Shown: one piece after another, positions 1 to 64,000 of the stretch
Layout of the letters: the number at the start of each line of letters is the position of its first letter
How positions within the stretch are numbered: position 1 is the stretch's first letter
Source of the DNA: an uncultured Gammaproteobacteria bacterium
GTDB taxonomy: Bacteria > Patescibacteriota > Patescibacteriia > SG8-24
Assembly: GCA_964486995.1 (NCBI GenBank)
Contig: CAZAOV010000001.1
Coordinates: 15,697-79,696, forward strand
Length of the DNA: 64,000 nt
Reading direction: 5' to 3'
Notes under the pieces: generated by a model
Seen by the model: the letters and a program-made list of their open reading frames with translations, nothing else
Told to the model about the DNA's origin: nothing
The model's database searches: none
Program-made: the position numbers and the translations under genes

Positions 1-332
1 CCACCCACAATATCGTGTCCGCAGCGCTTCGCAATATCAACAAGCAACTCTACCCTAGTCTTCTTGGAAAAAATAAAATCATCATCCAATTGCACAAAAT
101 ACGGCGTGTCGATCTTTTGCATCAACGCCTGCCTACCATAACCCTCACCGGAGTCGTACGGCAGCTTAATCAAATCATGCTTCACTCTCGGTGTCTTTGT
201 GATGTGACGAGAATCATCAGCAACAATAATTCTTATATCTGGATAAAAACTCCGCACAGACAGCAACAACCTCTCCAAGCATCTTGGGCGCATAAAAGCT
301 TTTACAATAAACGTAAACTCTTGATTGCTCAT
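1..332 (-). CDS. Glycosyltransferase, partial. N-terminal ~110 aa only; the gene runs off the window start. GT-A fold with DDS...DDD (DxD).
   Basis: Reverse-strand translation from the ATG at 332 (MSNQEFTFIVKAFMRPRCLERLLLSVRSFYPDIRIIVADDS...VQLDDDFIF) is open to base 1. Its ATG overlaps the TGA of the upstream GT2 gene (ATGA coupling). Not in the ORF track because it is truncated by the window edge. Confidence 0.55.
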   Translation of the reverse strand, partial: MSNQEFTFIVKAFMRPRCLERLLLSVRSFYPDIRIIVADDSRHITKTPRVKHDLIKLPYDSGEGYGRQALMQKIDTPYFVQLDDDFIFSKKTRVELLVDIAKRCGHDIVG

Positions 333-1288
333 ATTTTTTTTTCTAACCTTTTCCTCGCTAGGTTTATGTCTCCTAGTAAGCGATGCAAGCCAGACAATCC
401 CGTAAGCGCAACAGCGTATCCGATATAGCTTTTCCAATTTTTTGGATTCGCAGTTATTGATTCTGCAAACTCCCTTCGCGCAGCACGACTATCATCAAAT
501 TTTTTCTGCATTATTGATCCCCATCTTCTACGTAATTCGCTTCTTTTGACTGCGTCGTGACGATAAATATCGCGATGCTTGTCAAATATGTAATATACAG
601 CCTGACGCACATTATCTTTAGGAGTGGTCAACGTCATATTATCACCGTGTATATAGCGTCTCAAAAGCGGTTCGGACACATTTGCAAAATCGTAATTCTT
701 GAGCAGGCGCGGCCATAAATCACAATCTTCCTGGTGTCGCAACTTTTCATCGTATTTACCTGCCTCTAGCATGGCCTTCCTAGGAATTAACACGCTATCC
801 GCACTTGCAATACGCTCTAAAGCTAGCGCAGCAAAAAAAGGATCATCATATTGCGGGGTTACCTTTAGCGTTTGCTCGCCGGACGATTCATCGATATCAA
901 CGGAATCGCTAGCAACTATCCCCACATTACCGCTGGGGTCGTTTCTAAATACCGCAATTTGCTTTTCAAGTTTTTCCGGCAACCATTCATCGTCTGCGTC
1001 GAGTGGTGCTATATATTCACCTCGCGCTTCATCAATACCCGCGTTTCGCGCCCCGGCCAAACCAACGTTTCCTGATAGGCTGACTACCTTTACTCTGGGT
1101 TCTTGGAGCGCTATTTTCGCTGCGATGCTTTGAGTGTCGTCGGTCGACGCATCATCAATAATAATTATCTCTATGGCCTTATATGTCTGATCGACAGCAC
1201 TTTTAACAGCACGATTCAGAGTTCGTGCTGCGTTATACGCCGGTATAACAACCGTTACCGTATTGCTGCTCTGCTTGTCGTTCTCCAT
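329..1288 (-). CDS. Family 2 glycosyltransferase (GT2)
   Basis: VVIPAYNAARTLNRAVKSAVDQTYKAIEIIIIDDASTDDT: GT-A motif at the N-terminus and a DAD motif. Confidence 0.85.
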   Translation of the reverse strand: MENDKQSSNTVTVVIPAYNAARTLNRAVKSAVDQTYKAIEIIIIDDASTDDTQSIAAKIALQEPRVKVVSLSGNVGLAGARNAGIDEARGEYIAPLDADDEWLPEKLEKQIAVFRNDPSGNVGIVASDSVDIDESSGEQTLKVTPQYDDPFFAALALERIASADSVLIPRKAMLEAGKYDEKLRHQEDCDLWPRLLKNYDFANVSEPLLRRYIHGDNMTLTTPKDNVRQAVYYIFDKHRDIYRHDAVKRSELRRRWGSIMQKKFDDSRAARREFAESITANPKNWKSYIGYAVALTGLSGLHRLLGDINLARKRLEKKI

Positions 1289-1297
1289 TTCGATAAG

Positions 1298-2299
1298 CTA
1301 GTCAGTCCTTTTAGGCAGAGCCTCGCCACCATATAAACCATCGAGGCCGAATGAAGCTATAATTTCACGCGCTCTTCTTATTTGCTCGTGGGATAGCTCG
1401 CTTTGCCAATTATATATTGGCGACAACCCCCTTGCCACCGTACCACTAGATCCTGTCACTCTGCTGGGGTTACGTACAATTTTATTGATAGCACCACTCT
1501 CAAAAGTGAATCTTTTTTCTGACCAAAAAAAGGAATGTAATTTTATCAATTCATCCAACGGATTTAGAAAAAAATCCTCATAATAAATCCGATAAACATC
1601 GTCAAATGAAGACAGCCGTTTTAGTGGAACGTGATTTGTTACTGACCAATACATAATCTCTCGCAGAAATGAATCCTTTTTTGCTGCTGCAAGATGGTGG
1701 CGATGGTCGGACAGCACGTCTTCGACAAGGTGCGGCTGAGATAATGCTGCAAGCTGCTCCTCGGCGCTAAACCAGTCTTTCTTTTTCAGCTTTGATATTG
1801 CGACTGAAAAAGGATTGCGAATCAGAAAAATTAACTTTATATTTGGGTAGCGCTGCTTAATCAAGTGTGCGTAAAAGTGTGAAGTGACATCCTTAACAAG
1901 CACTCCTTCATGCGTATTCGTAAATTCACGAATCAACTCGCCACCATTTCCCTGATCAATTCTTCTGGTCACCGGCAATCCGGAAAAGATCCGCCTCCCC
2001 ATATTCTCCAGATATTCATTGTCTAGACCGTCCCTGACATAGGGATGCCTGGCATGTAGCTTGTCTCCAACAAGAAAATTAAACGGCTCAAATAGCTCTC
2101 TATAATTATTCTGCCAATTTATTAAAGAAGCGATCCATGTGGTGCCACTTCTAGCAGAGCCAACTAGCCATATCTTTTCCTTATAGTTGCCAAATAAGTA
2201 ATTGCACGTGAAAGCTGGTCGCTTAATCAAATAATAAAAACCCTTAATCGCAGCGGCCCTCGTTTTATTTTTGAGATAGGCGTATGTCATGGATTTCAA
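1298..2299 (-). CDS. PAPS-dependent sulfotransferase
   Basis: 5'-PSB-like motif GSARSGTTW and 3'-PB-like motif LIRNPFSVAISKLKKK. Paralog of 22607..23590. Confidence 0.75.
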   Translation of the reverse strand: MKSMTYAYLKNKTRAAAIKGFYYLIKRPAFTCNYLFGNYKEKIWLVGSARSGTTWIASLINWQNNYRELFEPFNFLVGDKLHARHPYVRDGLDNEYLENMGRRIFSGLPVTRRIDQGNGGELIREFTNTHEGVLVKDVTSHFYAHLIKQRYPNIKLIFLIRNPFSVAISKLKKKDWFSAEEQLAALSQPHLVEDVLSDHRHHLAAAKKDSFLREIMYWSVTNHVPLKRLSSFDDVYRIYYEDFFLNPLDELIKLHSFFWSEKRFTFESGAINKIVRNPSRVTGSSGTVARGLSPIYNWQSELSHEQIRRAREIIASFGLDGLYGGEALPKRTD

Positions 2300-2610
2300 T
2301 TAAAAACCGTCCACCGACGGCTTGGCGGTCATTTTTATCCAGCCGACGGATACCGGAGTCGATTGATCACCATCTGTTTCCCTAAGCCATTGCTGCGGTG
2401 CGATCACTATTTTATCTTTGTTGTGATTCAACCAAGCCCCCCACCAAGAAAAACTGCTTTTGGCGATTATGCCGTGCTTGCAACACGACATTAGTATCAA
2501 CTCCTCATAATCCTTAAGCTTACCGTCAGAAACGTACGTAATCGAATATTCATTGCTTAAATTTATTTTACACCCACTCGATATCGACCGAAAAAATGGA
2601 GAGCATATCT
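2300..2610 (-). pseudogene. Remnant of a GT11 alpha-1,2-fucosyltransferase paralog, C-terminal part only
   Basis: ORF 2300..2500 (MILMSCCKHGIIAKSSFSWWGAWLNHNKDKIVIAPQQW) matches the C-terminus of the intact GT11 at 4266..5150. DNA homology continues upstream to about 2600 (ctcctcataatccttaagcttaccgtcagaaacgta vs 4440..4480) and then breaks at the IS30 fragment. Confidence 0.6.
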
Positions 2611-2670
2611 GCTATTTTCCCTCGTTTTTCTTCCTTCTTTCCCTTTCTACATCCTTTCTTGCGTCTGTAT

Positions 2671-3123
2671 TTACGCTCTTGGTGCAGACGGGAGACAAGT
2701 TTTTTTGAGACTTCCCCGAGGCAGGACATAGACATATTGATAGACGACTTCGTGTGAGATGTGCATAGACATAACTTGAGGATGCGCTATTCCCATATGC
2801 CTGACGATCTCGCAGGGCGACCAGCGCTTGCGTAGGCCGGAGAGAACATGTGTGCATAAACGTTCTTCTTGAACAAGTCGACGTTTGCCATAACGACGAG
2901 AAGAAGCGCGACGTTCCGATGCTCTTCCGGCAGAGAATGCCCGATAGCCTGTTACGCCTACATGCCGACTTACTTCACGAGAGATTGTGCTTTTACTTCT
3001 ACCGAGACGCAGAGCAATGCTCGCCCGCGTTTCACCACGAGCCAGCCCCATGCTTATTTCATCTCTTTCACTTTCTGAAAGACGTTTATGCGCTGTTTGT
3101 TGCATACGAGGGAATAGTATCAC
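2671..3123 (-). mobile_element. IS30-family transposase, N-terminal HTH fragment only (DDE catalytic domain missing)
   Basis: LSESERDEISMGLARGETRASIALRLGRSKSTISREVSRH...WSPCEIVRHMGIAHPQVMSMHISHEVVYQYVY matches the IS30 N-terminal HTH region. The ORF stops after 150 aa, before any DDE domain. Confidence 0.6.
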
Positions 3124-3286
3124 CTCGTTGCGTTAGATTGTTAACTATAGGAATATAAAGCAACCAATACGCTAACAGAAACGCCCTTCTTGTTGAAAAA
3201 TAATTTACAAACCCAGCTGCAACAGTAGCTACGCCCCCGCCGGAATAAAGTGATGGAAGAAAAAATAAAATCTCTATTGTAGCGCG

Positions 3287-4243
3287 CTATTTTTTACCCG
3301 CAATCATCTTAACTATAGCATTCAATTTTCTAATTGACTGATACCGCATGGCGTTCCGCTTAAAGTGTTGATATGCTTTTCTTCTCCATTGAACACTTAG
3401 CCTTGCGCGATTTAGATGGGTGGGACAGTTTGCTACTATAAGTTTATTGTATCTCCAGAGCATATATATATACAACAATCCAAAACAAGAATCGGTTTTT
3501 TCATGCACATAAACCAAGTGGCGAGTTGTGCGCGCATCTAGGTCGGATAGCACATTATTCAAATGTTCAATAAACACCTTTTTAGCATTGGCTTTTTGTG
3601 CGTTTCTGTGCTGCTGAGAAATACCACCAGGCGACAGCCTCCACTTAACATGAACTTCATCGAGCAACTCCATGCCAAACCGCAAAGAAAGTTTATTCCA
3701 CAATCCATAATCCTCAACGTATCTATGCGATTCATCATACCCACCTAAATTCATTACGACATCGCGCCTAAACATTACCGATGAATGCGTTAAAACATTA
3801 TTAAATATGAGCCAATAAAAAATTGATTCGCGAGTGGTCGCCAGCGAATGCGAAATACCCAGCGATTGACCCTTATCATCGATCACCTCAACTCGGCACC
3901 CGATTAACGCGATATCAGGATGCTTATCTAGATAACTAACCTGCTGCACGAGACGCTCCGGCAAACTAATATCGTCCGCATCCATTCGCGCAACATATTC
4001 CCCCACTGCCTCCTTCAAACCTTTGTTCAGGGACTTAGTGAGGCCGAGATTGGTTTCGTTCTTCAGTACCCGAATCCGCGGATCTGGGTACGAAGAAATA
4101 ATTTCCGGCGTCGAGTCGGTCGAGGCGTCGTCAATTATCATAAGCTCAAAATCGCGGAAGGTCTGGTTGAGAATGCTCTCCATCGCCGCCCGCAGATACT
4201 TCTCCCCATTGTAGACGGCCATCAGGACCGTTACTTTCGGCAT
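3287..4243 (-). CDS. Family 2 glycosyltransferase (GT2)
   Basis: VTVLMAVYNGEKYLRAAMESILNQTFRDFELMIIDDASTDSTPEII...RMDADD. Confidence 0.85.
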   Translation of the reverse strand: MPKVTVLMAVYNGEKYLRAAMESILNQTFRDFELMIIDDASTDSTPEIISSYPDPRIRVLKNETNLGLTKSLNKGLKEAVGEYVARMDADDISLPERLVQQVSYLDKHPDIALIGCRVEVIDDKGQSLGISHSLATTRESIFYWLIFNNVLTHSSVMFRRDVVMNLGGYDESHRYVEDYGLWNKLSLRFGMELLDEVHVKWRLSPGGISQQHRNAQKANAKKVFIEHLNNVLSDLDARTTRHLVYVHEKTDSCFGLLYIYMLWRYNKLIVANCPTHLNRARLSVQWRRKAYQHFKRNAMRYQSIRKLNAIVKMIAGKK

Positions 4244-4265
4244 ATAGAAAGCTGATAATTATTTT

Positions 4266-5150
4266 TTAAAGCTGATACCATTCCTTTGGTATTAAATTAC
4301 CGATATCTTTTTCAACTCTATTAAACCACTTCTTCGGCGCAATGACGATCTTATCTGAATTCCTGTTCAACCACGCCCCCCACCAGGAAAAACTGCTGTT
4401 GGCGATGATGTTGTGTTTGCAGTAGGACATCAGCATCAGCTCCTCATAGTCCTTGAGCTTGCCGTCCGAGACATAAGTCACAGGGTGATCAATCTTCAAA
4501 TTCTCTTTGACCCACTCGATGTCGTCCGAAAAAATAAATAAGTGCGGATTTTCTACTTTGCTGGTTACAAATTTCATTGCTGCTTCGTAGTAAGAAAGGG
4601 AGCAAGTGCCGTGATATTCGTTCGTTCTTTTATCGCTGACGTAATCGCCGCGCCGCACGTGCAAAGATATCGCATTGCAACTTATTATTTCTTGAGTGAT
4701 TGCGCGCCCTTCAATGCTATATTCATCTTTCAATGTGAATTCTTCCCGAATTATTTCTTCGGTGTCCTTAAAATATTTTTCACTCTGCCAATAGCCGCTC
4801 AAATATATTCCACGCTCACCAATTGCCGGAGGCATACGATAACCACTTGTGCCTTCACTGACAACACTATCGTCAAACAATCCAAGCCTTCGAAGCAGAA
4901 AACCCTGTAATCGCTTACCGAATCTTGTTCGTCCCTTCCTTTGCAAACGATTAATTTCTGCCTTGGTGGCCATCTCAATTGAAATATTAAAAACCCCCAG
5001 CCCAAAATGGCGTTTAGTATTATTTTTTGAATCATCTAAGCCAGACAAATCGAGTTTCAATCGCTGACCACTAATCTCCGCCAAAAAACGTCCATATGCA
5101 TACTGAAACATTTGGTTACCTAATCCTCCGATTATTCTGGTTACTATCAT
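4266..5150 (-). CDS. GT11 alpha-1,2-fucosyltransferase
   Basis: N-terminal IIGGLGNQMFQYAYGRFLA, then HVRRGDY, then C-terminal NIIANSSFSWWGAWLN: hallmark motifs of bacterial alpha-1,2-fucosyltransferases. Confidence 0.8.
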   Translation of the reverse strand: MIVTRIIGGLGNQMFQYAYGRFLAEISGQRLKLDLSGLDDSKNNTKRHFGLGVFNISIEMATKAEINRLQRKGRTRFGKRLQGFLLRRLGLFDDSVVSEGTSGYRMPPAIGERGIYLSGYWQSEKYFKDTEEIIREEFTLKDEYSIEGRAITQEIISCNAISLHVRRGDYVSDKRTNEYHGTCSLSYYEAAMKFVTSKVENPHLFIFSDDIEWVKENLKIDHPVTYVSDGKLKDYEELMLMSYCKHNIIANSSFSWWGAWLNRNSDKIVIAPKKWFNRVEKDIGNLIPKEWYQL

Positions 5151-5176
5151 GTGATGCCACTAATAATAATCACAAA

Positions 5177-5908
5177 TTAAGTCTTGATAGCGCGAATTTG
5201 ATAACCAAAATTTAGCAACTCACTAGATGCGTCTCCTTTCTTTGAAAATCGGGCTAATAACCGTATCACCAACAACAATCCAATTTCTTCAAAAAAATTT
5301 GGCTTGCTACCACCATAATTAAATCCAACGCTCTTAATTCTTCTTACTTCTTGAGCCAGATATTCAAAATAATTTCCGTTGGGCGTAATTTCTTCAACCT
5401 TAAATCCGTTATCAGCGAGAATTTTTTCATACCAATATCTACTATACCCGTTTGCAAAGTAATATGGGGCAAAATGTGTTAGGGAACAGAAGGGTGCGGT
5501 AATAATTAACGTCCCGCCAGGTCGTAAAATTCGAGAAAATTCTTTTACCGCTTTTGCTGGTTCGGGTAAATGCTCAAACACCTCTATGCACATTATCACA
5601 TCGAACGAGCCGCCAGTTACCGGTATATCGCAGATATCTGAAATGATATCAAGCTTCGAATTGTCCCAGGTGTCAGTCTGCAAACCAACAGCGTTACCAC
5701 TGCCATCATACTTACCGAAATCCTGACTTGTATATGCTAAATGAGAACAGAACTTCTTGTATTGTAATTCTCCCGCCCCAGCATCTAAAATCCTATTCCC
5801 CGTGGATATGCGCTTTAATGACCGTTCCAACCATTCCTCCCGAGTAATCACATTTTTTGTCCCAACGTCACCGGACAAACGTTTGATAACTTTTTTTACC
5901 AAATTCAT
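5177..5908 (-). CDS. Class I SAM-dependent methyltransferase
   Basis: Motif I ILDAGAGEL, then post-I DVIMCIEVFEHLPEP. Confidence 0.7.
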   Translation of the reverse strand: MNLVKKVIKRLSGDVGTKNVITREEWLERSLKRISTGNRILDAGAGELQYKKFCSHLAYTSQDFGKYDGSGNAVGLQTDTWDNSKLDIISDICDIPVTGGSFDVIMCIEVFEHLPEPAKAVKEFSRILRPGGTLIITAPFCSLTHFAPYYFANGYSRYWYEKILADNGFKVEEITPNGNYFEYLAQEVRRIKSVGFNYGGSKPNFFEEIGLLLVIRLLARFSKKGDASSELLNFGYQIRAIKT

Positions 5909-6726
5909 ATAGACGACTTTCTAAAATAAAAACATCCACAGCCATAATGCTGTTTATTGGCATCCGCTTCAGAGGCATTAAAAACCATACCTACTTTCCC
6001 AGCATTATCGGGTATCAAATCAAATTGAACCAACTTAAAACCTGAAAAATACTCTAGAATTTGTTCAAACGAATAAATTCTATGAGCGTTAAATTGAATT
6101 CTTGGCTGACCAGAAACGGGAACTGCAATAAGCAGGGTGCCAGCTTTAGCCGTAACCCTCTTCAATTCTGCGATGGCTTTTAAATCACCGTCGGGATCTA
6201 ATTCATCGCCATATCTTCCCAATCCCACATGTTCCAAGGTGTGCATGCACGACAGTGACGCAATGCTGTCATCTTCGAATGGCAACTTCAATAAATCGGT
6301 CCTCAAACATTCCAAATTAGATAAATTCAACTTCACCGGACGATAGTCGTAAAACTTAACAGGAATGAACGCGGACAACACGGAACAAAAATACAGGGTG
6401 GACGATATATCAACGTGTTCCGCTGGTCTGTTCACCGAAAGAATCCGTGTCGCCCAAGCCGGATGATAGATGTAATGGGCATCAAACCCGGTTAGCGACG
6501 TATTATCTTTAATACAGGGATATAAATCAGCATCATGTAGCTCAAAGCGCTCATTATGTTTCGATAAGTTCCTAAATTTTTTCAGCTCATGCCTAAACAA
6601 AAAATGCTTATACAGCACCTTATTTATGGCTCTATATTTTCGATAGGCGCCCTTAAGTAGTTTGCGAACCGGCTTTGGTAATCTACCGATAACAGTGCTC
6701 ATCTTCTGGGTGTTGATTATGGTCAT
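5905..6726 (-). CDS. Hypothetical protein, possibly methyltransferase-like
   Basis: A 273-aa ORF overlapping the neighbouring gene by 4 nt. The motif LSCMHTLEHVGLGRYGDELDPDGD resembles the motif II/III region of Methyltransf_11-type enzymes, but no clear Gly-rich motif I is present. Confidence 0.35.
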   Translation of the reverse strand: MTIINTQKMSTVIGRLPKPVRKLLKGAYRKYRAINKVLYKHFLFRHELKKFRNLSKHNERFELHDADLYPCIKDNTSLTGFDAHYIYHPAWATRILSVNRPAEHVDISSTLYFCSVLSAFIPVKFYDYRPVKLNLSNLECLRTDLLKLPFEDDSIASLSCMHTLEHVGLGRYGDELDPDGDLKAIAELKRVTAKAGTLLIAVPVSGQPRIQFNAHRIYSFEQILEYFSGFKLVQFDLIPDNAGKVGMVFNASEADANKQHYGCGCFYFRKSSI

Positions 6727-6937
6727 ATTTCATATCTTGAACAGTGCATATATTACCGTAAAAACAAGGATATAGATCTGTATAAGATGGCGCTGACTAT
6801 ATTTTGCTCCGTTTAACATGATAAAGATATTAAATTAAAATCGCCACCTTAATAATACTCGGGTATAATATTATTGTATCAAACTAATTACTTTAATTCT
6901 TAGTCGTTGATGTGGTGCAAATACAATCGGAATAACT

Positions 6938-7885
6938 ATGACTACAACTAAACCGAAACGTATACTAGTCACCGGTGGAGCAGGATTTATCGGCTCTCAT
7001 CTATGTGAACGACTGGTAAATGCGGACAATGAGGTGTTATGTGTGGATAATCTATTTACCGGCAACAAATCTAATATTTACCACTTATTAGACAGTCCGC
7101 TATTTGAGTTGATACGACACGATGTCACTTTTCCTTTATACGTTGAGATAGATGAAATCTATAATCTAGCTTGTCCCGCATCACCCATTCATTATCAATA
7201 CGATCCGGTGCAGACGACCAAGACCTCAGTCCATGGGGCCATCAACATGCTGGGGTTGGCCAAAAGGACTAAGGCGAAATTCCTCCAGGCTTCGACAAGT
7301 GAGGTTTATGGCGACCCAAAAGTGCATCCGCAGACTGAAGATTATTGGGGCAATGTTAATCCAATTGGATTGCGGGCTTGTTATGATGAGGGGAAACGAT
7401 GCGCTGAAACACTATGTTTCGATTATAGGCGACAAAATGGAGTCAGAACTAAAGTGGTGCGCATCTTCAATACATACGGGCCACGGATGCGGCCAGACGA
7501 TGGGCGGGTTGTATCTAACTTTATTATGCAGGCGTTGCACAATGAGCCAATAACTGTTTATGGGGATGGAGAGCAAACCCGATCATTCTGTTTTGTTGAT
7601 GACCTAGTTGACGCGTTGATTAGAATGATGGGCACGGAAGATGAGTTCGCAGGCCCCGTAAACTTAGGTAACCCAAACGAATTCACCATCTTAGAACTAA
7701 CAAAAAAAATTATTAAACAAACTAGGTCAAACTCTGAAATCATTTTCAAACCCCTTCCTGCTGACGATCCCAAACGACGAAAACCAGATATATCATTAGC
7801 TAAGCAAAAACTTGGTTGGGAACCGACGGTTGGTTTAGATGAAGGTCTGAAAAAAACGATTGATTATTTTAGGGCGATGTCCTAA
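6938..7885 (+). CDS. uxs: UDP-glucuronate decarboxylase (UDP-xylose synthase), SDR family
   Basis: [19 protein letters not shown]...[12 protein letters not shown]...YDEGKRCAE: the typical UXS/ArnA-decarboxylase pattern, 315 aa. Confidence 0.8.
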
Positions 7886-7989
7886 GCCAACATTTGCCCT
7901 CCTGATTTGAAAAAACTAAACACGATATAAAAGCATGGGTTCTAACTCGTGGTTTTATAGTCAGAATGAATAGCGGCAGCATATCTTCA

Positions 7990-8883
7990 TTATTTTTTTT
8001 GATTCATTTTTACGCAGTGCTTCATATTTCTAAGCAAGACTGAAAAAGAATTTCGACGCAATACCTTACCCGTCCTGCCCAAACTATCATTTTTTATTTT
8101 TATTGGTTTTTTCGTAAACTTTGAGAACCATGAGCATGAATTGTTTATAAGATATGCAATGTCTTCATCCGCTATCTGATCAAGATATGGCTCGAGTATC
8201 TTAAATGCCATCTCATTATTTTGTTCGCTTTCCCGAATCCAGTATGATTCATGCCCGTATCGATGTAGGTAATATGACTTTGGCATAACAACCATTTTTG
8301 TACCTGTCGCAAGCTGTCGCAAACCAAACCCCCAAGCGTCAAGTGCTTGTGCAAATTCTGGATAACCACCAGAGCGCTCCCAACTGTTTTTGGTATATAA
8401 ATAGTTACCACTAGCAATTGGGGAAATACTGCCAGCCAGGCAGTCTGCAAATGTATGCTTTTCAGATTGAAATTTCCAGACATGTGTAACTCTGTTCGGA
8501 CTTTTATTGAAATAATATACACATTCAAATGCTGCGGCATCGGCTTCCTGGCTATTCATAAATGCAAGTAACTTCTGAACGCTCCCTGGCATTAACAAAT
8601 TATCTGAATCGAGGCAGAATATTAAATCATGTCTGGCATTGCTAACTGCCGTATTTCGCGCCGCCGCGCCGCCGCTATTTTTTTTTTGATTGATAACGCG
8701 AATGCTTGAATATTTTTTTTGCAGTCTCTGCAATAATTCAGCAGTACCATCTGTTGACCCGTCATTAACCACAACAATTTCATCGCCCATCTTTAAATTT
8801 CCGTGCACGATAGATAAAATCGAGTCTGTAATATATTTCTCGTAATTGTATGTGGGTATCACATAACTAATATTTTGCATCAT
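7990..8883 (-). CDS. Family 2 glycosyltransferase (GT2)
   Basis: SYVIPTYNYEKYITDSILSIV...IVVVNDGSTDGT...LDSDN. Confidence 0.8.
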   Translation of the reverse strand: MMQNISYVIPTYNYEKYITDSILSIVHGNLKMGDEIVVVNDGSTDGTAELLQRLQKKYSSIRVINQKKNSGGAAARNTAVSNARHDLIFCLDSDNLLMPGSVQKLLAFMNSQEADAAAFECVYYFNKSPNRVTHVWKFQSEKHTFADCLAGSISPIASGNYLYTKNSWERSGGYPEFAQALDAWGFGLRQLATGTKMVVMPKSYYLHRYGHESYWIRESEQNNEMAFKILEPYLDQIADEDIAYLINNSCSWFSKFTKKPIKIKNDSLGRTGKVLRRNSFSVLLRNMKHCVKMNQKK

Positions 8884-9017
8884 ATAATGTATTTAATTTT
8901 TTAATTTAGCGTAGCAAATCCATGTGTAGTGTTCAGCCTCATCAATAAATGGATTGGGTATCTCAGCTTCCGCCGGTTCAAGCAACGGCTCCGGAGGGTG
9001 AGATTGGTTTATTTACT

Positions 9018-9908
9018 CTAAGACTGAGTTTCTAAGGTTTTCAAAACAAATGGGCACCATTTCTGGTATGCCAAATATTTATTATATACAGCCGTGGATT
9101 TTTCCCCCATTTCAACTAAGCGCTCAGGTGGTTGACCATCAATAATGTCCTCAATTTCATTCACGTCATCGGCATAGAAACTTATTTCATTCCAAGGAAT
9201 CCATTGCTTAAATGGACGCGTATCAACATCACCTATTAGGAATGGCACCACACCAAGCTGCATGCTTTCTATTAATCTAAATGAGCCACCACCATACCCG
9301 CGCGGACATAATGAGATATATGACTGCAATAATTTTTTATCAAAAGATTTTTTTCCCATGTCGCCATTATACAAATACACATCCTTGCGTTGTTCAAGCT
9401 GAGCGTGCATTTCACTCCGAATAGTGTGTGTATGATACCGCCCTAAGAAACAAGCCTTATATTTTTTTCTTGGAAATAATAAAAATGGTCTACGGGCTTC
9501 CTGCAACAATAAAGGGGCGTCAAATCCATTCTCTGATTTGCGTGATCCCAAAAATTGACGTGCTAACCCTATGTTGGATAGCGGACCGTCCGCATACTGA
9601 CATATCGTAAATGTGCGATTATCGTCTATCATGATTCGGTCAAGTTCTTCTTGCAGTTCAGGACGACCCCGTTTTGCATAATCATGCTCCACATGCCATC
9701 TAGTCCAATATATGGGTAAATAGTGCCAGTCTGCCTTACTAGGATTGTCTACCAACAACTCGGGATTATTTTTTAAATAGAGAAGAAAATCTTGTTCAAT
9801 GCCAAAATCATTATTGTGTGCAGGATAAACGAAACGTTGCACTTCGGGTTGAAATTTTTTTTTGCAGGGCAAAATGTGAATTTTCATACTATTAGTTAAC
9901 CCCGTCAT
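9018..9908 (-). CDS. Exostosin-like glycosyltransferase (GT47 family)
   Basis: The C-terminal motif YISLCPRGYGGGSFRLIESMQLGVVPFLIGD matches the exostosin/GT47 signature (F/YCLxPRG...RxxEaL.G.IPV). Confidence 0.55.
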   Translation of the reverse strand: MTGLTNSMKIHILPCKKKFQPEVQRFVYPAHNNDFGIEQDFLLYLKNNPELLVDNPSKADWHYLPIYWTRWHVEHDYAKRGRPELQEELDRIMIDDNRTFTICQYADGPLSNIGLARQFLGSRKSENGFDAPLLLQEARRPFLLFPRKKYKACFLGRYHTHTIRSEMHAQLEQRKDVYLYNGDMGKKSFDKKLLQSYISLCPRGYGGGSFRLIESMQLGVVPFLIGDVDTRPFKQWIPWNEISFYADDVNEIEDIIDGQPPERLVEMGEKSTAVYNKYLAYQKWCPFVLKTLETQS

Positions 9909-9938
9909 TTAACGCATATAAATTTTCATCCAGAAGTA

Positions 9939-10649
9939 CTATTTAATAAGATCAGCAAAAATATTCCCGTCCTCCGTCCGACTATTTGGACTTGGGCGAT
10001 ACTCACACGGTATTGCAGACGAGATGCTACTATTTCGGCTATTAAAAAGAATTTTGCTATATCCAACCGCTCGTGCCATCTCTTCGAGTATTGCTGGACT
10101 CAAGACGTTAAGATGGCCATGCCTATCCCACTCCTCAACAAACACACCATTAAAACCCTTATCAAATTCCGAATGACTTTTCATTGAAACTAAAATGTTA
10201 GGTGTATTGACCCGATGTACGGCCCCCGGTTTCATAATTCGCAGCATCTCGGATAAAAAAAGGAATTGACTGCGTTGAGTTAGGTGTTCAATAAAATCCT
10301 CATGAAAAATAACATCTACACAATTGTCAGGAAATGGCAACGGCTCCTTCGTAAGATTAATCGAATAAAAATCATTTTTCTCCGTTCCCCTAATCTGCGG
10401 CGGATAAAATTCATCGGTATAATATTGTAAATAATTCTCAAACGGACAATACTTCAAATCAATATTTATCCACCCCTTTAGGACACGGGGTCCACATCCG
10501 ATATGTAGTTTGATATTTCTTTCATTTGCGAAAATCTGATTTCGTAACTTGTTGATTCCTGTCCAGTGTCGTTTTGCCGCCATTTTTTGATCTGCATTTC
10601 TAACATCATGATAGATTCTCCTAATTTTTTTTAATGCATAAATTACCAT
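9939..10649 (-). CDS. Class I SAM-dependent methyltransferase
   Basis: KLHIGCGPRVLKGWINIDL (motif I), then RIMKPGAVHRVNTPN. Confidence 0.6.
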   Translation of the reverse strand: MVIYALKKIRRIYHDVRNADQKMAAKRHWTGINKLRNQIFANERNIKLHIGCGPRVLKGWINIDLKYCPFENYLQYYTDEFYPPQIRGTEKNDFYSINLTKEPLPFPDNCVDVIFHEDFIEHLTQRSQFLFLSEMLRIMKPGAVHRVNTPNILVSMKSHSEFDKGFNGVFVEEWDRHGHLNVLSPAILEEMARAVGYSKILFNSRNSSISSAIPCEYRPSPNSRTEDGNIFADLIK

Positions 10650-11467
10650 ATTTTTTCATCAATTTCTTTCCGAATTGCCAGTATATTTTGATATTTAAAA
10701 ATCTCATAAAAGGTCTGATACGACCCTAGTGGTAACAACCCTTCGGGCAATATCCGATATAAATTATATGAGAATAAAATATCAAAATAATCCTTCATAA
10801 ACACACGCGCGAAAACATTAAACTCATTAAATTCAAACTGAATTACTTTAATAGCCCCACTATTAAGCATCAATTGCGCTCCTTTGAGTACATCTAACTC
10901 ATGCCCCTCAACATCGATTTTCATAAAATCAATGTGAGTAATGCCGTTCTCCAAACAATAATGATCAGTTGTGTCGATAGTAAATGGAATTTCTTCAATA
11001 ACGTCATTTACTTCAAACAGTTCGAGCATTCCTTTATGAACGGATCCGAGTGATGAGTGTTCCGGTTTAGAAAAACAATATAAAATTTTACTCGAATCTT
11101 TTGTTGACCCTAAGCCACACCGTATTGGGCATATCCTATTCTGAAATTTTTCTGCCGCTTTTATTAAAAAACTATGCGGCTGTCTATTTGGTTCAAATGA
11201 AATAATTCTGGCAGTTGGAAATATTTCAGCTAACATTACAGAGTAGTTACCTACATTCGCACCAACATCAAACATGATCGGCTTAACCGATGAGACATAC
11301 CGAGAGACCAATCGTTTAAGCACATATTTTTCCCCCGTGGTGTTTTCGTCACCGAAATTCAGCACACCAATTTTTTGATATGCACTAGTCAGTATCTGAT
11401 TTGGCGTTTGATTATGATTTTGGGAAATAAATAATCTTCTGTAAATTTTATTTAAATAAGCTTTCAT
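10643..11467 (-). CDS. FkbM-family methyltransferase
   Basis: MFDVGANVGNYSVMLAE...FEPN...IDFMKIDVEGHELDVLKGA: the FkbM/Methyltransf_21 pattern. Confidence 0.75.
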   Translation of the reverse strand: MKAYLNKIYRRLFISQNHNQTPNQILTSAYQKIGVLNFGDENTTGEKYVLKRLVSRYVSSVKPIMFDVGANVGNYSVMLAEIFPTARIISFEPNRQPHSFLIKAAEKFQNRICPIRCGLGSTKDSSKILYCFSKPEHSSLGSVHKGMLELFEVNDVIEEIPFTIDTTDHYCLENGITHIDFMKIDVEGHELDVLKGAQLMLNSGAIKVIQFEFNEFNVFARVFMKDYFDILFSYNLYRILPEGLLPLGSYQTFYEIFKYQNILAIRKEIDEKIW

Positions 11468-11469
11468 AG

Positions 11470-12714
11470 TTATTTTTTGCTAGTCAAATAGTCTAAAACT
11501 GTCGCTGTCCTCCCAAGTCTTTTCCAGCGCGAGTCAATTCTAAAATTTGCAGAATCAACAATTGAAAAAGATACTTTCTGCTTGTGATCAATATATTCAA
11601 TGAAAGGCTTTTGAAAAGAAATGTCGCAATGATATTTACCGATATTAAATAGCTGTGCAGGTACGGCAATTCTGGTAATGTATCTTCCTTTTTTGTAATT
11701 TCTTAAACGAAGTGTTTTGTCCGTTTCAGAAGATAACAAAAAAAGATCATCTCCTTGATCATAAAATAAAGCACATATACAGGCTCGCTGCACTTCTTCT
11801 TGAACATGATACTCAATATCAATATAAAAACCTTCATCTACATTAATCTCGCTGGCTATTACATTATTATTGTTGAAAAACTTTATACTCGTAATGCTTG
11901 CGGCCTTAGATTCAGATATCTTGTACTCGTGTACAGCCTGAATATTTTTATTATCGCTTTTATTATATTGTGCAATGATACTTAAGGTGTCGCCATATGC
12001 AATTATCTCCCCGTTCTTGAGTAATATACATTTTTGACATATTTTTTTTATGGCGTTCATGTTATGACTCACAAAAATAACTGTCCGTCCATCTTCACTA
12101 ACTACAGTATTCATCTTATTTAAACACTTCTTCTGAAATTCAGCATCTCCTACCGATAATACTTCATCAACAATCAAAACGTCTGGTTCAAGATGAGCTG
12201 CGACAGAAAATGCGAGACGAACGTACATACCGCTTGAATATCGCTTGACTGGAGTGTCCAAAAATTTTTCTACGCCAGAAAACTCAACGATACTGTCAAA
12301 TTTCTGCTGAATTTCTTTTTTTGTCATGCCTAAAATCGCACCATTCAGATATATATTTTCCCTGCCCGTGAGCTCTGGATGGAAACCTGTGCCCACCTCC
12401 AGCAAAGAAGCGACTTTGCCACGAATAATAATTTCTCCTTCTGTGGGTGGCGTTATTTTCGACAATATTTTCAGCAAAGTTGATTTGCCCGCTCCATTAG
12501 CGCCGATGATGCCGACTGTCTCCCCCCGCGCAATATCCACGGAAATATTTCGCAAGGACCAAAATTCTTCTCGGGTCATCTTTTCCTTGATTGTCTTGAA
12601 TGGGGATGTAAAAAATTGCGTCATCAGGTCGCGCAGAGACAAATACTTCTCCCGTTGGTGATAAATATTGTATTTCTTGCCAACGTCTCTGATTTCTATG
12701 ATCGGTTCGTTCAT
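11470..12714 (-). CDS. wzt: Polysaccharide ABC exporter ATP-binding protein (Wzt/TagH-like) with a C-terminal carbohydrate-binding extension
   Basis: Walker A GIIGANGAGKSTLLKIL, signature LSVGDAEFQKKC, Walker B LIVDEVLSVGD, plus about 160 aa of extra C-terminal sequence, as in Wzt proteins. Confidence 0.85.
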   Translation of the reverse strand: MNEPIIEIRDVGKKYNIYHQREKYLSLRDLMTQFFTSPFKTIKEKMTREEFWSLRNISVDIARGETVGIIGANGAGKSTLLKILSKITPPTEGEIIIRGKVASLLEVGTGFHPELTGRENIYLNGAILGMTKKEIQQKFDSIVEFSGVEKFLDTPVKRYSSGMYVRLAFSVAAHLEPDVLIVDEVLSVGDAEFQKKCLNKMNTVVSEDGRTVIFVSHNMNAIKKICQKCILLKNGEIIAYGDTLSIIAQYNKSDNKNIQAVHEYKISESKAASITSIKFFNNNNVIASEINVDEGFYIDIEYHVQEEVQRACICALFYDQGDDLFLLSSETDKTLRLRNYKKGRYITRIAVPAQLFNIGKYHCDISFQKPFIEYIDHKQKVSFSIVDSANFRIDSRWKRLGRTATVLDYLTSKK

Positions 12715-12716
12715 AA

Positions 12717-13529
12717 TTATGCGATGTCGGCAAAATAATGCTCGGTCTTCTTAAAAACGTATATGCCGCCAGCCAGCAGCAGAAAACAGGTGGCCGCAGA
12801 AATGCCCAACAACATCCAGTTTATCGGTTCACTGTTGAATAGTGCGGCCCGCGCGGCTTTTATCACTCCAGTCATCGGGTTCAAAGCCAATATCCAGGAA
12901 TATTTTCCGGCTAAACTGGGTGGGTATATAACCGGCGTCACAAACAGCATGATTTGAATAAAGAACGGCACCGCATAGCGCACGTCACGATATTTGACAT
13001 TTATGGCCGCCAGATATAATCCCGTTCCGACTGCGGCCATAAACGAAATGAGAATCAGCAACGGAAAAATCAAGAAACCAAGTATGTTTGCGCCGTAGCC
13101 GTAAAATACCATCATTCCTAGCAGGATGACCGCCGCAATAACGAAGTCAATCAATTTTGTCAGGGTGGCGGAGACGGGCAAAATCAAACGCGGGAAATAG
13201 ATTTTCTGTACAATGCTCTGATTGCTGACCAAACAATTGCTTGCGTCTGAAAGTGAGCTAGAAAAAAACTGCCAAAATATTAGGCCAGCAAAGACAAAAA
13301 TCGGGTAAGGCACTCCGTCCGAAGGCATACCAGCTAACTTTCCAAAAAAAACGCTAAATACAACCATTGTAATAAATGGCTGGAATACAGCCCAAGAAAC
13401 ACCGACTACGGTTTGCTTGTATCGCACTTTAATGTCACGCCAGGAAAAAAAGTACAACAGTTCTTTATACTGCCACATTTCACGCAAATCGCTCCACTGA
13501 AAAATTTTTTTGGGTCTAATGACTTCCAT
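12717..13529 (-). CDS. wzm: ABC-2 type polysaccharide exporter permease (Wzm-like)
   Basis: A 6-TM hydrophobic protein directly upstream of wzt. It overlaps the next gene by 14 nt. Confidence 0.8.
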   Translation of the reverse strand: MEVIRPKKIFQWSDLREMWQYKELLYFFSWRDIKVRYKQTVVGVSWAVFQPFITMVVFSVFFGKLAGMPSDGVPYPIFVFAGLIFWQFFSSSLSDASNCLVSNQSIVQKIYFPRLILPVSATLTKLIDFVIAAVILLGMMVFYGYGANILGFLIFPLLILISFMAAVGTGLYLAAINVKYRDVRYAVPFFIQIMLFVTPVIYPPSLAGKYSWILALNPMTGVIKAARAALFNSEPINWMLLGISAATCFLLLAGGIYVFKKTEHYFADIA

Positions 13530-14448
13530 GCGTTTGCGGTTCGGGCACTGATTTTACTTGTTTTTCCTCATGTTGGGGCTTGGTTTGTTCCGAGACCTCT
13601 CCCCTCACCCGCTTATTAGAAGCGACGACTTCGGCCCACAGCTTCGGATTGTAACCCTTGGCGCGCACGGCGGTGACTATCGCCGCCGTATCTTTCGGGA
13701 GGCATTTTCCGCTGAAGCCGCGACCGTCCGGATAAATGCTGGTCATCGAACGGCCGATGCGTCCATCCAATAGCCACAGTTCCTTTATCTCGTTATAGTC
13801 GGCGCCGAATGCCTGACAGACGTTATACATCTCATCGCAAAAAATCTTTTTAGTGGCTAAATACATATTTACAAAATACTTGGTCATCTCGGCATGCAGC
13901 GCTGTAGTTTGCATGAAACGTGCGCCCCAACCAGCAATTCTCTGAAAAATTTGAAGCCATTCCGTTGTCACTTCCCGATTGCCGCCAAAAATATGGAAGC
14001 TGTGCAGTTTCATGTCGGTCGGATGAGGCATGTCCTGCCAGTACGGTATCTGATACTTGCCCTCGCCAATGTATTCGGGACTAAAACAAATTCGTCTGCC
14101 GGTTTTTTCTGACAAGCTATCAATGGTGCCGGGCGCAACCGTCGATTTTACCAGGTAGCTCTTGTGGTTAGTTTCAGTCAGCACGTCCTCGGCGATTGAG
14201 GTGTCGCAGCGCCAGCCGTCCGAACCGGTCGGGGTAGGTACGCAGACCACGGCGTGCTCTATGCCGTCCGCGGCCTTATATTCCTTGCTCCAAAGTTCAG
14301 GGTAGTCTGGGTCATCGCTGTTTTTCAGCGCGTCAAAATCCACGAACGGATCAATGACCATCACGTCGTAATGACTTTTCAAAAAACGATATAACGCACG
14401 GCCAACGTAGCCGTATCCGTAGAGGGCGATTTTTTTTCGGTTGGACAT
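13516..14448 (-). CDS. Nucleotide-sugar dehydrogenase (UDP-glucose 6-dehydrogenase family), unusually short; apparently lacks the C-terminal UDP-binding domain
   Basis: Rossmann motif IALYGYGYVGRA; VVCVPTPTGSDGWRCDTS; KSTVAPGT; SPEYIGEG; catalytic-Cys motif FSGKCLPKD. The ORF ends about 55 aa after the catalytic Cys. Confidence 0.6.
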   Translation of the reverse strand: MSNRKKIALYGYGYVGRALYRFLKSHYDVMVIDPFVDFDALKNSDDPDYPELWSKEYKAADGIEHAVVCVPTPTGSDGWRCDTSIAEDVLTETNHKSYLVKSTVAPGTIDSLSEKTGRRICFSPEYIGEGKYQIPYWQDMPHPTDMKLHSFHIFGGNREVTTEWLQIFQRIAGWGARFMQTTALHAEMTKYFVNMYLATKKIFCDEMYNVCQAFGADYNEIKELWLLDGRIGRSMTSIYPDGRGFSGKCLPKDTAAIVTAVRAKGYNPKLWAEVVASNKRVRGEVSEQTKPQHEEKQVKSVPEPQTHGSH

Positions 14449-14471
14449 ATTAATTCCCGCTTGGGTGATTA

Positions 14472-15416
14472 TTATGCTGATGTTATTTTATACTCCGCCT
14501 TAAACCATGTATAGACGCGCTGCAAACCTTCTTCCAATTCTATGGCATGATGCCAGCCAAGAGCGTGCAGCTTGGTCAGGTCGAGTAGTTTTTGCGGCAT
14601 GCCGTCGGGCTTGGTGGTATCAGATACTAATGCCCCTTTATATCCAACTACCCGCTTAATCAGCTCAGCCAGTTCTCTAATAGATAAATCCACTCCCGTC
14701 CCCACATTCACGAACTGCTGATCGTCATAGTTGTTCATCAGGAACAGGGCGGCGCTCGCCAGGTCATCGACATGCAGAAATTCACGTCGGGCGGCGCCGG
14801 TTCCCCAGATTTCAACTTGCGGGGCGTTGCTGACTTTAGCTTCGTGGAACTTTCTGATTAGCGCCGGCAGGACATGGGAATTTTCCAGATCGAAATTGTC
14901 GTTCGATCCGTAGAGGTTGGTCGGCATGCAGGAGATGAATTTCTGGCCGTACTGCTCGTGGATTTTTTCGCAGAGCTTCATGCCGGCGATTTTGGCGATG
15001 GCATAACCCTCGTTTGTGGGTTCTGGTTTTCCGCTTAACAGATACTCTTCCTTCATGGGCTGAGAACATTCACGAGGGTAAATGCAACTGCTACCTAAAA
15101 ACAATAATTTTTTCACGTCATGCAGATGAGCCTGCCAAATAACGTTATTTTGAATCTGTAAATTTTCGTACAGAAAATCGGCTTGATGCGTCTTATTATC
15201 CATGATTCCACCAACTCTGGCCGCAGCCACAAAAACATACTCTGGACGTTCCTGCTCATAAAATTTACTTGCAGCCGCCTGATCCGACAAATCCAGCTCG
15301 TGTCGAGTGCGCGTGACGATATTGGTAAATCCTTCTTTCTCCAACAACCGCAAAATTGCTGAACCGACCATTCCACGATGCCCAGCAACATATATTTTAG
15401 AGCTCTTGTCCCACAT
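14472..15416 (-). CDS. fcl: GDP-L-fucose synthase (GDP-4-keto-6-deoxymannose 3,5-epimerase/4-reductase)
   Basis: [19 protein letters not shown]...SSCIYP...YAIAK. Confidence 0.85.
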
Positions 15417-16449
15417 ATTGAGCGTAATGTACCTTTTTATCTTCCTCGATCATTCCTTTCACCAAATCACTGAACTTGATTCGCGGCTCCCAGCCAAGCT
15501 TCTCTTTGGCCTTCGTAGCATCGCCAATCAGCAAATCGATTTCAGCTGGACGGAAATAACGCGGGTCTATCTTGATAATCGCCTGGCCAGTCTTTCGATC
15601 TATCCCCTGCTCATGCAGGCCCTCACCTTTCCAGGTCAAATCAAATTCCATTTGATGGGCCGCTTCCTCAACGAAATCTCTAACGCTATGCGTCTCCCCC
15701 GTTGCCAAAACAAAATCATCCGGTTCGCTATGCTGGAGTATCTTCCACATTCCCTCAACATAGTCGCGAGCATGACCCCAGTCACGTTTTGCTTCCAGGT
15801 TACCCAAGAACAACGTGTCGTCCAAACCAGCTTTGATACGATTTAACCCTCTGGTTATTTTTCTGGTGACAAATGTTTCGCCCCGCCGTTCAGATTCGTG
15901 ATTAAACAAAATGCCGTTTGAAGCGAACAGATCGTAGCTTTCTCGATAGTTCTTGGTAATCCAATACGCATACACCTTAGCGCAACCATACGGCGAACGC
16001 GGATAGAACGGCGTGTTTTCTGTCTGCGGAATTTCTTGAACTTTTCCGAACATTTCACTGGAAGACGCCTGATAATAACGAACTTTTGGACAGATATCAC
16101 GTACTGCTTCCAATATACGCGTCGTGGACAGACCCGTGACGTCACCCGTGTATTCTGGAATATCAAAACTTACCCGAACGTGTGACTGCGCTCCAAGATG
16201 ATAAATTTCATCTGGAATAATCTTCTTGAGCAGTCGGGCGATGTTGCTGCTATCAGCCAAATCGCCATAATGCAAAATCAACCGACGGCCGACATCATGA
16301 GGGTCAGAATAGATATGGTCGATACGCTCCGTATTAAACGACGAGGCCCGGCGAATAATGCCATGCACCTCATAGCCCTTTTCAAGCAGGAGTTCCGCCA
16401 AATATGAACCATCCTGACCGGTTATTCCTGTTATTAACGCTTTTTTCAT
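15397..16449 (-). CDS. gmd: GDP-mannose 4,6-dehydratase
   Basis: [47 protein letters not shown]: a near-canonical Gmd N-terminus, 350 aa. Confidence 0.9.
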
Positions 16450-16474
16450 ACGGCTATACAGCTTAACATTATCG

Positions 16475-16756
16475 TTACCACTGCTTAGTTTTATCCTTCG
16501 TAGTTTTCTTCATTTTTTTGTAGGCTTTCGTTGCCGCCTGGTCTATTTCCGGTGATAGCATTCTCAAAATCTCATGGCCGAAGATGCGATGCTGATTCCC
16601 GACTTTGTTGGCGCGGAGCAAACCCTTCTTTATGAGACGCTTAAAAGTGCTCGAGCTAATCTTGAGCATCTGTTCCGTTTCCTTGGGCGTATAGATTTCG
16701 TTCGGATTTATCTCCATGCCGATCGCTAAAATGTGATTCACTCTACAAACACTCAT
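16475..16756 (-). CDS. Excisionase/MerR-family HTH DNA-binding protein
   Basis: [43 protein letters not shown] has an HTH_17-like pattern. Confidence 0.5.
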
Positions 16757-16892
16757 ATAATATCAATGGGTGTCATTAGGTGTCAAAAGGTAGCTGTTGA
16801 TATCATAAAAATGCGTGCGCATGATTCTAAGTTTGTCATCAACAAACGCACACTTTTTTTCACGAACGGCACAACTGTTAGTCAATATGACT

Positions 16893-17159
16893 ATCTGATC
16901 GGCTCCCCGACCTTAATCATTTTCTTGGCCCATTCAATGGTCTCCAGAATCCCTTACACCGGCAACACACCTGGACGGAAACCAATTTCTTTCTCGGCTT
17001 TAGACAGATCAAGCGACATATTTCGCGCATCACCCGGCTTTGCCGGACTGTGCTCAGGATACAAGCTGGCGCAAACAGCTTCATGGCCATCCATCTGGAA
17101 AACTGATACTAAATCCTGCCCCAGATTTCCTTTATCACCAAGAATTAATGTTCTCGCAT
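16893..17159 (-). pseudogene. Internally deleted remnant of an NAD(P)-dependent sugar epimerase/reductase gene
   Basis: The reverse strand encodes ...LILGDKGNLGQDLVSVFQMDGHEAVCASLYPEHSPAKPGDARNMSLDLSKAEKEIGFRPGVLPV*, then after the stop TIEWAKKMIKVGEPIR*. That is an N-terminal Rossmann start joined directly to a C-terminal tail that is DNA-homologous to the 3' end of 19701..20651. No in-frame start codon. Confidence 0.5.
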
Positions 17160-17220
17160 GATTACTCCTTAATAGATTTCAAAAGCGAAACTGTCCGTCT
17201 GCCAATATATTTATCATGCC

Positions 17221-18849
17221 TCAATTTAAACCTCTTTCCATTAGATATGCAATGACCTGTTCGGCGCATTCTTCCGGAGAATATTCTACGGTGTTCAGAA
17301 TCACCTCGGCGTTTTCGGAACGTTCGAACGGGTCATCTACGCCGGTGAAGTTCTTAAGCTGACCCAGTTCGGCTTTACGGTACAGCCCTTTCATGTCGCG
17401 CTGTTTGCAGACTTCTATAGGAGTATCTACCAGCACCTCGATGTAAGTTCCGGTTTTGCTTATTAGTTCTCGGTTCTTATCGCGGGTGGCCGCATACGGC
17501 GCAATCGTCGCGCAGATAGCGATGCCGCCGTGTTTGGTGATTTCGTTGGCGACGAAGCCGATACGTAAAATATTTGTATCGCGGTCCTCGCGGGAGAAGC
17601 CCAGGCCTTGCGATAGGTTGTTGCGAATTACGTCTCCGTCCAACACGGTAATCTCCCTATCCTGCACCTCACGCAGCTTGTCGTGCAGGATTTTTGCTAT
17701 CGTTGATTTACCGGAGCAAGACAGGCCAGTCATAAAAATCGTGAAACCGCGACGATTATCGCGCTGTACTGCTTTGCGCAATCCGGAAACTATTTCTGGA
17801 AAGGACAGCCACTCCGGCACATCTTCGCCCGCACGAATCATGCGACGCAGTTCTGTTCCGGAAATTTTTTCCGGTTGGTGGTGTTCCTCCAGCTCATGCG
17901 TGTAGAAGTATTTTTTCTCGGACGGCACGTAAGCAATTTCCTTTGGTGAGACAATCTCGATGCCAATTTCGTCCGCGTGTTCCCGCGCCAACTCCTGTGC
18001 ATCGTACGATCCGTAGTAATTCCCGCCCGGATCAGCGTGCCCGCGGCCGACGATGAAATGCGTACAGCCGTAGTTCTTTCTGATCTGCGCGTGCCACACC
18101 GCCTCGCGCGGACCGGCCATTCGCATCGCGAGCGGCAACAGGCTCAGCTTGGCGAAGTCGCTCATATAATTCTCTGCTACCTTGCGATAACAGCGCACAC
18201 GTGTGACATGATCGATATCCCCTGGCTTTGTCTCCCCTATGGTCGGATGGATTAGCACCTTGGCGTTGTGTTCCTCGGCCCCGCGACGCATCAGTTCGTA
18301 ATGAGCGCGATGAATCGGGTTGCGGGTCTGGAATCCGATTACCTTTTCCCAGCCGTTTTCGGCGAACCATTGTTTTAGCTCGTCTGGTCTATGGCGCAAG
18401 TCGATGAAACTTCCGTTACGGCCTTTTAGCTTCACGTCAGTGACTGGACCACCCAGATATACTCGACCGACATCGTCAAACAATTTCCGTACGCCGGCGT
18501 GATTTTTGTCTGTAGTCTGATAAATTTTTTCAGCCTCACGCAACTTGTCTGGTATGTATGTTGAAGTCACGTTCATGACTGCCGCCGGATTACCGTACTT
18601 GTCGCATAGTACGATTTCTTCGCCGACTTCGATATTGGCATTATTCACATCTAGGGCTATCGGCATTGACCACAATGCACCATCGGCTAATCGCATAATA
18701 TCTAAAACCGACTCGTAGTCCGCCTGATTCATAAATCCAGTGAGCGGTGCGAACGAGCCATCTAGTAACAGCTCCAAATCACAAAGCTGGCGGTCCGTTA
18801 GGTTGACCCGTCTCAACGTGGCAATTTTGTCTCTGATATTTTGCATCAT
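17221..18849 (-). CDS. sat-cysC: Bifunctional sulfate adenylyltransferase (ATP sulfurylase) / adenylylsulfate kinase, i.e. PAPS synthase
   Basis: N-terminal ATP-sulfurylase motifs QTRNPIHRAHYEL and HxxG. C-terminal APS kinase P-loop GFTIFMTGLSCSGKSTIAKIL. 542 aa. Confidence 0.9.
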   Translation of the reverse strand: MMQNIRDKIATLRRVNLTDRQLCDLELLLDGSFAPLTGFMNQADYESVLDIMRLADGALWSMPIALDVNNANIEVGEEIVLCDKYGNPAAVMNVTSTYIPDKLREAEKIYQTTDKNHAGVRKLFDDVGRVYLGGPVTDVKLKGRNGSFIDLRHRPDELKQWFAENGWEKVIGFQTRNPIHRAHYELMRRGAEEHNAKVLIHPTIGETKPGDIDHVTRVRCYRKVAENYMSDFAKLSLLPLAMRMAGPREAVWHAQIRKNYGCTHFIVGRGHADPGGNYYGSYDAQELAREHADEIGIEIVSPKEIAYVPSEKKYFYTHELEEHHQPEKISGTELRRMIRAGEDVPEWLSFPEIVSGLRKAVQRDNRRGFTIFMTGLSCSGKSTIAKILHDKLREVQDREITVLDGDVIRNNLSQGLGFSREDRDTNILRIGFVANEITKHGGIAICATIAPYAATRDKNRELISKTGTYIEVLVDTPIEVCKQRDMKGLYRKAELGQLKNFTGVDDPFERSENAEVILNTVEYSPEECAEQVIAYLMERGLN

Positions 18850-18852
18850 AGA

Positions 18853-19698
18853 TTAGCTTATTTTACTAGCCGTAACGACATATCCAACTCCAAAAGTTCT
18901 CAGCGGCACCAATCGCTCACCCACCGGTTCGGCCGCGGCTAAAACTTTATCGACTGCTGGTATTTTGATATTCGGAAACAGCCGCATACGCTTTAACGAT
19001 TCGATATCGAAACCATTAGCTTTCAGCGGTTCGGTGACCTGCTGTGAAGGCACATACATTTCGTCTGTCAGATAAAATCCGTTTCCGATTGGGCGAAGCT
19101 TGCCGGTATTCCAACCGTTCTTCTTGAGCCTCCATTTAATGATTGGATTGCCGCCGTTTGGCTCACTGATAATTAACTTACCATTCGTTTTGAGCAGCTT
19201 GCGCGTCTGCTTAAAGAAAAGCTCGTGTGGAACTATATGATGCAATGCTTCTTGCACATAAATGACATCGAATAGCTCATCTGGTGCGTATTCTGTAATG
19301 CTGTCCTCAACGAAGGTAATATTGTCCGCGCCCCAACGCTCGGCTCTCTCATGAGAAAGTTTTATGTAAACGGGGTTGATATCCAGGCCAATGACTTGAT
19401 GCGCGCCGGAAGCTGCAAGCAGTAGGCTCTGAGTACCCATTCCACAACCGACGTCCAAACATCTTTTGCCTGGCGCCGCGGACACGGCAGACTGAGTGCA
19501 CATACGATAGTAACGTCGACTCAGTTCTGTCGGACCTCGATAATAGCGGCTAAATTTTTTGAATATTTTATGAAATTCGGGACTGTACCATTCGGACAAC
19601 TCGCGATGCTCGTCTACGATATTCCCAAAAATCGCTGCGACCCTAGCGTCATGCGTTGGCAATTTTCTGAGCTGTGGAATATCGATGATTTCCGACAT
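18853..19698 (-). CDS. Class I SAM-dependent methyltransferase
   Basis: CLDVGCGMGTQSLLLAASGAHQVIGLDINP (motif I plus post-I). Confidence 0.7.
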   Translation of the reverse strand: MSEIIDIPQLRKLPTHDARVAAIFGNIVDEHRELSEWYSPEFHKIFKKFSRYYRGPTELSRRYYRMCTQSAVSAAPGKRCLDVGCGMGTQSLLLAASGAHQVIGLDINPVYIKLSHERAERWGADNITFVEDSITEYAPDELFDVIYVQEALHHIVPHELFFKQTRKLLKTNGKLIISEPNGGNPIIKWRLKKNGWNTGKLRPIGNGFYLTDEMYVPSQQVTEPLKANGFDIESLKRMRLFPNIKIPAVDKVLAAAEPVGERLVPLRTFGVGYVVTASKIS

Positions 19699-19700
19699 AT

Positions 19701-20651
19701 TTATCTAACCGGTTCCCCAGCCTCAATCATTTTCTTGGCCCAGGTGATTGTTTCGGGGATTCCTTCGGCTAGCAGAACCCCGGGACGGAAACCGATTTCC
19801 TGCTCGGCCTTAGATGGGTCTAATGAAACATTGCGCTCGTCACCTGGTTTGGCTGGGCCGTATTCTGGTTCCAGCTCTGTACCGACCGCTGACGCCACCG
19901 CATCATATAAATCTTTGACCGACGTTTCGGCGCCGGTGCCGACGTTGAATGCGCCGTCTGGATGTTTTTCTACCCCTTCGACGATCATGCGGGCGATGTC
20001 TTTTACGAAAACGAAATCGCGAGTCTGTTCGCCGGTGCCGTTGACTCGTGGCGCTTCGCCCTGAATCAATTTCTGCGTAAAAATAGAAATCACGCCGGAC
20101 TCACCTTTGATAGTCTGTCGCGGACCGTACACGTTACCAAACCGCAATGCGGTCGCGGCCAGCCCCCGCCGTCCAGCGAGCACCCGCAGATACAATTCAA
20201 ACGCATACTTCGCGATTCCGTACGGCGAGCCCGGCTCGCAGGGCATGTCTTCAGTGATGGGATTGGTCTTGATGGCTGGGCTGTAAACCGCGGCGGACGA
20301 GGCGAACACTATCCCCTTCGCACCTCCGGCAGTAGTTGCGTCAAGTACGTTAAGGCTACCGCCGATATTAATCTCCGAATCGATGCCGGGCTCCTCGTAT
20401 GAACTACGCAAGTCCACATGGGCGGCTAGATGCACTACTGCGACCGGCTTGATTTCTTCGAATAGCGAAATTAGTTCCTTGGAGCGGATATCCATCTCGT
20501 GCAAGGTCGCGTCCGGATGTACATACTGGCGAAAGCCGGTAGTGAAGTCATCAACGATATGGACGTTGTAGCCGCGTTCGACTAGTAAATCAGTTACGTG
20601 CGAACCGATGAAGCCGGCGCCGCCGGTTACGATTGCGTTTTTGGTGGACAT
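19701..20651 (-). CDS. NAD-dependent nucleotide-sugar epimerase/dehydratase (UDP-hexose 4-epimerase-like SDR)
   Basis: [34 protein letters not shown]; YGIAKYAFE (YxxxK). Confidence 0.85.
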   Translation of the reverse strand: MSTKNAIVTGGAGFIGSHVTDLLVERGYNVHIVDDFTTGFRQYVHPDATLHEMDIRSKELISLFEEIKPVAVVHLAAHVDLRSSYEEPGIDSEINIGGSLNVLDATTAGGAKGIVFASSAAVYSPAIKTNPITEDMPCEPGSPYGIAKYAFELYLRVLAGRRGLAATALRFGNVYGPRQTIKGESGVISIFTQKLIQGEAPRVNGTGEQTRDFVFVKDIARMIVEGVEKHPDGAFNVGTGAETSVKDLYDAVASAVGTELEPEYGPAKPGDERNVSLDPSKAEQEIGFRPGVLLAEGIPETITWAKKMIEAGEPVR

Positions 20652-20848
20652 ATATTCGATATTTTCATCCTGAGCGTAGCGTGAGAATCCCGATGTTTTA
20701 TCGTGGGCTTTCTTCTTGCTGCCACGGGATTGCGGCGCTGCACTCGCAATGACGGATTATGTGAGCGAGCTTGCGGAAACAGGGTTATTGGTTGGCTGGT
20801 GCGGTGATGTGGATTCCTGCCTTCGCAGGAATGACATGGTGGGGGGGG

Positions 20849-20858
20849 GGCGACACGG
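20849..20858. repeat. Homopolymeric G10 tract, intergenic
   Basis: tggggggggggcgac, about 150 bp upstream of the plus-strand gene at 21004. Confidence 0.9.
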
Positions 20859-21003
20859 GAGGGCGGAAACACACCTACCGAATCGGGCAGGGGCAAGCCC
20901 TGCGGCTATCATCATGGTAATCGCAATTTGATAATAACACATCCCGCATTGACTGACCGCCGCCAAGCTGATAACTTCATCAAGCAGCAAAACGGAGGAA
21001 AAC

Positions 21004-21477
21004 GTGACTAGTAAGTCCTTTACTCACCCGAAAAGTCCGACGATGTTGGGAGTGACTGGGCCCACTAGCGGTCCGGCCGGAGTGATTAATCCACACGCCC
21101 TGCCTGCACTCAATACCGGGTCGCGCTACGGCGATATCGTCGGGGCCATGATCCTGGTGATGTCCACGGCGCACGGTCAGGGTCGCGCTTGGATGAGTGT
21201 CCCCTATCACATCCTGTATTTTCAATGGATGTATCGTGAACTCGGCATCAAGGTGCATTCGCCCATATCCGGGAAGATTCCTAACGGCAAGGTGGATGCC
21301 GCACGGCTCGACGCGTTTCCAGACCCGGAAAGCGTATCGTTTACCGATGCGCAGGAAACGCTTAACAGCACGGTTCGGCATTTGCTTGCCGAGGGTTTCC
21401 TGACCGGCGTACGCGACGGTGAAGCCGACCATGTCGTTCCAACGGACAAACTGGTCAATGCAATCGTGAAAGACTGA
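21004..21477 (+). CDS. Hypothetical protein
   Basis: GTG start preceded by the RBS ggagga, and a rho-independent terminator immediately downstream. Preferred over the overlapping antisense ORF 20980..21483. Confidence 0.5.
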   Translation: MTSKSFTHPKSPTMLGVTGPTSGPAGVINPHALPALNTGSRYGDIVGAMILVMSTAHGQGRAWMSVPYHILYFQWMYRELGIKVHSPISGKIPNGKVDAARLDAFPDPESVSFTDAQETLNSTVRHLLAEGFLTGVRDGEADHVVPTDKLVNAIVKD

Positions 21478-21483
21478 TAACAA

Positions 21484-21510
21484 AACACGGGATTCGCCCG
21501 TGTTTTTTTG
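21484..21510 (+). terminator. Rho-independent terminator
   Basis: acacgggattcgcccgtgt hairpin followed by ttttttt. Confidence 0.6.
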
Positions 21511-21606
21511 TTGGGGGGTGCTCTGTGTGGGTTTCCGGTGCCCCTTTCCAACTTCCTTGGTTAATAAAATGGAAAGAGGCTTCCTTCTTGGCGGAAGGGG
21601 TCACGT

Positions 21607-22503
21607 TCAAAACAACGACACTAAAAATAAATAGACACGACACCCAAACAACGACGCCAGTAGCCGTACCCAGGTCCCGAGCATACGCGGCTGCACCAGA
21701 ATCGAGGACACAAACCGCTGGCGGGCCTGACGCATGCCACCCGCATTGATACAAAAGCTGCCCTCATGTCGATACCGCAGCGCCAGCGCCCGACGATGCG
21801 CGTCGTACAAATCACGCTGCTTAGCAATCGTCCTGTCACCGGCGGCGATGATGTCTTGACCAGAGACGTTCCGGGTCAGGCTGTTCGCACTGCGCTCGAA
21901 AGAAAACAGAAACTCATCGAGTACCGCTCCGCGCGCGACGCGCAAAATCCGAATCCATAAATCCCAATCCTCGGAACAGATCATATTTTCATCAAACGAC
22001 CCCACCTTTTTCAAAACACTTGTCTGCACTGCAGTGCCGGTCAAAAAACACGGGTTAGAAGAAAGATAAACATCCGGATTATTAATATCGGCCGGCATGT
22101 ACTCGTCGAACTGATTGGTAATTTGCCGGTCTTTTCCGTGCCCCCAGCCGCACACCAAACCGACATCAGAATCAACGAACGACGACGCGGCCCGCTCTAA
22201 AAGCGCCGGCTCCAACCGATCGTCCGAATCTAAAAACACGACGAATTCGCCGCGAGACAACACGATTCCTTTGTTGCGCGCACCGGCCGCGCCGTGATTT
22301 TTCGAAAGCGCCAGCACCTGAATGCGTTCGTCGCCTGCCGCACATTCTTTCGCCACCTTCAGAGTTTCGTCGGTGGACGCGTCATCAACGATAATCAGCT
22401 CCCAATCGCCGTCGGTCTGCGCTAATACGCTCTGAACCGCATTCCGCAAACAGTCAGCGCGGTTATAGGCCGGCACAATAATGGAAAATTTTGGGTTGGC
22501 CAT
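21607..22503 (-). CDS. Family 2 glycosyltransferase (GT2)
   Basis: FSIIVPAYNRADCLRNAVQSVLAQTDGDWELIIVDDASTDET...LDSDD. The called ORF extends to 22590, but the extra 29 aa are Pro-rich and are encoded by an intergenic GC hairpin repeat. The start MANPKF at 22503 is preferred. Confidence 0.8.
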   Translation of the reverse strand: MANPKFSIIVPAYNRADCLRNAVQSVLAQTDGDWELIIVDDASTDETLKVAKECAAGDERIQVLALSKNHGAAGARNKGIVLSRGEFVVFLDSDDRLEPALLERAASSFVDSDVGLVCGWGHGKDRQITNQFDEYMPADINNPDVYLSSNPCFLTGTAVQTSVLKKVGSFDENMICSEDWDLWIRILRVARGAVLDEFLFSFERSANSLTRNVSGQDIIAAGDRTIAKQRDLYDAHRRALALRYRHEGSFCINAGGMRQARQRFVSSILVQPRMLGTWVRLLASLFGCRVYLFLVSLF

Positions 22504-22606
22504 GTGTTCTGATTTAGCAGTGGCTGTGGATGTTTTATTTGATGGCGGTAGCTGCGGGGTTTGGCGGCGTGCCTCTAGGGGCAGGGGCAAGCCCTGCGGC
22601 TACGCA

Positions 22607-23590
22607 TTAGGAAAACAATAACCGGTCTGGATTCGGCTGGCCGTCACGGCCATATAAACCAGCCAACCTGAACTCGGCCAAAATTTCGCGACTGCGGCTA
22701 ATCTGTTCGTCGGATAATTCCTGCTGCCACGTCGTTAGCGGCGACCACTTATCTGCCCCGTCAACTACGGTCGTTCTGCTCTTGCTCTGACGCAATCGTT
22801 CCACCGCCTTTGGGTCAATTTTCGCTCGGTCATGACCGATATAATCATAAATCCGACCGAGCTGTTCCAACGGATAACGAACCACATCCTCATAAAACAG
22901 CGCCAGCAACTCATCTGATTTAAACTGCCGCATGAAAACATAGTTCTCAACAGCCCAAAGAACGACCTTGCGATAAAAATCATCGTTCTTGTATTCGGCG
23001 ATGACACGGTCAAACGGCTGCAGCCAATCTTCGACCAGTTCCGGCTGTTCCAGCGTCGCCAATTCCGGTTCGGGCCGAAACCAATCCTTTCGCTTGTATC
23101 GAGACAACGCCACCGCGAGCGGATTACGGACGATGTAAATCAATTTAACGTCAGCCAGCCGATTCATCGCCCAACGTGCCAGCAGCTGCGCGGTGACGTC
23201 TTTGACGAACAAGCCGCGATGCTTGATGAACAAATCGTCATACGCCGATGCGGCCGTTCCCCAGTCCGGCTGACGACCGACCGGCCGGCCGCTGAACACT
23301 CGCTCAAGGAGTTCGGCTAATCTCGGGCTGTCCGCTCCGGGCCGTACATAGTGCTGCCATATCGAACGGTTGGTTTTTGGATTGAACGGTTCGGTAATCT
23401 CACGATACCGACGGTCCCAATTAATGAGCCGCGGCACCCAAGTCGTACCGCTCCGCGCCGACCCGATGAGCCAGACCCGGTCGTGTTTGTAGTTCCCAAG
23501 CGCGTTATTCAGGTGTATCGTGGCCGGCCACAAAACCCGCCGATGGCATTCGGCGAGCGCGCGACCTAGTTTTTGGTGGGAGTACAGCAT
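22607..23590 (-). CDS. PAPS-dependent sulfotransferase (paralog of 1298..2299)
   Basis: WLIGSARSGTTWVPRLINW and IYIVRNPLAVALSRYKRK. The architecture is collinear with the first sulfotransferase. Confidence 0.75.
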   Translation of the reverse strand: MLYSHQKLGRALAECHRRVLWPATIHLNNALGNYKHDRVWLIGSARSGTTWVPRLINWDRRYREITEPFNPKTNRSIWQHYVRPGADSPRLAELLERVFSGRPVGRQPDWGTAASAYDDLFIKHRGLFVKDVTAQLLARWAMNRLADVKLIYIVRNPLAVALSRYKRKDWFRPEPELATLEQPELVEDWLQPFDRVIAEYKNDDFYRKVVLWAVENYVFMRQFKSDELLALFYEDVVRYPLEQLGRIYDYIGHDRAKIDPKAVERLRQSKSRTTVVDGADKWSPLTTWQQELSDEQISRSREILAEFRLAGLYGRDGQPNPDRLLFS

Positions 23591-23863
23591 GGGGGTAGGT
23601 TAATATATGTTTTAAGTAATTACTAGATTATCGACTGATGATGTCCCGGCACCACCGCGCTCGCATAAAAACTGTCAGACTTATTTTAGGAGAGGGGGCG
23701 ATGGGGCGTTAATAAAGCGGTAGCGACAGAGCTTGTCTCTGCCCATGAAGCACTCGCCTGTCTGAACGGGCAGAGGCGAGCTTTGCCGCCTCACAAATCT
23801 AGATTGACAATTAAGATTGGAAATACTAACCTAAACTGCCGCTTATTTTCAAGGAGAGCCGAG

Positions 23864-24358
23864 ATGAAAACCTATCGCGAAATCGTCGAGACTGTAGCCG
23901 CCGCACTGCTTGGTCGCCTGTTGGATCCGCGGAGATATAATGTCGCCACTCCACAGTCCAGCCCGTGCGAACTTCGTCGCATGGGTCCGAATCCGAATCC
24001 GCTTATCGAATGTGAGGACAATGTCGTCCGATTGCTGTGTGCGGTACTGCTGAATCTCTCCGGAGGCGCCGGCTCGTACACGCACTGGAACGCGGTGTCG
24101 TATCGCTGGCTGCGGTATTCGATGCTGACCCTGCTCGGTGATGGCGGCCGTCGCGGTCGCACGCTGCTCGGTGGATTCGTCACCAAGTGCATCAACTTGG
24201 ACGCCCTGCCGCTCGACAAGCCAAGAGACGGCGGGCGTGGCGATTTCCACTGGGCGCTGGGGCAACTATTGGCGCTGCGCGCGGTCGAAATAATTGAGCA
24301 TGAGGGCGAGGACTATATCTGCCCGACGAGTCGTATCTTGCGGTTCGTGGCGGAGTGA
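23864..24358 (+). CDS. Hypothetical protein, first gene of the radical-SAM module
   Basis: RBS aaggagag 6 nt before the ATG (MKTYREIV...). The antisense ORFs 23849..24265 and 23872..24219 are rejected. It ends 19 nt before the next gene. Confidence 0.5.
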   Translation: MKTYREIVETVAAALLGRLLDPRRYNVATPQSSPCELRRMGPNPNPLIECEDNVVRLLCAVLLNLSGGAGSYTHWNAVSYRWLRYSMLTLLGDGGRRGRTLLGGFVTKCINLDALPLDKPRDGGRGDFHWALGQLLALRAVEIIEHEGEDYICPTSRILRFVAE

Positions 24359-24376
24359 TTTTCTGGAGGAGGATTC

Positions 24377-25306
24377 ATGTCTGTACAATGCATGAGCCTG
24401 GTGATCGGCACGCGCAAGTGTAACGCGCGGTGTCCGTTCTGCGTTTCGCAACAGACCGGTTTTGATAAAATCAGTCGCGGTCGCGAACGCAATATCAATT
24501 TCATCAATCTGGAAGAGGCGTGTGTGATGTGCGGGACTGCAAGTCCGCCCACGCTGCTCATGACCGGAAAGGGCGAGCCCACGCTGTACCCGGACGAAAT
24601 TACGCGATATCTGGAGTGGTTTCGGGAGAAGCCGTTTGCGCCCAAAGAGTTGCAGACCAACGCGCTGGCTATTGGCCGGCTGGCCGAGACTGGTCAAAGC
24701 GGCGTCGACGGGCTGGACGAGGAGACTCTTCGGCACTGGCGGTCGCTGCGGCTCGGTGTGGTGGCACTTTCTACGGTTGGGATTCATGACGCGGCCAACG
24801 CGGCGGTGTATCACCCTGATTATCCGTCGCTCGTGGATACCATCGCGTACCTGCGCGGGTTCGGGTTTACAGTTCGGTTGTGTGTGATGATGATGCGCGG
24901 CGAGGGCTGTGTGGCTGATATCGACGGTTTGGAGGAAGTGGTCGAGTTCTGCCGCGCGCATGACGTGGGTCAGCTCACCGCCCGGCCGATTACCGCGGCC
25001 GACAACGGTGGCGAGTCACGAGCCGCACGGTTCGTACGCGAACACGGTGTGTCGCCCGATGCGCCGCGGGAGCTGTACGAAGCGGTCGAAGCGCGCGCCC
25101 AGGCGCTGTATCCCCTGGCGCACGGCGCGATGGTGTTCGACTGGAACGGTCAAAATGTTTGCTTGTCGAACTGCCTGACCTCGGACATGCAGTCCGCCCC
25201 CGGCGACCACCGCTCGCTGATTTTCTTCAGCAACGGCATGATCACCACCAGCTGGGACCACGCCGAGGCCGCTGCACTGCTGCAGGGCGATCCTAATTAC
25301 GGCTAA
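24377..25306 (+). CDS. Radical SAM enzyme of unassigned subfamily
   Basis: RBS ggaggagg. CxxxCxxC at residues 15 to 22 (GTRKCNARCPFCVSQ), then a GGE-like TGKGEPTLY. 309 aa. No SPASM-type C-terminal Cys cluster recognised. Confidence 0.7.
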   Translation: MSVQCMSLVIGTRKCNARCPFCVSQQTGFDKISRGRERNINFINLEEACVMCGTASPPTLLMTGKGEPTLYPDEITRYLEWFREKPFAPKELQTNALAIGRLAETGQSGVDGLDEETLRHWRSLRLGVVALSTVGIHDAANAAVYHPDYPSLVDTIAYLRGFGFTVRLCVMMMRGEGCVADIDGLEEVVEFCRAHDVGQLTARPITAADNGGESRAARFVREHGVSPDAPRELYEAVEARAQALYPLAHGAMVFDWNGQNVCLSNCLTSDMQSAPGDHRSLIFFSNGMITTSWDHAEAAALLQGDPNYG

Positions 25307-25312
25307 TTCTTT

Positions 25313-25344
25313 AATCGTGGCTAATTTCAGCCACGATTTTTTTA
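25313..25344 (+). terminator. Rho-independent terminator
   Basis: atcgtggctaatttcagccacgat hairpin plus ttttttt, directly after the radical SAM stop. Confidence 0.55.
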
Positions 25345-25382
25345 TCCACAAAATAGGTGCCTGGCACCTATTTTGTGGATAA
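25342..25382. repeat. REP-like palindrome, copy 1
   Basis: ttatccacaaaataggtgcc|tggcacctattttgtggataa, a perfect 41-bp palindrome. Related copies at 27004 and 27653. Confidence 0.85.
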
Positions 25383-25428
25383 TTTAATATGACAGGTCGT
25401 TGGTAATGCACATTATAAAGAGGGTGGT

Positions 25429-26580
25429 ATGCAAATAATTTACGCAGCGCGGGACGCGCCAGAAACAATTACCAAGTCCATCTTTCTCGCCGGGCCGAGC
25501 CCACGAAAAGACGGGCAATACAACTGGCGACCGGATGCAATCAAAATCCTGGAGCAGCTGGGTTTTGATGGCACCGTGTTCATTCCGCTACCCGAAGACG
25601 GCGGCTGGCCACATTCGTACGACGAACAGGTCAACTGGGAAACGCGTCATCTGAATATGGCCGATGTGGTGGTGTTCTGGGTGCCGCGCGACCTTACAGA
25701 TCTGCCGGCCTTCACCACGAACGTGGAGTTCGGCATGTGGTACGACACCGGCAAAGCGGTGCTCGGGTACCCGCCGGACGCCAAAAAGATGAAATACCTC
25801 GACCATCACGCGCGTCGTGTCGGCACTCCGGTATGCGATACGCTCGAAATCACGCTACAGACTGCGGTGGACATGCTCGGGGATGGCGCTGCCCGCACAG
25901 ATGGCGAGCGTTTCGTGCCGCTGCACATCTGGCGGACTCCTCAGTTCCAGCAGTGGTACGCCGCGCAGACCACGGCTGGCAACCGACTCGACGGTGCGGA
26001 AGTGGTTTGGTCGTTTCGGCTGCAGCAAACCGGCAACGTTTTATTCTGGGCACTGCACGTGGACGTTCATATCGCCATTGAAAGTCGCAACAAGACTATC
26101 GAAATCGTTTTGTCGCGACCTGACCTGTCGGTCGTGGTGGCATACTACGACGACGAGGACACCGGCGACACCAAGGTGGTGTTGGTGCGCGAGTTCCGTT
26201 CGCCCGCTTCAACTAAGGATGGTTTCGTGCTGGAACTGCCGGGCGGTTCTAGCAAGAATCCAGAAAAAACACCGGCCGAGATAGCCATCGACGAATTCCA
26301 CGAAGAAACCGGCCTGAAGCTCGACCCAAAATATCTGACACCAGTCGAATCGCGCCAGCTTGCCGCTACCTTGTCGGCGCACCGCGCTCACGTGTTCACC
26401 TACCAACTGGACGACGATGAGTACCAGGCGCTACTCGAACAGACCAACCAAACACACGGTGAGTCGGACGATACCGAACTGACTTACCTAGAAATCCATT
26501 CGCTCGACGACATCCTCTACGGAGATGAAATCGAGCTGGACTGGTCCAATCTAGGAATGCTTTATCTGGCGATCGGCTAA
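25429..26580 (+). CDS. Fusion protein: N-terminal nucleoside 2-deoxyribosyltransferase/DNPH1-like (nucleotide N-glycosidase fold) domain plus C-terminal NUDIX hydrolase domain
   Basis: N-terminus: SIFLAGPSPRKDG...ADVVVFWVP...NVEFGMWYDTGKAVLGY (compare DNPH1/Rcl VYFCGSIRGG...ADVVVAEV...GVGYELGRAVALGK). C-terminus: Nudix box ELPGGSSKNPEKTPAEIAIDEFHEETGLKL. Confidence 0.6.
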   Translation: MQIIYAARDAPETITKSIFLAGPSPRKDGQYNWRPDAIKILEQLGFDGTVFIPLPEDGGWPHSYDEQVNWETRHLNMADVVVFWVPRDLTDLPAFTTNVEFGMWYDTGKAVLGYPPDAKKMKYLDHHARRVGTPVCDTLEITLQTAVDMLGDGAARTDGERFVPLHIWRTPQFQQWYAAQTTAGNRLDGAEVVWSFRLQQTGNVLFWALHVDVHIAIESRNKTIEIVLSRPDLSVVVAYYDDEDTGDTKVVLVREFRSPASTKDGFVLELPGGSSKNPEKTPAEIAIDEFHEETGLKLDPKYLTPVESRQLAATLSAHRAHVFTYQLDDDEYQALLEQTNQTHGESDDTELTYLEIHSLDDILYGDEIELDWSNLGMLYLAIG

Positions 26581-26593
26581 GATAATATAAGAA

Positions 26594-26622
26594 GCCGCCT
26601 CTTTAACGAGGCGGTCTTATTA
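26594..26622 (+). terminator. Rho-independent terminator
   Basis: gccgcctctttaacgaggcggt hairpin followed by a T-rich tail. Confidence 0.5.
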
Positions 26623-26675
26623 TTGACAAATCAATATAATCGACATAAGGTGCACGGCTCAGCAAGGAGGAACAC

Positions 26676-26984
26676 ATGGACAGAGAAGGCTGGGGCTTGA
26701 TTGGTTTGGTTCTTGGCACACTTTTCATCATCGCGGTCATCGCGTTCAGCTGTCTGCGTGGATTTGCGGTGGAGCCGCAAACCGCCATCGAAGCCGCCGA
26801 GACCATAGGATTCACCGATGTCACGGTGACCGACGAGAACTACATGTGTATGGCGTGGCAGGGCTGCGACCGCAACGACGCCGTTGGATTCGAAATGACT
26901 GCCACCAACGCCCAAGGTGAGCGCGTCGATATCATGGTCTGCTGCGGCTGGCCGTTCAAGGGGTGCACCATCCGCACCAACTAA
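26676..26984 (+). CDS. Small membrane-anchored hypothetical protein
   Basis: RBS aaggagga. N-terminal TM helix (GLIGLVLGTLFIIAVIAF). 102 aa. Confidence 0.45.
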   Translation: MDREGWGLIGLVLGTLFIIAVIAFSCLRGFAVEPQTAIEAAETIGFTDVTVTDENYMCMAWQGCDRNDAVGFEMTATNAQGERVDIMVCCGWPFKGCTIRTN

Positions 26985-26998
26985 CTCCCGAGAGCTGC

Positions 26999-27616
26999 TT
27001 ACTTTATCCCCAGAATAGGTGCCTGGCACCTATTCTGGGGATAATTTTTTTCCTTCAAAATTTGGCGGCCAATTTCTATATGTTCAATATAATTTTGCAT
27101 CGCTTCATCCTCATTGTTTCCAAAATGACTCAATATCCAAAACCGATCGAGAAAACCTGGTTCCGGATCAAGTCCAACAATCTCTCTATATGACCCCCAA
27201 GGCCAATCAACCGAATGCTCAACAAAACCGTCTTTCACCGGATTCAGGGCGATATACCGACACACCTCTAAAAAATATCTTTCACTGTCTATGATTTTGC
27301 TATCGTATCTCCGCTGATACACCCTGCCCAAAAAGCCGTATTTCTCATTAAAATATTTTGCATAATCGCCGTTAAGCTTTTGCATACCAATGGACAAATT
27401 GCCTTTAGGCACGTAAAGACCCAAATGATTGTGGTTTCTCATTTGGCAATGCGAAAAACTTTTCCAGTCACAGCCTTCGCACACATCAGCTAGTATCGTA
27501 TTGAAAACGATTCTATCCTGATTATCTAAATAAATATCCCCCTTGCGGTTGCCACGGGTAGTTACATGCACCAACATGCCCTCAAATTGTATTCGCGGTT
27601 TTCTAGGCATCGCCAT
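26999..27616 (-). mobile_element. IS200/IS605-type Y1 (HUH) transposase, probably a REP-associated tyrosine transposase (RAYT)
   Basis: PRKPRIQFEGMLVHVTTRGNRKGDIY...HCQMRNHNHLGLY...RYFLEVCRYIALNPVKDGFV has the Y1_Tnp pattern. The gene is flanked by REP-like palindromes at 27004 and 27653. Its last 14 codons are read through the palindrome. Confidence 0.6.
27004..27044. repeat. REP-like palindrome, copy 2
   Basis: ttatccccagaataggtgcc|tggcacctattctggggataa. Overlaps the 3' end of the RAYT ORF. Confidence 0.85.
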
Positions 27617-27652
27617 TCCTTTACCCCACAGCGATGAAACCGTAAATAGTAC

Positions 27653-27692
27653 TTATCCACAAATTGGTGCCTGGCACCTATTCTGGGGATAA
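27653..27692. repeat. REP-like palindrome, copy 3 (imperfect)
   Basis: ttatccacaaattggtgcc|tggcacctattctggggataa, 37 bp upstream of the RAYT start. Confidence 0.8.
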
Positions 27693-27739
27693 AATAATTA
27701 AAAAAGACCGGAGCTGTCCGATCTTTTTACTTCTTCTAA

Positions 27740-27949
27740 TTAATCAAACTTCTCCGAGCCGCACCTCTTAGAAACCTCTCCGCGCAACACCTCAATATGC
27801 CGCTTTTCGTCTTCCAAAATATCGCGTAACGCCGCTGCGCTCTCGCAACCTTCGGCCTCGGCGTCTTTTACGTAGTAATTCTCCAGCCGCCACGCATTAT
27901 CCATCTTAGACAGCATCATCTTCACCAAATTGTAGTTAACATTACGCAT
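27740..27949 (-). CDS. Small hypothetical protein
   Basis: 69 aa with an ExxH motif (DEKRHIE), directly downstream of the COG0523 GTPase. Uncertain whether it is real. Confidence 0.3.
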   Translation of the reverse strand: MRNVNYNLVKMMLSKMDNAWRLENYYVKDAEAEGCESAAALRDILEDEKRHIEVLRGEVSKRCGSEKFD

Positions 27950-27969
27950 ACATGAACGGCTTAATCCAA

Positions 27970-28914
27970 TTACGGCTCAATCCTAGCATTTTTCTCCAGC
28001 TCTGTCAGGATAGCTTCCTTGTGTTCTTCGGCATACGGACCGACAAACAAAATCTCGGTCTCTTCAACCTCGCCGGTAAACAACTGCCACGTCACGCGAC
28101 TGAACACCGAATTCATCACCTGCCAGCCGTCGGCCGTGCGAATCAGACCCTTGGCACGCCAAATGTCGCGCGTGTTCATCATCTCCAGCACGGCCTGAAC
28201 CTTGGCTGGATCAAATACACCGTCCGCCGAATGAAAACTGAACGCCTGCATGTGCAGATGTTCGGCATGCTCCAGACCCTCCCCGATTTCATCCGCGGTT
28301 AGCCGCCGCACTGCCGACCCTTCGTCCAAGCCAATCACTGCCTCGACCGGAATCGAACCGTCATTGGTTTTGATGTTGGGCATGTTAGGATAATACTCGA
28401 AAACCAAATCCAATACGTCATCGAGCCGCCGGTCGTCAACCAGGCCAATCTTATTGATTACCGCGAAATCCACGTACTTGGTGTAAGACTGCCGCACTAT
28501 CGGCGGTTCCTCGAATCCACCGAAATTCACCGCGTCAATAACTTCGACCACGCTATCGATAATGATATTGTCGAATCGCTTCAGCTCCATCACGATTGGC
28601 GCTGGATGTGCCGTGCCAGCCGTTTCAATAATCACACGGTCCGGTTTCATCTCCAGAATCTTCTCCATCGCAACTTCTAGCGCACCTATAGCCGTACAGC
28701 ACAGGCAGCCGTTCATGATTTCCTCGGTCTCGATACTCGCTTCGCGCGCCAGCCGGCTGTCGACGTTCACGTCACCATACTCGTTCTTCAGCCAAATCAC
28801 CTGGTAGTCCTCGCTGGCGATTTGCTTGACTAGGCTCATGATGACGGTCGTCTTACCCGAACCTAGCTCCCCCATCACGATGTTGACTGGTGTTTTTCCG
28901 TTTTTCTGTGCCAT
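27970..28914 (-). CDS. CobW/COG0523 family G3E GTPase (putative metallochaperone)
   Basis: P-loop MGELGSGKTTVIMSL, metal-binding GCLCCT, and a C-terminal CobW_C-like region. Confidence 0.85.
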   Translation of the reverse strand: MAQKNGKTPVNIVMGELGSGKTTVIMSLVKQIASEDYQVIWLKNEYGDVNVDSRLAREASIETEEIMNGCLCCTAIGALEVAMEKILEMKPDRVIIETAGTAHPAPIVMELKRFDNIIIDSVVEVIDAVNFGGFEEPPIVRQSYTKYVDFAVINKIGLVDDRRLDDVLDLVFEYYPNMPNIKTNDGSIPVEAVIGLDEGSAVRRLTADEIGEGLEHAEHLHMQAFSFHSADGVFDPAKVQAVLEMMNTRDIWRAKGLIRTADGWQVMNSVFSRVTWQLFTGEVEETEILFVGPYAEEHKEAILTELEKNARIEP

Positions 28915-29007
28915 ATGAGTTGAATATTAGTATCAAATAGTACCTGTCGAAAGGTGGTTTGTACAGGATGATTTCGACTCCGAGCGCATACCCCAACGCC
29001 CAACAAA

Positions 29008-30897
29008 TCACTCGCCAAGCGGGTTGTAACCACCCGAAACCTCTTCTCCGTCCAGATACCCATCGCCGTCTGAATCCGGATTGTTCGGGTCGGTGCCCAA
29101 TTCAACTTCCCGCAAATCCGAAAGACCGTCCTCGTCGGTATCCAACTTATCTGCCGGCACCGCATCAGCCGGTCGTTTCGCGCCCGGATCAACGGCCGGA
29201 TTATCGATTCCCTCCAGCGACACCTCTTGCGACGTGGCCGTATTGGTGCCCTGCGCGAAATCATAACGATCGATGAACGAACTGACCTGCGGCACCCGCA
29301 TCTGGTACTCAAGACGATACTCGCCCAACTCTTCGTCGAGCGAATACCCGAACGACTTACCGGTATAGAGATCATTTGGAATATTCACTACAACGCGAGT
29401 GAACTCATCCGGATTTTCGAACGCGAATGGCGACATAATTTCCAAACCAAGCAATGCATTGAGAGAGGAAGGGTGCCGTCCGTTAATTTCATGATAGTAA
29501 TCCAAGGCATAGCGCAGGTCGCCGATAATACCGGCCTGGTCACGCATCATCTGGTCCTCTTCGGTCCGGCCGCTGGCGGCTTGTATGGCCTGGCCCCAGA
29601 GCAGATATTCTTCTGGCGCCTCCACCTTCACCGGCTGGTTGATATCCTGAAAGGTTAGCTCGGACATGACATCAATCTGCTTCTCATCGAGTGGCGGCAG
29701 CTCGCCCGGTTCGGTCGCCACCGACATCGACATCACGTAAGCGATGGGCAAGTAAGACTCGCGGTCCACGTATAGGTCCGAACGCACGGCATCGAGAATC
29801 TCTCCGATTTGTTCCGCATCAACGCTAAGATTATCGACCAAAGTAGTCCACCGATCTTTCAGAATGTAGAATCGTTCGACTTTCGGGAACAGCTGTTCGC
29901 GCTGATCGTACATGTCGTTCTGAATCAGAGTCAGGCCATCCGGGTCAACCGCCAGCCGAAACAACCATGCTTCACGCCCGAGCGGGTCGCTCGTTCGTTC
30001 TGGTTTGCCGGAAGTCATTACTCCCCTGGCCACCGCCCGCTTAAGCAGTAACTCGATTTCGGCCAGTGGATCCATGCGCCCACTTAAAAACTCATCCGCT
30101 TCCCCATTGCCGTTCAGCTCGTTCTTGTATTTGAACACTTCGATATCCGGCTGATCCGACTCTTCATCTGCACTGCTGGCTTTTATCCAGTTATTTTTTA
30201 GCGGTCCAAGAAAGGTGGAAATTATCGGCGGGATGGTGTCAGCACGCAAATAGACATCTTCATCAACCAACAGCGCCCGACCGGCAATTTCTGCACTTAA
30301 CCCCTCGGTTTCAAAACTGCCGCTCAGTGTTATCTCGCCTTGCGGGGAATCCATGTTGCGGGTCACATCCATGGACAGACTGAAGTCCGCATACAGATCG
30401 GACGGAACCGCACCAAGCGGATTCAGCGACTCTATTTTCTCCATCTGATTTTCCGCGTCATCCGACACAAAGGATAGGATCTTGGTATCTGGTTGGCGTT
30501 CAGTCGTCTTTAGACTAAACCTAGAACCAATCCGAGCCGTTTCTATCTGGTTCAGATTATTAAACGCGTCATTCAGTGTCGGCCGCGGAAAAAGAAGCGG
30601 CAGATTGATATAACCGCGATAGGCGGCAATAATCATGCCGCCAACAATCACCAGCAGCAGTACAGCAACAATCGCGACGATGAGCCCTAAACCGCGTTTC
30701 TTCTTGCCCGTCTGCCCTTTCATGTGTTCTCTGCTGGCAGCTAACACCGAACCGCCAGCCGGTGATGCCGGCGGAATTGTCTCATCAAAAGTCGGCGAAG
30801 CTTCGCCGGTCGGAATTGGCGAAGATGACGGCGTCGGCTGTGTTGCCGGCTCATCGCCCTCCGGCGGAAGAATATTGTCTAGCTGTGTGTCGTCCAT
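29008..30897 (-). CDS. Membrane-anchored extracytoplasmic protein with C-terminal thrombospondin type-3-like Ca-binding repeats
   Basis: Pro/Ser/Thr-rich N-terminus, a single TM (LGLIVAIVAVLLLVIVGGMIIAAY), and C-terminal DKLDTDEDGLSDLREVELGTDPNNPDSDGDGYLDGEEV. Confidence 0.5.
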   Translation of the reverse strand: MDDTQLDNILPPEGDEPATQPTPSSSPIPTGEASPTFDETIPPASPAGGSVLAASREHMKGQTGKKKRGLGLIVAIVAVLLLVIVGGMIIAAYRGYINLPLLFPRPTLNDAFNNLNQIETARIGSRFSLKTTERQPDTKILSFVSDDAENQMEKIESLNPLGAVPSDLYADFSLSMDVTRNMDSPQGEITLSGSFETEGLSAEIAGRALLVDEDVYLRADTIPPIISTFLGPLKNNWIKASSADEESDQPDIEVFKYKNELNGNGEADEFLSGRMDPLAEIELLLKRAVARGVMTSGKPERTSDPLGREAWLFRLAVDPDGLTLIQNDMYDQREQLFPKVERFYILKDRWTTLVDNLSVDAEQIGEILDAVRSDLYVDRESYLPIAYVMSMSVATEPGELPPLDEKQIDVMSELTFQDINQPVKVEAPEEYLLWGQAIQAASGRTEEDQMMRDQAGIIGDLRYALDYYHEINGRHPSSLNALLGLEIMSPFAFENPDEFTRVVVNIPNDLYTGKSFGYSLDEELGEYRLEYQMRVPQVSSFIDRYDFAQGTNTATSQEVSLEGIDNPAVDPGAKRPADAVPADKLDTDEDGLSDLREVELGTDPNNPDSDGDGYLDGEEVSGGYNPLGE

Positions 30898-31041
30898 AAT
30901 ATATAGTAGGTATGTTTGGTGTTATTTTACGTGTTATTAACTTAATCGCCAATTTAATTTGATAACACCCGCTTCTTCGGCTCCACTGCGGGGATGGGGT
31001 CTTGGCTCCAGGCGCGCACCCCAATAAACAAAAAAGAGACC

Positions 31042-31668
31042 TTAGAGGGCCTCTTGAGATCGTCTCTGGCGATAGACAAGCCATAGAATCACCGTCAAAA
31101 GATTCAACAACACCTGCGGCGGAGTCACAATCATCAGCCAGATATTATCGGTCGCAATGCCGTAAACGAGCCAGAATGTCGAGCCGGCCAAGAACACCGA
31201 CAGATAAAAAATATCTGTGTTGCCGGCACTGCGGTTGCGCCATATTTCCAGCGGTTGAGTGCCCACTGCGATAATCAATCCAACTCCGACAACCGTAAAA
31301 AACAATCCTTCGAAGTTATAGAATATCGCTAAGGCCTGCCCCGCAAGCGCGGACACCATGAATAAGATTAGCGGCCAGCCCAAGCTGCGGAACTTGCAAA
31401 TGCCGACCACCAACACTATCTGCGGAATAATCCGTATCGTCGCGGTTAGCATGGCGATACTGCCGATGTCCGCACCGAATGCCGTTTCGGCGACCATGAT
31501 CAGCACGAAGTACGTCGCCGTAAACCACGAAAGAGAATCGGCGTTCTTCCTAGACCAAACGCGATAGCTCTGTCGCGACGCACCGACGATACCGAACACG
31601 CGAATCGCCATCAGTATTACGAACGACACGGTCACCGCGTTCCAACCGAAGTTCTGCAGCTCAATCAT
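31042..31668 (-). CDS. SWEET/PQ-loop-like 7-TM membrane protein, paralog 1
   Basis: Two internal repeats, each a TM bundle followed by a PQ-loop-like motif (SRQSYRVWSRKNADSLS and GTQPLEIWRNRSAGNTD). The preferred start MIELQNFGW is at 31668; the ORF as called runs to 31680. Confidence 0.5.
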   Translation of the reverse strand: MIELQNFGWNAVTVSFVILMAIRVFGIVGASRQSYRVWSRKNADSLSWFTATYFVLIMVAETAFGADIGSIAMLTATIRIIPQIVLVVGICKFRSLGWPLILFMVSALAGQALAIFYNFEGLFFTVVGVGLIIAVGTQPLEIWRNRSAGNTDIFYLSVFLAGSTFWLVYGIATDNIWLMIVTPPQVLLNLLTVILWLVYRQRRSQEAL

Positions 31669-32308
31669 CTTCGGCCACATCTTTTTCGGCGGCCAGACGT
31701 TCCTCGCGCGGCAAGCGATCCCACAGAATAATGGTCACGATGACCACGATTCCGTAAGCCACATTAGAAAGCGGCACGATCAGGTCGCCGATAGCGAAGC
31801 CGTAGATTACCCACACCGTGCAGGTGAACAGCAGCGTCCACAGAAATCTCCGGTCAACCGAACCGCGTGTGCCCTCGCGCGCCATCTCCCATGGTTGCGT
31901 GGCGAGCGCCGCCACATTGCCGATACAAAACGCGAGATAGAACCACTCACGATACGGCAACATGAACATCGCCACCACCGCGCCGCAGAACAGCGCGGTC
32001 AACGCGTATTCATACCAACGAAAACCCTTGTACCACCACAGGCCAGCCAACGCGACCACTGTGAGAATCAACCACGGCAGGTCGCACACCAACGCCAGAC
32101 TGCCGATTTGGAATCCATAGATGATACCGGACGTCATGTACACCGCGGCATAGCTGAACAGAATCACCGACACCGAACGACCGGAGCGGCGCTGCCAGAT
32201 AGTGCGGGTCTGCTTGAACATGCCCCACACGCCCACTGCAGTGGTGACCGCGATGATGCCGAACGTGAGCGTGACCAGGTTCCAACCGAACTGTTCGATC
32301 TCAATCAT
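31661..32308 (-). CDS. SWEET/PQ-loop-like 7-TM membrane protein, paralog 2
   Basis: MIEIEQFGWN...FKQTRTIWQRRSGRSVS...ATQPWEMAREGTRGSVD. RBS ggagg. Overlaps paralog 1 by 8 nt (ATGATTGA). Confidence 0.5.
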   Translation of the reverse strand: MIEIEQFGWNLVTLTFGIIAVTTAVGVWGMFKQTRTIWQRRSGRSVSVILFSYAAVYMTSGIIYGFQIGSLALVCDLPWLILTVVALAGLWWYKGFRWYEYALTALFCGAVVAMFMLPYREWFYLAFCIGNVAALATQPWEMAREGTRGSVDRRFLWTLLFTCTVWVIYGFAIGDLIVPLSNVAYGIVVIVTIILWDRLPREERLAAEKDVAEDD

Positions 32309-32960
32309 CTTCGGCCTCCGTTTCCGCTATGCTAGACGCCCGTACGTGCGCCGGCGCTGGCGGCAGAACGTAGTACAGCACTACCGTGCCGATAACTACC
32401 GTCAGGAACGTCGGGTTCGAAATCGACAGCACCCAATTACCGATAGCAATCGAATACACCGACCAGAATGTCACACCAACCAAAATGGTCCACAGGAATT
32501 GTGCGCTGACCACGCCGCGATGCCCACGACGAAACATCTCCACCGGCTGCGGCACGAACGACAGAATCGCGCCCATCGCCACCACGAAATAAAACGTGTC
32601 CTTGACCGGAACCAGTGCCATCGCCACGATTCCGGCCAGAATCAATCCGGTTGCGACCCATTCCCAGGGCCGATAACCCTTATATTTCAGCAGGCCGATA
32701 CTGACCACCATCTGCAACACCGCACGAAAGCCCATGACGATAAGCGCCAGGCTCTTGATCTCGAGTCCATAGATAAAACCACACGCGAAAAACAACACTC
32801 CGTAGTTCATCATCAGCACCGAAACCGATTCGCCGGACCGCTCGCGCCAGATGGCGATACCCTGCTTAATGAGCCCCCAGAATCCCAGCAGGGCCGTGCA
32901 CATCGCACCGATGAAGCCAACCGTTACCAAATTCCAACCAAACTGCTGAAACTCAATCAT
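32301..32960 (-). CDS. SWEET/PQ-loop-like 7-TM membrane protein, paralog 3
   Basis: MIEFQQFGWN...IKQGIAIWRERSGESVS...VPQPVEMFRRGHRGVVS. RBS gggagagagga before the ATG at 32960; the ORF as called runs to 33065. Overlaps paralog 2 by 8 nt. Confidence 0.5.
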   Translation of the reverse strand: MIEFQQFGWNLVTVGFIGAMCTALLGFWGLIKQGIAIWRERSGESVSVLMMNYGVLFFACGFIYGLEIKSLALIVMGFRAVLQMVVSIGLLKYKGYRPWEWVATGLILAGIVAMALVPVKDTFYFVVAMGAILSFVPQPVEMFRRGHRGVVSAQFLWTILVGVTFWSVYSIAIGNWVLSISNPTFLTVVIGTVVLYYVLPPAPAHVRASSIAETEAEDD

Positions 32961-33122
32961 TCCTCTCTCCCTCTTATAAAGAACGCGGGTAAACCCGTTG
33001 GCAATTAATTTGGCATTTTTGCTTCCATCGGTCAATGCGACCCAATGCGCTTGACAGGTCCGCATCTGCTTGATAAAAATTCAATCTGACACAGTGTCAG
33101 TGCGACAGTTTAAGGAGGAAAG

Positions 33123-33584
33123 ATGCTTGGTCTTATCGTTTCGGCTTGCTACTTTCTTTATCTTGCCTTTATCGGCGGTGACATGAGCACGGAAGCGGCA
33201 TTCCTACAGGCTTCCGGGTTGCTGTACAGTTGGTACTGGGTGGTCAGCATCATCTTCGCGTTTGTTCTCGGCGTGTTCGCCTTGCTCATGATTCTCGGTG
33301 TCGGCGTGGCTGGCAGCGCTGGCGGAGGTTTAGCCTTCGGTGTGATTGGAGCGGCAGTCGGCGGAGTAGGCGGCATGACGGCCGGTGGTCTGCTCATGGC
33401 GCTCTCCTTGGCTGGATTCGTAGTCAGATGTGCCTTTCTGATCGGCGGTGCCTATCTCCTGATGACCGCCGGAAGCGCCGACATGGCATTCGCGGATTTC
33501 GAAATGTGGCGAATCGGTGTCGGCGCAGCGCTAATCTTTCTCGGCATCATTCTTCGCGATAGCAGCAGATCGTCGGACGACTAG
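33123..33584 (+). CDS. Small Gly/Ala-rich integral membrane protein, hypothetical
   Basis: RBS aaggagga; 3 to 4 TM helices; terminator immediately downstream. Confidence 0.45.
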   Translation: MLGLIVSACYFLYLAFIGGDMSTEAAFLQASGLLYSWYWVVSIIFAFVLGVFALLMILGVGVAGSAGGGLAFGVIGAAVGGVGGMTAGGLLMALSLAGFVVRCAFLIGGAYLLMTAGSADMAFADFEMWRIGVGAALIFLGIILRDSSRSSDD

Positions 33585-33589
33585 GGGGA

Positions 33590-33620
33590 TACCCGCACTT
33601 TTATGTGCGGGTTTTTGTTT
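33590..33620 (+). terminator. Rho-independent terminator
   Basis: acccgcacttttatgtgcgggt hairpin followed by ttttgttt. Confidence 0.6.
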
Positions 33621-33849
33621 GGGATCATGGGGTATGGGGGCGGCTGTGGAATTGCCGGGTTGTTTGGTTTTTGAGTTTCTGGCGGCGTGCTGAGGAGGAT
33701 AGTCCCGAGCCGTAGGCGTATGCAAAGCAACATGACCACTTTTTGGGCCCGGCCCAAAAAGTGGTCATGTTTCTGCGGCCAAAGACGTGGTCCCAAAATT
33801 CAAAAACCACCGCCGGATAAAGCGGTGGATCACAAGACAGCAGAAACGT

Positions 33850-34230
33850 TCACCCAACCAACTCCCCTATCTTCTCCAAAACTTCGGCAAACGAAACCTG
33901 CGTCTTAATCATGTACAAATCCGCACCAGCCTCAGTCGCCCGGTCGATATCCTCTGGCTGCGACAACTTAGTCAACACAACCACCGGCACACCAAACGTC
34001 TCCTTAACGACCCGAATCAGTTCAAACCCATCATGCCCAGGTACCATCGGCTCCAACAATACCAAGTCCGGCCTCAACGAACCCAACATTCCATGTAATT
34101 CATCAACGCTAGTCGTGTAGTGCGGATCATAACCCGCGCGCTCCAGTTTATTCGCGTATATCCGAACCAAAAACTCGTCCTGATCAAATATGAGAATTTT
34201 ATTGCGCGGCAATTCGATTTCCATATACAC
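33850..34230 (-). CDS. Single-domain response regulator (CheY-like receiver)
   Basis: ILIFDQDE...DLVLLEPMVPGHDGFEL...VVVLTK: receiver Asp pocket, phospho-acceptor Asp, conserved Thr and Lys. Confidence 0.8.
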   Translation of the reverse strand: MYMEIELPRNKILIFDQDEFLVRIYANKLERAGYDPHYTTSVDELHGMLGSLRPDLVLLEPMVPGHDGFELIRVVKETFGVPVVVLTKLSQPEDIDRATEAGADLYMIKTQVSFAEVLEKIGELVG

Positions 34231-34692
34231 CTACATTATCTCAATAAACGGCGGCTCCTCGGCCGCGATATTCTGATCGCGCAAATCCAACGCCCGAATC
34301 AAGTCCGGCACGATTTTGAACAGGACATAATCATCATTACCGATATGCAGAATCGGTGGCCAAACATCTTTGAGGCCCGCACCGGCCGCAGCCACCGCAT
34401 CCAACCGCTCCTGACGCTCCTGTTCATCAGTCACTCGCTCGGCCCGACCGCGCATCTGCACATATATAGGCAAGGCGCTGCCGATACTTAATGAAACCAC
34501 CGGATTCTGCTCCAAATTCCTAACCTTGGAGGTGTTCTTCCGAGTGACAAAATAAACATTGAAGTCATCGTCAACCGCATACACCACAGTCGCGGCATGC
34601 GGCAAGCCATCCGAAGATACGGTCGCCAAAGCCGCCAACCGATTATTTTTCAAGCTATCCAACACCAACTTTTTCAGCTCTTGGTCCGCCAT
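34231..34692 (-). CDS. Pyridoxamine 5'-phosphate oxidase-like FMN-binding protein (general stress protein 26 family)
   Basis: LAALATVSSDGLPHAATVVYAVDDDFNVYFVTRKNTSKVRNLEQNPVVSLSI. Confidence 0.65.
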   Translation of the reverse strand: MADQELKKLVLDSLKNNRLAALATVSSDGLPHAATVVYAVDDDFNVYFVTRKNTSKVRNLEQNPVVSLSIGSALPIYVQMRGRAERVTDEQERQERLDAVAAAGAGLKDVWPPILHIGNDDYVLFKIVPDLIRALDLRDQNIAAEEPPFIEIM

Positions 34693-34693
34693 A

Positions 34694-35086
34694 TTATTTC
34701 TTCTTGCCCTTAAGTAATTCCTCCACCTTGTCTGAGATGCTTTTCAGACTGACGTCAGACTTAACCAGATAATCATTCGCGCCAAGATCTTCACAGCGCT
34801 TGATTTCTTCGGCTTGTCCCAAATTGGACAATATTAATACCGGAATATCGCGTGTATCTTTGTTCAGCTTCAGATTGCTTAACACTTGGAAGCCGCTCAT
34901 TACCGGCAGCATCAAATCAAGCAGGATTATATCCGGCGTGTCTTCGGCCGTCTTATCGAGCGCAGACTGACCATCCTTCGCCAAGGCCGTTTCATAACCC
35001 TCCTGGTCGAATTTCGAAGTCAGCGCCTTGGCCAAAAGCAAGTCATCCTCTACGATAAGCACCTTTTTAGCTTTTTTTGCAGGCAT
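34694..35086 (-). CDS. Single-domain response regulator (CheY-like receiver)
   Basis: KKVLIVEDDLLLAKAL...DIILLDLMLPVMSGFQVL...VLILSN...DYLVK. Confidence 0.8.
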   Translation of the reverse strand: MPAKKAKKVLIVEDDLLLAKALTSKFDQEGYETALAKDGQSALDKTAEDTPDIILLDLMLPVMSGFQVLSNLKLNKDTRDIPVLILSNLGQAEEIKRCEDLGANDYLVKSDVSLKSISDKVEELLKGKKK

Positions 35087-35124
35087 AGTCTCTTATATAA
35101 ATTATTCTAATTACATTATACAGG

Positions 35125-37422
35125 TTAATGGGCCTCTCCGTCTTGTGGTTCGTTGTGTTCAATCGGGAGAGTGATATTAAATTTCGATCCCTTGCCGACC
35201 TCAGACTCCAGCCAAACCCGACCGCCAGAAGACTGGATAACTGACTTAACGATATATAAGCCCAAGCCGTAGCCTTCCGTATCCAGCAATGCCACATTGT
35301 CACCGCGAAAAAACTTTCGAAAAACCCTATCCTGTTCCTCCGGCGGCACACCAATTCCCGTGTCCGTCACCCATACGGTAATTTCGCAAACGCTGCGTTC
35401 GCCGCAGACCATCACCGAACCGCCCTGCGGCGTGTACTTGATGGCGTTCGAAAGTAAATTATATAGAACGTTTCGTATCAGGCTGGCATCCACATATGCT
35501 TGACCTAGCTGGCAGGGCTCAAAATGCAGCTCCAGGCCTTTTTCCTTGGCCTCAAAAGACATGTCCTTAACCGCAGAGCGACATAGGGCGTCCATGTCAA
35601 CATGAGCCGGATGCGAAGAAATGCGACCGCTTTCGATTTGCGACACGTTCAGCAAATCATTAACGAGCTTGTTCATGCGCACTGTGGAGCGCTTAGCCAT
35701 GATGAGATATTCCCGCTGCTGTTCGGTGAGCTTGCTGATATCGGAGTCATAGAGCATCTCCAACATCCACTTAAGCGACGACAAAGGCGTTCGCAGCTGA
35801 TGTGACGCAATGGAAACAAATTCGGTCTTGGCACGATCGATGGCTCGTTCCCTGGTAATGTCGTGCATAACCGCCACCGCACCAAAAACCGAACCCTCAT
35901 CAACCAACGGTGCCGCCGTTACTGCCACCGGAACCATCTTACCATCGGCGGACAGCAGAGTTGTGCCGTCCGGCGCATGCGTAACGATACTCGACTCCAT
36001 GCATTCAACGATGAAATCATCGCTGGCTGTCTCATCATCCTCGTTCACGAAGCGAAAATGCTTCTTGTAGGTCTGTCCGGTGGTCTGACCGGATATTTTT
36101 CCGGCCATCACCTCTGCGACGGCGTTGCACATCAGAAGATTCCCCTCGCGATCCAAAACAAATACACCGTCGCCGATACTGCGTAGCATGGCCTGACTCT
36201 GTTCCCGCTCTCGCTCGGCGACGTCTTTTTCCTGTTGCGCCGTCTCGAGCGCACGCAACACATCTTCTCGTGATTCGACCAGTTCAACGTTGGCTTTTTC
36301 CAAGTCATCGGTTTTTTGAGACAGTTCCTTGCCCTGCGCTTCAATCACCGATATTTTTTCGCGTAACACGCTGATGTCATGGCAGACGAGCACGAAAGCA
36401 TAACTCTTGCCCAGAGACACGCGGCTCGCTGACAGCGAAATCGGAATGTGACGAACGCCACCGGTGCGTAAATATGTTTCGGGTATGGATAATTTAATTC
36501 TCCCGCCCGAATCATCGTCCAGCAGGCGACCTATCACATCATGAGCGCACGGGAGAAATGTAGAAATCTGTTTTCCAGACAGCGCTGACACGGGTAACCC
36601 AACCAATTTGGCGGTTTGCTGATTGGCGACCGAGATACGACGTTCGGAATTCACGATTATCAAAGCTTCGCCCATGGTATCGATGATATCAGCCGCCACC
36701 GATGACGGAGAAATCTCGAACAGTCTGTATCGCAGCATGGCATACGTGATAGTCGCGACATACAGCGTGGTGGCTATATTCGTGTAAGGACCGATCGAAA
36801 CTTCATACCAAGGCAAGTAGTTGCTGATTGCCGAAATCACGCCGATGCAAATACCGATAAAAATCAGTTTGCGTTGTTTCTGCACCAAACCAGTCGAATT
36901 CATTACCCCAAATGCGAGCAAGGTGGTTGCATAAGCCATGGTGCCGACCCACAGAACCAAGTAATACGGGTGTAGCGGACCCGGAACAGGCATGTAAGCA
37001 AAATGAAACCCACTCTCACTCATGGTCTCAATGATGAGCGGCGTAAAAAAAGTGACGACAAAGAATTCCATCACCATTATGAGCAGTAGTAGGGAGATTT
37101 GGTGTCGACTCTTCTCCAGCTCCAACATGACAATAACGAAGTACAGCAGAAACAGAGCGCCCAAGGTGGCCGCCATCAATTGAATCCGTAACCAGAACAA
37201 CATGACGTTTGGATCTACTGTTGTGGTAAAGACCGTATAGGGTACCGCCCAAGCCGCTACACTAATCGAAAACAAGAAGAACGCGACGTTCTTCTTGCCA
37301 TAAATATTTCTATTTAACACGACTAAACTCGCCGCAAATGCTGCGGTTGCATTAATCAGACCGGACCAGAAAAAGAAGTTCAGTGGATCAAATTGATAAT
37401 TTGCGGGGTTTAGAATCCCCAT
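35125..37422 (-). CDS. Sensor histidine kinase: polytopic membrane N-terminus, PAS domain(s), HisKA and HATPase_c
   Basis: About 7 N-terminal TM helices, a coiled-coil, H-box SHQLRTPLSSLKWMLEM, N-box NLLSNAIKYT, and G-boxes DTGIGVP and GYGLGL. Confidence 0.85.
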   Translation of the reverse strand: MGILNPANYQFDPLNFFFWSGLINATAAFAASLVVLNRNIYGKKNVAFFLFSISVAAWAVPYTVFTTTVDPNVMLFWLRIQLMAATLGALFLLYFVIVMLELEKSRHQISLLLLIMVMEFFVVTFFTPLIIETMSESGFHFAYMPVPGPLHPYYLVLWVGTMAYATTLLAFGVMNSTGLVQKQRKLIFIGICIGVISAISNYLPWYEVSIGPYTNIATTLYVATITYAMLRYRLFEISPSSVAADIIDTMGEALIIVNSERRISVANQQTAKLVGLPVSALSGKQISTFLPCAHDVIGRLLDDDSGGRIKLSIPETYLRTGGVRHIPISLSASRVSLGKSYAFVLVCHDISVLREKISVIEAQGKELSQKTDDLEKANVELVESREDVLRALETAQQEKDVAEREREQSQAMLRSIGDGVFVLDREGNLLMCNAVAEVMAGKISGQTTGQTYKKHFRFVNEDDETASDDFIVECMESSIVTHAPDGTTLLSADGKMVPVAVTAAPLVDEGSVFGAVAVMHDITRERAIDRAKTEFVSIASHQLRTPLSSLKWMLEMLYDSDISKLTEQQREYLIMAKRSTVRMNKLVNDLLNVSQIESGRISSHPAHVDMDALCRSAVKDMSFEAKEKGLELHFEPCQLGQAYVDASLIRNVLYNLLSNAIKYTPQGGSVMVCGERSVCEITVWVTDTGIGVPPEEQDRVFRKFFRGDNVALLDTEGYGLGLYIVKSVIQSSGGRVWLESEVGKGSKFNITLPIEHNEPQDGEAH

Positions 37423-37572
37423 ATTTTTTACCTAACTTTCGCCAAAAAAGATAAAAATCCTATTTTTTGCGCAGAAAGTCCTTTTTTTGTCTATTTTCAG
37501 CTTAATTATAACAAAAAATGACCCTCAATTCAAGCTGAAAATTGAGAGCCGTTAGATTTAAGGTGTCCGAAT

Positions 37573-37989
37573 CTATAGCCCAGACTCTGGAATCGGCCTG
37601 TATCGCACCGCCGCACTCACGCACAGGATGCGCTTGGTCATACGACCGATGAGCGGAACCTTGGTTAGACGATCAATGCCGTCATTAATTCTCTCCAGGA
37701 GCTGAGCTACATCGCGCATTCGTTGCGCGCCAATGTCCTCCAGCGAAATCTCAGCCCTGATGATCCGTCCGTCCGCACCCCTGTAGCGAATGATTACAAA
37801 CGGCATACCAACCGATTCCCCGATTATTTCAGTGCAGACCACATCTTCAGACTTTCGTATTTCATGAACCAGAACACCACCCTTGAGGCGGTAGTTGCGA
37901 GCGTCTTCGAACAGCCTGATTTCTGTCACGCCGACCTCCAAAACCGAAAGAAGCTCAAAAAACGTAGCATTATTACGCCAACCGGTCAA
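37573..37989 (-). CDS. Hypothetical protein
   Basis: A 138-aa ORF; no family recognised. Confidence 0.35.
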   Translation of the reverse strand: MTGWRNNATFFELLSVLEVGVTEIRLFEDARNYRLKGGVLVHEIRKSEDVVCTEIIGESVGMPFVIIRYRGADGRIIRAEISLEDIGAQRMRDVAQLLERINDGIDRLTKVPLIGRMTKRILCVSAAVRYRPIPESGL

Positions 37990-38142
37990 AGCGATTGAAC
38001 ATGCGTACTTTTTTGACCCCTCACCTTACACCCCCGCCTGGCAGGCAGGGGCTGTGGGATGAGGCTCAGCTTCGAGTATGAACTTTAAATCGCCGGCAAA
38101 ACGGAATGGGACGCACCAACACCGATTTGATACAATGCTCAC

Positions 38143-38880
38143 ATGAGCATTCTCCAATCAAAAACTGCGATAAAAATATCAGCTAGCCGGTTTCTGCATA
38201 TTCTGTTTTTTTCGTTGCTGTCCGCAGAAATTTTCATCGTACTGGGAGATATTTTTCTTTATCAGCTGGAATGGTTGCCGTGGCGATCAATGAGAATTCC
38301 GTTCAATATTACCCGTGAGGACACGCTTGTGAACTGGTTCTCCAGCATGCAGACTTTTGTAACCGCACTGGTGCTGCTGGTGATTTTTCTGCTAGCGCGA
38401 CGAAAGCGCCAAAAACATGCCTGGGGTTGGGCGGTGCTGACCGGATTTTTCGCCTGCATGTCCATTGATGACGGCTCAAAATTTCACGAACGGATAGGTT
38501 CATCGTTTAGGGAAGGCGCTGATGCCCTGTCACTTACCAGCAGACTGGCCGATACATTCCCTAGTTACTACTGGCAGCTAGTTCTCGGACCGCTATTAGT
38601 TGCGATAACGGCCTTCATGGTGGTTTTTCTCTGGAAGAACATAAAAACCAGAGCAAACTTCTGGTGGTTTATGATAGCAATAGCTATTCTGGCGTTCGCC
38701 GTACTGCTCGATTATGTCGAAGGTGCGGATCAGGGAATATTTGCGGTGCATACCGTCAAACATAACGCCAAATTGCTGGAAGAATTTTTTGAAATGTTGG
38801 GCAATACGATATTCCTGATCGTGTTCCTACGAGTAATGATAGACCGAAACAAAAACATCACATTGCATTTCAAAAAATAG
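38143..38880 (+). CDS. Integral membrane protein, hypothetical
   Basis: 245 aa with 5 to 6 predicted TM helices. Confidence 0.45.
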   Translation: MSILQSKTAIKISASRFLHILFFSLLSAEIFIVLGDIFLYQLEWLPWRSMRIPFNITREDTLVNWFSSMQTFVTALVLLVIFLLARRKRQKHAWGWAVLTGFFACMSIDDGSKFHERIGSSFREGADALSLTSRLADTFPSYYWQLVLGPLLVAITAFMVVFLWKNIKTRANFWWFMIAIAILAFAVLLDYVEGADQGIFAVHTVKHNAKLLEEFFEMLGNTIFLIVFLRVMIDRNKNITLHFKK

Positions 38881-39221
38881 AAAAGCGCCTGAAATCTGCC
38901 TGGCACCTTTACGCGGTGCGGAGTGCAATAAAAAACTAACGTCCAAAATCGACCAAAAAATATAGATCGACATAAAAACCGCCAAAGTGGCGATTTTTTT
39001 CTTTAGCCCCTGTTGCACGGCATCTGATACGGCCGACAAAAAATATTCGGCCTACACTTTGAGCTTCCGCTCACCGTCATGCCTGATAAAAGCAATGAGA
39101 ACCCGCCCGGCATGCGCACGGCAATCCCCTTTTGCGGTGCTTCCACCTATCTCGTGTGTATGCGTCAGGTTGTCAAATGAACCGATTCAAGTAATATTTA
39201 AATGCTCTTTACGGAGGAACG

Positions 39222-39521
39222 ATGAACGATGAACAAGGCGTTGACCTGGATCGAGTCGTTGAGTTCTATAGCCCTCATTCCGGTCAGCCGTTTCATGGGG
39301 CCGTAGCCGCACCGCCGCAAGCGATTATGGATGTGGTCCTCGAGCTGGTCTCTGCGGTAATGCCGCTGCGGTCTGCGATTGATAAGTTGAAGGCGGTGGG
39401 CATTGGCCATGTCGAAGTGTCTAGGGATGCCATTCTGCTGTTCACCCACTCGCCAGATGAGCTGAGCAGTCCCAGCAGGACAGCTTATGCGCACTGTTGG
39501 CGATTACTGCGCTTCCAATAA
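39222..39521 (+). CDS. Hypothetical protein
   Basis: RBS acggagga before the ATG; terminator hairpin immediately downstream. Confidence 0.4.
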   Translation: MNDEQGVDLDRVVEFYSPHSGQPFHGAVAAPPQAIMDVVLELVSAVMPLRSAIDKLKAVGIGHVEVSRDAILLFTHSPDELSSPSRTAYAHCWRLLRFQ

Positions 39522-39526
39522 GCTAA

Positions 39527-39553
39527 AAGAGGGCGTCAAACCCTCTTTTTTTG
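39527..39553. terminator. Bidirectional rho-independent terminator between convergent genes
   Basis: aaaagagggcgtcaaaccctcttttttt. Confidence 0.6.
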
Positions 39554-39566
39554 TTTGCTTAAAATA

Positions 39567-40043
39567 TTACGGCTGTATTATCCCACTCGGTGTGGCCGTC
39601 ACAATGCCGGCATCAAAATCACCTACGCCATGTCCCAAACAAAATTCAACCACAAATTCTCCATTGATGTCAGTATAGTAGGAGTATTCATTATCAGTTT
39701 CTGAGCAGCCACCATCCCGAGGCATAGGAGCTGACGGTATGCTGCCGTGATAGACATTCTCACCGGCATCGCACTCGTCCTTGAAACCGCCTTCGCAAAG
39801 AGCGGCATACTCGCCTTCGCCTAAAGCCACAGGATCTTCTTCAATTGGATAGCCGTTAGCGTTATTGTTGTAAACCTCCAATGACATCATAATCTGCCGA
39901 ACATCAGCCACACGCTTGGTGTCGCGTGCTTTTTGTCGAGCCGAATTAAAACCGACCATAGCGATTGTGGTCAGTAAGCCGATAATTGCAATAACTACCA
40001 ATAACTCAATTAAACTAAAGCCTGTTTGTTTGGTGTCGCGCAT
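39567..40043 (-). CDS. Type IV pilin / pseudopilin with a prepilin N-terminal cleavage-methylation domain
   Basis: MRDTKQTGFSLIELLVVIAIIGLLTTIAMV: a class III signal peptide, G|FSLIEL. Confidence 0.8.
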   Translation of the reverse strand: MRDTKQTGFSLIELLVVIAIIGLLTTIAMVGFNSARQKARDTKRVADVRQIMMSLEVYNNNANGYPIEEDPVALGEGEYAALCEGGFKDECDAGENVYHGSIPSAPMPRDGGCSETDNEYSYYTDINGEFVVEFCLGHGVGDFDAGIVTATPSGIIQP

Positions 40044-40261
40044 AGAGTTTCTTTATGTATTGTAGATATTTTACCTGATACAAGAAAAAGCCGCATCTTT
40101 TGAGCGGAAAAACTGTCAGACTTATTTTAAGGCGGCCAATGTTAAACACAAGTCTGACAGTTATTAGAGCAAGAGCGTTCATCGGAATGCCGCTGAAAAA
40201 CCGAACAGCCCACCAACCAAAAAACTCCAAAATAATAACCCCTGATAGAGGGGTTATCTGG

Positions 40262-41323
40262 TTACTGAACCTGAATTGTAACTACCTCAGCCACGAGTTC
40301 GGCGACCGCAGTCAGAAAAACATAGTCGAGCGTATCGCAGGCGTCGGCCGAACGATGATAGTACGGCGTCACGTCATCGCCGCCGAACTCCTCGCATGAC
40401 TGAACGGCTGGAATGCCGTATTCGGTGAAGTAAACATGGTCAGAACGACATGAATCTCGGCGCACTACTCCGCCAACTCGCGTTTCGCCGGCACGCGCAT
40501 TCAGTTGCTCGGCAGCCCGACGATACAGCTGCATCATGGTATCGTTAGGCGCGACCGGCATGCCGCAGTGGGCCAATTCGACCACCCGATCGTCATCGCT
40601 GTCCCAACCTATCATGTCGATGACGTGCGCGCAGAGAATATTCATCACTGGTGTCAGCTCCCGCGCCACCGCGTGACTTCCAATCAGCCCTTCTTCCTCC
40701 TGGTCGAAGAAAGCGAACAGAACATTCACGTTCCGAGTGGGCAGGGCCGCCAACTGACGAGCAATCATAATGGTCGCGGTCACGCCAGATGCGTTATCAT
40801 CGGCGCCGGGCGTAGTGGCAACCGAATCATAATGCGCCCCGACCAAAATCCATTCATCGGTCTGACGAGTGGCGTGCAGTTCGGCCAGCAGGTTTATTCC
40901 GCGCCCCTCGTTCATAGCCACATACTCGCGCGTCATCCATTGTCGGTCGATTGCGATCCACTCGTAATTATGCTCACGATACTGCAGCCCGGGAATCTGC
41001 CGCAGTTGTTCCGCGATGCGCGCTCGCGCTCGAGCACGTTCATCGGGCGTGTAGCGCCGACCGTCCATCATGTCATGCGAGTCGCCGGATGGGCCGCCGG
41101 TAAACGAGCACAGAAAATCACGCGGAACGAAATCGTCGTTATCCGCAACAGCAAGCCGCTCTGCCTGCCCCGAACTGTTGTCCGTCCCAATTTCTGCTGC
41201 CGCAGTCCGCCGAGCGCCAGAACTACAAGCCGTAAATGCACTGGCAGTCACCACCGTCAGCATCAGCATAAATCGCACCTGCACCTTGCCCTCCTTTATG
41301 GAATGTGCCCAACTGAGCTTCAC
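40262..41323 (-). CDS. M28-family zinc aminopeptidase, secreted/lipoprotein-like
   Basis: Signal peptide with a Cys; LVGAHYDSV...GADDNASGV zinc-ligand motifs. Confidence 0.8.
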   Translation of the reverse strand: MKLSWAHSIKEGKVQVRFMLMLTVVTASAFTACSSGARRTAAAEIGTDNSSGQAERLAVADNDDFVPRDFLCSFTGGPSGDSHDMMDGRRYTPDERARARARIAEQLRQIPGLQYREHNYEWIAIDRQWMTREYVAMNEGRGINLLAELHATRQTDEWILVGAHYDSVATTPGADDNASGVTATIMIARQLAALPTRNVNVLFAFFDQEEEGLIGSHAVARELTPVMNILCAHVIDMIGWDSDDDRVVELAHCGMPVAPNDTMMQLYRRAAEQLNARAGETRVGGVVRRDSCRSDHVYFTEYGIPAVQSCEEFGGDDVTPYYHRSADACDTLDYVFLTAVAELVAEVVTIQVQ

Positions 41324-41390
41324 TTATTTACAGCGCAAAGTCAAAAACCGGGCCAAACCCGGTTTAATCCATCTTTGATGCATTAATCAG

Positions 41391-42329
41391 CTAGACAGTA
41401 CCGCCCAACTTAGCGCCAACGTAAATGATGTAGGCAATTAACAGCAGTGCTGCCTCACGCCGTGACAATCTCTTCCGACTCCATAAAACGAAAAATACCA
41501 ATGCGGTGAGCACCATCAACATCACCATATCGATATAAATCAATGATTTTGTCACCAAAATTCCAGATACCACAGCTGCACCTCCCAACGCCACCAAGAT
41601 GTCAAAGGTCGTACTGCCAATCAGATTACCGACCGCCAATTCGCCCTGCTTCTTTCGGATTGCCGCCACCGACGTGGCGAACTCGGGCAAACTGGTACCT
41701 AAACCGACGATAAGCGCTCCGACTACCGACTGGGCCACACCCCACTTTTCGCTCAAATTCAAGGCGTTTTCAACGGTCATGTCTGCCGAAAAGGCCAACA
41801 GCACCAAACCACCGATTAAAGTAAAAATAGATTTGAAAAGATTGATTTTGGGTTGTAAGCGAATCCTATCTCTTATTTTTTCTTCGCGCATCAGCAGCAA
41901 GAGATACATCAGATAGGCAAGCAGCATGAGCAAACCGTTGCCACGCGTTATTTCTCCGTCCAATGAAAGGCCGAACAACAGCACGGCGGCAAACACCAGC
42001 ATGAAACCATCACGAAGCAACCGGCTTCGCTTAATGTGCAGGGTGGTTATCAGCCCGGCCAATCCCATCATAAGCGCTGCCTGCCCAAAACTGGTCCCGA
42101 CCGTCTGACCAACGATGAAGCCAGAAGTTTCATTGCCGGCAACGCGATCGAAAGCCGCAGTCAAAGTGACGAAAACTTCCGGCACGTCAGTACCGATCGC
42201 CAAAATCGTCAAACCAATAAAGGCACGTGATAACCTGAAGTGATTGGCAATATCCAACGCACCGCTAATCGCCAATTCCGAGGCCAACCACAGACCCGCT
42301 AGGCCACCGATAAGATATAGCTCTGTCAT
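41391..42329 (-). CDS. Ca2+/cation antiporter (CaCA family, YrbG-like)
   Basis: Two alpha-repeat motifs (GTDVPEVFVTL and GTSLPEFATSVAA); 10 TM helices. Confidence 0.8.
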   Translation of the reverse strand: MTELYLIGGLAGLWLASELAISGALDIANHFRLSRAFIGLTILAIGTDVPEVFVTLTAAFDRVAGNETSGFIVGQTVGTSFGQAALMMGLAGLITTLHIKRSRLLRDGFMLVFAAVLLFGLSLDGEITRGNGLLMLLAYLMYLLLLMREEKIRDRIRLQPKINLFKSIFTLIGGLVLLAFSADMTVENALNLSEKWGVAQSVVGALIVGLGTSLPEFATSVAAIRKKQGELAVGNLIGSTTFDILVALGGAAVVSGILVTKSLIYIDMVMLMVLTALVFFVLWSRKRLSRREAALLLIAYIIYVGAKLGGTV

Positions 42330-42671
42330 ACTGCCTAATTTTATAGCAGGGGGAAAATATAATAAAGACGCATCGCCAGCCCATGCGACATTCTAACCAC
42401 GGCACCACCCTTACCATAACTCACAAACCAGCCGATGATGAATGCACCGACAACGTTGTGATCGCGGGCGGAGCGCCGCAGTCTCGTGAACTTTAAACGG
42501 ACACCCAAAAAAAACGGAATCTTTCCGAAAGGCTTCTGCAATTACCATATCGTGTACAGTCCCTACTATCGCCTTTCTTCTAACGAATAGTGGTTTGACC
42601 TTTATCAAAACCGAATCGCCGAGAATTAAATATAAAACCGACCCCACATTGAAGATCGGTTTTTTGCGGAA

Positions 42672-43163
42672 TTAATCGTCTGCCGTGAATCTTTGACTCC
42701 TTTCCGTCTTTTTTTGCCCCTGCCGTTTCTTGTCACTTAGACGCCGTTCGTCCGCGGCGCGGGGTTTTTGGGTCTTGATTCGCTTCTTTTTAGGGGTGAG
42801 CGCCTTGCTCACGGCCTTATTCAGCCGCTCGATGACTCGCTCACGATTGTTGTGCCAAGAACGGCTCTGCCGCTCAGACATCACGACTTCATCATCGCTG
42901 TTGAGGTTATTGGCCATGACCTCCCGAATGAGTTGCTTTTCCTGATCGGAAAACTCGGCTGACTCCATCAGATTCCATCGCAACACTGCCTTGGAGCTGG
43001 TCTTATTGACCTTCTGACCACCCGGACCAGAAGAACGTGTGGCAGTAATCTTAAGCTCACCCTCCGGTACGAGATTGGGCATGTTGTCCTCCTTGTTTTT
43101 TGGTTCGTTCAGCGCCTCTTCCGGCATCGACGAAAACCCTTCGTTATGGGTCATACCCGACAA
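42672..43163 (-). CDS. arfB: Peptidyl-tRNA hydrolase ArfB (class I release-factor-like GGQ protein, ribosome rescue)
   Basis: ATRSSGPGGQKVNKTSSKAVLRW GGQ motif plus a basic C-terminal tail (KKKRIKTQKPRAADERR). Confidence 0.75.
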   Translation of the reverse strand: MSGMTHNEGFSSMPEEALNEPKNKEDNMPNLVPEGELKITATRSSGPGGQKVNKTSSKAVLRWNLMESAEFSDQEKQLIREVMANNLNSDDEVVMSERQSRSWHNNRERVIERLNKAVSKALTPKKKRIKTQKPRAADERRLSDKKRQGQKKTERSQRFTADD

Positions 43164-43420
43164 TTATACCATATAGTGACCAATTGATTGCCAAAGAACT
43201 GCTAAACATAGCATAATTTTAACAATGAGTCAAGCGTATGAGCAAAATACGTAAAAACGAAAAAAACCACGCGACGTCCCGTAGGCGCTTTTATACAATC
43301 ATGACTGGTTCGACTGTCCGAAAATACGCATCTCGCCTAGGTCAGGGGCAAGCCCGCAGTTGCACACATGTATTTATGAACATCCGTAAGACGCCGCTTG
43401 GTCTTCTACCCTTAGGTTTC

Positions 43421-45169
43421 TTACACCAACCTCAACCAATTATCCTCAAGCCTTTTTATTTCCTGTTTGATTTCCTCTAGCCGCCGGGTTTTTTCCGGCA
43501 CGTAGTCGGTCGGATTTTCAAAATAGTATTTAAGAATGACGTCTTTTTCATTCTCCAGATCGCTTATGCGATTTTCAAGTTTCTTTCGCTGACGTTTTAG
43601 ATTGCGTGCTTCTTCGGCAAGTCGCTTGCGCTCCAACTTTTCAGCGGACGGTTCTTTCTTGATTTCGACCTCGTCCTCGACGCCGCGAGCCGACAACTCG
43701 TAAACATATTCCTCAAACGTGCCGATATATTGTCGCACCGTACCGTCCGTCACTTCGAACAGCCGATTGGTTATGGCATTAGTGAACGTTCGTGCGTGTG
43801 ACACCAGAATCACGGTACCCGGATATTTCTTGAGCGATTCGGCCAGTACCTCTACGGTTTCGGCGTCGAGATGATTGGTCGGCTCATCGAGCAGCAGAAC
43901 GTTATGCTCGCGCAACATTATGCGCGCCAGCCGCACCCGTGCTCGCTCCCCGCCGGACAGCACACTGCACGGCTTTTCCAGATCGTCTTCACGGAACAGA
44001 AACGTACCTGCCGCAGCCAGGATTCGCTCCCCGGATGTGCCGGGCAATGACGCTTTAGTCAACGCATCGAGCACGGTCTGCTCTGGCGGCAATGTCTCCT
44101 CGGACAACTGCGAGTAGTAACCGATGTCCGCCCGATGCCACCATTTAATTTTTCCGTTGACCGAGGGCAGAACGCCAGCCAGCGTTTTTAGCAGCGTGGA
44201 TTTGCCGCGCCCGTTTTCACCGACAATCGCCACCTTGTCTCCGCGCGCTATTTCAAAATTTATTTTCCGGGCAACAGCGCAACCGTCATAGCCGACGCTC
44301 AAACCTTCGGTAATTACCGCCGGACCGTCCGGCACCGAACTACAGGTGATGGTAAACGCCGCAGTCGGCAAAGACCCTTCCACGATCCGAAGCTGATTGC
44401 GCAAGCGGCCGATATGCTTAATCTTGTCCTGCGCCCGCGATGCCTGACTCGCCTTGAACCTAAAACGATCGACGAACTTCTGATTAGCCTTAATCTCGCG
44501 CCGCAATTTCTTGTTCGTCTTTTTGGCAAACTCGGCCTGCTCTTCCTTCCAATCCAGATACGTATCCACGTCGCCGGTGAAATTCACCAGCTGGCCGCGC
44601 TCAATTTCCCACGTATGCGTACACAGATTGCGCAACACTTCGCGGTCATGCGACGTGATGACGAACGCGCCGTTATAGGTCTGAAGAAATTTCTCAAACA
44701 ACAGCAGAGTCGGTAAGTCCAAATAGTTCACCGGCTCGTCCAGAATCAGCACGTTCGGTTCGACGAGCAGCATCCGAATTATCTTCACGCGAATCTGATA
44801 GCCGCCAGACAGTTCAGCCGGTACGGCGGTCAAAACCTCGTCGCGCATATCAAACCGCGCGGCCAGCTTTTCGCATTGCCATTTTTCTTTACCGGTTTCG
44901 GTCATTAGGTGCTGCAAGACGGTTCCGGCCTCAGGCAGGCGCTCGTGCTGATCCAGCACGCCCAAATGCGCATCCGGCATGATCATAATTTCGCCGTCGT
45001 CCGGCTTGTCCTGCCCAGTCATCATCTTGAGCAGGGTGGTCTTGCCTGTGCCGTTGCGGCCAATTAGCGCAATGCGCTGTTTTTCGTAAACCGAAAAAGA
45101 TACGCCCGACAGCACCACCTGACGACCGTAAATCCGTTCAACGTTTTTTCCGGCGATAAGAGTTTTCAT
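43421..45169 (-). CDS. ABC-F family ATPase (tandem ABC domains, no TMD)
   Basis: Two Walker A motifs (GRNGTGKTTLLKMM and GENGRGKSTLLKTL), two LSGG signatures, and a coiled C-terminal extension. Confidence 0.85.
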   Translation of the reverse strand: MKTLIAGKNVERIYGRQVVLSGVSFSVYEKQRIALIGRNGTGKTTLLKMMTGQDKPDDGEIMIMPDAHLGVLDQHERLPEAGTVLQHLMTETGKEKWQCEKLAARFDMRDEVLTAVPAELSGGYQIRVKIIRMLLVEPNVLILDEPVNYLDLPTLLLFEKFLQTYNGAFVITSHDREVLRNLCTHTWEIERGQLVNFTGDVDTYLDWKEEQAEFAKKTNKKLRREIKANQKFVDRFRFKASQASRAQDKIKHIGRLRNQLRIVEGSLPTAAFTITCSSVPDGPAVITEGLSVGYDGCAVARKINFEIARGDKVAIVGENGRGKSTLLKTLAGVLPSVNGKIKWWHRADIGYYSQLSEETLPPEQTVLDALTKASLPGTSGERILAAAGTFLFREDDLEKPCSVLSGGERARVRLARIMLREHNVLLLDEPTNHLDAETVEVLAESLKKYPGTVILVSHARTFTNAITNRLFEVTDGTVRQYIGTFEEYVYELSARGVEDEVEIKKEPSAEKLERKRLAEEARNLKRQRKKLENRISDLENEKDVILKYYFENPTDYVPEKTRRLEEIKQEIKRLEDNWLRLV

Positions 45170-45258
45170 GTTGCCACCATACTAACTTATCAATACAGAA
45201 TATTGAAGTCTTACGTAGCAAAAACCGCTCGGTGCACCGAGCGGTTTTTGTTCGATGA

Positions 45259-46032
45259 TTACTGCAGTCCGATAAACGGCGTGGCGTTGCCCCAGTAGGT
45301 CGGAGTCTTTCCGTCCCATTTCTCGATCCAACGAAGTTGCAGCACGGCCGAGCTAATCTCCTGTCGCTGTAGGCGCAACGACTCGGCCTCGGCCTTGGCT
45401 TGCTCAATCTTCTGTTGAGCCTCCAGCTTGATGCGATCCAAGTCACGCTCGGCCTTCAGGGCGTTCTGCTCAGCGGTCTGCTTGGCCTCGATGGCTGAAT
45501 TGAACTGCGCACTGAAGTCAAAATTGACGATGGAGAAATCATCCACCGACAGATGATTGGTCTGCAGGCGTTGGCGTAACTGGTCGGTTATCTCGGTCTT
45601 CACCTCTGGACGTTTGGTGATTAGCTCCTCGGCAGTGAACTTGGCGGCCGCAGATTTCACCGATTCCTGAATGGCCGGGTCGATAATGCGCGAGGCATAA
45701 TCCAAACCGACCTCCTGATACAGCTTGTTGACCGCATCCGGAGCCGGATGATAATTGAGCGCAATCGTTGTGCTCACGCTCTGTAAATCTTTAGATGCGG
45801 AATCAGCCTCAACTTGGATCTTGCGTGTTCGCACCTCGATATTATGCACGGCCTTAAGCGGATTCTTGATATGGATTCCCTCATCAAAGACGTTATCTTG
45901 CACCTTACCAAACAGCGTTATGACGCCGCGGTGACCGGCTGGCACCACCGCCAAACAGGTCGAAGCGAAAAGCAGCAGAACAAAGACCGCAACCGCTCCG
46001 GTTATGGCCTTCTTGGGTATTTTTGGTTGCAT
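45259..46032 (-). CDS. SPFH/band-7 (prohibitin/HflK-C-like) membrane protein
   Basis: N-terminal TM, then GHRGVITLFGKVQDNVFDEGIHIKNPL...EVRTRKIQ, the SPFH core. Confidence 0.8.
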   Translation of the reverse strand: MQPKIPKKAITGAVAVFVLLLFASTCLAVVPAGHRGVITLFGKVQDNVFDEGIHIKNPLKAVHNIEVRTRKIQVEADSASKDLQSVSTTIALNYHPAPDAVNKLYQEVGLDYASRIIDPAIQESVKSAAAKFTAEELITKRPEVKTEITDQLRQRLQTNHLSVDDFSIVNFDFSAQFNSAIEAKQTAEQNALKAERDLDRIKLEAQQKIEQAKAEAESLRLQRQEISSAVLQLRWIEKWDGKTPTYWGNATPFIGLQ

Positions 46033-46211
46033 ATGTTTCTAAAATTATTATTAGGTTAAATATTGCAGACCTGCCGTCCTTTCTCCCGTCATTCCCGCGA
46101 AAGCGGAAATGATGTGAAGGGCGACATTGGCATATGAATGAATATTACACATTCGTCACAAAAAAGCATGGTTTAAACGTGCCATGCTATATTTAACGGG
46201 TAATTATTCAT

Positions 46212-48200
46212 TTGTCTATGCAAACCAATACCATGCGTCACTCATATCAAATCATTGCGGCTGCAGCAGTAGTCGTGCTTATGTTCTTCTGGATGCCGAA
46301 CGCATATGCGCAGGTACCGGAATTTACCGATGAGCCATTTGACGCAACTGGCCTGTGCGTCGATGAGGGCTATGAAAGATACGAGACGCCCATCGAGTGC
46401 GAAGAGCGGTGCGATAATTGTGTCTTGGACGAAGACCAATGCTGGAGCTGTCAGAGTCAGCCCGAACCGGAAACAACGCCTGGTCTCTGGAAACGGTTCA
46501 CCAACTGGGTCGGCAGTTTTTTCAGCAGGGTCGTACAGTTCATTACCGGCAACGCACCGACCGAAGAACCGGATCCGAACCGTTCTGAACTAAACATTGC
46601 CTGGCGCACGGCTTCTGCGGCAGGCAAGAGCGTGCTCGGCTATCATCGCGGCGAGGGTCGCGGCAATGAAGAAGCCATAAACCAGCAAATCAAAGATGCC
46701 CTTGCTAATGCCGACTCCATACCGGACTTGCTGAAACTGCGCACTATTTTCATGATCTATTGTCAGGACAAGCACAACCAAAATTACAAATCCCAAGCCG
46801 CCTGCATGAATGATTTTATGGATGAATTTCGTAAGCGCGGCGATGTCCTAAAGGAACGGCTGTTGGCACAAATCGATTCCAGTGACGGCAGTGCCAAAAC
46901 GTACAAGAGGATTGTTGGCCTGCGCTCAATCCTAATGGCCGGCACGAACGCGAGCGGCGAGGGGTATTGGTTTTCGACCGACAATATCAAGAAGGTCATG
47001 GAAGCGTTGAAGGGCAAGATGAAGGAGTGGCTACAGGCAGCGCTAGTGCACAACGCTTCGCTCGAGAACATCCATACTTGGTATTACTTTGCCCAAGCTT
47101 ACACTAAGGCTGTCGTAAAGGAAGGCGACTCACCCGGCTCCGGCCTCATGGAAGGGTCTAATCCTTCGTTGTTGGTGCGGTATCGAGCGCGACGACTGGC
47201 CCTGCAAGAAATGATTAAGATCGACATCTGCAATCCCGACCCGGAGAAGCTCAAGAAGTTCCAGGAGCTGTTGAGCCAGCCGCCCGGCTGCAGAAAAATT
47301 CTCGGCAGTACGGTTGCCTGCGCTGATATAATGTCCGGCAAGCTTGAAGCGGCGTACGCTTATCTCTACGACATGGACGAAGGAGACGAAGCCAACGACA
47401 TGCCGCAGAACAAGGCGTCGGAACCGATTAAATGCGATAAGCAAAGCACAACGACCACCGCTGATACTTCCGACGATGAGCCCTTAGCCGTTCCAACCCC
47501 GCCGACCGAGGAGAGCGGTGATGATGTCGGCGCTTACGAGAGAGAGACACAAGCAACTGACTCGGACGGTAACCCGACACAAGGTGACCCACCGCCGGTC
47601 GGCGCCGACACGGAGGAAGGCACCGAACATACCGGGGCGGATTCAGGTGCTGCCTCCGGCAATCCCGAACCCGATTCAACCGAACCGCCCGGCGACACGG
47701 AATCCGACTCGACCCCCGCTTCCGGCGATTCCACCGATTCGACAGATGAACCAACCGAACCAAACGAGACCGATGACCCGACAGTCGAGCCGAACGGTAC
47801 GGGCACGCCTGACCCCTGCGAACTGCCTGAAAACCTTGATTCGCCCGAATGCATTACGGCCGGCGAACCGAACCCGGAGGAACCAACCGCGACTCCAGTC
47901 GTTCCGCCAGACCCAGAAGAACCCTACTCCATGTGCGATGTCGTCATAATCTCTGACCCGATCGTCGGCTGGGACTTCTATACCCAAGACTGCAATGCCG
48001 CCCGAGAAGACGTGATATTCGCCTTCACTTCATGTGGCTGGCAACCCCCTCTGGTCGTGGCCGACGATTCCGGCCCGGAAATCATGTGCTACGAAACGGC
48101 CGGCGGATTCATAGATTATCAATCTATAATTCCGTGCCATCCGATCCCCTGGCCAGACGAGCCCGTCGTTCAGTGTGTCGAGGAACACCTGATGATGTAA
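46212..48200 (+). CDS. Secreted Cys-rich protein with a long acidic Pro/Thr/Asp/Glu-rich low-complexity segment
   Basis: Signal peptide (AAVVVLMFFWMPNAYA); Cys clusters at both ends; a DSTEP/DSTD-type low-complexity stretch at 47500..47900. Confidence 0.5.
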   Translation: MSMQTNTMRHSYQIIAAAAVVVLMFFWMPNAYAQVPEFTDEPFDATGLCVDEGYERYETPIECEERCDNCVLDEDQCWSCQSQPEPETTPGLWKRFTNWVGSFFSRVVQFITGNAPTEEPDPNRSELNIAWRTASAAGKSVLGYHRGEGRGNEEAINQQIKDALANADSIPDLLKLRTIFMIYCQDKHNQNYKSQAACMNDFMDEFRKRGDVLKERLLAQIDSSDGSAKTYKRIVGLRSILMAGTNASGEGYWFSTDNIKKVMEALKGKMKEWLQAALVHNASLENIHTWYYFAQAYTKAVVKEGDSPGSGLMEGSNPSLLVRYRARRLALQEMIKIDICNPDPEKLKKFQELLSQPPGCRKILGSTVACADIMSGKLEAAYAYLYDMDEGDEANDMPQNKASEPIKCDKQSTTTTADTSDDEPLAVPTPPTEESGDDVGAYERETQATDSDGNPTQGDPPPVGADTEEGTEHTGADSGAASGNPEPDSTEPPGDTESDSTPASGDSTDSTDEPTEPNETDDPTVEPNGTGTPDPCELPENLDSPECITAGEPNPEEPTATPVVPPDPEEPYSMCDVVIISDPIVGWDFYTQDCNAAREDVIFAFTSCGWQPPLVVADDSGPEIMCYETAGGFIDYQSIIPCHPIPWPDEPVVQCVEEHLMM

Positions 48201-48203
48201 ACG

Positions 48204-48240
48204 AAAAACGGCTGAGCATAAACACGCTCGGCCGTTTTTT
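48204..48240 (+). terminator. Rho-independent terminator
   Basis: aaaacggctgagc...gctcggccgtttttt. Confidence 0.5.
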
Positions 48241-48459
48241 ATTTACTGATGTCAGCCAACGAATCGCCTTGTTATTTCCGCCGACCAGCTGCTTTTTCTG
48301 TTCGCTAACGGGCGCCTGCTACCGCTCTAAAACAGCATTAAGTTCATCGGGCGAGGATTGAAGTCTAGGATGCCAACCGGCTTGCCGCTACCAACGACGA
48401 TTCAAAAAATCTGCTCGGCTCGGAACCGGTGGGGACGCGAGCCGTTAGTGCTTACCCTA

Positions 48460-49179
48460 TTATTGCGCCAGATAGGACTTTAGCGTATAAATCCAGTCTT
48501 CCTCGCCCTGCGGATCGTCTATCTTTTTCATCAGCAGCCATTCCAGATAACTGCGGTCCTCTTTAAGCACGTCTTCCAGCAGCTTTCCGGCATGTTTGCC
48601 GAAATTGATACGCCGCATCAGCGACGGTCGCTTGGAAATCTCAATCATTTCCTTGTATATATCCGCATCCTTGCCGTACTCGATCCTCATCTTTTCCTCG
48701 AGACGACCAAACAGGCCTTCCAACACATCCACGTCTCCAGCCGCGTCGTGGGCGACCGCCTTGATATCCAACCCCAGATAATATCGCAGGTATTGAAGTG
48801 AATAGCGCGGTATCTTGGCTTCCATATCCAAGTGCCGCACCAGCTTTAAGGTACATATGACGTTCTTGGTCACTATACCCTCGCGCCGCAGCATGTCCGC
48901 GTCGAACGCGGCGTTATGCGCCACTAGCACCGCATCGTCTCTTTCCAACAGCTCACGCAAATTATTAAACATCTCGGAATCCTGAAACGCCGGTTTGTCG
49001 TCCACTATTTTTTGGGTGATGTGGTGAACTGCCATCGCATCAATCGTAATCGGCAACGGTGGCTTGAACAGCTCACACTTCATCTCACCCTCCGTTTTGT
49101 ATGCAACTTGGCACAGCCGATCCTGCGGCTTCACGCCAGTGGTTTCTGTATCTAGAAAAACTAATTTCATAATTATCAA
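48460..49179 (-). CDS. DEDDh 3'-5' exonuclease (DnaQ/RNase T-like) with a C-terminal extension
   Basis: ExoI VFLDTETTG, ExoII VAHNAAFDADML, ExoIII AVAHDAAGDVDVL. Confidence 0.75.
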   Translation of the reverse strand: MIIMKLVFLDTETTGVKPQDRLCQVAYKTEGEMKCELFKPPLPITIDAMAVHHITQKIVDDKPAFQDSEMFNNLRELLERDDAVLVAHNAAFDADMLRREGIVTKNVICTLKLVRHLDMEAKIPRYSLQYLRYYLGLDIKAVAHDAAGDVDVLEGLFGRLEEKMRIEYGKDADIYKEMIEISKRPSLMRRINFGKHAGKLLEDVLKEDRSYLEWLLMKKIDDPQGEEDWIYTLKSYLAQ

Positions 49180-49250
49180 GTCAAATTTATTATGAATATA
49201 GCATCATTGGCGAAAAACAAAAAAAGACAGCCGCCAAATTGTGTCCGCAA

Positions 49251-52200
49251 TCAGACTCTCACCTCGAACAAACCGTTCGGTACTTTGCCGCCACCGGCAT
49301 CAGTATAGACAAACGGACTGCGCGAGCCCCCACCGCGAAGTGTGACCACATCGCTTAATTTGTCAGAAACAGTCTCATCCTTGGAATGTGCGTTCACGCC
49401 CATTTTTTGCGCTTTTTTCTGCACAAAATTACCCATGGCTTCTTTTATCTTCGGATGCGAATTGCTGCTGTAAACGCGTTCCATAAACAGCGCCGGTTCG
49501 CCAGCGTCGTTTTCCAACATACGCACCACGGCTCGCGCCAAGATGTTCTTGTCCTCATCGTACATTTGAATAATCTTCACGCCCGGGTCGCTCAAATATG
49601 ACATCAACCCGACGTTCATCCCCATGGAACTTTTATAGCTCTGGCATGACGGCACCGGTTTCTCGCCAATCAACGCATGCACTGACACATCAACCTCGTC
49701 GGTCAAGATCAGCTTGGACTTAGAAATCCGTTCACCGCCAAACATGCTTTGATGCGCATTATGCAACAAATGTTCGATGCGTTCCAAATCCTGCGCAAAG
49801 TCAGGATTCTCGTCGTCGAATACGTCATGCATATCGCGGAAAACAACATCGAGCGGCAGGCGTTTCTTTTTGTCGTCAAACGCCAGTGATTTTGTTTCCA
49901 CGCCCTCCAGAGAGATGCGTCGCAACCTCGCGAGGTAAATCTGCGCCCGAGTTCTCTTGATTTCCGGGTTGTTCCCCGCCAGGTGTTCATTCACTTTTTG
50001 CTGCAATTCGTGGAACTCCGCTTTCTCTTCTTCCGGAACATCTTCGTATTTCAACCCTTTCTTCCTGGCCTTCTTTACGGCTTTGAAACGCGCTTTAAGC
50101 TCCTTTTGTCGCGCGGTCCACTCTTTGATTGGCTCGGTCAGGCGCTCGTATTTGGCTTTTAGAACTTCGTCATCGGGCGGAATTTCGTTCACATCAATAT
50201 GATGATCGGCCATCGCCTGAGACAGAATGTCGCGCACGCTGCTATGAACATCCTTGATGTCATAGCCGAGTGCCTCATCAAAACCAGCTTCATCATGTTC
50301 GAGCCAGGCACGATACTGTTCGGCCGACAGCTCGGTCGGCAACAACCCTTCTTGCCTGAGCCGATTCAATCGGCCCTCAGCCTGCTGTTCGTTCTCCGGC
50401 GATCCGCCCTCGCCCCACGCCCGCCAATCCTCATAGTCACCGGCCACCACATGTTCAATGAACTGCCTGAACGCATCTTCCATGTCGGCCCGTTTCCGAC
50501 AGGTTTGCCGATAATAAATCGACAATGCCGCAATCGCCTCACCGGTCAGGCCCTCAAACCGCACCTCGTTCTCCGACTTCAGCTCGAAAATATTCTGCAT
50601 GTGTTCGCTGATACGACCCATGAGTTTGTCGCGCAACTCTGACCAATCACCCTGCGCCAAATCATATTCTAAACCTTCATCCAGCTGATTATGCGCCACA
50701 AACTCCAGCATCTCTACCGCCTCCTTGCGCTGAGCCGATGACAAAGCAAATATCGCCGGAGCATTATCCTTAGCAAGCGGCATGACATCTAATATCGCCA
50801 CGCGATTCATCATATCCATGAATTGCTCGGGCGGATAAGCCTCTGACGGTTTCAACTGCTTGCCCTTTCGCTGCTGCTGAACCTTGGCAATGACCTCCAG
50901 CTCTTTGCGGTGCAGTTCATAGAACGCTTTACCCGATGCTATTTCCAGCATGGCATCATAATAGTCCTGTTCCAGCTCATCGGCCTGCTCGATGTGGTGA
51001 TAGGGATTTATTTCCGCCAGCTTATTTGTCACCTCGGCCGACAAATTAAGTTTGTGATAATACTGCCCGTATCGATTACCGGAAAACGCCACGCTCCGCG
51101 CTCTGGCCAAATAAAGTTTTTCTAATTCCTCATCTGGAACTTGTTCTCTGATATCCCTAAATTCCCGACTGGTATCAGTGAGCACCGCCGGATTCACCAC
51201 CGCATATTCAGCGATGTTCTCGCGCATCAAATCCTGCATTTCTAAATCATCCATGCCGGCGACACCTGCCTCGAAGACATAAAATTTATTCGCCTGACTC
51301 TCTTCGGTTATGGAATCACGCACCTCGTCAATCCATCGCAGACGTTTGCGCTCATGCTGCTCGGACAGCGACTCCTCGAGGCGCTCTTTTTTAATATCAT
51401 CAATTTTCTGCAGTGCCGCGCGCAAGTCATCCCGTAGTGTCTTTTTTTCGCTCATGGATACCAACTTGCTTTTCAGGCGGTCACGCAAGTATCTCACATT
51501 CTGCTCCTGTCTTTTTAGCCCCTCCTGCCACCATTCGAGGTGATTCTTGAAATCACTTTCCACCCCATGCAACTGCCTTAGCAGCTTTCCGTAGTAACGA
51601 GTTTGACCAGTTTCCGCCAGCCGTTCCATGAACTGCCGTCGCAGTCCAGGCAGCGCAATCATCTCTCTCATTATGCTTTCACTATCTAAAAAATCTTCGA
51701 TATCGACAGACCGAATTCGCTCTAACATGAGTCCGATGGTTTCTCGAGCTCCGATTAGCTCAATAACGGCTCTCAGTTTGTAAGCCAGGTCTGTTGCCGC
51801 CTCGAAAGCGCCGGGCTGTTCCAGCAAGACTCGTTTTATTTGTTCCTGATAGGGTTTAGCCGCTTCGCTCCCGATGAAATACTCAATAAAATTTAAATCA
51901 ACGGGAATCGTCAGCTGCCGCTCAAAAAAATCTTCTCGCTCCTGTTTGCTGTACACCTTTTTGAATGCCAAGCTGCCAAACAGGTGAGGCGACGCCTCGA
52001 TTGTCCGCCTAGCGGTGACCTGCAGGGTGTCACTGCTGATATCGAAAGTTTCACCGGATTTTTCTTTCTGACGCAGTTGCTTTGTCAGGCGCGGATAGTG
52101 TTCAAGAAAATATGACGCGTCTTTTTGCATTTCCTCAACCAGCCGGTCAGCCGGAACAATATCGTGTTGAAGCGCATATTCGATGTTATACATCCATAGC

Positions 52201-53528
52201 GCCGGCTGATGCTTGGTGATTTGCCGCACCAGCCACTGCTGTTTGTCCGGCGACAGCACCGGCAACACCGAATCAATCTCCAGAATCAATTCACGTGCCA
52301 AATACGAACTCTGGCCCTCTTCAATTATGTGTCGGATGTGATGATCCAGAACTAGCTTTTCTAAATCAGGCGCGCCCTTGCGCTGGCGATTGAATTCGGC
52401 GATGCGTTGCAAATCCGTAAACCGATTCGAATTTAAGTAGCAACCTGAATTTCGATACAACTTTTTCATTAGTTCGGCTGCCTGTTGCTTGTCTGCACAC
52501 AACTCATCGATGTGATTCATCACCGGCACGCCGGATTCCACCATCTCGATGAACAGATCATCCTTATCGTTGAGATAATTTTCGTATAATTTGTAATTCT
52601 TCAGTATCGCCTCGGCGCGACGTTCGTTAGCGATATCTTTAAGTTTAGCCAGTCTTCGTGCCAGTGAGCGGCTGGCAACGGCGGATTGGTGTACCCATCT
52701 CACGTCGTCTTTTTTTACCCCCTCTCGCCTGACCAGCTCGTCCATCACGTCTTTTTCTTCGGCCTGATCTTCGTCGGTCAGAAAAAATTCGCCCCGAGAA
52801 TAAACCAGCCCATGGGAACTGGTCTGCCCAAGCATTTTTTCTAACATCTTGTCGGTAACCAAATCCGCTTCCTGCAATTTATCTAAATATTGCAGTACCA
52901 CGGTCGGCATGGTTTCTAGCGTTGCGATCATCAGCTCTTTCGCGTCATGGGCTTCGGGGTGCTGCCGACTGTATTCGGTCATTACGTCAATCAACTCTTC
53001 TATACGGTCGTAACTGTTAAAGTGCGCTTCGCGCAGGGAATGGCTTTCTTCCTTGCCGTTCACTTCGACGGAAACGTGATGCTGATGCAGGTTGGTAAAC
53101 GGCACCACCATGAGCGCATGCTCGGAATCATTTTCGCGAAACTCCTGCAAAAAATCTTTTCGAACCGCAATCGGAATATCATACCAGCACTCATGAAAAG
53201 TACGCACTGCTGTGCCCGGTTCTATGAGCCGACCGAGGTAAACGCCCAGATCAGCCTTCTGCTCCAAATTCATCGCCCTGACCTTGTCGAGCAGTTCCTC
53301 ATCCCCGACCATGTTTTTGGCCAGCAGACCTTCAACGATCTGCAGCTGCTGACTCTCGTCGAACTGGTCGAACGAATTCTCGAACAGATCAAAAAGCGCG
53401 GCCATATCCTGCTCGGATGCCTGCCGCACGTCTAGCGCTCCGCCTTCACTTAACCTAGCCCAAACCTCCTGAGAGTCGGGCTTCCTGTCTATTTTATGCT
53501 CTGGTTTGTAGCCGCCTTCTCCTAGCAT
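49251..53528 (-). CDS. Giant (1425 aa) acidic, predicted mostly alpha-helical protein of unknown function
   Basis: An uninterrupted 4.3 kb ORF. No catalytic motif, TM helix or signal peptide recognised. Co-directional with, and 71 bp upstream of, the exonuclease gene. Confidence 0.6.
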   Translation of the reverse strand: MLGEGGYKPEHKIDRKPDSQEVWARLSEGGALDVRQASEQDMAALFDLFENSFDQFDESQQLQIVEGLLAKNMVGDEELLDKVRAMNLEQKADLGVYLGRLIEPGTAVRTFHECWYDIPIAVRKDFLQEFRENDSEHALMVVPFTNLHQHHVSVEVNGKEESHSLREAHFNSYDRIEELIDVMTEYSRQHPEAHDAKELMIATLETMPTVVLQYLDKLQEADLVTDKMLEKMLGQTSSHGLVYSRGEFFLTDEDQAEEKDVMDELVRREGVKKDDVRWVHQSAVASRSLARRLAKLKDIANERRAEAILKNYKLYENYLNDKDDLFIEMVESGVPVMNHIDELCADKQQAAELMKKLYRNSGCYLNSNRFTDLQRIAEFNRQRKGAPDLEKLVLDHHIRHIIEEGQSSYLARELILEIDSVLPVLSPDKQQWLVRQITKHQPALWMYNIEYALQHDIVPADRLVEEMQKDASYFLEHYPRLTKQLRQKEKSGETFDISSDTLQVTARRTIEASPHLFGSLAFKKVYSKQEREDFFERQLTIPVDLNFIEYFIGSEAAKPYQEQIKRVLLEQPGAFEAATDLAYKLRAVIELIGARETIGLMLERIRSVDIEDFLDSESIMREMIALPGLRRQFMERLAETGQTRYYGKLLRQLHGVESDFKNHLEWWQEGLKRQEQNVRYLRDRLKSKLVSMSEKKTLRDDLRAALQKIDDIKKERLEESLSEQHERKRLRWIDEVRDSITEESQANKFYVFEAGVAGMDDLEMQDLMRENIAEYAVVNPAVLTDTSREFRDIREQVPDEELEKLYLARARSVAFSGNRYGQYYHKLNLSAEVTNKLAEINPYHHIEQADELEQDYYDAMLEIASGKAFYELHRKELEVIAKVQQQRKGKQLKPSEAYPPEQFMDMMNRVAILDVMPLAKDNAPAIFALSSAQRKEAVEMLEFVAHNQLDEGLEYDLAQGDWSELRDKLMGRISEHMQNIFELKSENEVRFEGLTGEAIAALSIYYRQTCRKRADMEDAFRQFIEHVVAGDYEDWRAWGEGGSPENEQQAEGRLNRLRQEGLLPTELSAEQYRAWLEHDEAGFDEALGYDIKDVHSSVRDILSQAMADHHIDVNEIPPDDEVLKAKYERLTEPIKEWTARQKELKARFKAVKKARKKGLKYEDVPEEEKAEFHELQQKVNEHLAGNNPEIKRTRAQIYLARLRRISLEGVETKSLAFDDKKKRLPLDVVFRDMHDVFDDENPDFAQDLERIEHLLHNAHQSMFGGERISKSKLILTDEVDVSVHALIGEKPVPSCQSYKSSMGMNVGLMSYLSDPGVKIIQMYDEDKNILARAVVRMLENDAGEPALFMERVYSSNSHPKIKEAMGNFVQKKAQKMGVNAHSKDETVSDKLSDVVTLRGGGSRSPFVYTDAGGGKVPNGLFEVRV

Positions 53529-53602
53529 TGCGCAAAAAATCGGTAAATATGCCTTTATTTTAGCACGAAATTGGACCTAAGTAAATCTTACGATATCAAA
53601 AA

Positions 53603-53620
53603 ACCACCCGCGCGGGTGGT
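53603..53620 (-). terminator. Rho-independent terminator for the 53627..53974 gene
   Basis: Perfect palindrome accacccgcgcgggtggt, preceded by an A-run on the plus strand. Confidence 0.5.
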
Positions 53621-53626
53621 TATGTT

Positions 53627-53974
53627 TTATTCGTCGAGCAGACGAATATTCGAGCGAATACCGCGATAGGTGTTCATATACACCATCACCGTGGTGCCAC
53701 GTCCGTCGTAGTAATCAAGATTGTTGTGCCAGCGCTCATCGCACTTAACTACGATGGCGCGGTCGTTGTCGCCCCAGGTTTCGACGACCGTTCCGACGCG
53801 CCAGACATCGCCGCGCGTTCTGACTTCGACCCGCGTGCCTTTGGGAAAAATTTCCCAGCCAGTTTCTAAGGCATCGGTGCCGGGGTCGTCCCAATGCTCC
53901 CGACCGTTGGTCGCTTCGGCTAGCCGGTCGCGGTTGACGCTTTTTTTGACATGAGATGCTCCTTGTTTGCTCAA
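53627..53974 (-). CDS. Small hypothetical protein
   Basis: 115 aa; a possible SH3/Tudor-like beta-rich core (KGTRVEVRTRGDVWRVGTVVETWGD). Confidence 0.4.
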   Translation of the reverse strand: MSKQGASHVKKSVNRDRLAEATNGREHWDDPGTDALETGWEIFPKGTRVEVRTRGDVWRVGTVVETWGDNDRAIVVKCDERWHNNLDYYDGRGTTVMVYMNTYRGIRSNIRLLDE

Positions 53975-54106
53975 TTTCAGTCGCCAGCTGTTCGGAGTTG
54001 TTCAGCGCAACTTAATTTAACGCAAAATACCGATATGCGAAAGCGCGGGGGTGATACACCGGCTGGTGAATCTCGGCAAGGGGCGTAAGCAGGTCAAGGT
54101 GTAAAA

Positions 54107-54165
54107 AACCGTCAGACTTGTTTTAAGGGGGCGCATAGCGTCGCCTTAAAACAAGTCTGACGGTT
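54107..54165. repeat. Intergenic hairpin repeat element (family aaacYgtcagacttRttttaagg), full inverted-repeat copy
   Basis: aaccgtcagacttgttttaagg ... ccttaaaacaagtctgacggtt gives a 22-bp stem. Related copies at 23668..23690 and 40111..40162. Confidence 0.8.
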
Positions 54166-54619
54166 TTAGAAGATTCAGAAAGCTACGCATTAAGTATCTG
54201 GTCACCATCTACCCACCCAGGAACAACCGCCAGGATGTATTCCCGGACGACGAGGATTGCCTTCTCCTTCCGCAACATTTTAGCTTCCACGGCGGACGAG
54301 CGCAATTTCTTTTGCCACGCGGACTGCCTGATAGGCAACCACTAACACCTCGAGGCGGCGGGGACGAGTCAATCTCCGCCGCCGTACTCGAATACACGGG
54401 TACGAGCAGAGCGAGGCGGCTGACCGGCCGGGGCTGCAACATTCCCGAATCGGCCAGATTATCAAAAAGATGGGGGGGGCGTAACGCTAAAGATTAAAGA
54501 CACGGTCCCTAAATACCTAATCCTGTTTTAACATATCAAAAACGTCCGACTCAGCGTCGGACGTTTTTGGCAGGGGCTCGTGGACTATGTTAGAACCCTT
54601 GCGATGGAGGTGTAGGGCA

Positions 54620-54997
54620 TTAGTTTCCCGAAGTACCGTCGATACCGTCGGAACCGTCGCATTGACCGATTTGTGCTGCATGTTCTAGCTCCCTCTCGAG
54701 CTTTCGCGAGTTTCCGTGCTTCAGCATGCCCATATAGGAATTCAGTGCGGGCAAACTCGCACCACCGACAACCGACCTAAGCATCCTTCTTTTCGTTACG
54801 GTGCGCAGCACGCGATGGTCGGGGAAATGCACCCATCCGAGAAAGTCGATACCGGACGACAGCGTCTTGATGCACACCTTGTTCGGATGAAGTTCGAGCC
54901 GAAGATCTTCTCGCAACTTTATTTCAATCACCGGCAGGTGGTAGGTGCAGGTGTACGTGCAGTGGCTCTGGATCCTGTACAATCGTGCGTTCGACAC
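54620..54997 (-). pseudogene. Reverse transcriptase C-terminal fragment (thumb-region homology only): remnant of a retroelement
   Basis: LREDLRLELHPNKVCIKTLSSGIDFLGWVHFPDHRVLRTV matches the RT motif-7/thumb consensus (L..LgL.ln.eKT.i....g.dFLGy.v). No finger/palm motifs (no YxDD) upstream. Has its own RBS aaaggagg plus a GTG start. Confidence 0.45.
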
Positions 54998-55104
54998 TGT
55001 TATCACCTCCTTTCGCTGGGGGTGATTTCAGTTAACTGACCAACTCGCTACGCGTCAAACGCACACACCAGCTAAAGCTGGTGGTTTATTATCTGAATGG
55101 AAAA

Positions 55105-55132
55105 CGCCCCGCGCAAAGAATGCGCGGGGCGT
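55105..55132 (-). terminator. Rho-independent terminator for the 55176..55730 gene
   Basis: cgccccgcgcaaagaatgcgcggggcg, preceded by aaaa on the plus strand. Confidence 0.55.
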
Positions 55133-55175
55133 TGCCGAAGGGCTAAGAGCTAAGGCTCTAAGAAGGACAGAGGAA

Positions 55176-55730
55176 TCAAGTGCTGCTTGCTCGAACCGCC
55201 GCCGGGTAGTCCGAGTACCAGTCGTTGTCGAGCCAGTGGTAACTCCAGTCCCACCAGCCGCCGACCCAGTAGAGAGAGCGGACGCACAGAGTGCCGTCAG
55301 GGCGGCGGTAGATGGTACCCCAGAAGTACACCGCCTTACCCTTCCACCCCTCGGGAATGAGGTGCGGATGGACCAGCAGGTGGTCCAGCACGTTGGCGTT
55401 CAGGGCCGGCTCGTCGGCGATGATACTGCGAAGGCCATCACCTTTGACCCAACCGGCCTTCTGCTTCTCGGAAACGAAGAGGTCGATTCCGACCTTTGAA
55501 AGATCGAGGGAGCCGCCCTCGCGATGTTCGACGACCTCCCACCTGTCGGGGCAGAACGGCGCGGCATCGCAGTCGACTAGATGGTTCGAAAGGCAGATCG
55601 ACGCGACCATTCGGTCGATAATCTTAGTATCGGCGAGCATCGCCTCGCCTTGCTCTGGCGTGATTCTCTCCGCGATCTTGCCCATAAGGGCGTTATACTT
55701 ACCAGCTTTCCAGTCAAATAGGTTGGCCAT
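55176..55730 (-). CDS. Hypothetical protein with a Trp/Tyr/Asp-rich C-terminus
   Basis: 184 aa; C-terminal ...LYWVGGWWDWSYHWLDNDWYSDYPAAV; no family recognised. Confidence 0.45.
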   Translation of the reverse strand: MANLFDWKAGKYNALMGKIAERITPEQGEAMLADTKIIDRMVASICLSNHLVDCDAAPFCPDRWEVVEHREGGSLDLSKVGIDLFVSEKQKAGWVKGDGLRSIIADEPALNANVLDHLLVHPHLIPEGWKGKAVYFWGTIYRRPDGTLCVRSLYWVGGWWDWSYHWLDNDWYSDYPAAVRASST

Positions 55731-56022
55731 GGGTTACCCCATCCTTTCCTTGCCGTCGGTTCACGCGCACGGACGACCATCGTCCACAGGCGTTATCCCA
55801 TTGTACAAAACGGCGGTGCGAGGTCGAACGATCAACCACGCACAGCCATTTTCAACATGCACGAATTGGCAGGTACGACACTGAAATATAGCATTTTTTG
55901 CTGTTTTTGTCAACCTCAATACAGATGGACCACAAGTTATGCTTCTGCCGCCTTCAAAACAAAAAATTACTCTACATTAAGCGGAATTTTTTGGCAGGGG
56001 CTCGTGGACTATGCTAGAAACC

Positions 56023-56625
56023 TCAACGCACACTACTGAAGCTTCTATATACTAATTCGGACATCGCCTCGTGTTTGCCAGACATTCCATCAATGCAGGC
56101 CCTTAGGTAGTCTGGTTCGTCCCAATCGACCTCCGGCAGCCCCAAGCTTGCTACCAGCAAATCAAGGAACAGTCGAATCGTTCGTCCGTTCCCTTCACGG
56201 AACGGATGTACTGCATTGAACTCGTTATGTATGAAGGCAATCTTGTTGGCAATTTCCTTCTCACTGTCTTTTTCCGTCGGAAGGCTGCCTTCTAGAGCCT
56301 GACTTAAAGTATCCATTGAATCCCGCAAATGCGCGACCGGCGCAAATAACATGTCGTCTTTAGATATATCGACACGCCGCAATTCACCAGCCCAGTCATA
56401 CAACGGACCCAAAAAATACTCGTGAATAGAAAAAAGTAGCGCAACATTGAATGCCACATTTCCCTGCTGCAGCAGGCCGAAGAAATGCTCGTATGCGTCC
56501 GCCAACAGAATGGTCTCCGCATCCTCCAGCGACTGCTGATCCGTGATGCCAAGCCTGTTTTTCAGCACTCCGTTCACCAGACCTGCATCCTCATCACTGA
56601 CGTTATATCGAGAATGCTCGGCCAT
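56023..56625 (-). CDS. Fic/Doc-family (Fido) protein, putative AMPylating toxin
   Basis: Canonical Fic motif HPFREGNGRTIRLFL (HPFx[DE]GNGR). Confidence 0.8.
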   Translation of the reverse strand: MAEHSRYNVSDEDAGLVNGVLKNRLGITDQQSLEDAETILLADAYEHFFGLLQQGNVAFNVALLFSIHEYFLGPLYDWAGELRRVDISKDDMLFAPVAHLRDSMDTLSQALEGSLPTEKDSEKEIANKIAFIHNEFNAVHPFREGNGRTIRLFLDLLVASLGLPEVDWDEPDYLRACIDGMSGKHEAMSELVYRSFSSVR

Positions 56626-56752
56626 TTCCCTTCAGTTTCTTAATAATGGTCGCATTCTTTTTTGCTCGCGAAAGACTCATGCCCTCGATTTTTGATGAGC
56701 GTGCTACCGCTTGCCGCAGATCATTCATGGTGGCTTTCTTTCGTTTTGCCAT
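56603..56752 (-). CDS. Putative small antitoxin carrying the Fic inhibitory helix motif (VbhA-like, class I Fic TA)
   Basis: A 49-aa ORF not in the ORF track (MAKRKKATMNDLRQAVARSSKIEGMSLSRAKKNATIIKKLKGNGRAFSI). It contains S-S-K-I-E-G, i.e. [ST]xxxE[GN], and overlaps the Fic start by 23 nt in another frame. Confidence 0.5.
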   Translation of the reverse strand: MAKRKKATMNDLRQAVARSSKIEGMSLSRAKKNATIIKKLKGNGRAFSI

Positions 56753-56801
56753 ATCGCTTTATACTGTAATTATGGTTATATTTTAGCAAAAATTTAGCAA
56801 C

Positions 56802-57290
56802 TTAGCAACTCCTTATCTTTCGTATAGTTGGCCAAAAAAGGAAGTGGCAATTGCTTTCACTTACATCTAGAAATCTCACCCATTCAACTGACTTAACCTC
56901 TCCGTCAATGACTGATTTTGGCGTACCCTCTTTACCTTCAACAATTTCCACTTGATGCATCATGGCAACGACATGATAAAACCTGTCGTCTTTTTCTATG
57001 TGCAAATATCTTTCTGCTAAATCGTAAAATTCAGATGATTTAACCTTGTATCCAGTCTCCTCTAGAACCTCTCGATGAAGAGCCTCTTTAACGCTTTCGC
57101 CCATATCCATCCCACCACCAGGAAACGCGTACAAACCATGATGGGGCCTGACCATCAAGATTGAGTCATCTCGGATAATCACGGCATAAACCGTCGGTCG
57201 CCAAAAAATTTCTACGTCGGCCGGGATTTCTTTTTCAATCCCTTGATTGTCATCAAAATAATTCATACTCATGCATCCTATCACACCCAA
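56802..57290 (-). CDS. NUDIX hydrolase
   Basis: Nudix box FPGGGMDMGESVKEALHREVLEETG. Confidence 0.75.
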   Translation of the reverse strand: MGVIGCMSMNYFDDNQGIEKEIPADVEIFWRPTVYAVIIRDDSILMVRPHHGLYAFPGGGMDMGESVKEALHREVLEETGYKVKSSEFYDLAERYLHIEKDDRFYHVVAMMHQVEIVEGKEGTPKSVIDGEVKSVEWVRFLDVSESNCHFLFWPTIRKIRSC

Positions 57291-57351
57291 GCTTTAATTG
57301 ATTACTATTAAAGCAATCAAAAATCCCCTGCTAAAATTAGCAGAGGATTTT

Positions 57352-57425
57352 TGGCAGGGGCGGCAGGGATCGAACCCGCAATAAAGGTTTTGGAGACCCT
57401 TGTGATACCATTTCACCACGCCCCT
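57352..57425 (-). tRNA. tRNA-Trp (CCA), 3'-CCA encoded
   Basis: Folded manually: acceptor AGGGGCG/CGCCCCT, anticodon loop CTCCAAA, T-loop TTCGATC. Confidence 0.85.
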
Positions 57426-57689
57426 ATGAATTGCGTTTGGATGTTACCTTAGGATTTGGGGTTGTGCAAGGCTATTCGAGCGGCCTATCTGCTGAACTGA
57501 ATCCTTACCGCAATTCGAAGTCCGGGGTCAGTACGACGGGTTGATTGAGTGTCTGGTGCGTTTATGTGGATTTTTGCCTCCGCAGGAATGACATGAGGAG
57601 GACGAGAAAATCAAGCAAGAAGATCGTTGCCGAACAATCAAGCACGTGACGCTTAAACGGCGGTTGCCCGCCGTTTTTTCGCTTGATTG

Positions 57690-57845
57690 CTACTTAGTTT
57701 CCTTGTGCAGCACGTGCTTCTTGCACCACTTGCAAAACTTTTTCATCTCCAAGCGGTCTTTCAGCGTTTTCTTGTTCTTGTGGGAGAAGTAGTTGATGCG
57801 CTTGCATCCAGTACACTCCAACTTCATCAAATTATCTTGAGACAT
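57690..57845 (-). CDS. rpmG: 50S ribosomal protein L33
   Basis: A 51-aa ORF below the ORF-track cutoff ([51 protein letters not shown]). It has the CxxC...CxxC zinc-ribbon pattern of L33 and lies between tRNA-Thr and tRNA-Trp. Confidence 0.8.
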
Positions 57846-57930
57846 ATTCTTTGCTGTTCATTACGGCAACGACCTTAGCCGATTTCCGTCATTTTGTCCA
57901 GTCCCGAGACTAAGCTCGGCGTACTATTTC

Positions 57931-58007
57931 TGGAGCCACCTCGCGGATTCGAACCGCGGACCTACTGTTTACAAAACAGTTGCTCTGACCAGCTGAGCTA
58001 AGGTGGC
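57931..58007 (-). tRNA. tRNA-Thr (TGT), 3'-CCA encoded
   Basis: Manual fold: acceptor GCCACCT/AGGTGGC, anticodon loop TTTGTAA, T-loop TTCGAAT. Confidence 0.85.
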
Positions 58008-58056
58008 GCAATCTTCACGAAGGCTTCGTGGTGACTGGCGACGCCAGCTGAAGCCT

Positions 58057-58141
58057 TGGTGAAGGCTGGTGGGCAGGGCTGGATTCGAACCAGCGAAGGC
58101 GTAGCCAGCAGATTTACAGTCTGCCCCGTTTGACCGCTTCG
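58057..58141 (-). tRNA. tRNA-Tyr (GTA), long variable arm, 3'-CCA encoded
   Basis: Manual fold: acceptor GGGTAGG/CCTGCCC, anticodon loop CTGTAAA, variable arm about 18 nt. Confidence 0.8.
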
Positions 58142-58409
58142 GTACCTACCCGTGATTTTACAATTTGCTTTAAATGACTTTCCGCCCTTGGGCGATTTTA
58201 TCTTCAACTCTCGCTTTCGCACGTCAGTTTTATCTAGATGTTCTTCAGCATATACCAGCGTCCATGGTCGATATGCTTTAGTTGATCTGACACACCCGGA
58301 ATTACGCTATCGCAATCTCTTTTTTAATGTCAGCGGTGTAACCAATATGATACCGACCTCGTGCCTTACTGGATAGTATATAGACAAAATATCGCATAAC
58401 GAATCTAGA

Positions 58410-58485
58410 TGGAGCCGACGATCGGACTTGAACCGATGACCTACTCCTTACCATGGAGTTGCTCTACCAGCTGAGCTACGTCGGC
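58410..58485 (-). tRNA. tRNA-Thr (GGT), 3'-CCA encoded
   Basis: Manual fold: acceptor GCCGACG/CGTCGGC, anticodon loop ATGGTAA, T-loop TTCAAGT. Confidence 0.85.
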
Positions 58486-58553
58486 ACGTAAGTGCTATTC
58501 GTCTATGCGATATAGTATTTTTTATTCGATATTTCTTGAATTGTCAATCTGCG

Positions 58554-59468
58554 TCAAACGAGAACTTGCTCCGCCGCATCTTCTTCCTCTTCCACTGAAA
58601 TCTCGTCAATTCGCTTCTGCAGGGAATCCAGCTTTTTATTTTCGGGATTAGCGGTCCGCAAGCGCTCCAAACTTCCCATAGCCCTTTCCTTATCGCCCTC
58701 TATTATACACGCTTCCACCAAAGAATCAAGATGTCGTGGATTTGCCGGCTCGAAAGATACCGCATACTCTAATCCCACCCTAGCTGAAACAAAATCTTCG
58801 ACCTCAGAGCAGGCTTCAGCAAAGTTAGCATATTGCTTTGCAATGTCCGTATGAGCCGCCTTACCGGCTGGACAGCTGTCGGCAAACGCCTCGAATCGCG
58901 GCACCGGTACGCCCTTAAGCTCGGATACCGCTTGCTTGCAATATTTCTTCACCAGCAGCTTCACCAAAAACGCATAGATATCACGCGCCCGATCCCAGCG
59001 CTTTATTTCCAAATACAGATTCCCCAAATCGCGATACACGTCCTCGTTCATCTCGTCCAGCGCCACCACCTCAATCAGCTTTTTTTCCGCTTCGCCGTAC
59101 TTCTCCGCTTGTATCAACTTAGTGGCGTCCTCGCGCAGCCTATCGGCCTGACTGATTTTTTTATTCTCAGGCAGTATTTTTTCATTACGAAATTGCCGAT
59201 CAATGGTGAGCAATTTTTTTACCTGTCGCCGAAAAGCATCACGAACCTTAACTCCAAGAGGTGTCAAAAAAGATAAAATTCCGCCCGACCATTTTTTCGC
59301 CGCACGGCGTACTCGTTCGTCCATGATCTGTCGCTTGCGTGCCAGGTCACGCTCCTTGGGGATCACTTCGGTGTTAATCAAAATCAACTGCGGAAACTTG
59401 CTTCCGATGATTGCCGCAATCGTCACTAGGCAGGCAATGATAATTCCTAGGCAGACGAAATAAAACAT
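58554..59468 (-). CDS. Membrane-anchored TPR-like repeat protein, hypothetical
   Basis: N-terminal TM (FVCLGIIIACLVTIAAIIG), then a helical repeat region with TPR-like YxxLGxxY/AxxxF spacing. Confidence 0.45.
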   Translation of the reverse strand: MFYFVCLGIIIACLVTIAAIIGSKFPQLILINTEVIPKERDLARKRQIMDERVRRAAKKWSGGILSFLTPLGVKVRDAFRRQVKKLLTIDRQFRNEKILPENKKISQADRLREDATKLIQAEKYGEAEKKLIEVVALDEMNEDVYRDLGNLYLEIKRWDRARDIYAFLVKLLVKKYCKQAVSELKGVPVPRFEAFADSCPAGKAAHTDIAKQYANFAEACSEVEDFVSARVGLEYAVSFEPANPRHLDSLVEACIIEGDKERAMGSLERLRTANPENKKLDSLQKRIDEISVEEEEDAAEQVLV

Positions 59469-59470
59469 AG

Positions 59471-60253
59471 TTACATTGCGTAAACTATTTTGGCCATTTT
59501 AATAAATTCATCGGCCTTCAAAGATGCGCCGCCGACCAGCGCCCCCTCAATGACTGGGATATCCAAAAACAATCCGATATTACTGGAGTCAACCGAGCCA
59601 CCGTAAATCACGAAGCAGTTATTGTCGACCACGTCAGTCGGATACATATCACTGAGCTCGTCGCGAATCAGCTGATGCGCCTCGGCTGCATCGTTCGAAT
59701 CCACAGCTTTTCCTGTGCCGATAACCCAAACCGGCTCGTAAGCGATAATCACTCGTTGATGGCCGACCGGTCGCAAATTGCCGTCACCGAGCGCTTTACG
59801 CACCTGTTCAATCACTACGGCGTCGCGCTTGCCGGCGTCGCGCTCCTCCTGAGTCTCGCCAACACAAATTATCGGATTGATGTCGTGTCGTAGCAGGGCT
59901 CCAACTTTCTTGTTTACAATCTCATCGGTTTCATTTAGGTATTTACGCCGCTCCGAGTGACCAACGATGCAAAACTTACAACCCAACTCCTTGAGCGTGA
60001 CCGGAGAAATCTCACCGGTGTAAGCACCCTCGTCTTCCCAAAAAGAATCTTGACCGCCGAGCGAAATACCGGCGCCGCGAACCATATCGGCGACATTACT
60101 GAGCGCCAAGTGTGACGGACATAAGACCATTTCTATCTTTGGGGAGTCCGCCTCATCGGACGGCAAACTCTTGGCGATTTGCTTAGCCAAAGCCTCGCTC
60201 TCGCTTTCGTTGAGTTTCATCTTCCAGTTAGCGATTAGATATCTTGTGCGCAT
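59471..60253 (-). CDS. tpiA: Triosephosphate isomerase
   Basis: IANWKMK, HSERR, AYEPVWVIGTGK, YGGSV. The start is set at MRTRYLIANWKM (60253); the ORF track extends to 60370 through the promoter-region repeats. Confidence 0.85.
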   Translation of the reverse strand: MRTRYLIANWKMKLNESESEALAKQIAKSLPSDEADSPKIEMVLCPSHLALSNVADMVRGAGISLGGQDSFWEDEGAYTGEISPVTLKELGCKFCIVGHSERRKYLNETDEIVNKKVGALLRHDINPIICVGETQEERDAGKRDAVVIEQVRKALGDGNLRPVGHQRVIIAYEPVWVIGTGKAVDSNDAAEAHQLIRDELSDMYPTDVVDNNCFVIYGGSVDSSNIGLFLDIPVIEGALVGGASLKADEFIKMAKIVYAM

Positions 60254-60351
60254 ATGTATCTCGAGTATAGATGTGTAGCAGTGTAGGTGTGTAGAAGACC
60301 TACACACTTGCGCATGGAGTCTGCTGCAAATGAGCGGGTCTTCTATACTTC

Positions 60352-60383
60352 CACGCTTCCACGCTTCCACGCTTCCACGCTTC
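60352..60383. repeat. Tandem 8-mer repeat (cacgcttc x4), flanked by direct cttctatact repeats
   Basis: ccacgcttccacgcttccacgcttccacgcttc, in the region upstream of tpiA. Confidence 0.85.
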
Positions 60384-60398
60384 TATACTATTAAACTG

Positions 60399-61685
60399 TT
60401 ATCTTAGCTCGCTTATAGCATCTCTAAACATCTTACCATCTTTATACGGTCCGATGATGGCCATGGATAGTCGGTTGCGGCGGAAAATATCTTGAGCCGC
60501 CTTACGAACATCGTTGCGAGTTACCGAAAGAATCGCTCGAATCCTATCCTCGGGCGTGCAGACTTTTCGCGACAGCAGCTCCTGCTTGGCAAACCAATCG
60601 GCCTGCCGGCTGGAATCTTCCATGGCTAGCAAGGTTCTTCCTTTTATATACTCTTGAGCCCGATGCAGTTCCTCGGCTGTCACCAATTTCTTTTTTATCT
60701 TGGATAGCTCGCTCAGTATCAATTCATGCGCTCGACTAACCCGATCTTTTGCCAGGCCAGCTTGAATAGATAAGTCGCCAATATCCTGATAGGCACCCGG
60801 AACTGCCCGGATGTAATAACACAAACCCTCGCGCTCACGCACGCTCGTAAACAATCTCGAGCTCATGGTTCCGCCGAGTACTGTGGCCAGCACCTTGAGC
60901 GCTGGCATGCGGGAGTCATCATATTTATAGGCTGGAAACGAAATGGCAGATTGCACCTGCTCGGTGTCGCGCTCGTGAATCCGAATGCGCGGTTTGCGAT
61001 AACCGGCCTTGGACAAACTAAATTTTTTGTAGCCGCGCGGTCGGCCATTAGCTTTGGTGCGACCAAAGCTGTTCTCCAGCATAGACAGAACCTCTAGCTC
61101 ATCAAACTTTCCGGCCACGGCCAGCACCGTTCGAGAAGGCACATAATAGCTATCGCGGTAATCAATCAGGTCGCGCCGCGTTAATCCGTTGACTGTATCT
61201 ACGATACCCCCAATGCGTTGCCCCAACGGAGAGCCGCGGTATATTTCTTCCTCAACCAGCTCCCCGACCAGCATCATGGGATTGTCTTCGTACATCCGCA
61301 GCTCTTCTAGGATTACTTGCCGTTCAGAATTGATGTCGCGCGCCCGAAACGCCGAATGATAAATCATGTCTTCGAGCATGTCTATGGCTAGACCGATCTT
61401 GCCAGACTGCAGTTTGATGTAGTAACCGGTGAAGTCTTTGGCGGTGAAAGCGTTATAGTCAGCGCCGACCGAATCCAAATCGCGCGCTATGTCCAGATTG
61501 GTCGGCCGACGACGCGTTCCCTTGAACATCATGTGCTCGATGAAATGTGACGCGCCGTTCAACGCCATGCTCTCATACCTCGAACCCACCTCATACAAAG
61601 CCAAAACGGTCGCCGCTGCCGTGTCGGCATGCGGAACCGTGATAACGCGGATTCCATTTTTGAGCCTATGCTTTTGGAAATTCAT
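60399..61685 (-). CDS. M16-family (pitrilysin/insulinase-like) zinc peptidase
   Basis: Inverted zinc motif HFIEHMMFKGT (HxxEH) and a downstream Glu. Confidence 0.8.
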   Translation of the reverse strand: MNFQKHRLKNGIRVITVPHADTAAATVLALYEVGSRYESMALNGASHFIEHMMFKGTRRRPTNLDIARDLDSVGADYNAFTAKDFTGYYIKLQSGKIGLAIDMLEDMIYHSAFRARDINSERQVILEELRMYEDNPMMLVGELVEEEIYRGSPLGQRIGGIVDTVNGLTRRDLIDYRDSYYVPSRTVLAVAGKFDELEVLSMLENSFGRTKANGRPRGYKKFSLSKAGYRKPRIRIHERDTEQVQSAISFPAYKYDDSRMPALKVLATVLGGTMSSRLFTSVREREGLCYYIRAVPGAYQDIGDLSIQAGLAKDRVSRAHELILSELSKIKKKLVTAEELHRAQEYIKGRTLLAMEDSSRQADWFAKQELLSRKVCTPEDRIRAILSVTRNDVRKAAQDIFRRNRLSMAIIGPYKDGKMFRDAISELR

Positions 61686-61782
61686 TCAGTTGTTTGTGTA
61701 GAGGTTTAGAGGTATAGAAGTTTAGAAGGTCGTATTGCTCAGCATGGTCACCCTGCTATACTTCTACACTTCTACATAATAA

Positions 61783-63180
61783 CTATGACAATCGTACTTT
61801 TTCTTCGAGCAATGCCGGCAATTCCTCAATCGCCACCCGCTCCTGTTCCATAGTATCGCGATCGCGGACCGTCACCTTGTTGTCTTCTGAGGTGTCGAAA
61901 TCGACGGTGATGCAGAACGGTGTGCCGATTTCGTCTTGACGACGATAACGACGGCCGACTGAACCGGATTCATCGTATTGAACCATGAATTTCTGCGACA
62001 ATGTGTCGAAAATTTCTCCGGCGATATTTTTCAGCGGCTCCTTCTTGGACAAAGGAAGCACCGCGGCCTTGATCGGCGCGATGGCCGGATGGAACCGCAA
62101 CACGGTCTCGACATCCTTGGCCGATTCGGTCGTGGTAGTGCGTCCACCATCTATCTCTTCATAAGCATCAATCAAAAACGTCAACACCGACCGGTCCAGA
62201 CCGAGCGCCGGCTCAATCACATACGGCGTGTATTTCTCGTTGGTCTCCGGATCGCGGTAAGTCAAATCTTCACCGCTGTACTCAGCATGCTGCTTCAAAT
62301 CAAAATCGGTTCGGTTGGCGCAGCCCCACAGTTCGCCCCAACCCCACGGGTACTTATATTCTAAGTCCACCGTGCGTTTGGAATAATGCGACAGCTTTTC
62401 CTTGGGATGCTCGTAATAACGCAGGTTCTCTTCCTTGACGCCCAGCCCGGCGAACCACGTATGCATGAAATCCTTCCACTGCTCGAACCAATCCTCGTCG
62501 GTGCCCGGCTTCACAAAAAATTCCATCTCCATCTGCTCGAACTCGCGCGTGCGAAAAATAAAGTTCCCCGGCGTAATTTCGTTCCTAAACGACTTACCGA
62601 CCTGCGCGATGCCGAACGGCAGTTTGAGGCGCTGTGTCTGCTGGACATTTGCATAATTCACAAAAATCCCCTGTGCGGTCTCGGGTCGCAGATACACCTC
62701 CGAAGCTTCGTCCTCGACAGGACCCATATGAGTCTTGAACATCAGGTTGAACTCGCGGATGTCGGTAAATTCACCACCGCAATCCGGACAGCGTAAATCC
62801 TTGAAGTTAACTTGCTCCTCTTTTAGGCCGGGCATTCCGGCAACATGTGCCTCCACCAGATGATCGGCACGAAACCTTTTTTTACAGCCTTTGCAGTCAA
62901 CCAGCGGATCGGAAAAACCCTGCAAATGACCGGATGCCTCCCAAGTCTTGGGATTCATTATTATGGCTGCATCCAGGCCGACAATATCCGGCCGACGCTG
63001 AACCATAGCCGTCCACCAAGCCGCACGCACGTTATTTTTGAGCAAAACGCCGAGCGGGCCGTAGTCGTAAGTCGATCCCATGCCACCGTAGATTTCGGAG
63101 CCGGGAAAAAGAAAACCGCGTCGCTTGGACAGCGATACGATTTTATCCATTAGTTCGGGTTGTTTTTTTGCGTTAGTCAT
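61783..63180 (-). CDS. glyQS: Glycine--tRNA ligase (class II, homodimeric type)
   Basis: [28 protein letters not shown], motif 2/3 regions, and a C-terminal anticodon-binding domain. Start chosen at MTNAKK (63180); the ORF track extends to 63198. Confidence 0.9.
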
Positions 63181-63390
63181 ACGGAAATAAGGTAACACGA
63201 GGGGGTAATGGGGGCAAGATTAGAAACGTGCTTCTGGAGTTCGTGAATTTTAATTAATGTGCCCCCGCAGTCGAATACTCTAATATATTTTAGAAAGCAC
63301 GCAAAGGAAACCTTGCTTACGACTCCTGAACTCTATAAACAAAAACCACCCAAGGGTGATTTAGGGTGGCAAATATCGAAAACTGTCTTA

Positions 63391-63636
63391 CTAGTTGGTG
63401 GCGGCGTCCTCCTTCTCCTGCTGCTGCCGGGTGACCTCAGCGTGAAAGCCCTCGATGAAAGACTCCGCCGCGCCGCATACCAGCAACTCATCATGGGGGT
63501 ATGCATCATCGGGACCAACCAGGGCCGCGATCGGTTTTTCGCCGATGAAAAACTTGATCACTGCCGCGATGCGCTCCTGCATACCGCACTTCCAAGCCTC
63601 GAACCGACTCACTGGCGCCAAAAGCTGACTCTGCAT
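63391..63636 (-). CDS. Small hypothetical protein
   Basis: RBS aagggag 8 nt before the ATG (MQSQLLAPVSRFEAWK...). Preferred over the overlapping plus-strand ORF 63259..63726, but uncertain. Confidence 0.3.
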   Translation of the reverse strand: MQSQLLAPVSRFEAWKCGMQERIAAVIKFFIGEKPIAALVGPDDAYPHDELLVCGAAESFIEGFHAEVTRQQQEKEDAATN

Positions 63637-64000
63637 GTTGTTATCTCCCTTACCCCTCACGGGGCTGCCCGTTGTTGGGCTGACTTTGTAATCTACACTA
63701 TTTCGCTCAACGTGTCAATGCTTTAACCACCATACGACCATTGGATTAAGGTTCGGTGGATTTGTTTTCGCTGGCTATGCCGACCGGGCGGCTGGGACGT
63801 CGGATAGGGGCGTAGCTGCAGAGCTCGCCTCTGCCCGTAGCGGCATGCGCTCGCCGGACCGGGCAAGGGCGAGTCCCATCGCCCAGGATAAATAAAAAGC
63901 CGCCCATTACGGACGGCCTTGAAGCTCAGATATCCTCCTTTGGAGTGTGAATCGGCTTCTGTGGCAGCGGCGGTGGCGTCATCCTGGGGTCCGTACCAAC

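Follow-up and report, generated by a model that had tools for sequence, protein, structure and literature searches.

Introduction

The closest described relatives of the proteins reported here are the bacterial SemiSWEETs (structures 4rng, 4qnc, 4x5m, and 4qnd; profiles PF03083/PF04193 and NF037968), which are proteins of about 90 aa that need to form a dimer, and the eukaryotic SWEETs, such as OsSWEET2b (5ctg) and AtSWEET13 (5xpd). In the MtN3/PQ-loop superfamily (Pfam clan CL0141) the 3+1+3 architecture consists of the three-helix-bundle repeat, present twice, together with a linker helix. The PQ-loop/LCT transporters cystinosin (8dyp, 7zk1) and PQLC2/Ypq are eukaryotic and are lysosomal or vacuolar. 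The residues required for sugar transport have been mapped in AtSWEET1, where the substitutions N73A, N192A, and W176A abolish transport and mutations of the gate prolines P23, P43, P145, and P162 abolish glucose transport (PMC5742349). Bacterial proteins with seven transmembrane helices and MtN3 motifs have also been reported; 20 of them, including PaSWEET of Pseudoalteromonas, were present in UniProt in 2018, where they formed three clusters, and an origin by duplication and fusion has been proposed for them (Jia et al., 2018; PMC5972207).

In this work three consecutive paralogous genes, named C, B, and A, were analyzed computationally in the window, i.e., the whole stretch of 64,000 nucleotides of DNA under study. 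The CPR/Patescibacteria, to which this locus belongs, have a minimal metabolism and few recognisable transporters, so that the route by which they take up nutrients from their hosts is an open question. In our search of the literature, SemiSWEET and Patescibacteria were not mentioned together in any paper, and among the listed matches on the candidate phyla radiation and SWEET none contained the term "candidate phyla radiation".

Organization of the three-gene operon

Genes C (32301-32960), B (31661-32308), and A (31042-31668) lie on the minus strand in this order of transcription and code for proteins of 219, 215, and 208 aa, respectively. Protein B is approximately 40% identical to protein C, and A, the most diverged of the three, is 27-31% identical to either of them. 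The first-pass annotation had described three consecutive minus-strand genes with a shared N-terminus, and our analysis bears this out, with MIExxxFGWN as the N-terminus common to the three proteins. The start of gene C was taken at MIEFQQFGWN, the longest ORF extending to position 33065, and the start of gene A at MIELQNFGWN, the longest ORF beginning 12 nt earlier. Both repeat peptides quoted in that annotation, FKQTRTIWQRRSGRSVS and ATQPWEMAREGTRGSVD, were found in protein B.

Successive genes overlap by 8 nt. The same octamer, ATGATTGA, is present on the minus strand at the C/B junction (32301-32308), where gene B starts and gene C stops within it, and at the B/A junction (31661-31668); at both it stands in the context GAAG-ATGATTGA-G, and at each the upstream gene ends with a TGA that shares the octamer with the ATG of the next gene. 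The overlap had been noticed before with a T/C ambiguity at one position; its length holds for both junctions, whereas the ambiguity is absent from the window and is encountered only in relatives, some of which have ATGGTTGA. Reading of the sequence identified a Shine-Dalgarno-like GGGAGAGAGGA directly 5' of the ATG of gene C (32961-32971, minus strand), and a GGAGG is located 7 nt upstream of the ATG of B within the C/B junction. At the B/A junction no clear Shine-Dalgarno sequence was found upstream of A, so translation of A is likely to occur by termination-reinitiation. A scan with a simple intrinsic-terminator consensus detected a terminator-like hairpin of eight pairs followed by a T-run (31024-31055, minus strand); the hairpin lies across the stop codon of gene A and, as a putative terminator, closes the three-gene unit. 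A consensus scan of the minus strand for sigma-70-like promoters yielded none in front of gene C. With a ribosome binding site before C, 8-nt stop/start overlaps between the genes, and a terminator-like hairpin after A, the three genes form one operon.

Superfamily membership and fold

All three proteins match the profile of the wider family to which they belong with E-values of 1e-60 to 1e-75, far beyond chance (243 bits for protein B against the family HMM). The repeat of the MtN3/PQ-loop superfamily is recognised by Pfam in protein A (MtN3_slv, 28.7 bits with a cutoff of 23.7) and in protein C (PQ-loop, 24.4 bits with a cutoff of 22), while protein B scores 15.7 bits and falls under the Pfam cutoff. 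The profile check proposed by the first-pass annotation (PF03083/PF04193) therefore gave scores above the gathering threshold for A and C. SemiSWEET_2 of NCBIfam was the best match for C, B, and A, yet under its own cutoff. Across 149 members of the family, MtN3_slv was matched by 124 at E<=0.01 and PQ-loop by 32.

When the profile of these 149 members was compared to the PDB, only SemiSWEET and SWEET chains were retrieved (4rng, 2e-11; 4qnc, 6e-9; 4x5m, 1e-7; 5xpd, 9e-7). Both halves match SemiSWEETs separately: the N-terminal half alone matched 4rng (5e-8) and 4x5m (2e-7), and the C-terminal half matched SemiSWEET with an E-value of 2e-11, which places both repeats closest to the SWEET/SemiSWEET family (TC 2.A.123) in these searches. 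When the N- and C-terminal halves of the proteins were aligned with hhalign, their Q motifs came into register (probability 85%, E 6e-6). Profile searches detected no sequence relationship between the family and the PQ-loop/LCT transporters. C, B, and A thus belong to the SWEET/SemiSWEET superfamily and are best described as fused double SemiSWEETs.

The hydropathy profile shows about seven hydrophobic segments, and seven transmembrane helices were modelled by AF2 for protein C, on a small family alignment (pLDDT 87.7, pTM 0.80), at positions 11-40, 48-68, 71-93, 98-116, 120-145 (with a kink at the QP motif), 153-173, and 176-198; the same seven helices were obtained for protein A (pLDDT 81.1, pTM 0.76). 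As in the 3+1+3 members of the superfamily, the bundle repeat occurs twice and is accompanied by a linker helix, in agreement with the topology that had been predicted for these genes. The distribution of Lys/Arg in protein C, assessed from the loops after TM1, TM3, TM5, and TM7 (nine inside versus two outside), fits a predicted N-out/C-in orientation like that of SWEETs. The SWEET/PQ-loop fold suggested earlier was likewise recovered: the best structure matches of the models were SWEET2b, SWEET13, cystinosin, and the KDEL receptor, with OsSWEET2b (5ctg, E 4e-4) as the top Foldseek match of protein A, and all significant fold matches of the C and A models were 3+1+3 proteins or SemiSWEET protomers. 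The C-terminal bundle superposes on SemiSWEET structures at 1.1-1.7 Å (5uhs, 4qnc).

In comparison to the bacterial SemiSWEETs, each half of C, B, and A aligns to a whole protomer and shares with it the motif that begins at the Q and ends with (K/R)xKSxxxVS; the second repeat also retains the pocket Trp and Asn. In contrast to SemiSWEETs, a single fused chain of about 210 aa contains both repeats and the linker helix, repeat 1 is devoid of the hinge proline of the PQ motif, repeat 2 has QP in place of PQ, and the N-terminal ExxxFGWNxxT segment of the CPR family has no counterpart. The identity to the eukaryotic SWEETs OsSWEET2b and AtSWEET13 is only 11-18%, and by sequence bacterial SemiSWEETs are nearer than SWEET halves to the halves of the CPR family, which suggests that the CPR family may derive from a fusion separate from that of the eukaryotic SWEETs.

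Motifs, pocket columns, and gate residues

The family signature comprises E3, G8, N10, and T13, which make up the ExxxFGWNxxT segment before TM1, then Y64-G65, and in TM5 Q138-P139-x-E141. Q33 is invariant (149/149 members) and is not preceded by a proline. The earlier description of two PQ-loop-type repeats per protein is correct in that the two halves are homologous, but the motif is not a true PQ, which would place a hinge proline in the first helix of each repeat: repeat 1 has K/R-Q without Pro, and in repeat 2 the proline follows the glutamine (Q138-P139, in 100 of the 149 members), with protein C as the only one of the three to carry P137 in addition. E141, beside the QP motif, is conserved in 124/149 members.

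Pocket columns were assigned by sequence alignment to SemiSWEETs, the columns of repeat 1 being 61 and 76, with a one-residue loop offset. All three proteins have W166, as do 147 of the 149 members, and this residue aligns to the pocket Trp of the superfamily (W48 in LbSemiSWEET, W176 in AtSWEET1). Column 182, which aligns to the pocket Asn N64 of LbSemiSWEET in the HMMER alignment, is Asn in C and B and Thr in A, and is Asn in 55/149 members. Column 76 is Met in C (Thr or Val in two C-type copies), Asp in B, and Ala in A, while 82/149 members have Asn at this position. The Asn pair of TM3 and TM7 (N73 and N192 in AtSWEET1) was not found in the three proteins, the equivalence of column 76 carrying the one-residue alignment offset; it is the first Asn of the pair that C, B, and A lack with respect to eukaryotic SWEETs. 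Nor was the proline tetrad of the intrafacial gate found: TM1, TM2, and TM6 of the three proteins contain no proline, and the only counterpart of a tetrad residue is the proline of TM5, shifted to QP, so that all but one of the four gate prolines are missing, along with the hinge proline of the first repeat. Since neither the Asn pair nor the proline tetrad was found, C, B, and A are, as judged from their sequences, not canonical SWEETs of the eukaryotic type.

Several of the pocket columns are specific to an orthogroup and conserved within it. Column 61 is Gly in C and B and Glu in A; column 131 is Ala in C, Asn in B, and Leu or Thr in A; and columns 162-163 are GV in C (GA in two C-type copies), TC in B, and GS in A. 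D76 is kept in 4/4 B-type orthologues and E61 in 3/3 A-type orthologues. This distribution of predicted pocket residues looks like the pattern expected of functional divergence after duplication.

Distribution of the family and history of the array

The extent of the family was determined by an exhaustive HMMER search, which identified 870 representatives at E<=1e-3; of these, 416 had E<=1e-10 and 134 had E<=1e-30. With few exceptions the best 150 matches are 200-240 aa long and align end to end. Word-seeded searches had returned only about 10 relatives among 5.8 billion clusters and thus underestimated the family; the extreme rarity which they suggested was corrected by the exhaustive profile search. 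The statement of the first-pass annotation that fused SWEET-like proteins with seven helices are uncommon in bacteria is overstated, as the homologues of about 210 aa in the CPR family amount to at least 134 clusters at 50% identity and 7-TMH MtN3 proteins had been reported before (PMC5972207). The proteins of Jia et al. (2018) resemble C, B, and A in being bacterial and 7-TM and in that Pfam MtN3_slv often detects just one of the two repeats; in that set, which we compared to the CPR family by description only, no CPR members or tandem arrays were described.

Every named member of the family comes from metagenome-assembled genomes of Patescibacteria/Parcubacteria (CPR), and the source annotations read only "hypothetical protein" or "uncharacterized protein with PQ loop repeat". 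Nine loci were found in the GTDB species genomes by a search that used the C-type alignment, the patterns of which are biased toward close relatives, and all nine are from CPR (Patescibacteria, Saccharibacteria, Giovannonibacteria, Parcubacteria, and Falkowbacteria). Among named members the family is so far confined to CPR/Patescibacteria and is normally present in single copy. The host-dependent lifestyle that had been guessed for the organism fits this lineage, because the relatives are all Patescibacteria.

A search of all loci with the family HMM showed a single copy in loci L008-L019, representing the wider CPR; tandem arrays of two or three copies were restricted to L001-L005, L007, and the window. 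Three copies in the order C-B-A, as in the window, are present in L001; L005 carries C and B, L007 carries C and A plus a separate C-like copy, L002-L004 carry a fourth type followed by C and the start of a third gene, and L008-L011 carry C alone. Orthologues of gene B are P0005, P0006, and P0007. The phylogeny of the three copies that had been asked for was addressed with a rough neighbour-joining tree, which recovers A-, B-, and C-type orthogroups and in which the placement of the long A branch is unreliable. Junctions of adjacent copies keep the octamer ATG(A/G)TTGA, as ATGATTGA or ATGGTTGA at the paralog junctions of L001, L002-L004, L005, and L007, the sole exception being a 17-nt variant that no longer has the original stop. 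The earlier proposal of tandem duplication with a preserved 8-nt overlap is therefore upheld by the octamer junctions of the window and of its close relatives. The array represents a tandem expansion, specific to this lineage, of a gene that normally occurs as a single copy, and the duplicated unit carried the overlapping stop/start.

Comparison of the window with L001 gave dS values of 0.76-1.04, near saturation, and dN/dS values of 0.13 for C, 0.09 for B, and 0.14 for A. The genes are under purifying selection, and with such low ratios at near-saturated dS all three are therefore functional genes.

Genomic neighbourhood

The gene order of the window matches that of the Patescibacteria MAG GCA_043804985.1 (L005), and the operon lies in a conserved synteny among close relatives which extends from a response regulator through to a sulfated-glycan cluster. 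The order is response regulator, Gly-rich membrane protein (153 aa, 33123-33584, divergently transcribed), SWEET-like genes, a membrane-anchored secreted protein with a bacterial TSP3 repeat (29008-30897), and a CobW/COG0523 GTPase (27970-28914); farther along there are a radical-SAM protein and then a cluster for PAPS synthesis and sulfated glycans. The synteny with the CobW GTPase and the TSP3 protein is confined to close relatives and is for this reason read as inherited gene order, not as a sign of a functional link. The neighbours of the nine single-copy CPR loci included no recurrent partner and gave no clue to the substrate.

Discussion

The explanation that best accounts for the locus as a whole, and which we regard as probable, is an operon of three diverged 7-TM SWEET/SemiSWEET paralogs of the CPR family which arose by tandem duplication and may well have different substrates. 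Each protein is composed of two SemiSWEET-like three-helix bundles and an inversion helix (TM4) and, because the two bundles are joined in one chain, should form its own translocation path. The predicted activity is that of a low-affinity facilitator (uniporter) of a small polar solute, working by the alternating-access mechanism of SWEETs, and the default guess for the solute is a sugar or a derivative of one. The array was generated by tandem duplication of the single-copy gene in one clade of the Patescibacteria; the duplicated unit kept its overlapping stop/start, so that the copies are presumably co-translated, and the copies then fixed differing residues at the predicted pocket columns (M, D, and A at 76; G, G, and E at 61; N, N, and T at 182). 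To us these differences point to different substrates of the three proteins rather than to mere dosage, insofar as the alignment predicts the pocket correctly.

It should be noted that C, B, and A have only some of the residues needed for sugar transport by AtSWEET1. Given that the Asn pair and the proline tetrad are incomplete and that B and A carry carboxylates, sugar transport is what we infer by default from family membership, plausible but unproven. Two features count against it: the residues essential for glucose transport in AtSWEET1 are mostly not conserved here, and D76 in B and E61 in A, at predicted pocket columns, would be unusual for a facilitator of neutral sugars. These same orthogroup-conserved carboxylates would suit proteins of the same fold and superfamily with cationic or amine-bearing substrates (amino acids, amino sugars, polyamines, nucleosides, or vitamins), possibly with proton coupling of the kind seen in cystinosin and PQLC2, which are PQ-loop transporters. 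The loss of the canonical Asn of the first repeat in C, B, and A, the widely conserved E141 next to the QP motif, the PQ-loop matches of protein C and of the 32 family members, and the presence of cystinosin among the top fold matches are all in line with such substrates. However, our profiles reach SemiSWEETs and SWEETs only, with no cystinosin, PQLC, MPC, or PnuC even at E-values of 1-10, and the pocket Trp and second-repeat Asn of the SemiSWEET type are kept in C and B; we consider cationic substrates to be a possibility worth keeping in mind, though on the whole not a likely one. Still further from the preferred reading, the proteins could be non-transporters, such as a 7-TM receptor or scaffold with a PQ-loop fold similar to the KDEL receptor, or vitamin transporters of the PnuC type. 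PnuC, cystinosin, MPC, and KDELR were reached by none of our sequence searches, and PnuC (PF04973), which the first-pass annotation had named as the family that could displace its assignment, gave no match at E<=10 for C, B, and A, none in the 149 members (0/149), and no chain in the sequence or fold match lists. We deem it very improbable that the proteins fall in either of these classes.

The tandem arrangement itself could be taken to mean that C, B, and A are subunits of an obligatory hetero-oligomer, e.g., a heterotrimer comparable to the OsSWEET2b homotrimer, with a 1:1:1 ratio set by translational coupling and with A as a regulatory or non-transporting subunit. The strict conservation of the stop/start overlap at the paralog junctions examined (with the one 17-nt variant excepted), the C-B-A order kept in L001, and the pocket of A, which is the most degenerate of the three, are consistent with such a complex, as is the reported crystallisation of OsSWEET2b as a homotrimer with TM4 contacts (PMC5742349, citing Tao 2015). 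Against it, both the copy number and the composition of the array vary among close relatives (L002-L005, L007-L011), and the rest of the family is single-copy, so that the protein works on its own; for these reasons we consider an obligatory heterotrimer improbable. A bolder version of the preferred reading, in which three diverged paralogs act on different substrates, is that we are dealing with an independent prokaryotic fusion from SemiSWEET to SWEET with mechanics of its own (loss of the hinge proline in repeat 1, QP-x-E in repeat 2, and a conserved extracellular ExxxFGWNxxT cap), which was triplicated and is co-translated, which has charged pockets, and which, by taking up different host metabolites or by hetero-oligomerising, would be the main nutrient gate of these episymbionts. 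Taken with all of its parts this proposal is speculative and rather unlikely to be right.

The fold, the superfamily, and some bacterial members with seven helices were already known, and nothing in this work overturns them. What is new is a CPR-specific subfamily of 7-TM SWEET-like proteins and, within it, a clade-specific and translationally overlapped triplet of diverged copies. The family provides a prokaryotic example of the step from SemiSWEET to a fused 7-TM protein, which is usually discussed for eukaryotes only, and, being CPR-wide, it represents a concrete and testable candidate for the passive uptake of sugars or small solutes.

Paralog junctions and antisense reading frame

At the junctions between the tandem SWEET-like paralogs, successive genes usually share an 8-nt stop/start overlap, ATG(A/G)TTGA. 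In two relatives, L003 and L004, in which a fourth paralog type precedes gene C, one junction instead shows an overlap of 17 nt, ATGATCGAGCTGCGTGA (L003, 1032-1048; L004, 959-975). A T-to-C change has removed the original TGA there, and variable overlap length is therefore tolerated at paralog junctions. An open reading frame of 268 aa also runs on the plus strand (32202-33008), antisense to genes C and B, and comparable antisense frames occur in L005, which carries genes C and B, and in L007, which carries genes C and A plus a separate C-like copy. We rejected the 268-aa frame as a gene, taking the codon bias of the coding strand to be its source.

Gene neighborhood of the operon

Directly downstream, on the strand of the operon, lies a gene for a membrane-anchored, secreted product of 629 aa whose C-terminal end carries a calcium-binding repeat of the bacterial TSP3 type (29008-30897), and further downstream one for a CobW/COG0523 metallochaperone-type GTPase (27970-28914). 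This order of operon followed by TSP3-repeat protein and CobW GTPase recurs in L005 and L007, and in L008-L010 a single-copy SWEET-like gene is followed by CobW. Upstream, divergent to the operon, the plus strand encodes a Gly-rich multi-TM protein of 153 aa (33123-33584) without a Pfam match, homologues of which occupy the equivalent position in L005 (225-704) and L007 (677-1147). Beyond it, within 33850-37422, two stand-alone response-regulator receiver proteins are encoded on either side of a PNPOx-like flavoprotein, adjoined by a histidine kinase that carries PAS domains and, at its N-terminus, a 7TM domain (HisKA_7TM); a homologous receiver gene is found upstream of the L007 array.

Elsewhere in the window a nucleoside 2-deoxyribosyltransferase-like domain is fused to NUDIX, with an IS200-type Y1 transposase nearby (25429-26580 and 26999-27616), and two open reading frames, of 1425 aa (49251-53528) and 662 aa (46212-48200), gave no Pfam match at E<=1e-5.

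Surface-glycan cluster

A large biosynthesis cluster for a surface glycan occupies positions 329-24358, and GC content falls to 35-39% at 8-12 kb of the window vs approximately 50% elsewhere. The cluster contains four GT2 genes, one GT11 gene (fucosyltransferase family), and one GT47/exostosin-like gene, and it encodes GDP-mannose 4,6-dehydratase, several epimerases, two sulfotransferases, an ATP-sulfurylase/APS-kinase fusion (17221-18849), and a Wzm/Wzt ABC exporter. SWEET-like genes are also found near PAPS synthase and a sulfotransferase in L005 and L008. The gene content of the cluster implies that this CPR bacterium makes a sulfated, and probably fucosylated, polysaccharide.

Follow-up and report, generated by a model that had tools for sequence, protein, structure and literature searches.

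Canonical GNAT acyltransferases bind pyrophosphate through motif A (Q/R-x-x-G-x-G/A), and helix α4, located between strands β5 and β6 in the motif B region, helps hold CoA. In the NatA, NatB, and NatC complexes, a GNAT catalytic subunit (Naa10, Naa20, or Naa30) is paired with a helical scaffold (Naa15, Naa25, or Naa35), while Pat/YfiQ combines an acyl-CoA-synthetase-like domain with a GNAT domain and TmcA/NAT10 joins a helicase to one. The aminoacyl-tRNA transferases have GNAT-like folds that lack motif A. The 64,000-nucleotide stretch of DNA analyzed here (the window) encodes a giant protein that, according to structural models, consists of an acidic, all-α, solenoid-like scaffold of ∼1265 residues with two hairpins and a C-terminal GNAT-fold module of ∼160 residues. 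This protein belongs to a conserved and undescribed family of ∼1400-aa acidic helical proteins found mainly in Patescibacteria (CPR), which account for a large share of bacterial diversity and have tiny genomes.

The giant gene is a single uninterrupted ORF on the minus strand, with an ATG start and a TGA stop at positions 49251-49253, and its base composition is native. The 1425-aa product is acidic (pI 5.2; 18.3% D+E versus 13.8% K+R; net charge of −65) and contains neither a Walker A nor a G-x-G-x-x-G motif; no nucleic-acid-binding domain was found in it. The highest mean Kyte-Doolittle value over 19 residues is only 1.11, so the protein is expected to lack TM helices, and its charged N-terminus argues against a signal peptide. 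The initial annotation, made from the sequence alone, had described an uninterrupted ORF for a very large, acidic, helical protein devoid of Walker motifs, TM helices, and signal peptides. All of this is borne out, and we read the protein as cytoplasmic. Its helical nature is evident from two confident AlphaFold (AF2) models, covering residues 1-1010 (pLDDT 88.2, pTM 0.80) and residues 1000-1425 (pLDDT 95.2, pTM 0.89), in which residues 1-1265 are nearly all α. The gene and its predicted parts are as follows.

49251..53528, minus strand: giant gene, 1425 codons plus stop (ORF and translation)
51609..53528, minus strand: residues 1-640, acidic N-terminal all-α region of ∼40 short helices and one β-hairpin (residues 151-164), net charge of −36
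51291..51602, minus strand: residues 643-746, long antiparallel helical hairpin 1 (helices 643-686 and 692-746; DSSP of the model)
50175..51281, minus strand: residues 750-1118, acidic middle helical region, net charge of −34 (models, conservation, and coverage profile)
49923..50171, minus strand: residues 1120-1202, long antiparallel helical hairpin 2, two helices of ∼37 residues each (AF2 model meca843a74b98, in which the residue number equals the model number + 999)
49734..49922, minus strand: residues 1203-1265, connector between hairpin 2 and the C-terminal domain, two short strands and two helices
49254..49733, minus strand: residues 1266-1425, C-terminal α/β domain, GNAT-like in fold and more strongly conserved than any other part

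In these models, the helical scaffold makes up about 89% of the protein, and the two long hairpins protrude from it. Hairpin 1 varies more within the family than any other part, in sequence as well as in length (mean pairwise identity of 13.6%, 44-116 residues) and is approximately neutral in charge; the helices of hairpin 2 (H121-157 and H167-203 in model numbering) have a pLDDT of about 98. The middle region is well conserved from about residue 1021 onward, with the motifs Y..WR.WG and LLP..L..QYE.W, and the mean pairwise identity in the connector is 30.6%. All 30 full-length family members are acidic (net charges from −13 to −80), and the charge is located on the helical regions. We considered whether the hairpins could be basic arms that bind RNA or tRNA; they look basic in the window protein, but the means for the 30 members are +2.8 and −0.2, i.e., close to neutral, and the idea was rejected. 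Self-BLAST found no internal sequence repeats in the scaffold. Its Foldseek matches are only weak ones, to large α-solenoid scaffolds that include Naa15 of NatA (6c95_A, 4xpd_A, and 4xnh_A; E values of 1.5e-2 to 3.2e-2, TM scores of 0.11-0.21), with CRM1, CAND1, and mTOR matching at least as well.

The initial annotation regarded this protein as an orphan. A word-indexed homology search with either the full protein or a 30-sequence full-length profile indeed returned the query alone (a domain-only profile gave 23 short, unnamed matches), but an exhaustive phmmer search identified 681 family representatives (clusters at 50% identity), 102 of them at E<1e-30. The orphan result is therefore false and reflects a limitation of the word-indexed search for a long, charge-rich query. 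The closest relative (P0005) is 41% identical over the full length, and many relatives are co-linear at 1300-1560 aa, including the 30 full-length members of our co-linear alignment. Across 28 lineages, every related locus that extends far enough carries an intact gene (1343-1535 aa). Almost all named source records of the relatives are from Patescibacteria, and none of the relatives were found on viral contigs (IMG/VR). Some loci with full-length members are labeled as Gammaproteobacteria; their FemAB, RNase Y, and PolX neighbors represent a CPR- or Gram-positive-type set, which makes these labels doubtful, and we do not count them as gammaproteobacterial. For one apparently fragmented copy (L040), a genetic code in which UGA stands for Gly was considered and discarded: stops persist even with code 25, and homology is confined to the final ∼150 residues. 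A search of the literature found no description of the family, and an orthologue was looked for but not found in the Saccharibacteria Tn-seq and annotation tables of PMC10633639. The premise that no sequence library names the giant protein has stood: searches of Pfam, NCBIfam, PADLOC, and PHROGs, as well as sequence and profile searches of PDB, produced nothing meaningful, and neither did Pfam searches with the 30 full-length members, 7 members of a shorter subfamily, and isolated C-terminal domains (E≤10).

The protein was also initially annotated as having no recognizable domains. This is correct as far as sequence methods go but not at the level of fold, where the last ∼160 residues adopt the GNAT core α/β fold in the AF2 model, with the elements in the GNAT order (β1-α1-α2-β2-β3-β4-α3-β5...β6-β7). 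Remote similarity to a well-known family is confined to this module; in the remote-homology and fold searches, residues 1-1265 match nothing specific. The nearest solved structures are NatD/Naa40 (4u9w), insect AANAT (4fd7), HAT1 (2p0w), and AAC aminoglycoside acetyltransferases. The GNAT sequence models of Pfam (Acetyltransf_*) match neither the window protein nor any of the 30 full-length and 7 shorter-subfamily members; 10 isolated C-terminal domains remain without a match to Pfam GNAT models even at E≤10, and no GNAT was found in the PDB profile search with the family. Motif A is absent from the β4-α3 loop (placed by predicted secondary structure), which is shorter and lacks Gly; the family consensus after β4 is L-F-x-E-R-V-Y-S-x-N-x-H-x-K-I. 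Helix α4 is absent as well: DSSP of the model assigns no helix between the strands 1379-1382 and 1396-1400, and the equivalent stretch, whose pLDDT of 80-85 is the lowest of the model, aligns within the family as a loop rich in indels.

The mean pairwise identity of the C-terminal module is 49%, compared to 14-33% in the other regions. In 33 sequences, very divergent members included, the residues G1288, C1295, Q1296, L1308, R1332, R1336, E1350, and Y1353 are invariant; six of these eight (C, Q, R, R, E, and Y) have polar or reactive side chains. Nearly invariant are D1277, P1291, S1294, Y1311, D1314, K1372, S1402, R1403, Y1408, and D1410, as well as G1414 of the GGG motif at 1412-1414. The module is portable: in Chlamydiota it is joined to an unrelated large N-terminal partner, and it is also present in a subfamily of 1100-1300 aa that shares only the last ∼400 residues.

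Family membership, architecture, and fold similarity come directly from the results of the tools; the steps of the function are what we infer from them. The best explanation, which we hold tentatively and at slightly less than even confidence, is that of a cytoplasmic protein of a patescibacterial family with an acidic scaffold, a GNAT-like end that transfers acyl groups, and an exonuclease gene next to it that is there by accident in this genome rather than as a functional partner. The strong conservation of the module, its polar and reactive invariant residues, and its portability all count in favor of its being the working end of the protein. Its most likely activity would be acyl transfer, probably with acetyl-CoA as the acetyl donor, to an amine group of a macromolecule (probably a basic protein or the N-terminus of a protein) that the acidic scaffold might capture and position by analogy with Naa15, Naa25, and Naa35 serving the Nat catalytic subunits. 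E1350 (on strand β4) and Y1353 are candidates for the general base and acid, and the invariant C1295-Q1296 pair (in the α1-α2 loop) with R1332 and R1336 (on β3) could form an acceptor or donor site; alternatively, C1295 might carry an acyl-thioester intermediate. Going by the topology, the invariant residues would cluster around a cofactor channel. Against acyl transfer stand the failure of GNAT sequence models and of the PDB profile search to recognize any member, the replacement of motif A by the shorter loop Y-S-x-N-x-H-x-K and of the CoA-holding α4 by a variable loop of lower confidence, and the lack of a conserved neighbor that would hint at a pathway in the loci compared. Against a Nat-like scaffold, the similarity to Naa15 is not significant (E value of 1.5e-2 at best, TM score of about 0.2).

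The same missing elements could mean that acyl transfer was lost from the GNAT-like domain, or was never present in it, and that the domain only binds a ligand or a protein, with the whole protein being a structural or organizing scaffold in small cells. The two protruding hairpins of a protein that is about 89% helical scaffold, and Foldseek similarities to scaffold proteins only, agree with such a role. We nevertheless consider it unlikely, as conservation in the module far exceeds that of the rest of the protein, its invariant Cys, Gln, two Arg, Glu, and Tyr are the usual signature of catalysis or small-ligand binding and unlike a protein-protein surface, and the Chlamydiota have kept it while exchanging the scaffold. 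The domain might instead be a GNAT-fold enzyme that does not use acyl-CoA, either an aminoacyl-tRNA-dependent transferase (of the FemABX, L/F-transferase, ATE1, or MprF type) or a Cys-dependent hydrolase or transferase. The missing CoA pyrophosphate loop and α4 would suit it, as would the invariant Cys-Gln pair and the two invariant Arg residues, which could bind phosphate or carboxylate, and the known aminoacyl-tRNA transferases set a precedent for a GNAT-like fold with no motif A; we regard this as quite improbable. A bolder reading, to which we give slightly less credence still, is a new enzyme class widespread in Patescibacteria, with a giant scaffold fused to a GNAT fold stripped of the CoA loop and α4 and bearing an invariant Cys-Gln pair, performing transfer of acyl or other groups by non-canonical chemistry, possibly via a thioester, on a protein held by the solenoid, as a bacterial counterpart of the Nat complexes.

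The initial annotation itself pointed elsewhere, to a nucleic-acid-related, defense, or effector system of the giant protein and a co-transcribed DnaQ-like exonuclease encoded 71 bp downstream on the same strand. The elements that bear on this proposal are the following.

48460..49179, minus strand: DEDDh (ExoX/DnaQ-like) 3'-5' exonuclease, 236-239 aa (Pfam RNase_T at 9.2e-17 and ExoX-like_C at 2.1e-8)
53557..53585, minus strand: putative promoter-like site 28 nt before the ATG of the giant gene, TTTACT-17 nt-TAAAAT plus an upstream TG (consensus scan)
53602..53621, minus strand: strong terminator-like hairpin, an 8-bp stem followed by a T-run, which ends the upstream small ORF

The exonuclease is real and complete. 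It carries DTETTG, HNAAFD, and HDAAGD, which correspond to Exo I (D-x-E), Exo II (D), and Exo III (H-x4-D), its product from the ATG at 49170 exactly matches a database entry, and it scores below the equivalog cutoffs of both the exodeoxyribonuclease X and the epsilon-like models of NCBIfam. Between the giant gene and the start of the exonuclease lie 71 nt if the first TTG is taken and 80 nt if this ATG is. The junction is no assembly artifact, since a second, independent assembly based on a different sequencing run agrees with it at 100% identity over 1893 bp that span the 3' end of the giant gene and the exonuclease. Co-transcription is possible. The gap contains no significant hairpin (z = 0.22) but holds TGcTATATT, resembling an extended −10 element, and the giant gene has its own promoter-like site behind the terminator-like hairpin, which is predicted to isolate it from upstream transcription. 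DEDDh domains are accessory in some defense systems, the exonuclease matches the PADLOC DEDDh model, and upstream of the giant gene lies a degraded, mobile-looking region in which an RT-like fragment accompanies Fic and NUDIX genes and a tRNA cluster (a DGR or retroelement link from this fragment to the C-terminus of the giant gene was considered and rejected, no connecting repeat being present). However, none of 38 related loci from 27 other lineages has a DEDDh exonuclease beside the giant gene, and all-against-all clustering of 39 loci and the window revealed no conserved neighbor, no family being present in more than 3 of 28 lineages; the nucleic-acid-related activity is thus left without support. 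In about a third of the related loci, the gene downstream of the giant gene lies on the other strand, and the relatives are found among housekeeping genes (for EF-P, YchF, RuvA, and an aminoacyl-tRNA synthetase). A defense role likewise finds no support in an acidic protein that matches neither PADLOC nor PHROGs, has no relatives on viral contigs, no nucleic-acid-binding domain or secretion signal, and a native base composition. The survey of genomic contexts has largely refuted the exonuclease-based system, which we consider highly improbable.

The exonuclease linkage can thus be set aside as a misleading lead. Despite their tiny genomes, Patescibacteria devote 4.3 kb to a gene whose family no database names, and its function is possibly new. 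The 160-residue GNAT-like module locates a conserved, probably catalytic end and, with C1295, Q1296, R1332, R1336, E1350, and Y1353, provides a handle on what is so far microbial dark matter. Should the protein prove to be an active acyltransferase that brings its own scaffold, it would widen the range of the GNAT fold and reveal a protein-modification system centered on Patescibacteria; a new enzyme class could be core to the unusual cell biology of ultra-small symbionts.

Compared to the described systems, the C-terminal domain shares the core fold of the GNAT superfamily (“Acyl-CoA N-acyltransferases (Nat)” in ECOD/SCOP) without belonging to it by sequence profile, has its own invariant S-C-Q, R-x3-R, and VYTDAGGG motifs, and is fused to a 1265-residue helical scaffold. 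The likeness to SMC/Rad50 proteins, the initial annotation's example of a possible known family, is limited to matches that align the hairpin only: an ABC-type ATPase head, Walker A and B motifs, and a hinge are all missing from the giant protein, and its hairpin arms are 37-55 residues long, whereas those of SMC proteins span hundreds. It follows the same plan as Pat/YfiQ and TmcA/NAT10, large bacterial proteins whose GNAT domain, either C-terminal or embedded, is under the direction of a far bigger part with a non-catalytic or regulatory role, but it lacks an NDP-forming acyl-CoA synthetase-like domain, a helicase, Walker A, and any Pfam match, and its N-terminal architecture is all helical. 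Its resemblance to NatA, NatB, and NatC would be an analogy of design, with no claim of homology: no TPR or other repeats are detectable in it by Pfam or self-comparison, and it carries in a single polypeptide the two parts that those complexes divide between subunits.

The giant protein encoded in the window, described in the initial annotation as an orphan, proved to be a member of a family. In an exhaustive HMMER search that used its C-terminal 1200 residues as the query, 681 cluster representatives were recovered at E ≤ 1e-3 (216 at ≤1e-10 and 102 at ≤1e-30), many of the matches being co-linear proteins of 1300 to 1560 aa; the closest relative shares 41% identity along the full length. End-to-end alignment was achieved for 30 full-length members. 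Relatives cover the protein in two blocks: most share the N-terminal ∼550 and the C-terminal ∼600 residues, and a variable stretch (approximately residues 600 to 750) lies between these shared ends. When 5.8 billion proteins were searched by word index, the query itself was the sole match; despite its seeming support for orphan status, this outcome is a limitation of that search for the giant protein. No match was found in Pfam, NCBIfam, PADLOC, PHROGs, or PDB sequences. All database entries of the family are unnamed or "hypothetical" and carry no Pfam domains, and no description of it was found in the literature searched. Uncharacterized proteins are common in CPR.

Features at the giant gene locus

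49251-53528, minus strand: giant gene, ATG start, 1425 codons
48460-49179, minus strand: next same-strand gene, complete DEDDh exonuclease with an ExoX-like C-terminal domain
53602-53621: strong terminator-like hairpin preceding the giant gene (predicted from the sequence)

The giant ORF lies where it was initially placed, and its product is, as had been described, acidic (net charge of −65, pI 5.2) and devoid of Walker motifs (no Walker A), of a transmembrane helix (the 19-residue Kyte-Doolittle mean peaks at 1.11, below membrane-helix hydrophobicity), and of a signal peptide (the N terminus is charged). A G-x-G-x-x-G motif was likewise not found in it. The GC content of the gene (0.50; GC3, 0.58) is similar to that of the adjacent housekeeping genes.

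A scan of species-representative genomes and metagenomes identified 38 related loci, which together with the window comprise 28 lineages, giant proteins being less than 60% identical between lineages. The named source records are those of Saccharibacteria, Sungbacteria, Harrisonbacteria, Uhrbacteria, Falkowbacteria, Parcubacteria, and Paceibacter. The full-length family is also present in MAG records titled "uncultured Gammaproteobacteria" (loci L007, L010, L013, L014, and L016). In the three of these that were inspected (L007, L010, and L016), FemAB, RNase Y, PolX, and RuvA are among the neighbors, a combination characteristic of CPR or Gram-positive bacteria; because of FemAB, RNase Y, and PolX, the gammaproteobacterial labels of the family-bearing records are probably wrong. 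The giant gene is intact (1343 to 1535 aa) wherever the contig has room for it. Housekeeping genes found around the relatives include those for EF-P, YchF, RuvA, and an aminoacyl-tRNA synthetase, and approximately one-third of the loci have an opposite-strand downstream gene. No conserved neighbor was found, any neighbor family being present in at most 3 of the 28 lineages, and no relative of the family was detected among IMG/VR viral contigs.

The conservation hotspot of the giant protein, with reactive invariant residues, is its C-terminal module. At the fold level, this module is grouped with the GNAT superfamily; because it departs from that family in motif A, in alpha4, and at the level of the sequence model, we refer to it as GNAT-like (a divergent GNAT fold) and not as a GNAT family member. 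No known relative of the scaffold was found. The module is a portable unit, since the C-terminal ∼400 residues are also present in a subfamily of 1100 to 1300 aa, environmental Chlamydiota have the module by itself, and a further copy adjoins a Legionella-type OMP gene. One Waddliaceae contig carries two paralogous copies, at loci L017 (2544-6285) and L042 (919-4237), each with an ∼830-aa ORF followed by an ∼290- to 340-aa ORF that contains the module; the two ORFs overlap in L042. The upstream ORFs are paralogs with 25% mutual identity, unrelated to the patescibacterial scaffold, and such pairs reflect either conservation of a two-gene arrangement or a frameshift that recurs. An isolated 142-aa copy at locus L040 (6001-6429), 51% identical to that in the window and with FCQ in place of the SCQ motif, has no homologous scaffold upstream and is either a stand-alone version or the remnant of a decayed giant gene.

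Several other elements were noted around the giant gene. Upstream of it lies a 115-aa ORF (53627-53974, minus strand) with TTG as the sole possible start and a weak Agenet/Tudor-like match (E = 0.024) as its only hit. A strong AAGGAG Shine-Dalgarno sequence with an ATG (53951) lies in a frame shifted by one base relative to this ORF, just before an A7 run in which one extra A would fuse the two frames. Either a homopolymer sequencing error or a frameshift is involved, or the TTG start is genuine. The intergenic region farther upstream contains a 30-nt inverted repeat (54105-54167; 93% complementary, 3-nt loop), far longer than an ordinary terminator stem. A 128-aa ORF (54620-55006, minus strand) with no Pfam match resembles the C-terminal portion of a reverse transcriptase (LHPNKVCIKTLSSGIDFLGWVHFPDHRVLR). 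It probably represents a decayed retroelement of the group II intron, retron, or DGR-type RT kind, and no repeat linking it to the giant gene was found. The copies of a 42-nt direct repeat (54558-54599 and 55982-56023; 90% identical) closely follow the stop codons of this fragment and of a Fic gene and bracket ∼1.4 kb that holds a high-GC 184-aa ORF (55176-55730; GC, 0.60; GC3, 0.76). The repeat may mark the edge of a mobile-element remnant or may instead be a gene end or terminator that was duplicated.

56023-56625, minus strand: Fic/DOC-family gene
56802-57290, minus strand: low-GC NUDIX gene (GC, 0.42, and GC3, 0.40, versus ∼0.50 and ∼0.60 in its neighbors)

These two genes (56023-57425, minus strand) come directly after the tRNA-Trp gene that closes a Thr-Tyr-Thr-Trp cluster (57352-58485) and suggest a small insertion of foreign DNA at a tRNA locus. 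On the other side, convergent with the exonuclease gene, a 662-aa ORF (46212-48200, plus strand) without a family match encodes a protein with a hydrophobic signal or anchor at its N terminus, segments rich in Cys, and an extended acidic low-complexity region rich in Pro, Thr, Asp, and Glu; this protein is probably secreted or located at the surface and has no relationship to the giant family. Across the window, in a comparison of regions 8001-12000 and 20001-26000, GC ranges from 0.35 (10 to 12 kb) to 0.59 (24 to 26 kb), the low-GC stretch being a same-strand run of genes of ∼270 to 410 aa each.

The initial annotation viewed the giant gene as cotranscribed with a DnaQ-like exonuclease and therefore suggestive of nucleic acid-related activity. 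The same-strand exonuclease gene is indeed there, and its junction with the giant gene is real and not an assembly artifact, since 1893 bp across the giant gene 3′ end and the exonuclease are reproduced at 100% identity in a contig from an independent sequencing run. The gap measures 71 nt to the first TTG and 80 nt to the ATG at 49170, from which the product exactly matches a database entry. The giant gene has its own promoter-like site (TTTACT-17-TAAAAT). Secondary structure in the gap is not significant (z = 0.22), and the gap holds TGcTATATT, an extended −10 element look-alike. Read-through into the exonuclease gene is possible but unproven, and, even if real, would have no functional implication in light of the context survey: tblastn with the window enzyme and an Exo I motif scan detected a DEDDh exonuclease in none of the 38 related loci. 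The linkage is thus not conserved, and a system that couples the giant protein to the exonuclease is highly improbable.

The analysis shows a conserved family that combines a giant acidic helical scaffold with a GNAT-fold C-terminal module and has no conserved partner gene. We tentatively favor the view that this module would be the working end of the protein and would transfer an acyl group, most simply from acetyl-CoA, to an amine on a macromolecular substrate, with the uniformly acidic scaffold (net charge of −13 to −80 in all 30 full-length members) recruiting or positioning a basic protein substrate. The missing motif A and alpha4 fit a noncatalytic GNAT-like binding module within a pure scaffold, which we regard as somewhat doubtful, and a GNAT-fold enzyme with a donor other than acyl-CoA or with Cys-based chemistry, which seems quite unlikely. 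Unusual chemistry is not yet indicated by these results, nor do they answer a long-standing question, but for a costly, conserved gene in a phylum that is still poorly understood the catalytic hypothesis is now concrete and testable. The eukaryotic NatA, NatB, and NatC complexes pair a small GNAT subunit with the large helical subunit that carries it, and the putative acyltransferase, with its GNAT-like module on a helical scaffold, would resemble them in design.

Follow-up and report, generated by a model that had tools for sequence, protein, structure and literature searches.

Genomic islands at the 3' ends of tRNA genes form a known class, as does their tandem accretion, and a review by Williams from 2002 is said to treat the sublocations of tRNA-gene insertions. 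Diversity-generating retroelements (DGRs) use a reverse transcriptase (RT) to rewrite the end of a binding protein, and the DGR of Bordetella phage BPP-1 (Mtd, Avd, TR and bRT) is their prototype. The DGRs of the Patescibacteria (CPR) correspond to DGR clade 2 of Roux et al. 2021 (PMC8144416) and to the CPR set of Wu et al. 2018 (PMC5758913). Remote targets have been reported for DGRs (PMC5758913). On the mobility of CPR DGRs essentially nothing has been published, and their mobile context allows no conclusion (PMC5758913).

Positions 54558-56023 of the stretch of DNA analysed here (64 kb, hereafter the window) are a Patescibacteria (CPR)-type DGR cassette that has lost its engine. For the region as a whole, the best explanation, which we consider quite probable, is an engine-less DGR remnant with a frozen variable protein, located within insertions stacked behind a tRNA-Trp gene. 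The original prediction had called the segment a retroelement remnant, composed of a decayed RT gene and a protein whose C-terminus resembles a variable region; a DGR, a retron and a group II intron were named as possible sources. The remnant was borne out, the DGR being the correct option of the three. The features of the locus are listed below, with reference to a metagenome contig (L012) and to the closest relatives of the target gene (L005 and L006).

57352-57425, minus strand: tRNA-Trp (CCA) gene, proposed anchor of the stacked insertions (ARAGORN; Rfam tRNA 59.9 bits).
57348-57361: core copy 1, TTTTTGGCAGGGGC, comprising the tRNA-Trp 3' end (GCCCCTGCCA) and an A run (repeat comparison).
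57318-57353, minus strand: terminator hairpin immediately behind tRNA-Trp, at which block 1 begins (16 pairs and a T run).
56802-57290, minus strand: NUDIX hydrolase, block 1 (Pfam NUDIX, E 1.6e-19).
56603-56752, minus strand: 49-aa ORF overlapping the Fic start, block 1, possible antitoxin or regulator (weak DUF4172, E 0.002).
56023-56625, minus strand: Fic-domain protein with the motif HPFREGNGR, block 1 (Pfam Fic, E 2.3e-16).
55982-56023: repeat B, apparently a diverged tRNA-Trp 3' fragment, between blocks 1 and 2 (abuts the Fic stop codon).
55885-55913, minus strand: promoter of the variable-protein gene, TTGACA-17-TATATT (11/12 match; conserved in L005/L006).
55176-55730, minus strand: DGR variable (target) protein gene, 184 aa, intact (333 homologues; alignments).
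55187-55298, minus strand: variable repeat (VR), now without template (82% identical to the L012 TR).
55103-55133: GC-rich hairpin/terminator behind the VR (final segment with homology to L005/L006).
54937-55102, minus strand: 166-nt filler in place of the spacer, TR, avd and the 5' 70% of the RT gene (homology breakpoints; sequence).
54620-55006, minus strand: RT remnant ORF, with RT homology solely at 54623-54936, equivalent to residues 244-348 of 348 (motifs 6/7 and C-terminal region).
54558-54599: repeat A, apparently a diverged tRNA-Trp 3' fragment, and at once the native RT 3' flank (alignment; same sequence after the intact RT of L012).
54537-54569: perfect 14-bp hairpin with A and T runs, two-way terminator, distal end of block 2.

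The RT fragment groups with DGR RTs, and the DGR assignment is carried by relatives of both genes. In the intact ones, the cassette is arranged in the order promoter, variable-protein gene with a 3' VR, terminator, TR, avd (on the opposite strand) and RT. L012 displays a TR, an Avd gene (NF033474, E 8e-15; PF22296), a full RT of 348 aa with RVT_1 at residues 75-278 and then the same 3' flank as the window. It is 88.4% identical to window positions 54568-54936, with a sharp breakpoint, and was the single contig containing the repeat 21-mer in a metagenome scan; a viral scan with the same 21-mer returned none. Avd was detected in L012 and in a further relative, L002. The RT homologues carry the DGR hallmarks GLPLGNLTSQ and YADD, and TR/VR pairs with adenine-specific mismatches complete the assignment. 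L005 and L006, whose target proteins are 75% identical to that of the window, have their own TR/VR pair (11/12 mismatches at A), and their homology to the window ends directly after the terminator at 55103-55133.

The 184-aa ORF with a Trp-rich C-terminus is as originally described, and the likeness of this C-terminus to a variable region was well founded, the protein being a DGR variable protein. It is a member of a large Patescibacteria family of such proteins. An AF2 model was obtained with a pLDDT of 85 and gave weak matches to the C-type-lectin fold; a Foldseek comparison with the PDB returned nothing significant, and a viral scan for the target protein gave no matches. Comparison of the VR with the L012 TR places 11 of 15 mismatches on TR adenines, which occupy 23 of the 93 positions; with the L005 TR the count is 9 of 14. 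The variable protein was therefore diversified at one time, and the VR carries the adenine-mutagenesis signature of past retrohoming, a record that is historical only. The GC-rich end of the VR (CCCGGCGGCGGTTCG) and the hairpin at 55103-55133 are both kept in L005/L006 and are candidate IMH-type recognition elements.

The second gene extends over 54620-55006 from its first GTG, or over 54620-54997 (125 aa) from the second, the shorter form being the one called in public annotation (P0001). A homology search was required for this ORF because Pfam returned no match and the sole profile match was to an NCBIfam group II intron RT model at E 0.085. The profile check proposed for the ORF gave nothing beyond this, but the RT similarity emerged from the homology search, with 441 matches carrying RVT_1. 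The fragment is 89.5% identical to the L012 RT (tblastn), and RTs from 19 intact CPR loci share 55-63% identity with it. In tblastn, full-length relatives align with the window only over RT residues 207-290 of 295 (L002) or 244-348 of 348 (L012). The catalytic YxDD and the DGR-type [LIV]GxxxSQ motif 4 are absent from the window (tblastn, motif scan), only residues 244-348 being kept, and tblastn with the relatives detected no other RT pieces in the 64 kb. The ORF had been described as a C-terminal RT fragment devoid of palm motifs and is exactly that, since motifs 1-5, including YADD, are missing (tblastn with relatives). It had also been credited with its own RBS and start; both exist, as a strong Shine-Dalgarno (AGGAGGTGA) and GTG starts, but they are supplied by the unrelated filler and not by the RT gene.

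The remaining DGR parts were searched for in the same window. An adenine-tolerant scan of both strands found no TR in the 64 kb: the only match was that of the VR with itself (151/151), followed at best by about 45/151 identities, in agreement with the earlier failure to find a TR/VR pair. The Avd of L012 gave nothing below E = 1 in a tblastn search of the window. The filler displays no trace of Avd by tblastn and has no match in the fetched loci except L011, the same strain's own Logan contig. With TR, avd and RT residues 1-243 gone, the remnant falls outside the working definition of a DGR. This state goes back to a single deletion of ~1.5 kb, which begins at about 55102, just past the terminator of the variable-protein gene, and reaches RT codon 244 (54936). 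It took away the spacer, the TR, avd and RT motifs 1-5, with 166 nt of unrelated DNA now in their place. The survivors are the variable-protein gene, which is intact and retains a promoter and a terminator of its own, and a 105-residue RT tail joined in frame to about 20 new codons. The arrangement is reproduced in two Logan contigs (L011 and L093, run SRR7048221), both from that single sequencing run, which are 100% identical to all the window segments compared and whose gene coordinates cover about 53545-57440, both repeats included. Decay of this type is common and ordinary. A survey of 80 related loci yielded 19 intact (TR, Avd and RT adjoining the target gene), 7 partial and 34 orphan ones, orphan meaning the absence of TR, Avd or RT within 8 kb; the decayed or orphan state is the commonest in the variable-protein family (41 of 60 classifiable loci).

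Because the TR RNA, Avd and the catalytic RT are missing, the locus should be unable to diversify itself. If no second DGR at another genomic site provides it with cDNA in trans, the variable protein would now be a fixed variant. Such a complete DGR, providing TR-derived cDNA to the window gene as a remote target, is in our estimation improbable. The target gene is intact and retains a conserved promoter, the GC-rich VR end and the downstream hairpin, all of which would suit continued targeting; the frequency of orphan targets (34/80) fits either widespread decay or supply in trans, and this frequency, together with a view limited to the 64-kb window, counts against a frozen protein. Yet neither an RT core nor a TR occurs in the window, the closest relatives retain a local TR, and the RT tail is the sign of a former local engine. 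This tail is itself most likely a recent functionless leftover. Its intact open frame, the strong Shine-Dalgarno with GTG starts and a dN/dS of 0.14 versus L012 are points against that reading and would be expected of a retained functional thumb-only protein of 125/128 aa, and 5'-truncated RT pieces are also found in other CPR genomes (L001, residues 200-331; L014, 239-323; L078, 175-328; L089, 280-328). The breakpoint differs in each of these cases, however, the new N-terminus has no homologue, and a low dN/dS is to be expected if most of the divergence is older than the recent deletion. In addition, many short RT database entries are gene-calling artefacts, as illustrated by L002, whose RT was called at 199 aa and whose GTG-start ORF encodes 295 aa. 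A functional tail is very unlikely. Hardly credible, finally, is an origin from a retron or a group II intron instead of a DGR. The one profile match of the RT fragment is to a group II intron RT model, and the same model is the best NCBIfam match of the full-length relatives, but far under the cut-off (TIGR04416, 137-148 bits for a cut-off of 300). No msr/msd or group II domain was reported by Rfam at gathering or relaxed thresholds, that is, no retron or intron RNA at E up to 5 in 53500-57500 and none window-wide at the gathering level; the only matches at 53.5-57.5 kb were miRNA-family hairpin look-alikes at the 54105-54167 palindrome. The 373-nt gap at 54168-54540 folds no better than shuffles (z = -0.74), maturase and endonuclease domains are absent, and the relatives, with their Avd, adenine-biased TR/VR pairs and GxxxSQ motif, have the architecture of a DGR.

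Behind tRNA-Trp, two small blocks of foreign genes appear to be stacked, the engine-less cassette being the second. The sequence TTTTTGGCAGGGGCTCGTGGACTATG[T/C]TAGAA is present in exactly two copies in the window, at 54564-54595 and 55988-56019, while shuffles gave an expectation of 0. With its flanks, the repeat measures 42 nt with 38/42 identity (54558-54599 versus 55982-56023), the longest exact run common to both copies being 26 nt. The original prediction had reported these direct repeats, which are real, with starts about 2-3 nt too early, and had rightly noticed their match to tRNA-Trp: the first 14 nt, TTTTTGGCAGGGGC, recur at 57348-57361, overlapping the tRNA 3' end (acceptor strand and CCA). 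This 14-nt core is found 3 times in the window, with spacings of 1424 and 1360 nt. The repeats had also been taken as the bounds of the retroelement; they are indeed present there, but would not be its product, as both seem to be diverged copies of the 3' part of tRNA-Trp (GGGTTC...GCCCCTGCCA and an A run). They align with the part of tRNA-Trp from the T-arm to CCA at 20/27 positions with one 5-nt indel, and repeat B is 94% identical to nt 17-49 of L012. A distant parallel is provided by L071, from a second species, where tRNA-Trp is followed by three degenerate copies of the tRNA 3' part; these delimit a 206-aa gene block as well as an orphan gene from the variable-protein family seen in the window. 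The view that the repeat is not tRNA-derived beyond 10-14 nt, there being no T-arm fold, was dropped after the alignment with the 5-nt indel and the comparison with L071. The 16 nt past CCA in L012 (GCGTGGAAAAACGGTC) could represent this flank, altered by a 6-nt indel, which makes the exact right boundary provisional.

Together with the tRNA's own 3' end, the repeats would delimit two blocks of foreign composition, NUDIX/Fic and then the DGR, with a G+C content of 42-46% and 55-59%, respectively, in surroundings of about 47-52%. The Fic protein has VbhT/Fic NCBIfam matches below their cut-offs. Both blocks were probably inserted successively at the tRNA-Trp 3' end; they would have entered one after another via site-specific recombination, the integrase being absent or encoded elsewhere. 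Pfam revealed no integrase or recombinase in the ORFs of 49-57 kb, in nine ORFs of 38-49 kb or in one at 58.5-59.5 kb, and a crude regex found no recombinase motifs in the whole window. This absence would also fit repeats that arose when the RT 3' flank was duplicated locally or underwent unequal crossing-over, or an assembler chimera of two strain variants, with no site-specific insertion at the tRNA. Repeat A being the native RT 3' flank in L012 points the same way, as do the intact relatives devoid of flanking repeats and the origin of both supporting assemblies in one sequencing run; exact identity with the tRNA, moreover, covers just 14 nt. Such an origin is nevertheless unlikely, given that this identity coincides precisely with the 3' end of tRNA-Trp and is accompanied by T-arm similarity, that the two blocks differ in G+C and that L071 shows a parallel layout. 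A chimera by graph collapse is disfavored as well, the 26-nt exact run being shorter than the 31-mer assumed for the Logan assembly. In the 19 intact relatives, no flanking direct repeats were found above a reverse-complement control, and no T-loop-like fragments at the borders; the tRNA linkage is therefore limited to the window, L071 and partly L012. An empty site was not found, as the neighbouring 1425-aa protein is without relatives in the genome collection, and look-ups by exact protein returned the same strain only.

Successive insertion at tRNA-Trp could be part of a wider process, in which Patescibacteria accumulate arrays of small integrase-less blocks, some of them complete DGR cassettes, through mobilisation in trans to the 3' end of tRNA-Trp, each block ending in a pseudo-tRNA 3' fragment. 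Such a cassette exchange, with a loose analogy to integrons, would spread hypervariable surface proteins between reduced genomes, a proposal that we put forward as doubtful speculation. Short duplications of tRNA 3' ends (135-170 nt) were seen after other tRNA genes in CPR loci; the process, if real, might account for them.

The locus represents a clean and datable case of DGR death, in which one deletion eliminated the TR and Avd along with the catalytic RT portion and spared the diversified gene, which would then have become an ordinary fixed gene. Caution is advisable in annotation, where short 'reverse transcriptase domain' proteins in CPR genomes are either such remnants or mis-called GTG-start genes. 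Taken alone, the locus is of little weight, DGR decay and orphan variable-protein genes being the commonest state of the family. The presence of a DGR cassette and an unrelated NUDIX/Fic block between apparent pseudo-tRNA fragments behind tRNA-Trp, for which a second species offers a parallel, is possibly worth a dedicated survey.

Among known systems, the CPR DGRs are the closest: they share the RT family and the variable-protein family, and the cassette order of the relatives is the same (target, TR, opposite-strand avd, RT). They are cellular and not phage-borne, and the viral scans performed here gave no matches. The window copy differs from them in being a remnant without TR, avd and RT residues 1-243. 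With the BPP-1 DGR, the locus shares adenine-specific TR-to-VR transfer and Avd, both as deduced from the relatives, as well as a C-terminal VR, the model of the window protein displaying weak C-type-lectin-like similarity. The layout resembles tRNA 3'-end islands in that the repeats reproduce the tRNA 3' end, the tRNA remains intact, the blocks have an atypical G+C and a terminator follows each core copy; it differs from them in that no integrase was found, the blocks measure only 1.36 and 1.42 kb and the exact core only 14 nt. Integron cassette arrays and CALINs (integrase-less attC clusters) likewise consist of blocks of one to few genes with a recurring short site and no adjoining recombinase, whereas here the site is apparently tRNA-derived and not an attC hairpin, the blocks are only two and each has its own promoter.

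The locus almost certainly represents a decayed diversity-generating retroelement (DGR), one of the readings offered as possible in the original prediction. Every gene from 53.6 to 57.9 kb of the window is carried by the minus strand, and the region is organized as follows, rpmG coming first in the minus sense:

57690-57845, minus strand, rpmG
57352-57425, minus strand, tRNA-Trp
57318-57353, minus strand, terminator hairpin
56802-57290, minus strand, NUDIX hydrolase gene
56603-56752, minus strand, basic 49-aa ORF overlapping the start of the Fic-domain gene
56023-56625, minus strand, Fic-domain gene (HPFREGNGR)
55982-56023, repeat B
55913-55885, minus strand, strong promoter
55176-55730, minus strand, 184-aa gene (DGR variable protein)
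55103-55133, GC-rich terminator hairpin
54937-55102, unique sequence of 166 nt (filler)
54620-55006, minus strand, RT-like ORF
54558-54599, repeat A
54537-54569, perfect 14-bp hairpin

A single sequencing run yielded two Logan contigs (L011 and L093) that are 100% identical to the window over every segment compared and extend, by gene coordinates, over ~53545-57440, both repeats included. A 30-nt inverted repeat at 54105-54167 (93% complementary, 3-nt loop), located between a 115-aa gene and a non-coding gap, is probably a two-way terminator; its sub-threshold Rfam miRNA matches are spurious. The 373 nt separating the distal repeat from the next gene (54168-54540) contain a run of eight G/C, with no convincing ORF, no Rfam match and ordinary folding (z = -0.74). 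A Glu/Lys-rich protein of 1425 aa (49251-53528, minus strand) falls in no Pfam or NCBIfam family; among 185,579 species-representative genomes, none encodes a relative.

The Pfam profile search envisaged in the original prediction was empty for the RT-like ORF, and the link to the RVT_1 domain was provided by a database search that returned 441 RVT_1-bearing relatives, mostly from Patescibacteria. In their alignment, GLPLGNLTSQ, the DGR-type motif 4, and YADD both lie upstream of the part common to the window. TBLASTN comparison of the RT from a relative locus, L002, with the window matched residues 207-290 only, with no other match in the 64 kb. A metagenome scan using 21 nt of the repeat retrieved a single contig, L012, displaying in the same orientation the repeat sequence, a full RT of 348 aa (RVT_1 at residues 75-278), an accessory (Avd) gene (NF033474, E 8e-15; PF22296, E 8e-10) and a template repeat (TR). 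Window positions 54568-54936 correspond to L012 nt 17-388 with 88.4% identity, and the homology ends sharply at RT codon 244. The window therefore keeps residues 244-348 only, namely motifs 6/7 and the C-terminal region without the catalytic core, in agreement with the predicted C-terminal fragment lacking palm motifs; on the strength of these alignments, what the ORF encodes is the C-terminal remainder of a DGR reverse transcriptase. A retron or group II intron remnant was supported neither by an Rfam search nor by NCBIfam profiles of the full-length relatives.

The ribosome-binding site and start originally attributed to this ORF are both present, although AGGAGGTGA, the GTG starts and the first ~20 codons all come from the 166-nt filler, whose sole match outside the window among all fetched loci is L011, from the same strain. 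The dN/dS of the tail relative to L012 (0.14, dS 0.37) is compatible with either a retained function or a recent deletion. Since the N-terminus is unrelated and the breakpoints differ in other remnants (RT residues left: 200-331 in L001, 175-328 in L078, 280-328 in L089 and 239-323 in L014), the tail is regarded as debris and a retained function as very improbable. Many RT relatives appear short solely because gene callers picked internal ATGs: the 'RT of 199 aa' of L002 is a 295-aa GTG-start ORF (L002:5713-6600) in a complete DGR with a variable repeat (VR, 4667-4778), a TR (5111-5222, 87% identical) and, running in the opposite direction, an Avd-like gene. GTG starts are frequent in DGR RT genes of this clade and public calls begin at an internal ATG, which raises the apparent count of truncated RTs in protein databases.

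The 184-aa protein has 333 relatives of ~190 aa each in Patescibacteria, without Pfam domain. The body of the family is conserved, and variable residues are interspersed in a C-terminal scaffold (FFWGTIYR..DG.L.VR.L.W..G.W.W...WL...W....PAA). In its closest relatives (L005-L010, 75% aa identity), the VR is followed 446 nt downstream by a TR of 88% identity, and 11 of the 12 mismatches fall at TR adenines. The window VR (55187-55298) is 82% identical to the L012 TR; 15 of 93 positions differ, 11 at the 23 TR adenines and 4 at the 70 other positions. Judged from this pattern, the 184-aa product belongs to the DGR variable proteins and its VR has been used, which confirms the suspected variable region at its C-terminus. 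No TR was found on either strand of the window, consistent with the TR/VR pair originally reported missing, nor any trace of Avd. DNA homology to L005/L006 starts at ~55927, just upstream of the promoter, crosses the gene and ends at the terminator hairpin. These two loci (L005:1740-6215, L006:1728-4306) keep VR, TR and part of avd; their homology to L012 ends inside avd with no RT after, and L005 carries a GIY-YIG gene and an HTH_38 gene where the RT would follow.

The expected layout was assembled from L005 (terminator to TR, ~240 nt) and L012 (TR to RT codon 244, ~1230 nt). By this reckoning, ~1.5 kb would be missing from the window locus, with 166 nt of unrelated DNA instead. The 80 species-level loci encoding the variable-protein family were sorted by cassette state: 19 are intact (target, TR, inverted avd, full RT), 7 are partial, with 3.2 kb or more of sequence to examine downstream, and 34 are orphan, TR, Avd and RT all being absent within 8 kb; the 20 loci cut by contig ends were left outside these states. 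Given these counts and the varied breakpoints, decay is the rule and not the exception. In L014 (8480-9040), the target 3' end is joined to TR-like, Asn-rich sequence with avd directly after, which suggests the product expected of a VR-by-TR recombination deletion. This locus is an independent DGR wreck where Avd residue 18 is fused to RT residue 239, 5 codons off the window breakpoint. The contig of L001 is 74 kb long and opens with the region of its 5'-truncated RT (L001:1-2301). Located 400 nt ahead of this RT are 41 nt that match the conserved region preceding the TR in L012, and a separate 23S_rRNA_IVP (Avd-like) gene downstream within a glycosyltransferase cluster.

The 32-nt direct repeat said to bracket the segment is indeed present in exactly 2 copies in the window (0 expected by chance) and extends to 42 nt with 38/42 identity. 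The tRNA-Trp 3' end carries a further copy of the first 14 nt, of which 12 had been noticed; the repeats (GGGTTCTAACATAGTCCACGAGCCCCTGCCA) and the tRNA-Trp 3' part (GGGTTCGATCCCTGCCGCCCCTGCCA) agree at 20/27 positions with one 5-nt insertion, exactly so over the last 10 nt and the A run after. A separate hairpin, with a T run, follows every one of the three cores. The cores delimit a 1360-nt block of 42-46% G+C (NUDIX, small ORF, Fic) and a 1424-nt block of 55-59% G+C (DGR remnant), in surroundings of 47-52%. Within the low-G+C block, the Fic-domain gene and 49-aa ORF (56023-56752, minus strand) are arranged like a toxin-antitoxin pair. Repeat A is the native RT 3' flank, since the L012 repeat sequence and RT 3' end match the window there; repeat B matches L012 nt 17-49 at 94%.

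The blocks may have been inserted successively into the tRNA-Trp 3' end, each insertion regenerating the tRNA and leaving a pseudo-3' fragment at the far end of the block. This scheme is considered somewhat better than even, tempered because no integrase was detected nearby (Pfam on neighbouring ORFs, crude motif scan of the whole window), the 19 intact relatives display no flanking repeats or pseudo-tRNA fragments at cassette borders, L012 ends just 16 nt past CCA, and the search of the genome collection with the neighbouring 1425-aa protein turned up no empty site. A parallel stacking is found in a second Patescibacteria species (L071:6497-8690), where the T-arm/3' part of tRNA-Trp (6497-6570) reappears downstream of the gene in three degenerate copies (at ~6705, ~7698 and ~8650). 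The copies delimit a block with a 206-aa gene and an orphan, possibly frameshifted, member of the variable-protein family, both having a promoter and terminator of their own, and the third fragment (GTTCTAAACACGGATGCTCCTGCCATAAAATCCG) is similar to the window repeat. Second copies of tRNA 3' ends (15 to ~60 nt) also occur 135-170 nt downstream of several CPR tRNA genes (Arg, Leu, Ile, Leu; L002:7010-7237, L004:9135-9390, L021:7270-7520, L069:10849-11110), as though these genes had very short inserts, or scars of insertion, behind them; the L021 duplicate amounts to an almost entire tRNA-Ile whose D-arm region contains a palindromic insert of 20 nt. As a finding, the tRNA-Trp stacking offers a modest lead and falls short of a discovery.

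The window locus is a non-functional DGR of an already known type. The literature assigns such elements to a cell-encoded, Patescibacteria-restricted DGR clade (PMC8144416), whose cassettes are built in the manner typical of DGRs in the CPR set (PMC5758913).

Follow-up and report, generated by a model that had tools for sequence, protein, structure and literature searches.

A probable class I Fic toxin-antitoxin module with an uncalled FicA gene, next to tRNA-Trp in a Patescibacteria genome

Here, we found that two overlapping genes on the minus strand of a 64,000-nucleotide stretch of Patescibacteria DNA (called the window below) very probably form a two-gene class I Fic toxin-antitoxin module of the FicTA type, in which a 49-residue protein, FicA, would hold the toxin FicT inactive. 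The toxin gene, ficT (56023..56625, minus strand), encodes a class I Fic protein of 200 residues that consists of the FIC domain only. The antitoxin gene, ficA (MAKRKKATMNDLRQAVARSSKIEGMSLSRAKKNATIIKKLKGNGRAFSI), lies immediately upstream at 56603..56752 on the same strand, stop codon included, and was missed by gene finders. The initial annotation had proposed such a pair from the letters of the sequence; both reading frames are present where it placed them, on the minus strand, and they share the overlap of 23 nt that it described.

The pair is an ordinary new FicTA pair whose FicA belongs to a clade-specific subfamily within a system that is already well described, and our understanding of how Fic toxins are regulated is unchanged by it. 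The large family to which it belongs is spread through the genomes of Patescibacteria (CPR). FicTA modules have so far been studied mainly in Proteobacteria and are, as we see here, common in CPR bacteria with their very small genomes; our literature search found no paper that links FicTA with CPR or Patescibacteria. A tRNA-linked toxin with gyrase and topoisomerase IV as its putative targets may matter in these bacteria for genome stability, dormancy or phage defence.

The Fic protein and its active site

The product of ficT matches the Pfam Fic model above threshold (E 2.3e-16). Its top NCBIfam models are VbhT and Fic, both with scores under the equivalog cut-offs, and judged by its sequence the protein is a relative of these families and not an ortholog. 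VbhT is also the top sequence match among PDB entries (E 2e-23, about 33% identity), and Fic-1 (8wt0_A) stands fourth in the same search (E 1.7e-18) and 17th in the comparison of folds. An AF2 model built from 24 homologs (pLDDT 88, pTM 0.86) gave the same nearest neighbour: the top Foldseek match is VbhT (3shg_A, TM 0.77, 33% identity), followed by the FIC domains of Bartonella Bep proteins, by EcFicT (TM 0.71) and by Fic-1. These Foldseek matches belong to class I or derive from it, and several were solved together with their antitoxins.

The FIC active-site motif, H140-P-F-R-E-G-N-G-R148-T-I-R151 (HPFREGNGRTIR), occupies residues 140-151 (56173..56208, minus strand). It had been called canonical before, and it is indeed complete and sits in a protein that resembles VbhT in sequence as well as in fold. 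Within the alignment of 24 sequences, H140, P141, F142, R143, G145, N146, G147, R148, T149 and R151 are invariant. The invariance of H140, R148 and R151 means that the catalytic histidine and both ATP- and antitoxin-binding arginines (R1 and R2) are kept. With R1 (R148) in place, FicT should be AMPylation-competent.

Does FicT carry an inhibitory helix of its own? A separate antitoxin, as first proposed, presupposes a Fic protein that lacks such a helix, and this is what we observed. The FIC domain of VbhT covers the 200 residues almost end to end, and there is no additional segment at the N- or C-terminus. The protein does contain the string SQALEG at residues 108-113, in the middle of the domain, which could be taken for the internal inhibitory helix of class II or III proteins. 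Only 1 of 24 family members has this string, and it lies at neither terminus, so that we discarded it as a chance occurrence; from its presence in a single member we conclude that FicT does not belong to class II or III.

The small upstream gene and its inhibitory motif

The small open reading frame had been described as unlisted, and it is likewise uncalled in the public gene calls of the identical contig and of the closest relative, locus L081, whose Fic protein is 78% identical. We took 80 related loci from reference genomes, 56 of which constitute the close clade (Fic 41-58% identical). About 70 of the 80 loci have a motif-bearing reading frame that ends at or over the Fic start. The frame is present in all 56 loci of the close clade, with the canonical motif in 55, and it also occurs in most of the distant loci; the conservation of the pair in other genomes, for which the initial annotation had asked, is thereby documented. 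The count for the close clade is made up of 54 loci with a callable start, one locus cut by the contig end (L025) and one that carries SSKIEK (L042). The family consensus is KAVxxSSKxEGLSxxRAKKNxxxIKxLKxYGRAFS, and A30 and L40 are invariant as well.

Is this reading frame translated? Of the 21 codons that differ between ficA and its L081 counterpart, 14 have changed synonymously and 7 nonsynonymously; at codon positions 1, 2 and 3 there are 4, 2 and 17 nucleotide differences. In the part of ficA that does not overlap ficT, the mean pairwise differences across 53 loci are 0.36, 0.30 and 0.61 at the three positions. Variation at third codon positions is thus about double that at first and second ones, a pattern that, on comparative grounds, shows ficA to be a translated gene under purifying selection and excludes a non-coding leader. 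The opposite reading, of a conserved leader, a regulatory RNA or a Fic promoter region with a coincidental motif, could appeal to the missing gene calls on this contig and in the closest relative, to the lack of a match when the product is searched alone and to the lack of a Shine-Dalgarno sequence, but it is effectively refuted by the codon-position pattern, by the predominance of synonymous changes against L081 (14 of 21 changed codons), by a frame that stays open in 56/56 loci despite 40-60% protein divergence with its S, E and G invariant, by the homologs called as proteins elsewhere and by the absence of an Rfam match, and we give it next to no probability.

Used as a single-sequence query, the ficA product retrieved nothing from a database of 5.8 billion proteins, and a family profile was needed. 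With this profile, 128 homologs called in public data were found, every one labelled 'hypothetical' and without a Pfam domain. An exhaustive profile search yielded 42 representative clusters; it found no intact fusions of ficA with Fic, only decayed frameshift fusions. One further hit, the leucine-rich-repeat protein P0261 (1306 aa, 10 matched stretches), was rejected as spurious. Homologs of FicT number more than 1,000, mainly in metagenome-assembled genomes of Patescibacteria/CPR, against about 128 called protein clusters for its partner. This annotation gap can now be corrected, and the family can be labelled FicA-like throughout Patescibacteria.

The putative inhibitory-helix motif of FicA, S19-S-K-I-E23-G24 (residues 19-24; 56681..56698, minus strand), fits the consensus [S/T]xxxE[G/N], as had been pointed out. 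How much weight does such a short motif carry? It occurs in 3.7% of the stop-to-stop segments of 40-80 aa in the 80 related loci when the true copies are included, and in about 1.8% without them. Given this background of about 2-4% and the chance occurrence within Fic itself, a single [ST]xxxE[GN] in one short reading frame is not significant. It is the conservation of the motif-bearing frame at the Fic start, described above, that lifts the ficA motif far above chance. S19, E23 and G24 are invariant in the family (48/48 and 47/47 members).

The suggested alignment of the small protein to VbhA held at the level of profiles and failed at the level of single sequences. In a pairwise BLASTP comparison, the match to VbhA was not significant (E 0.17) and misaligned, and neither the product sequence nor the family profile gave a meaningful match in the PDB. 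In contrast, hhalign matched the ficA profile (48 members) to a VbhA-type profile with 91.6% probability and an E of 8e-7 over 26 columns, with the S-x-x-x-E-G of ficA in register with SQRLEG of VbhA at the centre of the aligned columns. The comparison profile was composed of VbhA, whose query sequence was checked against PDB chains, and 13 upstream reading frames of distant Fic genes, and it recovers every solved FicA-type antitoxin in the PDB, namely VbhA, BiaA (two entries), AntF and YhfG.

Weaker signals came from Pfam. The ficA product reaches DUF4172 (PF13776) with an E of 0.0021 and 18.8 bits against a gathering cutoff of 25; across the family, DUF4172 was matched by 3 of 48 members and YhfG (PF10832) by 2 of 48, in each case sub-threshold and with an E no better than 0.002. 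These two are the only recurrent weak matches with an evident link to Fic regulation. DUF4172 is an N-terminal Fic region, which in class II proteins contains the inhibitory helix. As all matches remain sub-threshold, the family is covered by no Pfam model.

A single-sequence AF2 model of FicA (pLDDT 78, moderately confident) predicts a helix at residues 9-20, a K-I-E-G turn and a second helix at residues 27-43, so that SSKIEG would lie at the end of the first helix and in the turn that follows. On the evidence of the aligned profiles, FicA probably shares the inhibitory helix with the known FicA proteins, and the likeness does not extend beyond some 26 columns around the motif. The basic half that follows at the C-terminus (RAKKNxxIIKxLKxxGRAFS) is clade-specific.

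Gene overlap, promoter and the tRNA-linked islet

The 23-nt overlap (56603..56625, minus strand) is dual-coding: it specifies the C-terminus of FicA, (G)RAFSI followed by the stop codon, and the N-terminus of FicT, MAEHSRY(N). Among 54 close loci, 40 share the overlap of 23 nt; 10 have one of 35 nt, and overlaps of 29 nt and of 8 nt occur twice each. The region is constrained at all three codon positions (mean pairwise differences 0.33, 0.08 and 0.29). As the ficT start lies within ficA, 23 nt ahead of its stop codon, the two genes are probably translationally coupled.

Upstream of ficA, we found a promoter-like site at 56780..56808 (minus strand), consisting of TTGCTA, a spacer of 17 nt and TAAAAT, with a TG before the -10 box (extended -10); 27 nt separate it from the ficA start codon. 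This site probably drives a bicistronic transcript. An extended -10 (TGnTAnnnT) precedes the small reading frame in 38 of 55 related loci, against 6.7% of windows drawn at random from these loci. A Shine-Dalgarno sequence is absent before ficA here and present in 1 of the 55 related loci. Several related loci have about 6 nt between the end of the -10 box and the ATG, a spacing suggestive of ficA transcripts with a short leader or none. Homology to L081 begins at position 56809, at the promoter-like site, runs to 56062 and resumes just past the Fic stop. The flanking genes of L081 differ, and the homology is limited to the promoter, ficA and ficT, plus the element after the Fic stop.

Along the minus strand, the genes follow in the order aaRS, peptidase M16, TIM, TPR protein, tRNA-Thr, tRNA-Tyr, tRNA-Thr, L33, tRNA-Trp, NUDIX, ficA and ficT, after which come an open reading frame of 184 aa and a fragment resembling a reverse transcriptase (RT). 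Besides the four tRNAs, no Rfam family was detected in 55000..58600. The location of the pair in a putative island next to tRNA-Trp had been noted before, and we can now describe its boundaries. On one side stands the tRNA-Trp gene itself (CCA; 57352..57425, minus strand), as the attL-like boundary, followed within the islet by a NUDIX hydrolase gene (56802..57290, minus strand; Pfam NUDIX E 1.6e-19) and the ficA-ficT pair. On the other side stands a degenerate direct copy of the 3' end of the tRNA-Trp gene (...GTCCACGAGCCCCTGCCA), 42 nt long (55982..56023, minus strand), as the attR-like boundary. This element begins with the last base of the ficT stop codon TGA (56023), and it consists of a degenerate T-arm and acceptor 3' end of tRNA-Trp (...GCCCCTGCCA), passing into an A-run and a hairpin (55960..55993). 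Element and hairpin together are likely to serve as terminator and as attR-like islet boundary.

The same 42-nt element is repeated 1,424 nt further on, at 54558..54599. Indeed, GCCCCTGCCA has three occurrences in the window, on the minus strand only, against 0.11 expected. These direct repeats of the tRNA-Trp 3' end bracket two islets in tandem, both about 1.4 kb long. Integration at a tRNA gene usually leaves such repeats of its 3' end as a scar. Neither islet contains a visible integrase.

Other genomes add to this picture. After the Fic stop, the 42-nt element is kept in L081 (94%) and in L083 (90%). In the second of these genomes (L083/L084), the same conserved flank is present, with ficA-ficT directly after tRNA-Trp and then the same scar, without NUDIX. 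The Fic proteins are 56% identical between the two sites, in the range of the neighbours (M16 46%, TIM 59%, TPR 32%, L33 84%). Since Fic has diverged there like the housekeeping genes around it, ficA-ficT is either old at the tRNA-Trp site or has been inserted there repeatedly. Other members of the family lie just downstream of a tRNA-Met, a tRNA-Asn or a tmRNA gene.

We considered NUDIX as an obligate third component of the module and dismissed it as a mere neighbour, as it does not lie beside the pair in L081 or L083. The RT-like fragment (54620..55006), located beside the 184-aa reading frame, shows weak matches to RT that involve the C-terminal part only. An intact diversity-generating retroelement (DGR) was rejected, given these partial matches and the absence of a pair of template and variable repeats.

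Proposed mechanism, known relatives and alternative roles

How could the pair work? By analogy with VbhTA, EcFicTA and Fic-1-AntF, FicA would wrap around FicT. Its Glu23 would then pair with R151 (R2 of the FIC motif), so that ATP is held in an unproductive orientation and the enzyme stays off; both residues of the proposed contact are present and invariant. The class definition of Fic proteins and the salt bridge between Glu and R2 have been laid out earlier (PMC5033356). Once free, FicT would AMPylate GyrB/ParE and growth would stop, as we infer from VbhT, BtrFicT and Fic-1; FicT toxins are known to AMPylate gyrase and topoisomerase IV (PMC5675462). The complex of FicT and FicA may additionally deAMPylate the target. 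Toxicity, AMPylation and neutralisation are attributed to ficA-ficT by analogy with these systems. The choice of GyrB/ParE as target is the weakest step of the scheme, since the Fic domain is only about 33% identical to VbhT, and we consider it about equally likely to be right or wrong.

Among the known systems, VbhT-VbhA of Bartonella schoenbuchensis (PDB 3SHG, 3ZC7, 3ZCB) comes closest, being the top match of FicT in sequence and in fold. Both toxins carry the canonical HPFxEGNGRxxR motif, and in both systems the toxin gene is directly preceded, on its own strand, by a small gene for a helical S-x-x-x-E-G protein; the helices of the two small proteins align when the profiles are compared. 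However, VbhT is plasmid-borne and bears a C-terminal BID secretion domain (PMC5675462), whereas FicT has the FIC domain only; FicA differs from VbhA by its 49 residues with two predicted helices and by an unrelated basic C-terminal half; and the dual-coding overlap of 23 nt is a feature of the present clade.

The group formed by Fic-1-AntF of Pseudomonas (PDB 8WT0) and YeFicTA, PaFicTA and BtrFicTA shares with our pair a FIC-only toxin of about 200 aa and a small upstream antitoxin, and its reported targets are GyrB/ParE (PMC5675462, PMC13327609). AntF belongs to the YhfG/DUF2559 family, in contrast to the ficA family, which reaches YhfG below threshold in 2 of 48 members, and the hosts are Proteobacteria rather than Patescibacteria. 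EcFicT-EcFicA (Fic-YhfG) of E. coli (PDB 5JFF) has the same class I architecture, a similar fold (TM 0.71) and an upstream antitoxin with the inhibitory Glu. In its toxin the motif is degenerate, Leu having replaced R1; the protein presumably does not bind ATP and is not known to have a target (PMC5033356), whereas R148 is kept in FicT. The class II and III proteins (SoFic, NmFic, EfFic, FICD) share the FIC fold and the inhibitory principle; there, the inhibitory helix lies within the Fic polypeptide, N-terminally in class II and C-terminally in class III, unlike the separate gene product found here.

The same biochemistry could serve another purpose. In a role primarily in anti-phage abortive infection, a phage would remove or titrate FicA, and FicT would then AMPylate a host or phage protein. 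As this differs from the FicTA explanation in biological role alone, the two overlap, and we consider a primary role in defence improbable though worth weighing. FicT is covered over its full length by PDC-S04, a candidate defence family in PADLOC (E 7.7e-48), the adjoining NUDIX protein matches PDC-S07 (E 1.7e-10), the adjacent islet contains an RT-like fragment, and the module resides in a small mobile islet; furthermore, SoFic-type Fic proteins have been reported as abortive-infection defence (PMC12249575). The PDC families are candidates only, however, and a literature search found PDC-S04 mentioned in passing but no paper devoted to it. The match of FicT to the SoFic models is weak and partial (E 2.2e-11 in PADLOC, 2e-05 in NCBIfam), and SoFic itself is a protein of about 360 aa with a different architecture and a different regulator (PMC12249575). 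Neither phage genes nor recognised defence systems occur beside the pair, and a Fic protein at tRNA-Trp that is as diverged as its housekeeping neighbours in L083 is compatible with long vertical residence.

Somewhat less probable still is that FicT and FicA constitute a reversible regulatory enzyme rather than a poison and its antidote. The stable complex would then act mainly as a deAMPylase, or as an AMPylation switch, which tunes gyrase or another target, with Glu23 catalytic for the removal of AMP. Such an activity has been described for Fic-1-AntF, which deAMPylates GyrB and for which Glu28 of AntF is essential (PMC13327609). Fic-1 is among the closest solved relatives of FicT by sequence, and Glu23 is invariant in the ficA family. 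The same chromosomal position in two genomes, together with a divergence like that of housekeeping genes, recalls the vertically inherited EcFicTA (PMC5033356). Yet the closest relative, L081, has the module in a different context, decayed and frameshifted copies exist (P0268, P0262, P0274), and the links to various tRNA genes point to a mobile and dispensable element. The toxin-antitoxin module is our preferred reading of the pair.

As for the mobile unit, a more far-reaching scheme can be drawn, which we regard as a long shot. Here, the unit would be a minimal cassette without integrase, composed of promoter, ficA, ficT and a tRNA-3'-end-like terminator. The latter would double as recombination site for a recombinase supplied in trans, so that FicTA cassettes accumulate at the tRNA genes of CPR bacteria, and the pair would be a reversible switch of gyrase AMPylation and deAMPylation and not a simple poison. 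The terminal element, at 90-94%, is better conserved than the ficA and ficT genes themselves; it accompanies the module in the tRNA-less locus L081, and beside tRNA-Trp it is found repeatedly, as scars in tandem.

Dual coding at the ficA/ficT junction

The putative antitoxin gene ficA and the Fic gene ficT overlap at 56603-56625, and we found that this overlap is dual-coding and strongly conserved in the family loci L001-L064, where one frame reads GRAFS[ILV]* and the other MxEHSRY. Within it, M1, R6 and Y7 of Fic are invariant in these loci, and R143 (motif 'R0') is likewise invariant. An earlier study reported that in enterobacterial class I Fic proteins the conservation of R0 accompanies an N-terminal Tyr 'lock' (PMC5033356). 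Based on this pairing and on the invariance of R0, we speculate that the Fic protein studied here may possess an equivalent lock.

Three protein matches from the exhaustive profile search with the ficA family (P0268, P0262 and P0274) are decayed, pseudogenised copies of the FicTA module from other metagenomes: a frameshift in the overlap has joined FicA to a Fic sequence that is garbled or cut short. The inhibitory motif itself also varies. The upstream ORFs of the Neisseria loci L057, L060 and L072 carry SWRMEQ, in which Gln replaces G/N, and that of one Saccharibacteria locus (L042) carries SSKIEK, i.e. Glu is retained and the last position is drifting.

Repeats in the putative ficA promoter

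Three direct copies of TTGCTAA (gagTTGCTAAgTTGCTAAattttTGCTAAAAT; 56780-56812, minus strand) overlap both the -35 and the -10 box of the promoter-like site of ficA, and two of the three are retained in L081, the closest related locus. These repeats could be operator half-sites for autoregulation.

tRNA-Trp scars and the second islet

The 3' end of tRNA-Trp, plus a terminator hairpin, recurs as two degenerate copies at 54558-54599 and 55982-56023, which run in the same direction as the intact tRNA-Trp gene (57352-57425). Together with this gene they mark the limits of two islets in tandem, each about 1.4 kb long, neither of which contains an integrase. The tRNA-Trp-like element 3' of the Fic stop shows 90-94% conservation in L081 and in L083, a second genome with the module beside tRNA-Trp, which exceeds the conservation of the Fic gene itself.

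Within the second islet lies a 184-aa ORF (55176-55730, minus strand) that matches no family and has a strong promoter-like site (55913..55885; TTGACA, 17 nt, TATATT) ahead of it. The islet also contains a 128-aa reverse transcriptase (RT)-like ORF (54620-55006, minus strand; PADLOC RT_UG17, E 8e-4), whose likeness is limited to the C-terminal part of reverse transcriptase. A search for a template/variable repeat pair for this RT-like ORF found none, which rules out an intact DGR in this islet; the ORF is probably an RT remnant. Elsewhere in the window, two very large ORFs of 1425 aa (49251-53528, minus strand) and 662 aa (46212-48200, plus strand) have no match in Pfam or PADLOC.

The L081 locus

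A second, larger Fic gene of 311 aa (L081 3712-4647, minus strand) lies about 1.4 kb away from the FicTA pair of L081, and the locus carries two copies of the tRNA-Trp-like scar, which together points to mobile cassettes being clustered in this region. L081 also contains a 204-aa gene whose 3' end is similar to that of the 184-aa ORF.
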